A DNA stretch of 64,000 nt, taken from NCBI GenBank assembly GCA_047967505.1, contig CM106538.1; one strand, written 5' to 3'. Shown here in pieces: positions 1 to 64,000 of this stretch (the stretch's first letter is position 1; every line of letters begins with the position of its first letter). The notes under the pieces are model-generated. The model made no database searches, was not told the origin of the DNA, and saw nothing but the letters and a program-made list of their open reading frames with translations. This DNA is from Dipteris shenzhenensis. Its lineage: Eukaryota. The translations under genes and the position numbers were made by a program.

Positions 1-70
1 GTTCAATGCTTACCTGAACACTTGCCATAGCCTAGGAAGTCATACATCGTCCACATCAATAGTGCCTTCA
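1..70 (-). mobile_element. Fragment of a CACTA Tnp2 transposase gene
   Basis: caatgcttacctgaacacttgccatagcc...catcgtccacatcaa closely matches 9050-9118 (ALLMWTM.DF.GYG.CSG plus GT donor) of the CACTA element in this window. Confidence 0.7.
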
Positions 71-834
71 AGATAATACAACTCTCCATAACTGGAGACC
101 TATTACACTTCTTGGGACAGCTTATAAGATCCTAGTGAAGACTTTGGCCCTTCGCTTGAAGCCACTTCTCCCGGATATCATTAGAGCCACATAGATAGGA
201 TTTGTCCAAGATCCGAGTATCTTGGACAATGTGTTTACATTTTGGGAGGCTACTCATTGGGCATAGGAGAGCCAGGAGGATATTGCAGTCCTTCTTCTCG
301 ATTTCAAGAAGGCTTATGATAGAATTGATTGGGGCTTCCTGGAGTACACTATGAGGAGGCTTGGCTTCAGGGACAAGTGGATTTTATGGGTCTCTTCCTT
401 GTATTCTCATTCGGCCAATAGGATGGTGTTATGTGGGGGTAGAGGACCTACTTTTTAGTTGTCCAGATCAATTCTTCAGGGATTCCCTCTTGCACCTTAT
501 CTTTTTCTTTTTGTGACTGAGGCTATGGGGTACTTCTTGTAGGTTGCTAGTCTTGGCATTTTGGGACTCTCCCTTCCGATTAGACAGGAGCAAGAGCTTC
601 TTAATATTGAGCTCGCCGATGACACCTTAGTGATAATCAGAGGTGATGCCTAAAGCCTAGCTATTGTTGCCTATTCCATTGACAAGTTTTGCCTAGCCTT
701 AGGAGGACTTGTTAATTGGAATAAATCAAAAGGAATCTGGACTAGGGCTCAGTAGAACACTCCAGCTTTGGGAGATGACATAGGCTTTGTTTGGGTCCCC
801 AGAGGTACTTCCACGAAGTACTTGGGCTTCTATT
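71..834 (+). pseudogene. LINE (L1-like) reverse transcriptase, degenerate, 5' part
   Basis: Manual translation NWRPITLLGTAYKIL...LLDFKKAYDRIDWGFL...QGFPLAPYLF...ADDT...KYLGF with several in-frame stops; continues at 6703-6876 and from 12415. Confidence 0.9.
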
Positions 835-1072
835 TGAGAGTGCTCTCAACGGAAGCAAGAACGGAAGAGGGAGAGAGAGAAACAGAGAGCCACACAAGTT
901 TTGGTGGGTGCAGAACCACCCTAATCTTCTTTTTCATTCATTTATATATGTGTTTGAGTATTGTACATAACCGGGGTTAAGGCACAGTGACCTTTAACCC
1001 CCACAACCTCCCACTTAAAGGACAATGTGCCTTTAAGGGAGAATAACTAGTGAGCGTACTATCCAATGCCCA

Positions 1073-2869
1073 TCAATACACGACAATACTCAAACCGCTG
1101 ACTAGGTAGACTCTTCTCAGCATATCTGCAGGGTTATCATCTGTATGAACCTTGACAAGCTCTATGCTCTTGTCCTCAAGTACCTCCCTGATGAAATGGT
1201 ACCTGACCTCAATGTGTTTGGTCTTTGCATGAAAGACCGGATTCCGTGCTAGCTGAATAGCACTCATGGAATCACTATGCAATGTTGGTACACCTGTATG
1301 AATCCCCAAATCTCCCACTAGCCGATCAAGCCATATAGCCTCCTTGCAACCCTCTGTGGCTGCAACATACTCAGCCTCTGTGGTAGACAAAGCCACGCAC
1401 TTCTGTGCACGAGACATCCACAACACGGCACCACCTGCAAAGGTGAACACATAACCAGAAGTGGATCTCCTACTATCCACATGCCCTGCATAGTTTGAAT
1501 TATTGTACCCAAGTACACGCATGTCTCCTTTACCAAAGCAAATGCACATCTCCTTGGTACCCTTCATGTACCTCATGATGCACTTAACTGCCTCCCAATG
1601 CCTCTTTCCTGGATTAACCATATACCTGCTAACAACTCCCACTGCAAATGCAATGTCTGGTCTAGTAGCTATCATAGCATACATAAGACTCCCAACCGCT
1701 GATGCATAAGGAACCTTAGCCATCATGGCCCTCTCCTCTTCTGATTTGGGACTATCTGTATGACTCAGTTTCACATATGGAGGCAATGGAGTACTCACTG
1801 CCTTCCCCCCCTCCATATTGAAATGCTGCAATACTTTTGTAACATACTCTTTTTGTGAAAGCCAAAGGAGTTTCCTACTCCGATCACGCATGATGCGCAT
1901 ACCAAGAATATGACCTGCAAGTCCCAAATCCTTCATATCAAAGGCCTCATGCAACTTGGCCTTTAATGCATCTAGCTCATAAGTATTCTTGCTAGCCAAT
2001 AGCATATCATCCACATATAGTGCCAGGATTATCAGGCTATTATCCTTAGCCCTTTTAGTGTAGAGGCAGTGATCAATTTCACTCCTTCTAAAACCTTGGG
2101 ACCGAATGAAAGCATCAAACTTCTGATACCATTCTCTAGGTGCTTGCTTAAGACCATAGAGACTCTTTTTCAGCTTGCAAACTAAATGCTCTTTGCCCTT
2201 TTCTTCAAAGCCTTCCGGCTGCACCATGTAAATTTCCTCATGCAAATCCCCATGCAAGAAAGCTGTCTTGACATCCATTTGCATAAGCTCCATATCCTCT
2301 ACTGCCACTAGTCCAAGCATGCATCTAAGTGTGGTCATCTTTACAACTGGAGAGAATATCTCATCAAAGTCCACACCCTTCTCTTGCTTGAACCCTTTAG
2401 CAACCAAACGGGCGTTGTACCTAGGCACATCATCACCTGTGACCTTCATTTTGTAGACCCATTTACATGGCAATGCTTTCTTTCTATGTGGCAAAGAAAC
2501 CAAGTCCCAAGTCTTATTCTTCATAAGTGAACTCATCTCTGATTGCATAGCATACTCCCACTTGCGTTGATCCTCACGCATCATAGCCTCTTTGTAGCAA
2601 GAAGGCTCCCCGCAATCAGTAAGCATCACATAGTCTACCCCTAGAACAAACCTATCAGGCGGTCTAGACACTCTAGATGATCTTCTCAAGGGCATTTCAG
2701 CTTGCTGTCCCATTTGCATATCAGCCACATTTGGCTCATCATTTCCACCAATAGATGATCCATCATGTACCCTTGATTGTATACCTGTGGGAGTACTTGG
2801 TGGTACCATTTCTTGCACATTTGGTGCATGGACAGCTTGCTGTCTATCAACATATGCAGGTGGATTCAC
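1073..2869 (-). CDS. Copia reverse transcriptase-RNase H (polyprotein 3' part)
   Basis: QMDVKTAFLHG, SLYGLKQAPR, LYVDDMLL, STTEAEY, KHIEVRYHFIRE, NPADML; separated from the upstream ORF by in-frame stops. Confidence 0.95.
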   Translation of the reverse strand: MNPPAYVDRQQAVHAPNVQEMVPPSTPTGIQSRVHDGSSIGGNDEPNVADMQMGQQAEMPLRRSSRVSRPPDRFVLGVDYVMLTDCGEPSCYKEAMMREDQRKWEYAMQSEMSSLMKNKTWDLVSLPHRKKALPCKWVYKMKVTGDDVPRYNARLVAKGFKQEKGVDFDEIFSPVVKMTTLRCMLGLVAVEDMELMQMDVKTAFLHGDLHEEIYMVQPEGFEEKGKEHLVCKLKKSLYGLKQAPREWYQKFDAFIRSQGFRRSEIDHCLYTKRAKDNSLIILALYVDDMLLASKNTYELDALKAKLHEAFDMKDLGLAGHILGMRIMRDRSRKLLWLSQKEYVTKVLQHFNMEGGKAVSTPLPPYVKLSHTDSPKSEEERAMMAKVPYASAVGSLMYAMIATRPDIAFAVGVVSRYMVNPGKRHWEAVKCIMRYMKGTKEMCICFGKGDMRVLGYNNSNYAGHVDSRRSTSGYVFTFAGGAVLWMSRAQKCVALSTTEAEYVAATEGCKEAIWLDRLVGDLGIHTGVPTLHSDSMSAIQLARNPVFHAKTKHIEVRYHFIREVLEDKSIELVKVHTDDNPADMLRRVYLVSGLSIVVY

Positions 2870-3058
2870 ATCCTAGAAAGTGATTCTCCTCATTTCCACA
2901 TCCCTCATGGGTGCCTCATGCATCTTCTTCTCATTGAAGACCACATCATAGCTGCGTATGATCTTCTTTGCTTCTGGATCCCAGAGACGATAGCCCATCT
3001 CTCCACTTTCACCATAACCCAGAAAGATGCATTTCCTAGACTTAGGATCTAGCTTCTT

Positions 3059-5146
3059 TCAAAGCTCTTTTGGCACATGTGCATATGCCTCACACCCAAA
3101 TATATGCAAATGAGAGTAAGAGGGCTTCTTGCCACTCCATGCCTCTTCAGGAATACCACCATCCAAACTCTTACTAGGTGATCTATTGATCACATGCACT
3201 GCAGTCTTCATTGCCTCAGCCCAAAAACCACCAGAAAGACTTGCATTGGAAAGCATGCATTGCAACCTTTCTTGAATGGTACGGTTCATCTTTTCTGCAA
3301 CTGGATTTTGCTCTGGAGTACGAGGGGATGTGAGCTCCCTCTTAATCCCACGTGTATCACAGAAATGCTGAAAGTCATGAGAGAGATACTCTCCACCATT
3401 ATCAGTCCGTAGGCATTTAAGCGTTCTACCTGACTGATTCTCAACCAAGGCCAGCCATTTCTGAAATACCTGGAACACATCACTCTTCCGAGCTATAGCA
3501 TAAGCCCACACTTTCCTAGTTGCATCATCAATGAATGTCACATAGTATTCAGCCCCGCCTAATAACTGTGTAGGCATGGGACCACATACGTCTGAATGCA
3601 CCAAATCAAGCTTTTCAAACTCTTTCTTTCCCCTTCTTTTATGGGTTGATTTAGTCTGCTTCCCATAGAGACAATGCTCACAAAATTCAAAATCAAAGAA
3701 ACTCAAATGCGGTACATAACCCAAACGGCATAAGAGTTTCATTCCATTCTGGCTCATGTGCCCCAACCTGCAATGCCACAAAGAAGTGCTTGGCTGCTCG
3801 GTTATTGCAACAACATGATCAAATACCCCTGATACATGTAAGGGATACAAAGTCCCACACTTGGCACCCCTAGCCAAAAGCATAGAGCCCTTTTGAATTT
3901 TCCAACTTTGAAAGCCAAAAGTGGTGTGAAAACCAGCATCATCTAGTTGACTCATTGAAATAAGACTCTTGGTCAGCTTAGGCACATGTCTCACATGTTT
4001 CAAAACAAATGCAGACCCATTTGCAAAAGAAAACTTTATGTCACCTGCTCCCACTATGTCACATGCATAGTCATTTCCAAGATGCACACAACCTGTCTTT
4101 CCACTATCATAAGTGGAGAACCATTCCCTATGGGGAGTAACATGGAATGAAGCACCAGAATCCAAAATCCAATCCTGGGAATATGCATCATCTGAAGTGG
4201 TAAGCAACTCTACAGATAAAGTAGACATGAAGAGAACATCATTGTCACTATCATGTGTGACTGCATTGATCTCCTCGATCTTCACTTTTCCTTTGTCCTC
4301 CCTTGGACTCTCTTCCTTTTGATTTGCACCCCAATTTGCATTCTTTTTCTTATCCTTTTGCTCTCTTTTCAGCTTGTAGCAATCCTTTTTCATATGGCCC
4401 TTCTTGCCACAATGGTAACACTCAATGTTCCATGCCCTGGATTTGCTACGAGACTTCCCTCTTTCTTGGGACTTCCCCCTGAACTGTGATCTGCCCCTTT
4501 GCACATTTAAGGCTGCATCCTGCTTGTTGCCATCCATAGACTTCCGTTTAATCTCCTCGGCCAACAAGCTACCCACAACATCGTCAAATTTCAGTACTCC
4601 ACCAGGTGCAGAGTTACTGACAGTTGTACGGAAGGTATCCCATGAGGATGGCAACGAACATAAGAGAAATATTGCCTTAGTCTCCGCATCAAAATTCATT
4701 TTCTGAGCCTGAAGCTGGCTGAAAATAATATTGAATTCATTCAAATGAGAAGCAATGGAGACCCCTTCCTTCATCTGCAGCTCAAACAACCTCTTCATGA
4801 GGTAAAATTTATTAGAGGCAGTTTCCTTCTCATAAGTGGCACACAGTTTCTTCCACAAATCTTCAGTAGTCTGCTCATTTACTACTGTGAAATAAACTGA
4901 CTCTGCAAGATGAAGTCTAATAGTATACTTTGCTAATGCATCCAACTCATTCCAATCATCCTCCGACATATTTGCAGGCTTAGCTTCAATCCCTGCCAAG
5001 GGTTTAATCTGCTTCTTTTGAATAAGCACATCCCTTATCTGTTCTTTCCACAAAGAAAAGTTTGTCCCATCAAACTTTTTAATGCTGAAAAACTCCTTTT
5101 CAGGCATGGAAGAGGATGCCATGATGCAAATAAAGCAAAATCCCAA
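3059..5146 (-). CDS. Copia gag-protease-integrase (polyprotein 5' part)
   Basis: CYHCGKKGHMKKDC knuckle, WILDSGAS protease, WHCRLGH..CEHC, HSDVCGP/LRTDNGGE integrase; ends at in-frame TGA, and the frame continues KKLDPKSRKCIFLGY. Confidence 0.95.
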   Translation of the reverse strand: MGFCFICIMASSSMPEKEFFSIKKFDGTNFSLWKEQIRDVLIQKKQIKPLAGIEAKPANMSEDDWNELDALAKYTIRLHLAESVYFTVVNEQTTEDLWKKLCATYEKETASNKFYLMKRLFELQMKEGVSIASHLNEFNIIFSQLQAQKMNFDAETKAIFLLCSLPSSWDTFRTTVSNSAPGGVLKFDDVVGSLLAEEIKRKSMDGNKQDAALNVQRGRSQFRGKSQERGKSRSKSRAWNIECYHCGKKGHMKKDCYKLKREQKDKKKNANWGANQKEESPREDKGKVKIEEINAVTHDSDNDVLFMSTLSVELLTTSDDAYSQDWILDSGASFHVTPHREWFSTYDSGKTGCVHLGNDYACDIVGAGDIKFSFANGSAFVLKHVRHVPKLTKSLISMSQLDDAGFHTTFGFQSWKIQKGSMLLARGAKCGTLYPLHVSGVFDHVVAITEQPSTSLWHCRLGHMSQNGMKLLCRLGYVPHLSFFDFEFCEHCLYGKQTKSTHKRRGKKEFEKLDLVHSDVCGPMPTQLLGGAEYYVTFIDDATRKVWAYAIARKSDVFQVFQKWLALVENQSGRTLKCLRTDNGGEYLSHDFQHFCDTRGIKRELTSPRTPEQNPVAEKMNRTIQERLQCMLSNASLSGGFWAEAMKTAVHVINRSPSKSLDGGIPEEAWSGKKPSYSHLHIFGCEAYAHVPKEL

Positions 5147-6702
5147 ATGCTAGTGCCTGCAAGAGAGAATCACACCAAATACCAAGTGCACCCAAATGTG
5201 TATGCCATAATAGAGTGAAATATCACCAAAACTCAAAGCTCAAAGCATCAAAAGATGCATCTGACTCATGTGCATATACTATGCATCCATATGAGTGCCA
5301 AATGACTCAAGCATAAACACCGTCCACTGGTATATGCATCAATTATATCTCATCCAAGAGAGCATAGCACTATCAGTGCATCACCAACAATGTGTCAAAG
5401 CTGTCCCTCAGCATAAAATAGCATCCATGTGCAAAGCGTCCATAAAAATAGCATCCCACAAGGCAATTTGGGCCTATCAGCGCATCCAATAAGGACCGCA
5501 ATGCATCCAAATGGCCTAAAAATCATCCACTGCAACCCAATGCACACCACGAATGAGCGCACACTGCTCAAACTACAACCAGAGTGATCTGCATAAGGTA
5601 TACTCAAGAAATCATAGTCCTACGGTAATGAGCGCTACTGAAAATAGAACCTGAGATGCCTCAAAACATGGGCGCCATTGCATAATCGGAATCAGCAAGA
5701 AAATCTGCAAATATCTCTCTTCTGCCAGAACTCCAAAACCCAACCGATGAGTGAGAAATGGGAGTCAACACTTATCCACTGCCATGTGGCATAAATCTAA
5801 GGTTTCAAAACCTTAGAATGAAAAATGCATAACAGAGACGAAATCGAATACACAAAGATCTATAACTTTGAAAATCCTCCACCAAATCGCGCAAGAACTG
5901 ATAGGTAGGGGTTTTTGGGCGTCCGAAACGCAATGGGATAGACGGTTTTGGAAACCGTGGTCTCAATCACTGGGTCCAACACACGGACTGAAAAAACGTT
6001 TTTGGAAACAGAGCTATCTGTAAACTCCACCGGAGTGCGAATGATGAGCAACATAGAAGTTTTAGGACCTCCTGAGTCCACCGGAACTGACAGATCTGCA
6101 AATGGTTGCTCCAAACTTGAGTTCCAACACCCGGGCAAAAAACGTAGGAACTGACACAGTGACTCAGAAATCCAATGAAATGATCCCAGATTCAGGAATG
6201 AAGGTGTTTCCAGGCTCCTAAAGTAATGTGGACACCAAAAGCAAGAATAGTTGCCTCTACAAGTCAATACGGAGTCTCTGTCATCAAACGGAACAGGGAA
6301 AAGCTCAAAAAACGACTTTTTCTTTGAAAGCTCTTAACAGGCTCTCAAAACCACTTTGCAAAGCCAAAGTGACTTTTCCAAAGGTTCCTCCAGGGTCTCT
6401 GCACACTCGGATGCAAGTAAAGTCACCCACAAAGCTTCCCACAAATCTTCTCCTTCCTCCCACAGAGCTACTGAGCTTCAAGCATTCACGCACGCTTAGC
6501 TAGATCACCCGGGCTCTGATACCAGTTGAGAGTGCTCTCAACGGAAGCAAGAACGAAAGAGGGAGAGAGAGAAACAAAGAGCCACACAAGTTTTGGTGGG
6601 TGCAGAACCACCCTAATCTTCTTTTTCATTCATTTATATATGTGTTTGAGTATTGTACATAACCGGGGTTAAGGCACAGTGACCTTTAACCCCCACACTA
6701 TT

Positions 6703-6876
6703 GGTGTGTCCCCCACGCAGTAGTTTGCCCCGGTTCTAAAGAGTATTTGTAGAAAGCTAGCATACTAAAGTACTGCTAGACTTTCTTTGGCTGGTAGAGC
6801 ACCAACCAGGTACTATTGGCGACCATGTGGTATATTGCTTCATGCTAGTGCTGTCATGATGACATGATCAAACAGG
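6703..6876 (+). pseudogene. LINE ORF2 continuation between the copia and CACTA insertions
   Basis: RLSLAGRA..NQVLLATMWYIASC motif typical of the L1 post-RT region. Confidence 0.75.
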
Positions 6877-7779
6877 CACAACAACACAAAGCAACTATAG
6901 ATGCGCTTGGTAGACGCACAAAATAGCGGGCGTGTCTATAGGCGTTGCTTTAGTAGAGAAATTACAGGCGCGTCTAAATGCGCATCTAAAAGCTCGTCTA
7001 TTTGCACGTGAATCACCGCGTCTATTTGCGCGTCTGACCTGAGAAAATACGGGCCCGTCTAACATCCCGTTTATTAGCGCGTCTATTTGCGCGTGTATTT
7101 GCGCGTTTATTTGCGCGTTTACATTGAGAATCAGACGTGCATTTAGACGCGTAAATAGACGCAAACCAGAGAATACAGAAAGTGAGATTTTGGTGTACAT
7201 CATTGCTTTCCAAACATTGCCCATGATTACCAAAGCACATAATTTTTTGCGAGCCCACATATACAAGAATTAAGTGAGATGAGGAGAATGAGACAATATG
7301 TAAAATAGTTTTGCCAATATCAATTATGGGGCTACGGTTCAATCTCATCCTCAATGAGATCAACCCTCGCCAAACTATCTACTTCAAAATCCAAACAAGT
7401 GTTTAGATCTACAAATACATTCAACCCACTACTACTTGTGCCACTGATGTGCTCATCGAAATCAGCATCTCCAATGGTAGGCTCGTCCTAACGGGTAATG
7501 GCCTCAATATCTATATCTCCTATCTCATGATCATCCTCCTCTCTTGTATCACGGTCATCATCACGTCCATGGCCATGATCATCCTCCATACGCTCCATAT
7601 CTCCTCCATATTAGTAAATGTACTATACATCACTTTGGAACGTGGCATAATAGGTATGACATGCCACCATCTATTATTATCCACCATTGGTTGATAGACA
7701 ACCTAATTCAAACACAAATACAATCATGTTACTTTTCTTACATCAAATATTTAAAAGCGAGTATTTTTATATGTGTGCA

Positions 7780-9795
7780 CAGTACCTGTACACATTGTTG
7801 CGGTAGTACTAGTGTGTCCTTCCTACTTTGCCAAAACTTTGTGGAGTCAATAGTTACAAAGCCACTTGCATGGCATTTGATTGTTGCATTAGGGCCTCTT
7901 TCCACCATGTCCTTAAACCACTTTACATCCAAAACATACACAAAGAAGCGTCGAAAGTCAAGCATAATGATATCTTGGATTATGCCACAATAATCATCCA
8001 TGGCTCCATTGGCTCCCTCAAAGCTAGCAATGACGCCGCAATCTTGTGTGTTTCTCTTATCATCAATCCGTTGTGTTTGAAAATGCTTGCCCTCACACCA
8101 TATAGCATTGAACATAGTGCACTACACCAAGAAAAAATCAATTAAATAAGCAATCTAAATTATAAACAGCTCCTAACTTATGCATAACATTCTATATACC
8201 GACCTTGCTCATGCATCCCCTAGCATACTCCCATTCTTCCATTGTGATATGCATCCCCTCGTCTTTCTCTGCTTTCTCCATTTCATCAAGTAGCCAATCC
8301 ACATGAATATCCTTTGGAAGTGCTCTTAGATGCTGAGGGTATGGCACACGAGATCCGTGGTGTGTACGAAAGAGGGCCCTTTCTTCTTGTCTTCTTGCCT
8401 TTGCATCCTCGTATCTTGTCACCCATCTTTTCATCACATCACTATTAAGCACGCAAAAGAGGTTGATACTATTATGCAACTCCGTGTCTATTACTTTGTT
8501 GCGTCCTTTTCCTTGAGACACAATAGAGGTCATCCTTAGGTCTTCATCATCTCTCCATAGTCGTGGGAGAGAGCTATCCACATCAACAAGAAACTCAGAA
8601 ATACATACAAGTGACTCTTGTACAACCCTCGGCCATGCTACCTTCGGGTCTTGCATTTTGTCTCACGAAGCCCTTCAAGGTCTTCATGAAGCGCTCGAGG
8701 AAGCAATCTTTACTTCCAGCCAATAGTTACAAACCCTTACCGGCTCATGCCAAGTGGTGGAGGAGTCGTGGAACCGTCCCAAATTCTCATCCAATCTCCC
8801 GCGGTGAGTGATTGTGGGAGGACTTCATTCCAAGGGGCAACATATCTAGGATGATCATCTGGGAGAAATCGATGGTGATTCTCATAAATGACCTTATTCA
8901 ATGCGTCTGCCCGTGAGGCAACTAGCGAAGGACCACAAACAGGACATGCATGGTAACCCGATGTAGTGAGACCTGAACAATAGATGCAATTAAGAGTGGA
9001 AGGTGGGTTTAGGGTGCCACATCCTTTGCCTATTCATAATTAAAAAATGCAATGCTTACCTGAACACTCACCATAGCCTGGGAATTCATGCATCGTCCAC
9101 ATCAAGACTGCTTTGCAGTTGAAGTCTCGTGACGAGGGAGGCCTGCTCACATCATGCACCTCGATACCTCTCCAAAGTATCTCTAGCTCATCAATCAAAG
9201 GCTCCAAATAAACATCAGGGTTTTTGACTTTATGTTTCCCTGGAATTAGAAGGGACAGCATGACATGTCCTTTCTTAATAGCCATAGAGGGTGGAAGATT
9301 GTAATTCACCAATACCACTGGCCATACACTGTAAGACGTGCTTTTGAGACCAAATGGGTTCACACCGTCCATACCCAATCCAAGTCTCAAGCTCCTAGGT
9401 TCTTCCTTGAAGCTTGGCCATGTGTCTTTAATATGCTTCCACGCAAGAGAGTCCACGGGAGTTCTCCACTTGCCATCGGTTGATCGATGGGAGGAATGCC
9501 ATGACATGAGCTTTGCAATAGATTTGCACTTGAACATATGTTGGATGCGAGGGATTATGGGAAAATGTCGCAATACCTTACGAGGCACGTCCAAGGTTTT
9601 GAGATCTGCTCTATATCTTGCCTCTCCACAAGTAGGACACTCTCTTGCATCCTTATGTAGTCCACGAAACAAAACGCAATTGTTGACACATGCATGGATG
9701 CGCTTGTAATCTAATCCTCCAAGAGAGGTCACATGTTGCCTTGCCATATCTCTTGAGGTCGGTAGTTTATTCTCCCTTGGAAGCATTTTACACAC
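7780..9795 (-). pseudogene. CACTA Tnp2 (Transposase_21-like) transposase exons with DUF4216-like C-terminal exon, disrupted
   Basis: IHACVNNCVLF..CPTCGEARY..RHFPIIPRIQ..LGLGMDGVNPF..YSVWPV..NYNLPP (9040-9795); QDCGV..YCGIIQDII..VKWF..GFVTID (7780-8115); GT-AG introns. Confidence 0.88.
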
Positions 9796-10388
9796 TTCGC
9801 GCGGCTTGCTTCGTTCTTTATTAGCAGATCCATAGTTTCGAAGCTTAAGAGAGAGCCTCCCATACTTACTTCCAAGCTTTCACTCAAGAGAAAGGGACCA
9901 TACCTACACTTACTTCTAAGCTTAAAGGAGAGGAGGACGAACAAGGAGAAGAAGCAAGTTTGAAAAAGAAAGAAGAACCTTCCATACCTTTATCCAAGTA
10001 AGTCTTTTTGCAGTTGATCTTGTTTGGAAGTCTGCTCTCTCCAGTTTTGTACTTTCTCGTATCCAAGAAGCGCATGATCTGGGTATTAGTGTCACGTTTT
10101 TGTGTCGGGCGCAATGTCCTTTTCTACTTTTTAGAAATCTCATCTATCGGAGCGCGTCTATAGGCGCGTCTCAGGGTGCGTCTAAAAGCACGTCTACAGG
10201 CGCGTCTGGCTTGTTTCAGACACACACAGACGCGTCTATAGACGCTATGTTAGATGCTCTGTTAGACGCGTCTATAGACGCGCAAATTAGACGGGTCTAT
10301 AGACGCGCTCTGACAGTAAGCCTCTCTTTTCTTCCCCTTTCTTCTCAGCTCATCAGTAATAGATTTTTTTCCTTTTTTCCAGTTCAAC

Positions 10389-11847
10389 ATGTGGCCAGGA
10401 AGCGCTTCTAGCTCACCTGATCCCCGGGAATCTATTTGGAAGGACTTATATAACCTTTTAGGGCACCCTCCTAGTCCTGCGGAGTTATACGGGTATATGA
10501 CGGGTACTCTAAACACTCCCCAGGAGTCGGCACTACAGACTCCAAGCCACCCCACACCGCCTGAGATCACCCCAGCGGAGTCAGCACAGCCGTCTTATGC
10601 CCTTTCTTATGCCCCTTCCCCCGTACCGTCTTATGCCCCTTCCCCCATGCCGTCTTATGTCCCTTTTGCCATCCCGTCTTATGCCCCTTCCCCCATGCCG
10701 TCAGGAGGTCCTTCTGTCTCGGCGAGCCGTCGACGTACTCCTGTGCTGTCGAGACTCGGTTCTCTAGCTACGAGTGGTCAGCGTAGTCCCGTGCAGTCCC
10801 CAGCTACGAGTGGCCAGCGTACGAGCTCGACACGACAGGGTAGCAGGCGTAGTAGCAGGGAGAGCGGTGGGGGATGCATGGCACAGTGCTTTGGGCCATG
10901 TGGCGGTGAGGAGGATGATGATTCAGATGATTTAGACATGCCTCTGGGTGATGGTACGATTTATTATGATATCACTCAGACATGAGGCATCTTGATGGAT
11001 ACGCGGGGGAAGGACATCATGGCCTTCATGCGCTCTGTAATTGCTAACAATTACAGAGATTGCTTTATCCACTACAAAGACCACCCAAAGAGGTTGGCTG
11101 ATGAGACCCTCGCTATTGTTCGCTCTAGGTATCCTAACCCCCCCAATCGCTAGTTCACAGATAAATGGGGGAAGTCAAAGATTGTTACTATACTTAGCAA
11201 TAAAAGATCTTCGCTTAAGAGGCAGGCACTAGCGGAGCTTGCCAGGCTTGAGGCAGGTCAACCACCAAGGGGCCCGCCCCACACCGCTCACAAGCGTGAG
11301 TGGAAGAAGGCAATGAAGTCAGCGAGGGAGGACCCCAGTCTGCAGCGCACGTGGAGGCACGGAGGATCCAGATGGAGGAATATGGAAGCGCGCATTTTGG
11401 AGCAGGGGGTGTTGAATCATGGGAGGCCCAATTTGTAAGTATCGATCTCAAATTATATTACTTATGTAGTTTATTAGGAGGTTGGTTGTTTCTTTGTACT
11501 AATCCCTCCACAAAGTGTGTCGCGGTCATGCAGCTTGAGATCGTGGGCAGATACCCTACTCCAGTGGAGACAGCCTACCACCGCCACCATCGCAGAGGAG
11601 ATACATGGAGGCACTTCTATGATGACGGGTTGATTACTGAGGAGCAGTATACCCGAGCTACTGGAGCGGCCCCCCAGGTATTTGAAAGTAATTAAATAAT
11701 GCCAAAATTATAAGTAAAGATTTGATTTTTCATACATTGATATATGTTGTCCCTTGTTTACAGGCCCATGCACAAGACGACGAGGAAGACGAGGAAGGAG
11801 GCGCAGAAGGGAGCGCAGAAGGGAGCGTGGAAGGCAGCGAGGATTAG
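10389..11847 (+). pseudogene. Second CACTA gene (TnpA-like position), divergent from the transposase, with in-frame stops
   Basis: 198-aa ORF with SYAPSPMP repeats continues in frame past TGA at 10983; GT-AG introns near 11434-11533 and 11678-11763; acidic tail ending 11847. Confidence 0.6.
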
Positions 11848-12414
11848 TTGTAGAAGTAGTGCTAGCTACTCTTTTTTGTACTTAAAGCCACTGGCTTGGC
11901 TTCGTGCCTCTTGTATATAGACTCCTCTTATTTTTTGTACTTGAAGCCACATGACGTGGCTTAGCTTCGTGCTATATGTATATACAAGCACTTTTTGAGC
12001 TTTTAATTTTATTTGGAATTGTAATTAAAATGCGGTTGGCTGTAAGAATTGAATTACACAATGTGGATATGGGATTCTTGTAACTATATAGCATACACAA
12101 CATACACAGTATTCTGTAAATTTTTTTTTTAAAAAAAAGGGCGTCTATCCGTGCGTTTAAAAACGCGTTTATATTCATGTCTGTCTGTTCGACTTGCGTC
12201 TATATGTGCGTCTATAAATGCGTGTATAAGCGCGTCTATTTATGCGTCTAACTGCGCGTCTATACACGTGTGAGTTTGATATATAGACGCACAATTAGAC
12301 GCGGGTCTCCAGACATCAAAATAGACGTGCAAATAGACGTGCCCGTAAGTTTTTTATTTAGTTCATGAAATGCGTCTGTGCGCGCGTCTATGGGTGCTTT
12401 GTCTTGTTGTGAGG

Positions 12415-12965
12415 TGAGGAGATTGCTCTAAAATTTCTTGTGGAGTGGTGGAGATGGTTCATAGGATATTAGGGCCAGAGTTTCCTCGGACACTATTACC
12501 TTACCTACATCACAGGGAGGACTTGGGATTCTTGAACCTGAGCTTCAGAGCAGAGCTTCTTGTTAGAGGCTTGACTCTTCAGGAGACCAACCTTGGAAGT
12601 AGTTTTTTATGCATGGGATCCTTTAGTGCACCCCTAGAGCAACAGGATAGTGGGAAGGGAGAGTTAGCTGGATTTTCTTGATGGATCAACATTTGCAGCC
12701 TCACCATTGGTGAGAAGGCTTATTCAGATTTGGGGTCACTTCCATCGTCATCTCATCCACGTAGTTCCTTCCTCTAGAGAGGAAATTGCCAGACACCCAC
12801 TCTTCCATAACCCCTTGGTTTAGTATTAGAGCCTTACCCTTGGTACAGACACATGACTACTTTGGCACGGTGGCACGCTCAAGATCTATCTTCAGTCAGT
12901 GACTGGTTCAGGGGAGGTCTAGAGATTTCTAAGGACACTATCATGGATAGACATAGACCTAGTGG
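12415..12965 (+). pseudogene. LINE ORF2 3' continuation
   Basis: VRRLL*NFLWSGG...TITLPTSQGGLGI motif resumes directly after the CACTA TSD. Confidence 0.8.
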
Positions 12966-14285
12966 ACAAGTTTTGTTATTAGAATGGAATTAATTAATTG
13001 AAATTAATTGGGATTAATTAATTAATTAATTCATGGCATTAATTAGAATTAATTAATTAATGGAATTAATTAATCTAGTGCTTAAGGATACTTAATGGAT
13101 GTAGCTGATGCATGTGTGCTCACTATCAGTAGTGATGCATGTGTTGCTCCTACATGATTTGATCTATGGCTATGGCTATCTAAGTGTGTGGCATTATGTG
13201 CACCACTTTCGCGATGAGTCGTGTGCCACAATTTGTAATATTTTATATTATATGCCATGGGCAATAATTAGTGGTAGAAGAGTGGTAAAAGGATTAAGAG
13301 CGAAAGCTATTTCCGCATCCCTTGTTTTTGGCAAAGGGATATTTTTGTACAAAACTACTTTTGGCTCTATGTGCTTTTTAAGTTCCCAAGTCCCGTGGTG
13401 GCAAGATATTGTCTTGTTCATTTGTGGGACTTACATCACCCAATTGGAACTTCTCAATAGGATGGTGGCTCTATGGTAGACCAAATTAGAGGCTCTTATT
13501 AAGCTAGTGGGAGACATTCGTTGGTGATGGGGCTCTCTAGTAAGTCCTAAGACAGTCAAAGCCCCCCATGCTCTGACTAACCAACTCCACATGGCACGAC
13601 TTAAAGCCTAGAACAATGCCTCCCCTAGGTCTTTGGTGCTCTGAAATCAACCAGCTCATGTCTTTGTCAATGATCTTCAGTCTGTTCTTCAACTCCTCCC
13701 CTATTTCAGAGCATGCATATCACACCCATATCGGAATTTGTACTCTGTTCCATAGGAGCCTGACTACATTTGATCCATTCTTCATGGAAATGTCTTCCAT
13801 ATGCAAATGATGTTGGTATTGGATGTGTCTCTTAATATAACAAGAGTGATGTAGTCATTGGCAATACGACAAATGACATTGAGATCATTATTGTATAATC
13901 CTCTAATATATTGGAATAGGGAAGAGCAATTTTGTCAAAATCCTCAAGATATCTTGTCTGCCACACCAGACACATCTTGTCCTTGAACCTTGCCTAATCC
14001 TAAAGCAATACAAGACAAGCATATTTATTTTGTGCTTTGATTTTGTGAGTAAACAATTGATATAAAGACAATTACTATTTTGTGACAGCTTTATCTTCCC
14101 TTATATTCTTTAAGAGTGAAGACACTAGGAATCTAAGTATGGTTGCACTTTTCTCTTATATACAATGATCTAACGAGAACAAAAAATGCAAAAACCTTGG
14201 GCTCATTAGTCAAAGCGTATCGTTGACTTTCAACGATTTGGTTCTCCTGAGTTTTCGAGTATTGTGTTCACTTCGAAGGAAGAAG

Positions 14286-14441
14286 ATGCGACCACCCGCC
14301 GCCGCTGCCAATGGGTCTGATGCTCTCCACCACGTCTTCATGTACGGGAACTGTCGCCCTGACATGCCTGGTAGCGAGCCGCTTGATGGAGTCCAAAGCA
14401 AGAGGGCTTGGCTTCTTGGGAGTCGCCTTTACTCGTACAAT
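14286..14441 (+). CDS. Probable first coding exon of an AIG2-like / gamma-glutamylcyclotransferase-fold host gene
   Basis: MRPPAAAANGSDALHHVFMYGNCRPD...AWLLGSRLYSYN resembles the GGCT/AIG2 N-terminal (V/L)FVYG motif; ends at AAT|GTTCGT, a possible donor; downstream exons not identified. Confidence 0.5.
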
Positions 14442-16156
14442 GTTCGTTCCGTCTTTCCTGTTGCATTTTTCCACGTCTTCTTAAAATGGGTCATGACCCG
14501 TCCCTGAAAATACTATGCTTTCTTCTTTGCGTCCTACGTCGTGGTAACGATATGGAGATTCTCCTTGCCCACATCGGCTGTGTTGTTCCTTGATAAGTCA
14601 AGAAGCTCTCCGAGCCTGGCCATATGCTGTTGTACACCATGCCTTCTTTGGAGCCTTCAATAGTCGGGATGCCCTCTTTCTCTCAAATCTTTTGTTTCTT
14701 GTCTAATACTGGTAAGAAGTACTTTAAGAGGGTAGAATCAACACTCACCGCTATACCCATCATTATATTTAATAATGTCCTTCATTTTACTCTTACTGTC
14801 TTTGTGCTAGGGGTAAAGTGGTAAGTGATTGAATCTTATGCAGCTGATCATTCTTCCTCTTAAATTCCTTGGTCTTTGCTGTCAATTTTTCTGGAGGAAA
14901 CGATAGACGTCAAGATTTTTGGCTGTTTCTTGCTAGTGATTTTAGCTTCATCCGTTTAAGGCCAAATAGTCACGATTTCGAAGTGCATACAAATTTTGGT
15001 TTGCTTTATTTTTGTGAAGATGCAAGTCTAACGATAGCAACTATCTTGTCTACTGTGATCTTGAAGCTTGCTTCGATCCATATGAGTACCTAGTGTCTGC
15101 ATCCATCAGTGATTGCATCTGTCCATCTGCAACAGAAGGGCTTTTTATGATTGTACACTGGACATGTCTTTTATCCTGAGTGTGATTAGCATCACTATGA
15201 ATTTTAAAATTCAATTCCTGCAGTAATTGTATGAACCCTCTATACATGGTTTGACACATTGACACTTGGAAAAAGATCATCAAACCATTCACCCTATCTG
15301 CTAGATGATGCTTGTGGTATTCATGCAATATTAGGAACACCTATTTGCTTGCATCCACGATCTGTGAAGCTTGAAGAGAGATTTATCAATCTATCATATT
15401 TATTTCAAAGGACCCGCTGGATGCTGTTGAGGTCTTGCATGTATGTGCACTTTAAATATACCTAAGAAGGTTGCATGTGTGTCTGATGGTCTGGCATGTT
15501 GGCTGTTAATGCTTATTCAGGTCTTTGACTACAATAAATTTGAGACTGGAAGGAAAGTGGACCTTAGTTCCTGACCAATTATGATATGGCCAATGTGCAA
15601 TTGGGTGGTAAATTAAAATGCAGCCTACGTGAAGTATGCATTGAACTTTTGAACATGCATGGTGTTTCTCATTCGCCAATTAAGAGTTGCGACCTCACTC
15701 ACAGAAGCTAAGAAGGCTTGAAGTGAACTCTTTAATGGCAAGCCACCATTCTGAAAAAGATAGTAGTCAGCTCCTTAAACTTCTGTTCTTTTGGAACTTG
15801 TATAGAGAGGTGGAGTTCAGTGTGCAGCTGTTAGGCTCGAAGAACCAGGTCATGCAGTATTGGGTTATGCAATGTTTGTAAACTCTCCTGGTCGCATTGA
15901 GGGGCTGCTGGATACTTTTGAAAGGAGGGAGTTTTCTTTGGATTGCTACGAGTGTGATATTGTGGAGGTACTTGATCTTTTGTGGTTGTACTTTCTAAAA
16001 CTTTTCAATGGAGTAAAATAATCTGTAGGGGAGATGGAAAAAAATAAAATATGTGTGTGTTTTGGGAACACAAGCTAAGTGAGAGGCTAGAGATCAGGGG
16101 GAATTTTTTTTAAAAATAAAATTATATATACATACATATATGTATGTATGTATACA

Positions 16157-16161
<5 letters not shown>

Positions 16162-16203
<42 letters not shown>
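16162..16203. repeat. (GA)n microsatellite
   Basis: About 20 GA units. Confidence 0.95.
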
Positions 16204-16210
<7 letters not shown>

Positions 16211-16686
16211 GTTCTCTAGAGACCAAAGTATTATCGATGGAATGTTATTTAATCAAGTACAGAAGGTAGAAACAATGTGCAAGGAATATCCATGTGCACT
16301 GTTTGTGTACATAACCCTATGTGTATGTATCCATGTGCACAAATGCAAACTATTTGCTTCTAAAATCATGGCTAAGGCATATGTTGGGTCTGATGGAGTA
16401 GCTGCTTTGAAGCTGAATGAGGAGGATGAGATGGAGTAGGGACTCACAAGTGTGGAAGAGAGAGGGGCCAACACGATGAATGGTGTAGCATCCAGGTGGA
16501 AAAGAAGAAGTGCTACACTTGACATGTGGTAGAGAGTGGCCCTTTTGAAGGAGGTTTGGAGCAGGGAGATGAGATATGGCTGAAGTAAAGTACACCACAC
16601 ACTAGATAATGTAGTGCTAGGATAAGGGGATGTGGCATCTTGGAGGCATGCGACATGGCACTCAAAATTAAAAAAAGTAAACTAAC

Positions 16687-17044
16687 CCAAGAAATGCATC
16701 ACTCACTTGTGACAGTTCCTGTAACTTCAAAGAAACGTAGTTCTGTGAGAATAGTGCAATATTTGATATCATGTCTATGGCATCTTAACAATCAAGCATC
16801 TTGTGAGTCCAAAGTGGTAACTTCAAAGAAACGTAGTTCTGTGAGAATAGTGCAATATTTGATATCATGTCTATGGCATCTTAACAGTCAAGCATCTTGT
16901 GAGTCCAAAGTGGTCACTTTGGACTCACAAGATGCTTGACTGTTAAGATGCCATAGACATGATATCAAATATTGCACTATTCTCACAGAACTATGTTTCT
17001 TTGAAGTTACAGGAACTGTCACAAGTGAGTGATGCATTTCTTGG
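16687..17044. repeat. Long inverted repeat (foldback) with a 96-bp tandem duplication in the left arm
   Basis: Left arm CCAAGAAATGCATC...CCAAAGTG, 2-nt spacer at 16913-16914, right arm CACTTTGG...GATGCATTTCTTGG; 16721-16816 repeated at 16817-16912. Confidence 0.92.
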
Positions 17045-17349
17045 ATGTGTGTGCAATTGATACTATCGGTTGCATATGTCTGGATACTATCTATCTAAAA
17101 TTAGGAATACTACGGATGTTGTGTAAACATTTTGTTTCTGTTTATGCATTGATAGTGAAAGCAGACTACATTCCATTCGTTATTTCAAGAAGTGTATCCC
17201 TTATGAGTAGCATACAATGGATGGAGAATGGTCACAATCTCCTTTCAGGAAAAAGCAGGCATGTTCTAATTATAACGCCTCACTCAATGCTTTGTATGAG
17301 CATTATGAGATTTAGAATCATTAATTTGAACTGCTTGCAAAGGTGAGTA

Positions 17350-18120
17350 TGTTGGTGCTCGGGTTAACTGTGCTCCCAAGCTTGCCTCGGTTCTCGGCCC
17401 TTGGTGAATGCTTTGCTTTGGGTGAAACCTCCTCAGATGTAGCCCGAGTCAGCAAACAACCATCAACATAATAAAATAACCGGATCGGGCGTACAGAACC
17501 GTATGATGATGGGGAAATTGCATGCACGATTACAAGAGAATTAACAGAACAAGATCTTATATGCAAGAAACCAATAAGAACTTGTATTGATAACCTTGGT
17601 TACAACAACCACTTGGCCGTCAGAGACACGCCTTGAGCTAGATGGAAGTCTCTCTCACCTCTGTGAGGCATGCCTTCTTCTTAACAAGTGCGGGCTTGCA
17701 AACCAAGCACACTGAACATGCTATCACTGTATCTGTCTATCTATCACACACACACTTTTGCAAGGCTATCACACACACTAATTCTCATGTAAAGAAATTA
17801 GGGTCGTGCGAAGCCTAGCATAATACAAGATAAGCAAGATGATCATGGAGGGTCATACCAAACAAGGAACTCCATAAGGACACAAGATATAGGCAACACT
17901 CAACTGATTGTATTCCAAAGAGCTAGTACATTATTTTATAGCCTCATGGGCTTATCCATCATCCACTCCCAGGTCCACATGTCATCTCCTCATTCATGCA
18001 ATCCCTATTCTCGAATCATATTTTTAATTTCTTGTACCACTCTACTACCACTCCCAAGTACATGTCCATGTGGTGACTTCTTGGCACCACAAAATCCAAT
18101 GTCTAAACAACCCCCCTTGG
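17350..18120 (-). mobile_element. LTR-like fragment(s) with adjacent polypurine tract
   Basis: Minus strand reads AAGGGGGGT then TGTTTAGAC at ~18109; the other boundary is uncertain (17350 or 17789). Confidence 0.4.
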
Positions 18121-18449
18121 TGCCAACATAGCTACTCAATGTTTGGATGTTCAAGTTTCATTATCCCTCCCTTAATTCCAACTTAGCTGGGTGACTCAGA
18201 GGCTCCTTGGCTTGGTCACTCTCTAGCTCAGAGGTTGTTTTCGGGATTGCAACTTGAGTACATCATCGGTCTCAGAGGTTGCTTACGAAACACTTTGGAA
18301 TAGATTTTCACTCCCCCAGGCTGCTACTTTGGCTACTCTCTGGTGGTCGAGTATTTTACACTTGGTTTGGTTTGGCCTAAACATTTGGTTAGGGTAGTGG
18401 TGGTTTCGAACTACTTTGTTCACATTGGATGCGTGCTCATTTGGCCGCT

Positions 18450-18990
18450 TTTACAAGGCGTAAGAAAAAAATAACAGGGTGTTTCCGACAAGCATAGAAG
18501 AGAGTTGGTCTTCAAGGAAGGTGACTATATCTTGCTGCGTTTTCTTAAGGCAAGGCTCAGGAATAAGAAAGGGAAAGCATGGTTGTACACCGAGATGAAT
18601 ATGCGGTATTATGGCCCTTTCCAGGTCTTGCATAAGATTAATGATGTTGTTTAGAGGCTGGAATTACCTGTTACATGGACAATTCATAATGCGTTTCATG
18701 TGAGTTTGTTGAAGCCTTTTCATGGGGATCTGCCACATGATCTATTGGATGTAGAGCAGCTTGAGGTTGAGGAACAAGATGAGATCTTGGTTCCTGAGCA
18801 GATATTGGCTCATCATGACCGGAAGGTCAAAGGTAGAGTTTCCCGCCGCTATAGAGTGAAGTTCATGAATTATCCTACACTTGATGCGCAGTGGATGGAG
18901 GAGAGTGAGCTGGCAGACTCACCGCAGGTTTTGCAACTCTACCTTGAGGCATTTAGACTCGAGCCCACTGCGGTGGTGCTCCATCCGGTT
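18450..18990 (+). pseudogene. Ty3/gypsy chromovirus integrase C-terminus plus chromodomain, degenerate
   Basis: RYYGPFQVL..RLELP..IHNAFHVSLLKPF..PEQILAH..YRVKFMNYP..AQWMEESEL. Confidence 0.85.
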
Positions 18991-19299
18991 CAGCAGAGCA
19001 CGGGTCTGGGGCATTACCGGATGCTCATCGGGCAGCTAGCACCTCCGCTCTCCCAAGACAGACAGGCTCCGAGATTATCAGAGGTCGCTTGGTGATTTTG
19101 TGTGTTTCACCCAAGGCACTGATGCTGACAATGTTTCTGGTGCGAGGCTTCTATGATTGAGTGGTCATGACACTCCACTTGGTTGATACATTGATCTACG
19201 GATGGATCTGCAGTCTTGGCCGTATGTTCATTGTATATGGTACTTCATGGATGTTGTACTTGCAGATATGGATGGATTTTCCGTACGGTTGTACTTGCG

Positions 19300-19460
19300 T
19301 ACATGGCTGGTTTTTCCCATGTGTGGTACATGTAGACATGGCTGGTTTTTCCCATGTGTTCTACCTGCAGTTAATGGTTGGTTTCCCATGTGTTGTACAT
19401 ACAGGTATGGCTGGTTTTTCCCATATATTGTACACACCGATATGGCTGGTTTTTCCCATC
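19300..19460 (+). repeat. Short tandem repeat (ATGGCTGGTTTTTCCCAT core) in a gypsy 3' non-coding region
   Basis: Five copies of the core at roughly 30-40 bp spacing. Confidence 0.7.
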
Positions 19461-20419
19461 TGCTGTGTAGTGGTGTGGAGCCTTTGGTGTGGTCAACCCA
19501 GTCAAAACTGCTCCAAGTGTCCTGCTTGTGGAGGGTATGTGGCATCTAGGTGTGTACTTGCTCTTTTTGGTGTGTCTTCCCTACCCAGGCTGATTTGTGA
19601 GCATTCTCATGCTTGAATTTTGGACGATTCTTCCTCCCTAGAGCTGGCTCATCAGTTTTCCTTGATTCCGTCATGACAGATTCACTCCCAGGGCTGGGGA
19701 CTACTGCTTGGCAAAATCTCGTGAAGTGAAGCGGCCAGTTTTGGGCCAATTTTGGGCGACCCCTGCTGCTGGAGCATCACTCTGGCAAATTTTGCCTAGT
19801 TCTGGAGGGGTTTCTGCTTCTGGTCGGCCTGTTTTTGACCCTGTTTTGCTGTCTTGGAGCTGGCTGACCTGTTCTGGATGTTGTGGTTGCTGCCTTGGAT
19901 CAGGCCGTACCATTTCTGACTCCTACAATCCCCTGAAAGTTGGCTGACTATCTCCTATTGTTGTTCCTGGCATTTGTGCTGCTGTTTGGAGGTATTCTGT
20001 GCATTTTCCTTGTGAGTTCTGTGCTTGGGTTCCTGTGTTTTGCATTCCTAGAAGGACACCTGCCCAGCTGAGGGGCCAGTGAGAGGAGAGAGCACCTGTG
20101 GGTCGACTCTTCTTATCTTGGACAGCTGTGGAGTCTCCTTTCTGGATACCAGGTATTGCACTGTGGTTTCTATTGCCTGTTTTATGTTGGATATGATGCA
20201 TGTCATGTGGATCACCTTGAGGCAGTGTGGGCATTGCAGTTGGTCAGTGCATTGTGGATTGTGTAGTTGCTGTGTTGACATGCCAGTGCCCGAGAGTTAG
20301 TGGAACCAGTTAATTGCATTGGATTTGGGGATTTGTACTGTCTTGTGTGGACAATGATATTGGATTGTACCTGCGGGTAGAAGCTCAAGGGCGGGACCCT
20401 TTGTATTGGAGCTCCTTTA

Positions 20420-21117
20420 AACCAGGCTTAAAACTGCCCGGGAGCAGCTGGGTAAAGCTCAAGACAGGATGAAAAAGTTTGCAGATCGGAAGAGGAGGCA
20501 TGTAGAGTACGAGGTTGGCGAGAAGGTCTACCTCAAACTGAACCCTGAGCAGTTCAGCATGCCAAAGGAGCTCACGGATCGTCTTGCGCGGAGGTACGAC
20601 AGGCCATACGAGATCCTTGAGAGGGTAGGCAAGCTGGCCTATCGTCTACAACTACCTCCCCATCTACATATTCATCCTACCTTTCACGTTTCCATGTTGA
20701 AGGGTGCTCAAGAAGATGATGATCCAGCCCGTGAGCAGAGGAATAGAGGTTCGGCTCTAGTGATGGATCGTGGAGAGGGTGAAGACCTCGAGAGTATCAT
20801 GGCACATTGTGAGAGACCGAATTAGTTCGGGCCTAACAGGCTATACCATTGTCACTGGAGGGATCAGCCTTCAAGTGAAGACTCGTGGAGGACGGAACCT
20901 TCTCTATGGCGGTTCGTGGACATCGTGCGCGGCTACAATGATTCACACCCCTTTCCAAAGAAGCGGGGGAGCAAGAGTAAAAGAGGGGGAATGTAACGGG
21001 TGGCCCGTTGACAAGGGACTGAGTTTCAGTCCGCTCCTCCTTCATCATCACCTTCGGACTCGACATCGGCAGCAAGGAGGATGTCCTTGCCCTCTTTTTG
21101 GGTCAAGGGGGGAGCAA
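20420..21117 (+). mobile_element. 3' end of a second chromovirus: IN C-terminus, chromodomain, PPT and truncated 3' LTR (20992-21117)
   Basis: MKKFADRKRRHVEYEVGEKVYLKL..AYRLQLP..IHPTFHVSMLK..YHCHWRDQPSSEDSW; PPT AAAAGAGGGGGAA then TGTAACGGG; the LTR matches 26566-26691 in reverse. Confidence 0.9.
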
Positions 21118-23700
21118 TCGGGTTGGAGGTGTGGGCGCGTAGGACGTGGCCGGAGGTACGGTAGCGTTCAGGGCACCACGCGTCGCGACCCGACTCGTGA
21201 GCCTGATGCGCCATCATGGGACGGGGGTGCGGCGGCATCGGGTTGGAGGCGGGGCTATGCGGGTTGTCGTCGGGAGGCGCGGTAGCGTCGGGTTGGAGGT
21301 GCGGGCATGCGAGGCATGGTCGGGGCCACGTTGGGTTGGAGGCATGGGCGCGTAGGACGTGGCCGGGGCGCGGCAGCGTTCGGGGCACCACACATCGCGA
21401 CTCGACTCGGGAGCCCGAGGCGCCACCATGGGACGGGAGCGCGACGGCGTCGGGTTGGAGGTGAGGCTGCGCGGGTTGTTGCCGGGGGCGTGGCAGCGTC
21501 GGGTTGGAGGTGCGAACGCGCGGGGCGTGGTCGAGGGCACGGCAACGTCGGGTTGGAGGCGTAGGCACGCAAGACGTGGCCGGGGGCGCGGCAGTGTCGT
21601 GGGTGTTCGGGGCCTTGCTCCACATTTCAACCTAACACGGGAGCCCGAGGTACCACCGTGGGACGGGGACGCGATGCTGTTGGGTTGGAGGCGTGGTCGT
21701 GCGAGGCATCGTCGGGACGGCAGCGTCGGGTTGGAGGCGCGGCTGCGTAGGGTGTGGTCGAGGCGCAACAGCGTTCGGGGCACCACGCGTCCCGACCCGA
21801 CTGAGGGACCCGAGGCGCCACCGTGGGACGAAGGCGCGGTGACGTCGGGTTGGAGGCGTGGGTGCACGGGGCGTCGCAGGGGGCATGGCGACATTCGGGG
21901 CACCACGCATCTCGACTCGACCCGAGAGCTCGGGGCGCCACCGTGGGACGGGGACGCGACGGTGTCGGGTTGGAGGCGTGGGTGCGCGCGGGAGCATCGG
22001 GGGCGCGACAGCGTCGGGTTGGAGACGTGGGGGGTGACAGCGTTCGGGACGCGACGCGGGTGCTTGGGGGCGCCACGCGTTTTGGCCCAACTCGGGAGCC
22101 TTGAGCACCACCGTGGGATGGGGGCGCGGCGGTGTCGGGTTCGAGGCGTGGGTGCGCTTGGCGTCGTTGAGAAGCACCATGCATCCTGACCCGATCCGAG
22201 AGCCCGAGGCGCCATCGTGGGACGAGGGCGCGGCGGCGTCGGGTTGGAGGTGTGGGTGCACAGGGCGTGGTCGGGGACGCGGCAACGTTGGGTTGGAGGC
22301 GTGGGTGCGCGAGGGCGTGGCGGGGGGCGCGGCAGCATTCGAGGTGCCACGCGGGTGCACGGGGGCACCACGCGTCCCGACCCGACCCAAGAGCCCGGGG
22401 TGCCATCGTGGGACAGGGACGCGGCGACGTCGGGTTGGGGGCGTGGATGCGCGGGGCGTGGTCGGGGCATGGGATTAGAGGCGTGGGTGAGTGGGGCGTG
22501 GTCGGGGGTGCGACAACGTTCCGGACGCCACGCATCGTGGCTCGACCCGAGAGCTCGGGGTGCCACTGTGGGACAAGAGGCACGGCGACGTCGGTTAGAG
22601 GCGTGGGTACGCGGGGCGTCGTGGGGGCGTGGTAGCGTCGGGTTGGAGGCGCGGGTGCGCGGGGCGTGGCCGAGAGGTGCGGCAAGTTGGAGGCGTGGGC
22701 GTGGTCGGGGGCGCAGCAACGTTCGAGGTAGCACACGTCCCGACTCGACTCAGGAGCTCGAGGCGCCACCATGGGACGGGGGCACGACAGGGTCGGGTAG
22801 CTACGGCGAGGGGTGCTCGGGGCGTCGCTGGGGGTGCGGTAGCGTCGGGTTACAGTCGTGGGCGTGTTGGAGGCGTGGGCGCGCGGGACGTGGCGGGGGG
22901 CACGGCAACGTTCGGGGCACCACGCGTCTCGATCCGACTCGGGAGCCCAAGGCGTCACCGTGGGACGGGGGCACGGCGGCGTCGGGTTGCTACGGCATGA
23001 GGTGCGCGGGGCATGGTCGGGGGCACGGCAACGTCGGGTTGGAGTCGTGGGTGCGCAGGATGTGGCCGGGGGTGCAGCAGCATTCGGGGCACCACGCATC
23101 CCGACTCGACTGAGGGGCTCGGGACGCCACCGTGGGACGAGGGCACGGTGACATCGGGTTGGAGGCGTGGGTGCACGGGGCGTTGCAGGCGGCATGGCAG
23201 CATTCGAGGCACCACGCATCTCGACCCGACCTGAGAGTCCGGGGTGCCATCGTGGGACGGGGTCACGGTAGCATCGGTTTGGAGGCATGGGTGCGCGACA
23301 GCGTTCGAGGTGCCACGCGAGTGCTCGGGGGCGCCACGCATCTCGACTCGACCCGGGAGCCCGGGGCACCGTCGTGGGACGGGGGCGCGGTGGCATTCAG
23401 GTGCGCAAGGCATCGGGGTGACGGGGGTGCTCGAGGGCCAAGACGTTGCGGGTGCGTGGGGCATTGATGGCGTCATGGGTCGACGGGATGTCACATCGGG
23501 ACTACGACGAGGGGTCGAGACGCTGCTGCAGGTGTGCGTGGCATTGGGGGCACGACCATGGGGGTCGGGACGTTGCGGGTGCGCGTGGCATCGGGACGTT
23601 GCGCGTGATCAGGTGACATTGCGTGTGGCATCAAGACGTTGCACGACTGGGTCCTTGGTGACACGTGCGCGCGGGTATCAGGGTGTGTGCGACAGGAGAG
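21118..23700. repeat. rDNA intergenic-spacer GC-rich subrepeat array
   Basis: Dozens of GTCGGGTTGGAGGCGTGGG and GGCACCACGC..CCGACTCG..CCGTGGGACGGGG modules directly downstream of the 5S gene. Confidence 0.8.
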
Positions 23701-23779
23701 CGTCGGTCGGGCTTACTGGGTGAGGTCGGCGGTCAGGGATATTAAGGCGTGGCAAGACCGCTAACCTCGAGGGCAAAAA

Positions 23780-23898
23780 AGGTGCAGCACTAGGACTTCT
23801 CGGGAGGTCACCCATCCCAATACTGTTCTGGCCCAAGCGCGCTTAACTGCGGAGTTCTGATGGGATCCGGTGTATTAGCGTTGGTGTGATCGCACCAC
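23780..23898 (-). rRNA. 5S rRNA gene (a few substitutions), linked to and co-oriented with the 45S unit
   Basis: GTGGTGCGATCACACCAACGCTAATACACCGGATCCCATCAGAACTCCGCAGTTAAGCG...GGATGGGTGACCTCCCGAGAAGTCC followed by a T6 Pol III terminator (23775-23780). Confidence 0.95.
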
Positions 23899-23939
23899 GA
23901 CAAATAACCGTGAGAAATCAGTATTGTCTTATTTTGTAA

Positions 23940-24303
23940 AGGTGGAGGGGGGGGTGAGGGAGGGGGGGCGCCATGGGGGATACGCGACATGCGCGCAACG
24001 GGGGGCGCATGTGCACAAGGGGGATGGGCGAGTGGGGGGGCGCATGGGTGCAAGGGGGGATGGTGGGGAGGATGCACACAAGGGGGGGTGAGGGAAAGGG
24101 AGGAGGGGGGGGCATGGGTGCAAGGGGGGATGGGGGGGAGGATGCGCACAAGGGGGGATGAGGGAAGGGGGGGGGCACATGGGTGCAAGGGGGACGGGGG
24201 GGAGGATGTGCACAAGGGGGGATGAGGGAAGGGGGGGGGGTGCATGGGCTCAAGGGGGGATGAGGGAAGGGGGAGGGGCACAAGGGGGGAGGGGAGGGGG
24301 GCG
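23940..24303 (+). repeat. G-tract spacer repeats (GCACAAGGGGGGA); continue at 26692-27180
   Basis: Runs of G4-G20 separated by TGCGCACAA-like linkers on both sides of the solo LTR. Confidence 0.8.
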
Positions 24304-37345: not shown

Positions 37346-38530
37346 GGCAACTTGACTTCAGACCTTCCCACTGTGTTGCGCACCACTGTGGTCCATTCTG
37401 TCACCAAGCGTCTCCCACCTCTGCGTTTCCCATCTTTTGCGTCTCTCGTCCTCTGAGCTTTGATACCAAGTGTGAGGGACCAGATCCTCAGGCCTTAGTT
37501 TTTTTTCCTATGCAGCAGATATTTCTTGACCCGGCCCCCTCACCTCAAGCGCACCTAGGACTGACCAGCCCTAGATACACCTGGAGCTATTCTCAACTCG
37601 TTTGCGTTCTGTGATGCCTTTGCGTTTTCCAGCCAAAACGGGCCCTGGCACGTCCTGCACCTAGATGGCCGTTTCCACTCCCAGCCACAATGCGTCCTCC
37701 CCTAGACTGCCGTTCACGGATCCTCTGATCCTCATGCCCCTTTCCTGGGCCACTGCTCCTCAAACGGTTTCGGCTACGCTCTTGTATCCCGGCCTACCGA
37801 TGAAGACACACAGACTCACAGGCCTGCGCAACACCTGACCTTCCTTGGATAGGATCCCCGATTCACAGTTCACACTTAACACTTGCCACACGACGTTCCA
37901 CCTTTAGCCCAGCTTGCTTAGAAGGTTACACAATGGTTCACGAATATTTACAAGGGTATGAAAGGAATGGGCCGCTCACCGTTCCCCGCTCCCTTTCACG
38001 TGCACTCATGCCCTTCCCACGTTTTGCTTTCCAACGTGTGGCCACACAAGTGCACCACGAGATCACAACACGTAAAATGGCCCACGATGTTACTTGCAAG
38101 AAAGTACTAGAAAGAGTGCCAAATGATGGCTTGATAACGCTAGACTGCAAGAAAGAGAGTTTACAAGCAACTGAGCGCACAACCGTACGTTTACGTTTTC
38201 TTGCTAGACACAACCTCACATGCACGGAGACCACCTTCCATATAATAGTTGTAAGGGCCCGGTAGTTCCGGACTTAGTCTCAAGTCGTGGCACCCTTATG
38301 TCGGACCCGTTGCCGAGTCCCAACCTCCCTTAACGTCTCTGTTCTGATACCACAATCCCCTTTATGCGGAGCTTAGCCAAACACGACCCCTGGCACGTCC
38401 TGATCAGCCCATGTTTCTTTCCCGGTTGGCGGCCTTTACGTGGGTCGGCATGTCTAACCCCTTGGGGCTCACCTCGAGTCCCGGCTCGGTACCCAATAGT
38501 TCACAATAGCACTATCCTCCATATAATAAT

Positions 38531-41500
38531 TGTAAGGGCCCAGTAGGACTTAGTCTCAAGTCGTGGCACCCTTATGTCAGACCCGTTTCTGAGTCCCAAC
38601 CTCCCTTAACGTCTCTATTCTGATACCACAATCCCCTTTATGCATAGCTTAGCCAAACACAACCCTGGCACGGGCCGTCTGCCGTTTATCCCACTGCACC
38701 ACGCCCCACTGGGCAAGCCCTTAGGCTTCACGTTCTTCGGTCCACAGAATCACACGGGTGACCAAGACCCCCAAGAACGTCCAGCGTGCAACGTCCTGAT
38801 TAGCCCACATTTCCTTCCTGGTTGGCAGCCTTTACGTGGGTCGACACATCTAACCCCTTCGGGCTCACCTCGAGTCTCGGCTCGGTACCCCAACAGTTCA
38901 CGGTTTATATAGTGTATGGAGAACAAACATGGCCCTCACCGTTCCCCACTCGCTTTCACATGCTCTCAACCCGTCCCACGTTTTATTTTCTCGTGCGTGC
39001 ACTTCAACGCGCACCATAAGGTCACAACCCACAAGATGGCATGATGACGTTACTTGCAAGATGGTACTAGATGGAGTGCCAAACGGTCGCTAAAACGCGC
39101 TTGATTGCAATAGAACGTATAAACAAGCAAGAGGGAGCATAAATGGCTGCTGATGTTTTCCTCATCCGAATCAACCTCGTATGAGAGCACTATCTCCATA
39201 TAATAGTGGTTGGTTGCTAGGCACCGTGGCACCTCCCTTCGCCCAAAAACGCTCCGAACACTCAGAGTAGGTCAACCCTAATGTTGACTTCCTTATACAC
39301 TCCCCCGTTCAAAAGAATTGATGTCCTCATCAATTAAAGGGAGAGCGTTGCCGACTATACACAAAAGCCTAGCCTCACTCAGGTGACTTGAGTGAGTGGC
39401 CACACACACACACACAAAAGCCTAACCCCGATCCAAGAACGTCTCGAATGAGTGGCCACACACGCGCTAGTTTGGACTCTTACATGGGCATCAAAATTTG
39501 CCTTCTCCTCATAACGGGGGGTGAACAATGTAAAGAATGATGTATTTTTACAACATATATTACAAAGAAAACGGTGCCTCAAGCTTTGATGTTTTAGAGG
39601 GGTCACCGCATACACACATTGTTTCCAAAAATGAAAAATTAGCTGTTTGCATAAATTCCCCGGCCAAAATTTCCAACCTGCCAACATGGTAACATCAGGA
39701 CGTGACATTGCTCCGGGCAAATGTTTCCAACCCGCAAGCAACATCAAATTGGGAAGAGGCCCCCTTGGCCAGATTTGCCTTGGAAGCCTACGTATGAGAT
39801 GAATAAGGCAAGCATCACCTGGCCAAAATTTCCACCCCGCTTCCAACATGATTTCATGAGATGACGCTATGCCGGGCCAATCTTTCCACCCTGCACAGAG
39901 CATCAACTGACCACTTGCCACCTGTCCAAGTGAACCAAGTTGCTCACCGGCCAGAACTTCCAACCTGCCCATAGTAAAACGTGCCGCAACGGCTTGATCT
40001 TTCTTTCAGCACGTGTCATCTCCATTGGCTTAGGCAATAAGCCCAAGTAACAAGGAGGGAAAGATTTTGAGCCCATGCTTAGACTCGTCTTTGACTCTTC
40101 CAATCGGATCATGATGTTAACGCACTGCATCCATTCTTTCCATGCGTCTTGCCACGTGGACTTTGAATATTTATGCATAACCCAAGAAAGAATTTTATGT
40201 TTTGGGAGAACTGGACTTGTGCGCTTCAACGTTTTCTTCACCCTGAGCACCACTTCTCTTCTTGACGCTCTTCTTCTCATTCTCACCCATTCTGCACAAG
40301 TCCTTCCACCTCGCTGCGGCTTCTTCTTATCACGTTCTTCTCTTGAACATTGCACCTCACTCAGCCTTGGACCTTTTGCCCTGCATCTTCTTTGCGCTCC
40401 ACAACCTAGACCCGTTCTCCTCTTGGTCTCTTCATCTTGGTCCTTCTTGACCTCATCCTGCTCGCTTGGCCTACATCTCAGCCTGCACTTATGCAACCAC
40501 CTTCCACTTGTTTGCCTCACCTTGGCCTCTTCTTCATCCGCCGTTTCTCCTTGAAACCTTGGCCGTTTCATCCATCCCTTCGTCCTTCCCGCCGTTCTAC
40601 CTTGCCTTGCCTTGCCCTCTTTTCCATCCGCCATTTCCTTTTCTCCTTCTGCCGTTTCCCCTTCACCTTGTGCCATTTCCTCTTCATGCCTTGGCCTGAT
40701 CACACGTCCTTTCATCCCCTTGGCCATCACCACCTTCTTCTCTTCTTCTTCTTCTTCTTCCTCATGCCTTCTCCTCTGCCCCAAGGCCTCACTTCGCGTC
40801 ACGCCTCTGCATCTATCTAGACCTGCACCTGTTCTCCATCGTTTTCCCTTTCCATCTCTTGCCTTCACCTCATGCTCCACCGCCTCACCGTTTTCCCTTT
40901 CTACCTCGGCATCTTTTCTGCACACGCCTCTGCGTTGCCACGGGCTTCTGATTGCTCTTTTTACCTTGCCCTAGTGCCGTTCCTCTTCTTCATCCGAAAT
41001 CTCCACTTGCCACTCCACTATGCCTTCCATGCCTCTCTCTTGAACCTGTTCGGCTGTTTCTCATCGCCTCTACTCCCTTTCAACCGTTTGTGCCTTGAGC
41101 ACTTACCCGTTTCACTCTCGCACCTATCGCATCTTCCTTGGTCACCTGCATGCCTTGTGCATTTTTCCGACTTCCCTTCGGGCCTACCACCTCACTTGGT
41201 CTTGGGCCTGCACCTTCCGCGCTCCTAATCCCAACCTCCTCACCTCGAGCGTTTATTTGATTTGACTTTGGTACGACATTGCTCTTTTCTTTTGTGCCTC
41301 CCGCACCTCTTGTCTCCATCACTGTGCCTTTCGTGCCTCTGGTCTGGATCATCGCGCTTCTTGCACCTCGAGTCTTCACCACGCCTATAGCGTCTCGGGG
41401 TTTTGCATCACCTATCTTCACCAACATGCCTCTTGGATCACTGCCTCCACACCTCGCACCTTCCATGCCGTTTCCTATGCATCTCATGGCTCCCGCGCCG

Positions 41501-42949
41501 TTCCCTCGGGGCTTCGCACACTCCGTGCTACCCGCTTGGGGCCTCGCATCTTCTGTGATGTCCATCGCCTCGGTTGGACCCCAAGTCACCTGTTTGCTGG
41601 TCATCTTACTCGGGGCGCATCTCGCACTCCCACGACACGGTTTCGCTTCCCTGCCTCCACTGGTCATCCCTTTTGTCTCTTTGGCTGCCGTTTCAGATCC
41701 GGTTCTCCTTTCTGCTTGGGCCTGCCACCATACCTGACTCCACCTGCATCGTTCTTCTTCCTTCGAGTCCTTATCTTCACTTTTACTTTCTGAGCCGCTC
41801 TCCGACTCACTCGTTGTTTCATCCTCTGTTTCACTCCTGGACTCCTCTGCATCATCCTCCAACTCCTTCTTCATGTAGAGTTCCATTACCAACTTGAACA
41901 CCACCATGAATTCATGGCGCCACCTGGCCGTCTCACCCTCTGTGTCATACCTCGACACTAGCTGTTCCAAGTATCCCATATCCTTGCTCAGGAGGACGTT
42001 CACCCACTTTGGAACTGCCCTCATCACGTCCACTGCGACTTCCATCTCCGGCTTCCCACTCCTCATCGCCCGTAGTATTGCGTCCTTCCGTTGTGCATAA
42101 GATTGACTTTGCCCATCACGTGATGCCATAGCTCGATATAGGATCCACCTCGAAGGCTCGCGATACCTTGAGGTTTTCTCTGATACCAAGTGTAAGGGCT
42201 TGGTAGTTTCAGACTTAGTCTCAAGTCATGGCACCCTTATGTCAGACCCGTTTCCGAGTCCCAACCTCCCTTAACGTCTTTGTTCTGATACCACAATCCC
42301 CTTTATGCATAGCTTAGCCAAACTTGTCCGCCGTTTATCCCACTGCACCATGCCCCATTGGGCAAGCCCTTAGGCTTCACGTTCTTCGGTCCACAGAATC
42401 ACACGGGTCACCAAGACCCCCAGGAACGTCCACCGCGCAACGTCCTGATCAGCCCACGTTTCCTTCCTGGTTGGCGGCCTTTATGTGGGTCGGCATGTCT
42501 AACCCCTTCGGGCTCACCTCAAGTCCCGGATCGGTACCCCAACAGTTCACGATTTATACAGTGTATGGAGAACAAACATGGCCCTCACCGTTCCCCACTC
42601 GCTTTCATGTGCCCTCAACCCGTCCCACGTTTTGCTTTCTTGTGTGTGCACTTCAACGTGCACCACAAGGTCACAACCCACAAGATGGCATGATGACATT
42701 ACTTGCAAGATGGTACTAGATGGAGTGCCAAACGGTCGCTAAAATGCGCTTGATTGCAATAGAACGTATATACAAGCAAGAGGGAGCGTAAACGGCCGTT
42801 GACGTTTTCCTCATCCGAATCAACCTTGTATGAGAGAGCACTATCCTCCATATAATAGTGGCTGGCCGCTAGGCATCGCGGCGCTTCCCTTCGCCCAAAA
42901 ACGCTCCGAACACTCACGGTAGGTCAACCCTAACGTTGACTTCCTTATA
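38531..42949 (-). mobile_element. Non-autonomous LTR retrotransposon B, nested in the LTR of C
   Basis: LTRs 38531-39297 and 42191-42949; TSD ATAAT/ATAGT; PBS tggtatcagaga 42177-42188; PPT GGGGGAG at 39300-39306; LTR 5'-TATAAGG...CTTACA-3'. Confidence 0.9.
41080..42132 (-). CDS. Element B ORF: conserved unknown N-terminal domain plus acidic/low-complexity tail; likely continues in 39903-40925
   Basis: MASRDGQ..VPKWVNVLLSKDMGYLEQLVSRYDTEGETARWRHEFMVVFKLVMELYMKKELE, just downstream of the PBS. Confidence 0.7.
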   Translation of the reverse strand, partial: AMASRDGQSQSYAQRKDAILRAMRSGKPEMEVAVDVMRAVPKWVNVLLSKDMGYLEQLVSRYDTEGETARWRHEFMVVFKLVMELYMKKELEDDAEESRSETEDETTSESESGSESKSEDKDSKEEERCRWSQVWWQAQAERRTGSETAAKETKGMTSGGREAKPCRGSARCAPSKMTSKQVTWGPTEAMDITEDARPQAGSTECAKPRGNGAGAMRCIGNGMEGARCGGSDPRGMLVKIGDAKPRDAIGVVKTRGARSAMIQTRGTKGTVMETRGAGGTKEKSNVVPKSNQINARGEEVGIRSAEGAGPRPSEVVGPKGSRKNAQGMQVTKEDAIGARVKRVSAQGTNG

Positions 42950-42995
42950 ATAGTGGCTGGCCGCTAGGCACCGCGGTGCCTCCCTTCACCCAAAA

Positions 42996-43241
42996 CTCGG
43001 GGGGGTCACTATGTATTAACCCTCTATATCACGTGCGTTCAAGGCATATTTCTAAAATCCCTTATCTGTAAATTTTTCATTAATAAAATGTACCCTTTTT
43101 CTATACAAATCTATAAATTTTTTTGAAATTTGTTTTAAATACTCCCTTATGTAAATTAACTTTTGTTAAATTTAGATATTAAAAACATCCTTCTGTTGAA
43201 CTCACGTGATAGGGTTACATATAATGAGTGACCCCCCCGAG
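42996..43241 (+). mobile_element. MITE copy 3 (in the LTR of C)
   Basis: Same TIR; TSD ACCCAAAA. Confidence 0.95.
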
Positions 43242-43483
43242 ACCCAAAAATGCTTCGAACACTCACGGTAGGTCAACCCTAACATTGACTTCCTTATACA
43301 CTCCCCTGTTCAAAAGAATTGATGTCCTCATTAATTAAAGGGAGAGTGTTGCCGACTATCCACAAAAGCCTAGCCTCAGTAAGGTGACTTGAGTGAGTGG
43401 CCACACACACACACAAAAGCCTAACCCTGATCCGAGAACGTCTCGAATGAGTGGCCACACACGTGCTAGTTTGGACTCTTATA

Positions 43484-43730
43484 CTCGGGGGGGTCACTAT
43501 GTATAAACCCTCTATATCACGTGCATTCAAGGCCTATATTTAAAGTCCCTTATCTGTAAAAAATTTCATTAATAAAATGTACCCCTTTTCTATACAAATC
43601 TGTAAATTTTTTCCAAAACTATTTTAAATAGTCCCTTATGTATATTTATTTCTGTAAATTTTAGAAATAAAAAAAATCCTTCTGTTGAACTCACGTGATA
43701 GGGTTACATATGATGAGTGACCCCCCCGAG
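43484..43730 (+). mobile_element. MITE copy 4 (in the 3' region of C)
   Basis: Same TIR; TSD CTCTTATA. Confidence 0.95.
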
Positions 43731-46198
43731 CTCTTATATGGGCATCAAAATTTGCATTCTCCTCATAACGGGGGGCGAACAATGTAAAGAATGATGTATT
43801 TTTACAACATATTTTACAAAGAAAATGGTGCCTCAAGCTTTGACGTTTTAGAGGGGTCACTGCATACACATTGTTTCAAAAAATGAAAAATTAGCCGTTT
43901 GCATAGATTCCCCGATCAAAGTTTCCAACCTGCCAACATGGTAATATCAAGACGTGACATTGCTCCGGGCCAATGTTCCCAACCCACAAGCAACATCAAA
44001 TTTGGAAGAGGCCCCCTTGGTTGGATTTGCCTTGGAAGCCCACGTATGAGATGAATAAGCCAAGCATCACCTGGCCAAAATTTCCACCGCCCTTCCAACA
44101 TGATTTCATGAGACGACGCTATGCCAGGCCAATCTTTCCACCCTGCACATAGCATCAACCGACCACTTGCCACCTGTCCAAGTTAACGAACTTGCTCACC
44201 CGGCTAGAACTTCCAACTTGCCCATAGCAAGATATGCCTTGATGGCTTGGTCTTTCTTTCGACACCTGTCATCTCCATTGGCTTAGGCAATAAGTCCAAG
44301 TAACAAGGAGGGAAAGATTTCGAGCCCATACTTAGACTTGTCTTTGACTCTTCCATTCTTTCCATGCGTCTTGCCATGCTGACTTTGAATATGTGTGCAT
44401 GACCCAAGAGATAATTTTATGTTTTGCGAGAACTTGACTTGTGTGCTTCGCCGTTTTCTTCCCCTTTCGCACCAATTCTCTTCCTGACCCTCTTCTTCTC
44501 ATCCTCACCCATTCTGCACAAGTCCTTCCACCTCGCTGTGGCTTCTTCTCATCACGTTCTTCTCTTGAACACCGCACCTCACTCAACCTTGGACCTTTTG
44601 CCTTGCATCTTCTTTGCGCTCCACAACCTAGACCTGTTCTCCTCTTGGTCTCTTCATCTTGGTCCTTCTTGACCTCATCCTGCTCCCTTGGCCTACGTCT
44701 CACCCTGCACTTATGCATCCACCTTCCACCTCTTTGCCTCACCTTGGCCTCTTCTTCATCCGCTGTTTCTCCTTGAAACCTTGGCCGTTTCATCCATCTC
44801 TTCATCCTTTCCTCCGTTCTACCTTGCCTTGCCTTGCTCTCTTTTCCTTCCGCCGTTTCCTTTTCTCCTTCCGCCGTTTCCCCTTCATGCCTTGGCCTCA
44901 TCGCACATCCTTTCATCCCCTTGGCCATCACCACCTTCTCTTCTTCTTCTTCCTCATGCCTTCTCCTCTACCCTAAGGCCTCACTTCACGTCATGCCTCT
45001 GTGTCTATCTAGACCTGCACCTGTTCCCCGCCATTTTCCCTTTCCATCTCTTGTCTTCACCCCATGCTACAGCTCGCCGTTTTCCCTTTTCATCTCGGAA
45101 TCTTTTCTGCACATGCCTCTGCGTTGCCACGGGCTTCTGATTGCTCTCTTGACCTTGCCCCAGTACCGTTCCTCTTCTTCATCCCAAGACTCCACTTGGC
45201 ATTCCACTACGCCTTCCATGCCTCTCTCTTGGACCTGTTCGCCATTTACCGTGCCTTGTGCGCCTCCCTGTCGAGTGACTTGTCTGTCGTTTTTCATCAC
45301 CTGTCCATCGCATGCGCCTTGTGCGCCTAACCCTGTCACTTGTGCTCCCTTTCCACCGTTTGCGCCTTGTGCACCTACCTGTTTCATTCCCGCACCTACC
45401 GTGCCTTCCTTGGTCACCTGCACGCCTTGTGCGTTTTTTCGACTTCTTTATCGAGCCTACCATGTCACTTGGTCTTGGGCCTGCACCTCCTTTGCTCCTT
45501 ATCCCGACCTCCTTACCTTGAGCGTTTATTTGATTTGACTTTGGTACAATGGCACTACTCTTCATTTCTTTCACGCCTCCCGCACCTCTCACGCCTCTCG
45601 TCTCTGTCACCGCGCCTTTCGTGCCTCTGGTCTCTGTAATCGCACTTCTCGTGCCTCGGGTCTTCACTATGCTTATAGCATCTCGGGGGTTCGCACCACT
45701 TGTTTTCACCAATGCGCCTCCTGGGCCACTGCCTCTACACCTCGCGCCTTCTGTGCTGTTTCCTATGCATCTCATGGCTCTCATGCCGTTCACTCGAAGC
45801 TTCACACACTCCGTGCTACCCGCTTGGGGCCTCGCGTCTTCTGCGATGTCCATCGCCTCGGCTGGACCCCAAGTCACCTATTTGTCGGTCGTCTTACTCG
45901 GGATGCATCTCGCACTTCCACGACACGGTTCCACTTCCCTACCTCCACTGGTCATCCCTTTTGTCTCTTTGGCCAGCGTTTCAGATCCGATTCTCCTTTC
46001 TACTTGGGCCTCCCACCATACCTGACTCCACCTGCGCCTTTCTTCTTCCTCTGAGTCCTCATCTTCACTTTCAATCTCCGAGCCACTCTTCGACTCACTC
46101 ACTATTTCATCCTCCGTTTCACTCCCGAACTCCTCTGCATCATCCTCCAACTCCTTCTTCACATACAGTTCCATCACCAACTTGAACACCACCATGAA

Positions 46199-48643
46199 TG
46201 TTGGAATATGGAAGCAAGAACTAGAACTAGAAACTGGAAATGAAATAACAAGACTGAAAGACTAGAAATACCTTGAGAAGAGTGTAGACAAGACACAAGC
46301 TAGACTGATAGATTACAATGATGTGACCCATTGAATATATGGGCCAAAGTACAAGACATAAAGCAAGAGTGCTTATGGGATAATTGTAGAAGTGCCACAT
46401 GGCACATACTCAAGACATAAAGACTAGACTTAGACTTAGATTTAGACTATTGTAGACTAGGAAATAGTACACTTAGTGTGCACTTATCTCCAACACCCTC
46501 CTTAAGTGGACACTAGGAGTAAGATAGAAAGACAAGACTAGAAGACAGACATAAAGACTGATAGACTGAGAGACAAGATAGAAGACATGAGAGACAAAAG
46601 ATCCTGAGACACCCCTCCTCAAGTGATATCCTCATATGGGTCCACAAGGGTAGGGACAAGATGGATCTAAAACACAATCAGATTGATAGACAAATAGATA
46701 GACCAAGACACTAGAACCCCTTGACCTACATCATCAGTGGTCAAGGTGGTAGACAAGACATAGAAGTAATCAGAAAGCCCACTTCTCATCATGTGAGGAA
46801 GGAACAACAGGATCAGCTGATGGAGATGTTGCAGCAACATGGGCTGAGGTAGATGCAGGAGCTGATGTAGAGGTTTTGGAGTAGCAATCCCTCTCCCGGT
46901 GATTATCACGGCCACAAATGGTGCATGGATGAGCCTTGAAACAGTCCTTCTCCACATGATTAGTTTTGCCACAATGGGTGCAAGGCTTTCTTACCTTAGA
47001 ACTTCCTTTCTTTGCTAAAAATGCAGTGTCAGTTACCTTTCGTTGTTGAGTTCTTTCTTTCTCTTGGAGAGCATTGATGATACCCTCAAGAGAAGGATTA
47101 TTATGATACTTGAAGGTAGTGACAAGAGTAGCATAGGAGTCAGGTAAGCTTTTGAGAAGCACAACAATAGCAATATCTTCGGAGATGGGAGACTTGACTG
47201 ATGCAAGCTGAACCATAAGACTGCGAAGATAATTGACATGAGAGGCTATAGTAGCTCCTTCCTGCATATGTAGATCAAAGAATGAGATCATAAGTGCAAT
47301 CTTAGAGTTTTTAGATCGGGCTCCAAAAAGAGTATCCAAAGTGATCCATGCTTGAGGAGCAGACTGTATGTTAGAGATGTGATGAATGTAATCATCTCCA
47401 AGGCCGAGCAATATGATAGCATAGGCTTTGTCATTATTGACAGTGACAACTTGCTCAGATGGACCTTCGGGAGCATCACGGTGAACAATGTCCCAAAGGC
47501 CTTCTTTCATAAGATGGCACTTGATTTTGATCTGCCAGGTATGAAAGTTGGACCCATTGAATTTGTCGATAGATATGAGAGAATGAGAGGAAGATGCCAT
47601 GTGGGAAGGTCTTACCTCTTGCTAGGATGCAAGGGCAGTGTCTATTCCCTTACAATATTGCAGAAATAAATGAGAGGAAGAGATCTCAGAAGCCGGTTCT
47701 CTCACCACTTTGTCAGGGCCATAGCATATGACAGCCCATCGAAGCAGGAGGAACCAGCAAAAAAGGAGAGACTGTTCAGCAAACTGAAAGAGGCAAAGCT
47801 TAGTACCTTAAACCCGGGCAGAGGTAGAGGTGCAAAAGGATGCAGATCTTTGTGAAGATGGAGCTGGAGATGTCAGCTTGTGCAGATACGGATTTTGTAC
47901 AGTCATACGGACTGTACGAATAGCTGATGATGTACGGACGGCAAGCAGCGTATGGAGTATGGACGATGTATGGCGACGTACGGATGGTAGAGTACGGATG
48001 ACGTACAAAATTCGGGTGATGCTATACGGATAGCAAGGATGGGTGCTAGACTGCACAGATTTGTCGGTGACAGCAAGTGTTGCACAGATCTAGCATGACA
48101 GTAGATCTGGCGCTCAGATCTATGGCTGAAGCGCAGATCTGGCGCAGAGATTTGGAGTGGGCGCAGAGATTTGGAGCAGGAATACATGCAGTAGAGTCAC
48201 GCAGATCTAGAGCGCAATGGCGGGGCAGAACTGTAGCAGGGGAGAGAAGAGGCAGATCTGAGCGGGGGGGAAGATCTGTATTTGAGAAGAGACAGACTTG
48301 AGAAGAGAGAAGAGGGAGAAGAGGGATCAACCTAGCTCTGATACCATGTTGGAATATGGAAGCAAGAACTAGAACTAGAAACTGGAAATGAAATAACAAG
48401 ACTGAAAGACTAGAAATACCTTGAGAAGAGTGTAGACAAGACACAAGCTAGACTGATAGGTTATAATGATGTGACCCGTTGAATATATGGGCCAAAGTAC
48501 AAGACATAAAGCAAGAGTGCTTATGGGATAATTGTAGAAGTGCCACATGGCACATACTCAAGACATAAAGACTAGACTTAGACTTAGACTCAGACTATTG
48601 TAGACTAGGAAATAGTACACTTAGTGTGCACTTATCTCCAACA
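46199..48643 (-). mobile_element. Gag-only copia-derived element D (TR-GAG-like), nested in the ORF of C
   Basis: 297-bp LTRs 46199-46495 and 48347-48643 (about 5 visible mismatches); TSD ATGAA; iMet PBS 48335-48346; PPT next to 46496. Confidence 0.95.
46770..47600 (-). CDS. Copia-type Gag (UBN2-like region plus two CCHC knuckles)
   Basis: KFNGSNFHTWQ..LLKSLPDSY..CTHCGKTNHVEKDC..CTICGRDNHRERDC; intact 276 aa. Confidence 0.93.
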   Translation of the reverse strand: MASSSHSLISIDKFNGSNFHTWQIKIKCHLMKEGLWDIVHRDAPEGPSEQVVTVNNDKAYAIILLGLGDDYIHHISNIQSAPQAWITLDTLFGARSKNSKIALMISFFDLHMQEGATIASHVNYLRSLMVQLASVKSPISEDIAIVVLLKSLPDSYATLVTTFKYHNNPSLEGIINALQEKERTQQRKVTDTAFLAKKGSSKVRKPCTHCGKTNHVEKDCFKAHPCTICGRDNHRERDCYSKTSTSAPASTSAHVAATSPSADPVVPSSHDEKWAF

Positions 48644-48939
48644 ATGAATTCAGGTGCCACCTGGTCGTCTCACCCTCGGTGTCATACTGCGACACTAGCC
48701 GTTCCAAGTACCTCATGTCCTTGCTCAGGAGGACGTTCACCCACTCTGGAACTGCCCTCATCACATCCACTACGGCTTCCATCTCCGGCTTCCCACTCCT
48801 CATCGCCGTAGTATTGGCTCCTTCCCTTGTGCGTAAGATTGATTGACCCTCTTCTTCTCATCCTCACCCGTTATGCACAAGTCCTTCCACCTCGCTGCGG
48901 CTTCTTCTCATCACGTTCTTCTCTTGAACACCTCACTCA

Positions 48940-50075
48940 CTCAACCATGTCGAAGTCATCCATTTCCACTACAAAAAATTCTGACTTGTGAGAACAGCCT
49001 CCCACTTGGACACCCACTTGGACACTGACTCCTTTGGCCACCTTGGCAACTGCTTGTCCTTGAGTGTTTACTGTTTTCATGACCTTGCCTTCACAGATTT
49101 CAGCTTTCAGCCCGATCTCCTTGGCTTTCTTAGAGGTGATGCAGTTATGGCTAGCCCCGCTGTCCAGCATAGCCCTCACTGGGCATCCGTTTACTGTAGC
49201 AGTAATGAACAGCAGATCAGAGGCTACCTTATCCTCACTCATGGCCCCTAGAAGCTGAAGGGGTGTCATGGTTTGGGTGGGCTGTCCATTTTCTGTTTCC
49301 TGGATAGTTTGTAATGACTGTCGCATAGGGCAATCCCTGGAAAAATGAGCTCCTGTGCAGATGTAACAACCACTCCCTTTCGGGGCTGAAAGACTCAACG
49401 AAGCCTTTGCTGACCCCACACTACTCTTGGGCTGAACAATGCTTACTGTACCTTTACCTTTTTGAGCAGCAGTAACTTCAGGTTTCTGCTCAGCTGGAAT
49501 CTCTCCCATAGGGCGGTACTTCTTTTTGGAGCCAAACCGCTTGAACTTTCTCTTCTCAAATGGGGAAACCCCTTGTTCAGTTGGCTTGGGCTTGGCTTGA
49601 CCTTGTCTCTCACCACCATGTTGTTTCTCTTGCCAATTGGTGAGGCGATCCACTACCTCGTATGCTTCAGCCACTATCTTTACATGCTCCCTCATGAGCT
49701 CATCATGTGCCCAAGGCCTCAGCCTTTTGATGAAGTAGTAAAGTCGATCGGCCTCACTCATCTCCTTGATTTGTAGCATGAGGGAGGAGTGAGCTTTGAT
49801 GAACTCCCTCAGGGTTCCGGTGTGTTTGAGACTATTCAAGGCATCCCCAGCCTTCCATTCGATGTCGAAGGGCAGAAACTGCAACCTCAGCCTTTGTGAG
49901 AGCTCCTCCCATGTGGAAATTGTGTAAGTGTTGCGGTGGGTTCTCTCATCTTCCTTGTATAAGTTTCTCCACCAAAGCTTGGCATCGTCCACCAAGTAGG
50001 TTGAGGCATGAAGCACTTTCTCCTCGGGCTCAATTATCTTGGCGAGGGCAAGATATTGCTGCATGTCATAGATAA
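48940..50075 (-). mobile_element. Ty3/gypsy chromovirus (Galadriel-like) gag-protease fragment
   Basis: YDMQQY..TYLVDDAKLWWR..LKHTGTLREF gag, CYICTGAHFSRDC knuckle, AMLDSGASHN protease; truncated at both ends. Confidence 0.88.
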
Positions 50076-50633
50076 CACCTATTTCATTAATTTTGGACTC
50101 TTGCACTGTCCAAATTCATTTTGTGAGATAATTCTGGATAAAACATTTCAAAAAAAGAGGCTCTTATAAAACAAAACATTGAGTCAAAAATGAAGATTTA
50201 AAAAAATCAAATTAGAAAAAATGACGTGAGATGTTAAAAATAGAGTACATCACATTGTTAAAAGAGACAAAAAAGTAAGATTTTAAAAAATCAAATTAGA
50301 AAAAATGGCATGACATGTTATGAAAACTAGAGTACATTTCAAAAAAGAGCACATCACATTTGTACATTTCAAAAAAGAGCACATCACATTTGTAAAGAAG
50401 TAGATCATATTACTCAAAGCCATATGGTGTCAAAAAACACCTTAATACAGTCTCTCTTAACATCATATTAACATCACATTTGTACAAGAAGTAGATCATA
50501 TTACTCAAAGCCATATGGTGTCAAAAAACACCTTAATACAAAGCCATATGGTGTCAAAAAACACCTTAATACACCTTAATACAAAGCCATATGGTGTCAA
50601 AAAACACCTTAATACAGTCTCTCTTATCTAAGT

Positions 50634-51086
50634 CTAAAAGATCTCATCATTGGTCTCTCTTATCTTCTCAACAACCCAATCCTTCACTGCCTCCACAGCT
50701 GTATCCTCAACATAATTACATGTGAAGAAGAAGTTTAAGCAATCACAAATTGTTTCTTTATAATTTCTCTGAGAGGCTCTTATTGTTCTCTCAGCATCCG
50801 CATCAAATCGCCCATGACGAGAGTTGCGATAACGCAGGTTACTTAAGAAGTCTAATAGATCTTGTCGTGCTTTTATCATACGTCTTAGAAGTCTTTCACT
50901 GTCTGCTATCTTGAGAGTCTCCTCCCTCTCTGCGTGCCTTTGTGCAGCAAATTCCTCTCTCTCCATGTGTGTCAAAGGAGAACCTTGTCGAATTCTGGCC
51001 TCTCTCTGTGCTCCTTGGTCAGCAATCCATTCTTTGAGATTGTTAATTCCGAACTCCACGTCTTCGACAATGCCAAGGACATCCAT
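50634..51086 (-). CDS. Hypothetical 150-aa protein flanked by tandem repeats
   Basis: Open frame with ATG and normal composition in otherwise AT-rich repetitive DNA; no recognised motif. Confidence 0.5.
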   Translation of the reverse strand: MDVLGIVEDVEFGINNLKEWIADQGAQREARIRQGSPLTHMEREEFAAQRHAEREETLKIADSERLLRRMIKARQDLLDFLSNLRYRNSRHGRFDADAERTIRASQRNYKETICDCLNFFFTCNYVEDTAVEAVKDWVVEKIRETNDEIF

Positions 51087-51129
51087 GGGTGGGGAGATGA
51101 TAAAGAAAGGGAGATGGACTACGGTGCAA

Positions 51130-52120
51130 GAAAGAAGAGAGTGTCTGCGGAAGAAGTAGGATAGAAGAATACTTGGTTATCAAGATGGATGAAAGAAGAC
51201 TCTGAGAGTGTTTGCGGAAGGACTAGGATAGAAGAATACAAGTTAATGAGAAGCACTAGGATGCAAGAAAGAAGAGAGTGTCTGCAGAGAAGAACTAGGA
51301 TAGAAGAATACTTGGTTATCAGGATGGATGAAAGAAGACTCTGAGAGTGTTTGCGGAAGGACTAGGATAGAAGAATATAAGTTAATGAGAAGCACTAGGA
51401 TGGATGAAAGAAGAGAGTGTTTGTGGAAGAACTAGGATAGAAGAATACTTGGTTATCAGGATGGATGAAAGAAGACTCTGAGAGTGTTTGCGGAAGGACT
51501 AGGATAGAAGAATACAAGTTACTCAGAAGGACTAGGATGTAAGAAATAAGAGAGTGTTTGTGGAAGGACTAGGATGGAAGAATACAAGTGCACTAAGGCA
51601 CGATGTGTTCACTACGATAAGGATAAGGGTTGGAATAAAGTGAGTGGCACGATGTGTTCACTATGATAAGGGTTGGAATAAAGCGAGTGGAGATTGAATG
51701 CTCTACTTTAAGTGAGTGGAGATGATAAGGATAAGGGTTGGAATAAAGTGAGAGAAGCATTGCGAATGCTCTACTTGAAGTGAGTGGAGACTGCCCAACT
51801 GAATAAAATTTTCATCACACAAGGATTTATTTCCAAATAATCACATCATCACACATTCATATCATAAAATTGTGTGCATGAAGAAATATATTACAAATAT
51901 TACATCATCACATATTCATATCAAAATTCTCATCACACAAGGATTTATTTTCAAATAATCACATCATCACACATTCATATCATAAAATTGCGTGCATGAA
52001 ATAAATATATTACAAATATTACATCATCACATATTCATATCAGAATTCTCATCACACAAGGATTTATTTCCAAATAATCACATCGTCACATATTCATATC
52101 ATAAAATTGTGTGCATAAAG
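51130..52120. repeat. Tandem repeat arrays (ACTAGGATAGAAGAATA units at 51130-51590; ~120-bp units x3 at 51805-52120)
   Basis: Directly visible repeated units; further short duplications at 50190-50625. Confidence 0.8.
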
Positions 52121-52217
52121 AAATTATATAAATATCATGATTATGCCACTTAAGTAATTATAAGTCACAAATTGGTGTATAATCAACTAAAACTACAAAC
52201 ACAACATCATACATGCA

Positions 52218-55200
52218 TCACAACTCTTGTGATGCTTCTAGTGGAGACTCTGGCAACTCTTCGGATGCTTCCAATGGAGGCTGTGGTGCTGTAGATGTAC
52301 ACTCGGTCTCTACTTCTTTTGTAGTATGTAGTGCTTTCGGAGTAGACTCAGTATCCTCTTCCTTAAATGCAAGCGGAGGCGGTGGCAACTCTTCTGATGC
52401 TTCCAGTGGAGGCTGTGGTGCTGTAGGTGTACATTGGGTCTCAGAGTCTACTTCTTCTGTAGTATGCAGTGCTTTCATAGTAGACTCAGTCTCCTCTTCC
52501 TTAAAGGGAAGCTCTGGTATTGCTTCAGTTGCACGTTGTACTCTAATGGCAGCAATTAGGTCTCGAATGATTTCAGCCCTAAACAATTGTATATCCTCCT
52601 CTGAATATTTGAGCTCCAAAGAGTCTTCCGATGAGATCTGTGGCTTAAGTGAGAAAATTTCTTTGAAAATCAACATGCAGTTGTAGGCAACTCTCCACCC
52701 ACAACTATGCCCATCTTCCTGCTCTACTACTAAACGCTTTTGGAAGTCTACCGAGTCTTTGTACTGTCCTGTTTCTCTGATAGCAGATACCAACTTCTCA
52801 ATCGACCTGCTCATCGTGACATATTAAAAAAACTTAGTGTATCTATCACATAAGGTACATAATATAGAAGTAACAACAGATTAATAGAATACTTACGTTT
52901 GCACTGAGCCATGAAAGCCTGCAATGGAGTTAACAAACCAACAATAGTTGTCTTCAAGGTTCCAAACCACCAGACTCCAATGTTCCCTACACGAATAATT
53001 AAGAACCATTATTATTTAACACAATGTTGCCAGTACAAGATGAAAATAAAGGTTGCCATGATACTTACATCTCATGATATGCCATAAATAGGACTCGCAC
53101 GCCATGTAAATGTAAAGGCTGTAATAATTTACAAACATCGGCTATTGTCTTTCTGCTATCGCTAAGTATAGGAGAAAGGAGGGAATCCAACATATACGCA
53201 CGATTTTGTACGACTCTACCCAATCGTGAGATAACTATACTGCACCAACAAATAAATGAATATTAGCTTATTAGATTTAATCAAAATAAATGAATATTAG
53301 CTTATTAGCTTATTAGATTAAATCAAAATATTGAATTATCAAGTAGAGAAAAAGTTTGTATCAAACCTGAGAATGGCCATCATAACGTTGTTATTGACCT
53401 CATTTGAAGCTCTAGAGAGAATTGAAATCTCTTCTCCCCCAAATTCAAGATACTGAGGTCTATGTTGAATCATAACCCTAACATTAAAAGAGCTTCCCAA
53501 TTCTTTTAATGAAGCCATGTTTGTAGAGTTGAGGTCTTCTATCCTCTTTGACTCTTTGATGGCATTCATTTCGCAATCAATGATTGCTCGAATGGTACAT
53601 GTTATAAATGCATAGAGATGCAAATCCGTATATGTTGATAGTGTGGTGTCATTTTGCATCTCAAAAATTTGACCAAGTACCAAAAAGCAATTGTAGCCCA
53701 CCCTCCATCCACAATTATAGATGTGGCTATTATCTTGATGTGATACCTGACATGTTATATACTCTATTTGTTGTGCCAAGTCACATTGCCGCATTACTAT
53801 GTCGATAGCATCTACTAATTTTTGAGCTGATCTGCATATCAAAACATATAACAACAGTGAATATGTGCATTGCATATCAATCTACATGTCAAGAAGTGAC
53901 AACAAGTGTAGTCTATACTTACTCTAACACATTGCCATGGACGGATGTCATTGAGTTTACAAAGAAGCACTTCTTCGCAAGGATGTCCACGACTACCAGA
54001 CTCCAATGTGAGCTGCATTATCAATAAAGAATAATTACTGTGTTTGAGACAATTCTAGCAATGCAATAGAAAAAACAAGTAGGGTTTGATGCTTACTTCT
54101 CATAATATGCTGTAAAAATAACTCGTGCGTCATTCATAGGAATGTGCTTCAACCACTTGCAAACATTCTCTATGGTTTCTTCTTTGTTGCTAAGCACTTC
54201 CGAAATACGAGGATCGAGCATATATGAAACGCTTTGTATATTTTGCGGAAAATTTGCTATAACATTACTATATTAAAAAAAAAAGTATTAGCTTCTTGGG
54301 TTTAATCAAAATAAGCAAAGTATAAAGCCAAGGAAAAGGCTGCATCAAACCTGAGGATGGTTGTAATGACTTTGACATTAACCTCATTCTTAGGATTCAA
54401 GAGGATTGAAATCTCTTCTTCACCAAATTCAAAAAAATGAGGTTGTTGTCGAATTAACAACATAGCAGTGAATGAACTTCCAATCTGCTCCAATAGATTC
54501 ATATTTTTATGACTCATCTTATTGAGGGAGTAGTCTACATCGTATTCTTCTTCACTTGCTATGTCCTCCACATCCTCCTTCTGCCATAAAAATATAAAAA
54601 AGTTATGCGATGTACACATCCCAAATAAAGGCTTAAACCTCGCTTAAACAAGCAGATAAGGTTTCATACATGCTTTCATTAGTGTAAGTCTCTCCTCTGC
54701 TTGGAGCAAAAATTTAAAAAGGTTTCATACACGCTTTCATTAGAGTGAGTCTCTCCTTCTCTTGGATGAAAAATTTAAAAAGTTATGAGATTTACACATC
54801 CCAAATAAAAATAATGGTTTAAATAATCATAGAAGTATAAAGATAGCATGCTTTCATTAGACAAGTTATGAGATTTACACATCCCAAATAAAATTAATGG
54901 TTTAAATAATTATAAAAGTATAAAGATAGCATGCTTTCATTAAACTCATTCTCTTCTCCTTTTGGAAGAAAATATAAAAAAATTATGAGATTTATACATC
55001 CCAATTAAAGGCTGGAACAAGTATACAAGTATAAAGATAAGGTTTTATACATGCTGCAATGTAGTCATATTTTCATGTTGTTTCCCAATGGTAGTAATTA
55101 GATGCTGAATACTCTCAGCCCAAAATGCTAGCAGATCAGCTTCTGTATATGATTCCATTTTGACTGGTAACTCCAGATCAAAAATCTCTCTAAGAAACAA

Positions 55201-58200
55201 CATGCAGTTGTAGGCGACTCTCCACCCACAGCTGTGTCCATCTTTTTGCTCCACTGGCAGACGTCTTTTGAATTCTACTTGATCTTGTTGCTCCGTGGTT
55301 GTTCTAACAGCAGATACTAGCCGATATGCAGCACTGTCCAGCATGACATATGAAATATATTAATATGTCATGATCATAAGATACAAAATAAGAAAGTATC
55401 AAAAATATTAAGAGAATAATTACCTTGGGGAGTTAGCATGATAGCCTTCTATTGAATTCACAAACCATAAATGGTTGAGTTCAAGGTCCCAGAAGATCAG
55501 ACTCCAATGTGAGCTACACGACCAGAATAAAAATGATTATTGTTTTACACAAACTTGCCAAAGAAATAGTAAAAATAAGGTTAGAGTTGATACTTACGCC
55601 TCATGATAAGGCATTAAGATGACTCGCACCCCATCTAAATTCAAAGGGCTTAACCAGGTACAAACATCTTCTATAGTCTTTTGAGGAGAGCTAAGAATAG
55701 AAGAAAGGAGAGCATCGAGCATGTAGACACGATGCTGCACTGTACTAGGAAGTTGAGAAATAACTACACTGCACCAAGAAATAAACAAACATTAGCTCAT
55801 AGAATTGATTTGCATTCTGCACTAGGAAACTGATATATAACTGAACTGTGAATAAATAAACAAATGTTAGCTTATTGAAGTAGCAATAAATAAATAAACA
55901 TTACCTGAGAATGGCCAAGATAACATTGTCATTAACCTCTTTTAAAGGATTGGAGAGGATTGAAACCTCCTCTCTACCAAAGCTTAAATACTGAGGTTCT
56001 CGTTTCAAAACGATCTTAACTTGAAATGAGCTCTCCATTTTATCTAATGCAGCTAAATTTGATTTTTCAATCAAATTTAGAGGTGGTTGCATTGTTGAAG
56101 TAGAAGGGAGTGCCTCCGTATTGACTTCATCCATTTCTTCTCCCTCTATTGCCTGTAAACAAATATGAGAGATTAGATTCATTATCTTTAAATTTAAATC
56201 TTATTTAAAAAATTATATTTAGTTGAGAAATAGAGAGTTCATACCGCTAAGTATTGTCGTAGTGGCCTTTTTTCATAACCCTGCGAGCCATAATTATCAA
56301 AGAGGGCATCATCATATTTGTCTTCATCCACCAACCTCTCTGTGAATGGGTCATGTAAGTCCATCTTTTTATCATCAACAACTGGGACATTATGATCTTC
56401 AAGGTAATCATCCATGTCATCGGTGTCCTTGTGGTCTATCTCTTTTTCATAGCCTGTGGTTAGATCTGCTTGAAGCTGGAAATAGGTCATGAAATGCTTA
56501 TTTTCAATAATATTGGTGGAGTTGCCTTTTCTTAGGAGATCCTCAAATAAATATCCCATCCTGCACAAGGTGACCTCCCAACCTGCCGGCAGCAAATTCT
56601 CCATCATGGTAAGCAAGAGACTCCCACTTTTTGCAGGACTTCCATAGTTGTTTTTTTGATAATGTATGGACCTGGGAATATCTTGCTCTTCTAGCATCAA
56701 TCTCAAATTATTTGAATTCCCTCTTATGTTCTTTTGTAAAGAGTGATCAGGGTTGGGACTCCGCATACACAGAAAGAATGATTCAAGAGTTTGAATCGCT
56801 ATGCCACATTCTCTCTTGCCTCTCTTTGCTGCATAAACACCACTATAGATCTTCAAATCTGATGAATATGCTCGCTCTAGAGTAACCTGCATGGCTTCTT
56901 TGTCTTTTTTATCAACAAATATGACAATGTTACAAATCGCCACTTTGCTAATGGTGGTATATACTATTCTATCAATGAAGTTATGGATATCATCGCTAGA
57001 AACTTCATTGATAAAGAATAGTTGTGGCTTATCCCATGCTGACTCATTCTTAAAGAAGTCATCTTCTGAGACTCCCCTGAAGTTGACAAGCTTTCCAGAC
57101 TCTGCTGTAACCTCTACATTGAATTGAAAGCTTTGGTGCATATTTGTCGGCATTCTTATCTCGCTGATTAATCTTTCCACATATGCAACCACCTGTTGTG
57201 GGATCTCTTTTCTCATATAAGAGGTTACTATTTCCGACCCATCTTCATCCTTTTTAATCCACCTGTTTGCCCATAGCTTTACCTTGGGTGTTGACAAAGA
57301 AGCTATATGCTTCACCACATTATAGTCAATGTTACAATGAGTAAGTGGAATTTGTTTCTCTGACAGCAAATACTTGATGGCACTATGCACTGCATCACGC
57401 CTCACCTGTACATTGATGCATTCTTCCATGCAGTGGTCTTTGTCTTTTTTTCCAAAAAACCATTCTTTCTTTAAAATTTTTTGTGCTGCCATGGATGCAT
57501 ACTTATCAGGTAAGTACTTTACAGGCCTCCACATCCTTGCCGTCAACTCCTTCTTATCCATTACCTTTGACTTGCCGGAGATAAACAAAGGAGCTTCATA
57601 GGTCAGCTGTCCACGCTCAGAAGCAATGCACGTTTCAAGCATCTCATTGAACACTTCAACAGGACGAAATATGATAGAAGTATAGTCGGCATATCTGTCC
57701 CTCACCACCTTGAGGCTTGTCATACTTTCTTCCCGCTCTTGGGTTCCCCTAGGCACAACTGCACTCAAAGAAGTATAAAAGTTTGTGAGTGTGTCGGCGT
57801 CTGCTTTTGTGACCTTTCGCTTCAAATCAGGATTTGGGGAACCAAATGTTGTCCATATCACCCTTGCCTTCTGTAAGACCTCTGATGTTGAGGATATCTT
57901 ACGCTTTCCATGGACATAATGATTAAGTCTTTCGGACTCAATCAAATACTTAATCTCATGCTTGAATATACAGATCGTTGCAGGATAATAATGGAATGAG
58001 CTTATCTTTACAAATTGTTCTGGAGTGAGTCTTTTGCCCTCCTTTGCTTCCCTTGCGATCTGATTACAAGCATAAGCCCAATGTTGACCATCAATGGGCT
58101 GGAATCTGCAATGAAGGAGAAATTCCTTCTTGACTTCCTTTAGCATATTCTCTCCTTGTGCCTCTTCGCCTTGTTCATGTGGAATATTTTTTAGAGTGTT

Positions 58201-59709
58201 TTTAAAGAATTGACTGAAGATCTCCTCGAAATGTGTAGGCCCTGTAAATGTTATTTGATCCAGAAAACTATTTTTGGTTGGACAAAACATTATTGGGCGC
58301 AAGACCACATTACTTGCCACAGGTTTCTTACCATCTCTCAAAGCCTCGTATATTTGCATTGCATAGGATATATCAAGGCTTCGGCTATTAGTAAACAGAG
58401 CTGCAGCTTCCACATCTTTGGCATTCACAAACCACGTCCTTTGACCCCAGATATATCCCACATCATCATCTGTAACTGCTTCATTAAGACGCAGATTAAG
58501 ATTTTTAATTGATGTGAGTTCATCTTGATCATCTTCAGCCTCGGATTCTGAGTCTTCTTCATCTTTCTCTTTTTTTGACTGTTTTTCATCCACATTATCT
58601 TTCTCTACAGTGGGACGATGTCTTTTCTTACTGCTTGGAACCGTGGCTCTTGCAGTACTAGCCTTTTGCATTTCACGTCGTGGTTTGCTAGCAAGAGCTT
58701 CTAGCATAACTGCAGTGGATCGACCTTGATCTTCTTCAATTTTTGCTAATTCCCGTGCACTCAAGGCTTGTTTTTCATCATCCTTAGTTACATTCACCAT
58801 TTCTGGCTCTAGAAGTTTGCGCTCATGTTCTACAGGTTTGTGACAGTGTGCCTGTTCTTCTTGTCCCTGCATTGAAGTCTGAGCTTTTTGATCTCCTTCA
58901 TGTGATGATCTCGGGGGGGTCACTATGTATAAACCCTCTATATCACGTGCGTTCAAGGCCTATATTTAAAGTCCCTTATCTGTAGAAAATTTCATTAATA
59001 AAATGTACCCCTTTTCTATACAAATCTGTAAATTTTTTCCAAAAATATTTTAAATAGTCCCTTATGTATATTTATTTCTGTAAATTTTAGAAATAAAAAA
59101 AATCCTTCTGTTGAACTCACGTGATAGGGTTACATATGATGGGTGACCCCCCCGAGGTGATGATTCTTGCATATGGAGAGCATATTCTGCATCCTGAAAG
59201 TATTCAAACATTATCTTTGCATGCATCCTTTTTGCCACCACACTAGGAAATTGCTCCCAAGTATATGAAAGAGTCTCCAATGCCCTTTGCAGCTCTGGAA
59301 ACTTTGATGGTTGAGGAGGAGGCATCACAAAGGTCTTTGCGTCTCTCCTTGACACAATAAAATGCATACCGCCAACTTCAGGATCTGAACTCTTTGTAAA
59401 AATATCCACAAAGGTGTCTTTTCGCTGAATTATTATGCCTACTACAAGACTTGAAGTCATATCTTTTTTGAAGAAAGTAGCATCCCATGGATCTTCAACA
59501 CCATTGAACTCCCTTTTTGACATAAGTAGAAAGAGTCTCTTTTCCTTTTGATGAAGAAACCAAGCTCTTCTACCCATGTGATATCGAGTCCACCTACCAA
59601 AGCCATTGGGGCTATATTCCTTTCCTTTGAAATTCAAAGTGACATCAGAAACCCATTCTCTGATCTCAGAGTCATCTAGCATAGCCATCACATTAGCTGA
59701 TTGCTCCAT
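52218..59709 (-). CDS. Multi-exon gene: ParB-like region, degenerate DNA amino-methyltransferase-like region, three Ulp1/C48 protease domains; interrupted by MITE 5
   Basis: ATG 59709; removing the MITE fuses the 246-aa and 905-aa ORFs (HMQESSHEG); phase-compatible GT-AG junctions (56245>56152, 55905>55768, 55598>55513 and onward); three HWSL..VNS..Q..CGWRV.YNC sets. Confidence 0.8.
58910..59156 (+). mobile_element. MITE copy 5 (in the large ORF)
   Basis: Same TIR; TSD GTGATGAT. Confidence 0.95.
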
Positions 59710-60829
59710 AATCCTACAAGAAAAGATAATGAAGAATTTAGATACATACAAGTAAAGTACAATATACAACCCTTGATACAATAAATGTGGAAAATAGCCC
59801 AAAAGGCTTTACAAGGCTTCATATGGCAATAAATGTGGGAAATAGCCTAAAAGGCTTTACAAGGCTTAAATATTTGTACAAATGTAAAAGAATTAGCCAA
59901 TAAAGCTTTACAAGTAATATAAAATGTCGTCTAGTGATAAAGCTTCAATCTTTGTGAAGATTCATGTAATCTGTCCATCCATTGATATTTGAGCACTGAT
60001 ACCCAACTGGTGCAATCTATCCACTAAAAATTGTTCCACTGATATCCACTTATGCAACCCACATGATATCCACTTATGCAGCCCACTGATACTCGTTAAT
60101 TAGTGAATGGTCGGGATGGTCGGGTTTATTACAAGGCGCTTCATATGACAATAAATGTAAAAAATAGCATAAAAGGCTTTACAAGGATTTTTATGACAAT
60201 AAATGAGCTTAAATATTTATACAAATGCAATAAAAATAACCAATAATCATCAAGCTCCAATATGTCCCATGACATGTAATCTGTCCACTGATATATGGAA
60301 TCTGTCCACTGATATCTGCTCATGCAATCTGTCCACTGATATCTGCTCATGCAATCTACCCACTGATAAACTTCTTGGTAAATGGTAAAAGGTCTTATTT
60401 AATAGCATGTTATGAGTGTTAAACCGCATGTGAGCGAAGGGACTGACAACGATTAGGAACTAGTTAGAAAAATTTGAGCATGGCTTCGATTGGCAACTTG
60501 GAGAATTGTCTCTCCTCTAAGGCAATCTAATCTATGCTAAACTATGCTAAACCAACCGTCGAAGCGAAGAAAAGCAATAAATAATTTCTTTTTCTGTGTT
60601 CATTTTAATGTGCTGGGGTTTGAGAGGCTTAAATATGCAAAAGAAGGGGTTGTGATGTAGAGGCTAAACCTGCATGTGATATAAATAAAGAACAAGTATC
60701 TAAAGAAAAGTTAACATTTTTCAATTTAAAAGATGAATATATATAAAAACATTATCTCACCTTCAAAACAAACCATAAATTCACTCTTTTATAATTTTTT
60801 AAAAGTATAATATAAAAGATGTAAATATA

Positions 60830-60843
60830 TAAAACTCTCTTTA

Positions 60844-60882
<39 letters not shown>

Positions 60883-61339
60883 CCTAAATCTCTTTGTAGC
60901 CATAGTCAAGACACCTCATTCTCTCTCTTAATCTCTCTCTCTCTCTCTATAACTCTTAAGTATTTTTCATTCCTCTCTCTCTCTCTCCCTCTCTCTCCCT
61001 CCCTCAAGGAGCCACGGTCCCCAAGAGAAGCCACGGTCCCCAAGAGACCCGCTTCTCTCTCTTAATCTCTCTCCCTCTCTCTCCTCTCTCTTTCTTTCCC
61101 TCCCTACTCTTCTCTCTCATTTAAAAATATAATATAAAAGATGTAAATATATAAAACTCTCTTTACTTTCTCTCTCTCTCTCTCTCCTCCTAAATCTCCT
61201 TGTAGCCATAGTCAAGACACCTCATTCTCTCTCTTAATCTCTCTCTCTCTCTCTTTGACAACTCTTAAGTATTTTTCTCTCTATCCTCATCCCACTTATT
61301 CTCTCTCTCCCTCTCCCTCCCTCTAGCACAGAAGTTTCA

Positions 61340-61395
<56 letters not shown>

Positions 61396-61820
61396 CCTCT
61401 CTCTCCCTAAGTCTCCCTCTTCTCTTCTCTCTCTCTCTCTCTTTTCCTCTCTCCTCTCGCCACGTTTCATTCCCATAAACATATCTCTCTCTCTCTCCCT
61501 ATCTCTCTTTCTCTCTCCCTCTCTCTCCCTACTCTCTCCCTCCCTCAAGTAGCCATGGCCCCCAAGAGACCCGCTTCTCTCTCTTAATCTCTCTCCCCCT
61601 CTCTCCTCTCTCTTTACCCGCTTCTCTCTCTTAATCTCTCTCCGCCTCTCTCCTCTCTCTTTCTTTCCCTCCCTACTCTTCTCTCTCATTTAAGGAGCCC
61701 CTCTTCTCTGTATGAATCTCTCTCTCTCTCTCCCTCTCTCCCTCTCCTCTCTCATTTAAGGAGCCCCTCTTCTCTCTCTTAATTTCTCTCTTTCCCTCCC
61801 TCCCTATTCTCCCATTTCTC
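60830..61820. repeat. (CT)n-rich microsatellite region with internal duplications
   Basis: Long CT runs; 60805-60960 duplicated at 61127-61275. Confidence 0.9.
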
Positions 61821-62479
61821 AAATTTACAAACTCAAATATAAATAAAAAACTAATTAAAATAGAACTCAAAAACTCAAATAAGAAACTAATTTAAAAAGA
61901 ATTGTAATGCCTTCTAAAAGACCACCCTCCTCAAAAACTTTAAGAATAAACTAATTGAAAAAGAATTATAAGTAAAGAAAAAGAATTACAATACGAATTT
62001 TAAGAAATAGAACTCAAAAACCTTAATTGAAAAGAATTGTAAGTAAAGAAATAGAATTACAAGACGAATAAAAAAGAATGCAAGTACCTGGAAAAAGTGA
62101 AAAAAGTAAGGCTCGGCTTATCCTCTCTCTTCCGCTCTTGGTTGCTTCAATGAAATGAGGAGAGAGTTAAAACTAGTCCACTCCTACGCATAAATTTGAA
62201 TTTTCAAAAAAGAGAGGGAAATTTGAATTCAAATTTGTGTTTAACATTCTTCTTATACTTTCTTCTCATACGTTCCTTTTGAATTCAAATTTATGTTCAA
62301 CATTCTTCTTGATACTTTCTTCAACATTCTTCTCGATTGTCCTTTTCATGTAAGTCCTTTTCATTCTTCTCGTAAGTCCTTTTCATTCTTCTCGATTGTC
62401 CTTTTCATGTAAGTCCTTTTCATTCTTCTCGTAAGTCAAATCTTATTTTTCGTTCTTGCTCGTGATAGTAAGTCAAATC

Positions 62480-64000
62480 CTCATCTCCCATCTCTCTCCT
62501 CTCCTCTCCCTCTCTCTCTCTCCTCTCTCTCCTCTCCTTCCCTCCATCCATCCCTCGACCCAATCCTCTCCTCCAACCTCCTTCCCTCCCCTCCCTCCGC
62601 CGCCAAAACTCCTCCCTCGACCCCTCCCTTCCCCTCGCCCCCCCTCCTTCCCCAAAATTCCCCTCCCCCCTCCCTCCTCCCCTCCCGCTACCATTCCCCC
62701 TCTCCCGTCGCCTAACCTCTTCCTCCCCTACCCCTTTTTCCCCCTACCCCCTTTTAACCTTCCCCCCTTTTTCCCACCCCCCTTGGCGACCCCCCCAACC
62801 CTTCCACCCTCTTCCCCACTCTCCCTTTGGTCCCCTCTCAACCCTCCCTCCCTCCTTGGCGACACCCCCCTCCTCTTCACCCTCCCCCCCCTCTTCACCC
62901 AGCCCCCCCCTTCGCAACCCACCCATGCCCCCTCCCTCCTCTCACCCAGCCCCGCCCCTCCTCCCCCCCCCCTTCTCAACCCACCCATCCCCCCCCCCCT
63001 TAACCCTCCCTGGCTGGCGGCCGCGGCCGCCAGCCCCCCCCCTCCTCTCACCCATCCCCCCCCCCCCTCTTCACCCTCCCCCCCCCTTCGCAACCCACCC
63101 ATCCCCCCCTTCACCCTCCCTGGCTGGCGGCCGCGGCCGCCAGCCCCCCCCCCTCCTCTCACCCAGCCCCCCCCCTCTTCACCGTCCCCCCCCCCTTTCG
63201 CAACCCACCCTCCCCCCTCCCCTTCACCCTCCCTGGCTGGCGGCCGCGGCCGCCAGCCCCCCCCCCCTCTCCTCTCACCCAGCCCCCCCCCTCTTCACCC
63301 TCCCGCCCCCCTTCGCAACCCCCTCTCCTCTCTCCCTGGGCTGGCGGCCGCGGCCGCCAGCCCCCCCCCTCCTCTCACCCAGCCCCCCCTCTGCATCCTC
63401 CCGCCCCCCTTCGCAACCCACCCTCCCCCCTCCCCTTCACCCTCCTTGGCTGGCGGCCGCGGCCGCCAGCCCCCCCTCCCCCTCTCCTCTCACCCAGCCC
63501 CCCCCCCTTCGCAACCCCCTCTCCTCTCTCCCTGGGCTGGCGGCCGCGGCCGCCAGCCCCCGCCCCCTCCTCTCACCCAGCCCCCCCTCTTCATCCTCCC
63601 CCCCCCTTCGCAACCCACCCTCCCCCCTCCCCCCTCCCTTTCACCCTCCTTGGCTGGCGGCCGCGCCCCCCCCCTCTCCTCTCACCCAGCCCCCCCCTCT
63701 TCACCCTCCCCCCCCCCCCCCTTCGCAACCCATCCCCCTCCCTGGGCTGGCGGCCGCGGCCGCCAGCCCCCCCTCTTCACCCTCCCCCCCTCCCCCTCTC
63801 AGCCGCTCCCCCCCTCCCCCCCCTCCTCTTCACCCTCCCCCCCCCCTTCGCAACCCCCTCTCCTCTCTCCCTGGGCTGGCGGCCGCGGCCGCCAGCCCCC
63901 CCCCCCCTCTCCTCTTCACCCTCCCCCCCCCCCCTCTCAGCCGCTCCCCCCCTCCCCCCCCTCAGCCGCTCCCGGGCTGGCGGCCGCGGCCGCCAGCCCC
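62480..64000. repeat. C-rich tandem array containing a repeated 24-bp perfect palindrome
   Basis: GGCTGGCGGCCGCGGCCGCCAGCC x9 between 63012 and 63998, embedded in poly-C/CT tracts. Confidence 0.92.

Follow-up and report, generated by a model that had tools for sequence, protein, structure and literature searches.

Three related LTR retrotransposons upstream of a decayed 18S gene and a possible captured 5′ junction in the LTRs of two of them

The window, i.e. the whole analysed stretch of 64,000 nucleotides, contains one rDNA unit, a pseudogene with a MITE within its 26S. Directly upstream of the decayed 18S, on the minus strand, lie three related non-autonomous LTR retrotransposons, designated A, B and C. 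Direct LTRs, target duplications, a PBS and a PPT, the features by which an LTR retrotransposon is recognized, were found in both A and B, which measure 4.4-4.6 kb with LTRs of ~760 bp. C ends abruptly at 48842, with neither PBS nor 5′ LTR. The elements and their parts are as follows.

33684-38244, minus strand: A, complete element
33684-34441, minus strand: 3′ LTR of A, A-type, without the extra block
34442-37470, minus strand: internal region of A, with PPT (34442-34459), PBS TGGTATCAAAG (37458-37468), ORF1 homologue (36912-37270) and MITE (36157-36403)
37471-38244, minus strand: 5′ LTR of A, A-type
38250 to 48842 (where it breaks off), minus strand: C, split by B
38250-38525, minus strand: body of the 3′ LTR of C, B-type, with an internal deletion
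38531-42949, minus strand: B, complete element, inserted within C
38531-39297, minus strand: 3′ LTR of B, with TATA box (38905-38911)
39298-42190, minus strand: internal region of B, with PPT (39298-39315), PBS TGGTATCAGAG (42178-42188), ORF1 (41080-42129) and ORF2 (39903-40970)
42191-42949, minus strand: 5′ LTR of B, with internal ATAGT (42855-42859) and block (42860-42949)
43299-48842, minus strand: internal region of C, with MITE (43484-43730) and a copia-type gag-only element (46200-48643) flanked by the duplication ATGAA

The paired LTRs were identical at 707 of 758 aligned positions in A and at 696 of 751 in B. In both elements the PBS, TGGTATCA(A/G)AG, which we take to be that of tRNA-iMet, begins 2 nt past the end of the 5′ LTR, and the purine-rich PPTs (34442-34459 and 39298-39315) are homologous. 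The LTRs of A and B are homologous over ~275 bp at the end where the block lies (74.6% over 283). A TATA box (CTATATAAAC / CTGTATAAAT) is situated at LTR position ~390, ~290 nt downstream of the block; Pol II transcription would probably begin from it, with the block carried as a passenger.

Twelve ORFs were taken into a Pfam scan, and the nine of them (at least 80 aa) located inside A, B or C gave no match above family cut-offs. No gag, protease, RT, RNase H or integrase domain, as expected of an autonomous Ty1/copia or Ty3/gypsy element, was thus found in the ORFs of A, B and C; the gag and protease matches at 46770-47621 and 48937-50115 belong to other elements. ORF1 is common to A, B and C, has no relatives in Pfam (0) or Atlas (0), and its residues 33-140 found none in a search of 5.8 billion proteins. 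The ORFs of B were also compared with the neighbouring gypsy gag-protease, and no kinship was found. A search with the copia RT yielded unnamed matches of up to 74% identity and, among named organisms, angiosperm matches of ~44-59%.

Copies of the target pentamer or its variant, one of them overlapped by a further motif, lie at the borders of the insertions.

33671-33681, minus strand: TATATTATGGG, a motif like a plant Pol I start site, which overlaps the target pentamer and lies ~410 nt upstream of the decayed 18S
33679-33683, minus strand: ATAGT (ACTAT on the element strand), 3′-side target duplication of A, beside unique flank
38245-38249, minus strand: ATAGT, common to A (5′ side) and C (3′ side)
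38526-38530, minus strand: ATAAT, 3′-side target duplication of B, matching ATAGT at 4/5 positions
42950-42954, minus strand: ATAGT, 5′-side target duplication of B and at the same time the internal ATAGT of the LTR of C

The 5-bp duplications are therefore ATAGT/ATAGT for A, ATAAT/ATAGT for B and ATAGT at the surviving end of C. That B was inserted precisely at the ATAGT inside the LTR of C, as the sequence-only reading had proposed, was borne out: parts of C were found at both ends of B, next to the duplications ATAAT and ATAGT. The order along the window is the C LTR body (38250-38525), ATAAT (38526-38530), the whole of B, ATAGT (42950-42954), the remainder of the block, the C PPT and the C internal region. 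Segments 38250-38382 and 38395-38504, within the body of the 3′ LTR of C, share 92% identity with the 5′ LTR of B.

The LTRs of A terminate in ...CCTTCCATATA, whereas those of B run on past ...CTCCATATA with ATAGT and a further 90 bp, ending in ...GACTTCCTTATA beside the PPT (39298-39315). The proposed composition of the B/C LTR, an A-like LTR followed by ATAGT and ~90 bp, was accordingly recovered at 39203-39297, 42855-42949 and 42950-43298, in the following copies.

39203-39297, minus strand: internal ATAGT (39203-39207) and 90-bp block (39208-39297) of the 3′ LTR of B, opening on the element strand with TATAAGGAAG
42855-42949, minus strand: second copy of the block with its ATAGT, in the 5′ LTR of B
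42955-43298, minus strand: block of the 3′ LTR of C, interrupted by a MITE (42996-43241)

The interrupting MITE is 246 bp long and flanked by an 8-bp duplication, ACCCAAAA, at 42988-42995 and 43242-43249. After its removal the third copy amounts to 95 nt, identical at 88/95 positions to the copy in the 5′ LTR of B and at 82/95 to that in the 3′ LTR. The two block copies in B are identical at 85/95 positions and the LTR body of B at 611/656, and since the block has diverged like the body, it was already in the LTR when B integrated. No further copy of the block was found in the window by blastn (word 7, E up to 10).

In the orientation of the elements, the added segment consists of a 10-nt look-alike of the LTR terminus, 80 nt of unrelated DNA, ACTAT, and then the normal LTR start. 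The first 10 nt equal the LTR terminus at 8-9 of 10 positions and adjoin a PPT homologous to that of A. Other compositions were tried and set aside. A duplication of the LTR start does not account for the block, which past its first 10 nt was equalled or exceeded in score by 17 to 97% of shuffles (15 comparisons). Nor is it former internal sequence that a shift of the PPT uncovered, as the PPT of B is homologous to that of A and the block end is not purine-rich. As the scar of a tandem LTR-LTR arrangement, with the block end being an LTR end, it matched at 5/13 positions, by eye on the junction alignment. The hairpin pointed out earlier, GTCAAC-cctaat-GTTGAC, is present at 39271-39288, with a mismatch in the closing pair in the third copy, but the folding of the block does not stand out from that of shuffles (z -0.12 to -0.69, 4 folds). 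Against Rfam, 33262-50200 yielded no match at E up to 1, neither to 5S nor to any other family. A true 5S gene was detected with the same Rfam library at 23779-23897.

All three insertions occupy ACTAT (or ATTAT) sites with an extended context. Plain ACTAT occurs 135 times in the window; the extended motif ACTAT-W5-GGRR (ACTATWWWWWGGRR) occurs five times, always within the nest, against 0.05 expected, and none of 100 shuffles reached five. In the junction alignment, the block end followed by ACTAT and the LTR start is built like an LTR end followed by ACTAT and either an LTR start or flank. The LTR of B and C thus carries an internal target of its own family, one used by B in C, and to this extent the idea of a self-insertion site was upheld.

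We consider the 95 bases to be, with somewhat better than an even chance, a fossil 5′ junction that was absorbed into the LTR; the evidence comes from one locus, whose three insertions possibly share a history. A, B and C would form one non-autonomous family that integrates in one orientation into ACTAT preceding TATATGG-like sequence, a context that also resembles the first bases of the LTR itself. In the ancestor of B and C, ~80 bp from immediately upstream of a resident copy may, along with the ACTAT duplication of that copy, have been copied into the end of U3. The likely route would be either aberrant reverse transcription of a transcript begun in the upstream flank or deletion between neighbouring copies, the join presumably being made at the 10-nt microhomology with the LTR terminus (TATAAGGAAG vs TATATGGAAG). 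Each 5′ junction would recreate the target motif, which would account for the head-to-tail pair of C and A; the order of these two is inferred. With the junction absorbed into U3, every B/C LTR would hold a complete target (ACTAT and LTR start). Chimeric LTRs produced by abnormal template switching are described for plants, e.g. BARE-2 and Veju, in one review (PMC13317346), a passage of which also states that 5′ transduction is unreported in plants (PMC13317346).

The block may instead belong to the ancestral U3 and have been lost from the A subfamily by a 95-bp deletion between 10-nt direct repeats (TATAAGGAAG ... TATATGGAGG). Two such repeats do bound exactly the segment missing from A, and the PPT and first 10 nt are collinear between A and B; however, it would take a coincidence (~1 in 1024) for the 5 nt before the second repeat to be those of the target duplication, and the likeness of the entire internal site to a true 5′ junction would likewise have to be fortuitous, so that we regard this origin as unlikely. 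The internal ACTAT would then be no integration scar, which is to be judged just as unlikely. A small foreign insertion, SINE- or MITE-like, at the LTR start with a 10-bp target duplication would be compatible with the 85-bp insert between imperfect 10-nt direct repeats and with the activity of MITEs in the region (the window has 5, of which one lies in the block). The insert, however, lacks terminal inverted repeats, yielded no tRNA-like, 5S-like or other RNA family, has no further copy in the window and terminates in the target pentamer of the family itself, and a foreign origin is accordingly very unlikely. Least credible is the proposal that the third copy (42950-43298) arose by tandem duplication in place or through misassembly rather than by nesting. 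This copy does abut the block of the 5′ LTR of B, placing two copies head to tail, but the other half of the LTR of C, with ATAAT, sits exactly at the opposite end of B (38250-38530), and the third copy bears a MITE and substitutions of its own (88/95 identical), which makes a duplication or artefact extremely improbable.

The sequence-only reading had further suggested that the flank taken up was the core promoter of native rDNA (~-95 to -1); the B/C LTR would thereby have gained both a self-insertion site and a portable Pol I promoter, with transcription from the internal ACTAT/TATATGG. The anatomy of the block, an upstream flank with a target duplication, agrees with the capture of upstream DNA, but the identity of that flank as core promoter was not supported, and we hold it to be quite unlikely. 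In its favour, the only target in the window outside the elements lies ~410 nt upstream of 18S on the rRNA strand, and this native target overlaps the only TATANTANGGG of the window, a sequence that resembles plant start-site motifs as quoted in PMC3692318, PMC6589552 and PMC4043768. Were the family restricted to this rDNA site, whatever flank it captured from upstream would be promoter DNA. Downstream of the native site, the flank also weakly resembles the LTR start of A (0.003 to 0.018 of controls reached the score in anchored alignment; 0.027 to 0.18 did so for the B LTR bodies), a resemblance that a simple flank-capture model leaves unexplained. An older LTR hidden in 33262-33683 was sought by local alignment to 5 LTR bodies, and the scores were no better than those of shuffles.

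Against a Pol I promoter, whose start-site motif in plants is TATATA(R)GGGG / TATA(R)TA(n)GGG, the site differs by 2 mismatches from TATATARGGGG, a level of agreement found 29 times in the window vs 27 expected, as often as by chance; TATANTANGGG, a pattern relaxed after the sequence was seen, occurs once vs 0.28 expected, and 26 of 100 shuffles had at least one. In the decayed rDNA unit next to the elements, other, non-canonical sequence stands in place of the first ~45 nt of 18S, so that the 420 bp upstream need not be 5′ ETS. Moreover, the LTR has its own TATA box, the block is conserved no better than the rest of the LTR, and its hairpin is not significant against shuffles. That the family homes to the rDNA Pol I start site, in the way that Ty3 does to those of Pol III, and that the LTR of B and C took up the core promoter (-95 to -1), is less likely still.

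The native upstream flank is absent from the window because the 5′ end of C was lost at 48842, and core promoters are described as too variable between species for comparison by proxy (PMC6589552). Metagenome contigs gave 0 matches to the exact 24-nt stretch beside the target, where, the rDNA copy being decayed, a 24-mer could miss even the same species, and 0 to a 35-nt pattern that is conserved in the LTRs of both A and B. A 25-nt pattern from the block likewise gave 0 matches among viral contigs and prokaryote genome contigs.

If a 5′ junction was indeed absorbed, as we favour, the locus would show a route by which upstream flanking DNA enters an LTR, a route given as unreported in plants by the text of one review (PMC13317346). 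The family would also make its own copies into preferred landing sites, giving rise to nests and head-to-tail arrays and sparing host genes. Should the flank prove to be promoter DNA, the same route would offer a way for a Pol I promoter to become mobile. Under the full promoter proposal, each copy would serve its relatives as a decoy landing pad and would itself be a mobile unit of Pol I transcription, and the family, the first LTR element of this kind, would be the Pol I counterpart of the Pol III capture by Cassandra.

Few plant LTR retrotransposons integrate with motif precision. In other hosts, Ty3 is targeted to Pol III start sites and 17.6/297 of Drosophila to TATA-like sequences; A, B and C share with them a base- or motif-precise choice of target near transcription start sequences, whereas Ty3 and 17.6/297 belong to other hosts and lineages, and to our knowledge neither carries its own target inside the LTR.

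Cassandra TRIMs, described as having a 5S-derived Pol III promoter inside their LTRs (PMC10946416), are likewise non-autonomous plant LTR elements whose LTR holds DNA from elsewhere, in our case possibly from rDNA. The parallel drawn with them earlier stands as an analogy only: neither 5S nor any other Rfam family was found in 33262-50200, A, B and C are not TRIM-sized, and the putative captured piece lies at the outer edge of U3 together with a target duplication. Pokey, a piggyBac DNA transposon of Daphnia reported to be rDNA-specific and to carry IGS-derived repeats (PMC3849761), is similarly site-preferring, rDNA-associated and provided with non-coding DNA taken from near its home; A, B and C, in contrast, are LTR retrotransposons, and an origin of their block from rDNA is putative. 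Chromoviruses of the Galadriel lineage (Beon, TRRT, Monkey), which are listed as occurring in plant 18S genes (PMC10946416), are also plant LTR retrotransposons accumulating in 35S rDNA. They are, however, autonomous Ty3/gypsy elements with a chromodomain and lie inside 18S, whereas A, B and C are non-autonomous, have no recognisable gag or pol, and occupy a site upstream of 18S that is set by a sequence motif. There is also a likeness to BARE-2 and long Veju, in which a new LTR class arose from foreign sequence added during replication, as that review describes (PMC13317346); unlike theirs, the piece added here looks like an upstream flank with its target duplication, in the manner of a 5′ transduction.

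The elements A, B and C, which lie on the minus strand near a decayed 18S gene, are one family of non-autonomous LTR retrotransposons with two LTR types, and were delimited as follows.

33679-33683: ATAGT ending the unique flank (...CCCCATAAT-ATAGT)
33684-38244, minus strand: element A, with LTRs 33684-34441 and 37471-38244
38245-38249: ATAGT between A and the LTR body of C
38250-38525, minus strand: B-type LTR body, internally deleted, left half of the C LTR
38526-38530: ATAAT between the LTR body of C and B
38531-42949, minus strand: element B, with LTRs 38531-39297 and 42191-42949
42950-42954: ATAGT on the far side of B
42955-43298: 90 bp of the extra block described below, MITE-interrupted, right half of the C LTR
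43299 onwards, minus strand: polypurine tract (PPT) and internal region of C, 84-88% identical to the internal region of B
41080-42129 (B), 36912-37270 (A), 45355-46198 and 48654-48806 (C): ORF1, an open frame of the internal region

In both A and B, the primer-binding site (PBS) TGGTATCA(A/G)AG lies two bases past the 5′ LTR, the PPTs are homologous, and the LTR termini read TATATGG/TATAAGG ... CCTCACA/CCTTACA on the element strand. The paired LTRs are identical at 707 of 758 positions in A and 696 of 751 in B, with transitions making up the majority of the differences. No gag or pol domains were found inside the three elements. The ORF1 protein, in which some 80 aa at the N-terminus form a conserved domain and acidic low-complexity sequence follows, is 46-51% (A) and 75% (C) identical to that of B, and the ORF1 DNA of A and B was not alignable by blastn despite this amino-acid identity. 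No relatives were obtained from Pfam, a 5.8-billion-protein search or the Atlas; ORF1 may be a family-specific gag substitute. C ends abruptly at 48842, and its PBS, 5′ LTR and upstream flank are therefore lost. Attached out of order to its truncated 5′ part, with TTGA microhomology at the join, is a 100-bp piece (48843-48943; 95% identical to 44485-44588 of C and 91% to 40262-40363 of B), which lies against a gypsy gag-protease ORF (48937-50115) where that ORF ends. This piece may be left over from a local rearrangement or from a fourth member of the family that stood upstream of C.

As the sequence-only reading had described, the B/C LTR differs from that of A by an additional ATAGT and about 90 bp (the block), located between the LTR body and the PPT in both LTRs of B and in the LTR of C.

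39203-39297: ATAGT and block
42855-42949: ATAGT and block
42950-43298: ATAGT and block, interrupted by a MITE that has an 8-bp duplication

The three copies are identical at 82-88 of 95 positions, and no block-like sequence occurs elsewhere in the window. The two copies in B match at 85/95 positions, against 611/656 across the rest of its LTRs; the block is as divergent as the remaining LTR. By the time B integrated it was therefore a genuine component of the LTR, and it has received no special conservation since. The same reading placed B exactly in the internal ATAGT of the C LTR, and this was borne out: half-LTRs (38250-38525 and 42955-43298) flank B with the duplication ATAAT/ATAGT, so that the B/C LTR holds its own target site, occupied in C by B. 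The observed structure is real and tidy. In the block of C, 42967-42982 (AGGCACCGCGGTGCCT) is a perfect 16-nt palindrome from which the copies of B differ at CpG/TpG positions; the exact symmetry may be a chance product of CpG decay and not an ancestral feature.

Along the element strand, the order is PPT, TATAAGGAAG, 80 nt, ACTAT and the normal LTR start in the B/C LTR. Of the 10 positions of TATAAGGAAG, 8-9 agree with the normal LTR start, while the 80 nt showed no similarity to LTR starts (15 comparisons; 17-97% of shuffles equally good). The 80 nt, ACTAT and LTR start have the layout of a family 5′ junction, that is, flank, target duplication and LTR, and the proposal that the block is captured upstream DNA is in this respect structurally well supported. 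In the simplest reading, the upstream flank and duplication of an ancestral copy would have been copied into U3. A transcript initiated in the flank could have been reverse-transcribed and its strong-stop DNA transferred to the start of U3, next to the PPT, by means of the 10-nt microhomology, which would put the flank inside both LTRs; alternatively, a deletion between an upstream copy and the 5′ junction could have been followed by read-through. Both routes are plausible. Abnormal template switching is known to have created new LTR classes in BARE-2 and Veju, and in the review sections consulted 5′ transduction is stated to be unreported in plants (PMC13317346). Loss of the block from A by deletion between two 10-nt repeats is a weaker explanation, under which the pentamer preceding the LTR start would equal the family duplication only by coincidence. 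Also weaker are a small foreign insertion, which has no supporting features, and an assembly or duplication artefact, with which the matching half-LTR at the other end of B is incompatible.

ATAGT (ACTAT on the element strand) bounds each of the three elements, all in one orientation, and on that strand a TATATGG-like sequence follows every used site.

Unique flank: ACTAT-ATTATGGGG
Start of the 5′ LTR of A: ACTAT-TATATGGAA
LTR body of C: ATTAT-TATATGGAG

Five matches to the motif ACTATWWWWWGGRR were counted over the 64 kb, all within the nest, against 0.05 expected (0/100 shuffles reached 5), whereas the bare pentamer occurs 135 times; the family therefore selects a target motif of about 12-14 nt. 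Half of this motif is the first bases of the LTR itself, so that each integration provides a new target at its 5′ junction, which explains the head-to-tail pair C-ACTAT-A.

The nest lies in a TE-rich plant region containing a single 35S rDNA unit (27184-33261), which is solitary and decayed.

33261-31443, minus strand: 18S
31127-30975, minus strand: 5.8S
30730-27184, minus strand: 26S
23897-23779, minus strand, as the 35S unit: 5S gene
27482-27728, 36157-36403, 42996-43241, 43484-43730 and 58910-59156: copies of a 247-bp MITE
46200-48643: copia-type gag-only element, 2.4 kb, inside ORF1 of C, duplication ATGAA

The five MITE copies (86-98% identity) include one interrupting the 26S gene (27482-27728), one in A and two in C, of which one is within the block; the termini CTCGGGGGGGTCAC.../...GTGACCCCCCCGAG and the 8-bp duplication on the copy checked suggest a hAT-like family. 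The copia-type element (298-bp LTRs 98% identical, PBS 48336-48346) codes for gag only (Retrotran_gag_2, zinc knuckle) and is a young non-autonomous insertion. Neighbouring DNA comprises a copia element, a CACTA transposase fragment, this gag-only element and a gypsy gag-protease fragment. A 906-aa open frame (56239-58959, minus strand), whose end adjoins a MITE copy, had no Pfam match. Two fields of tandem repeats, rich in GC (60-69%) and unrelated to each other, have repeat units of roughly 100-170 bp and lie at 21100-23400, adjoining the 5S gene on its downstream side, and at 62900-64000, and 20992-21117 is an inverted copy (94%) of 26569-26691. The 5S gene is about 3.3 kb downstream of 26S on the same strand; direct linked arrangements are described in Ginkgo, Ephedra and bryophytes, and angiosperm linked units carry 5S on the opposite strand (PMC3692318).

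The putatively captured DNA had further been proposed as, plausibly, the rDNA core promoter. Only one target is outside the elements. It is on the right strand, about 410 nt upstream of the 18S gene, and overlaps TATATTATGGG; TATANTANGGG occurs nowhere else in the window, although this looser motif was relaxed post hoc, after the site had been seen. TATATTATGGG is reminiscent of two motifs described for plant start sites, TATATAGGGG and TATA(R)TA(n)GGG (PMC6589552, PMC4043768, PMC3692318), but the stricter consensus must be allowed 2 mismatches to fit, and fits at this level are about as frequent as chance predicts (29 against 27 expected). About 30 nt past the site weakly resemble the LTR start of A (controls reaching the score, 0.003-0.018). 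Against this, the initial ~45 nt of the adjacent 18S are unrelated in alignment to the universal 5′ end, and the 420 bp upstream may therefore not be 5′ ETS; a 20-nt motif that we take to be this universal end had no match even when 3 mismatches were allowed. Upstream of the unit, the window contains neither another rDNA unit nor a matching IGS, and the native flank upstream of the target is absent from it. Four pattern scans of public sequence collections gave 0 matches. The block hairpin is not significant, and a canonical TATA box at about position 390 in the LTRs of B would be enough for ordinary Pol II transcription. Derivation of the flank from promoter-proximal rDNA is unlikely, and a working portable Pol I promoter in the B/C LTR is speculative and highly improbable.

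Ty3 and 17.6/297 are LTR elements with precise target choice, and the A/B/C family is like them in this respect. The family is not Cassandra, because 5S is absent from the elements, nor a Galadriel-type chromovirus, because coding domains are absent. An LTR element that targets the Pol I start site was found neither by literature search nor in the portions consulted of the text and tables of a review on rDNA and transposable elements (PMC10946416). The likeness to Cassandra (PMC10946416) and Pokey (PMC3849761), as described in the sections consulted, is limited to foreign, possibly rDNA-related cargo, and the formation proposed for the B/C LTR is like that of the chimeric LTRs of BARE-2 and Veju.
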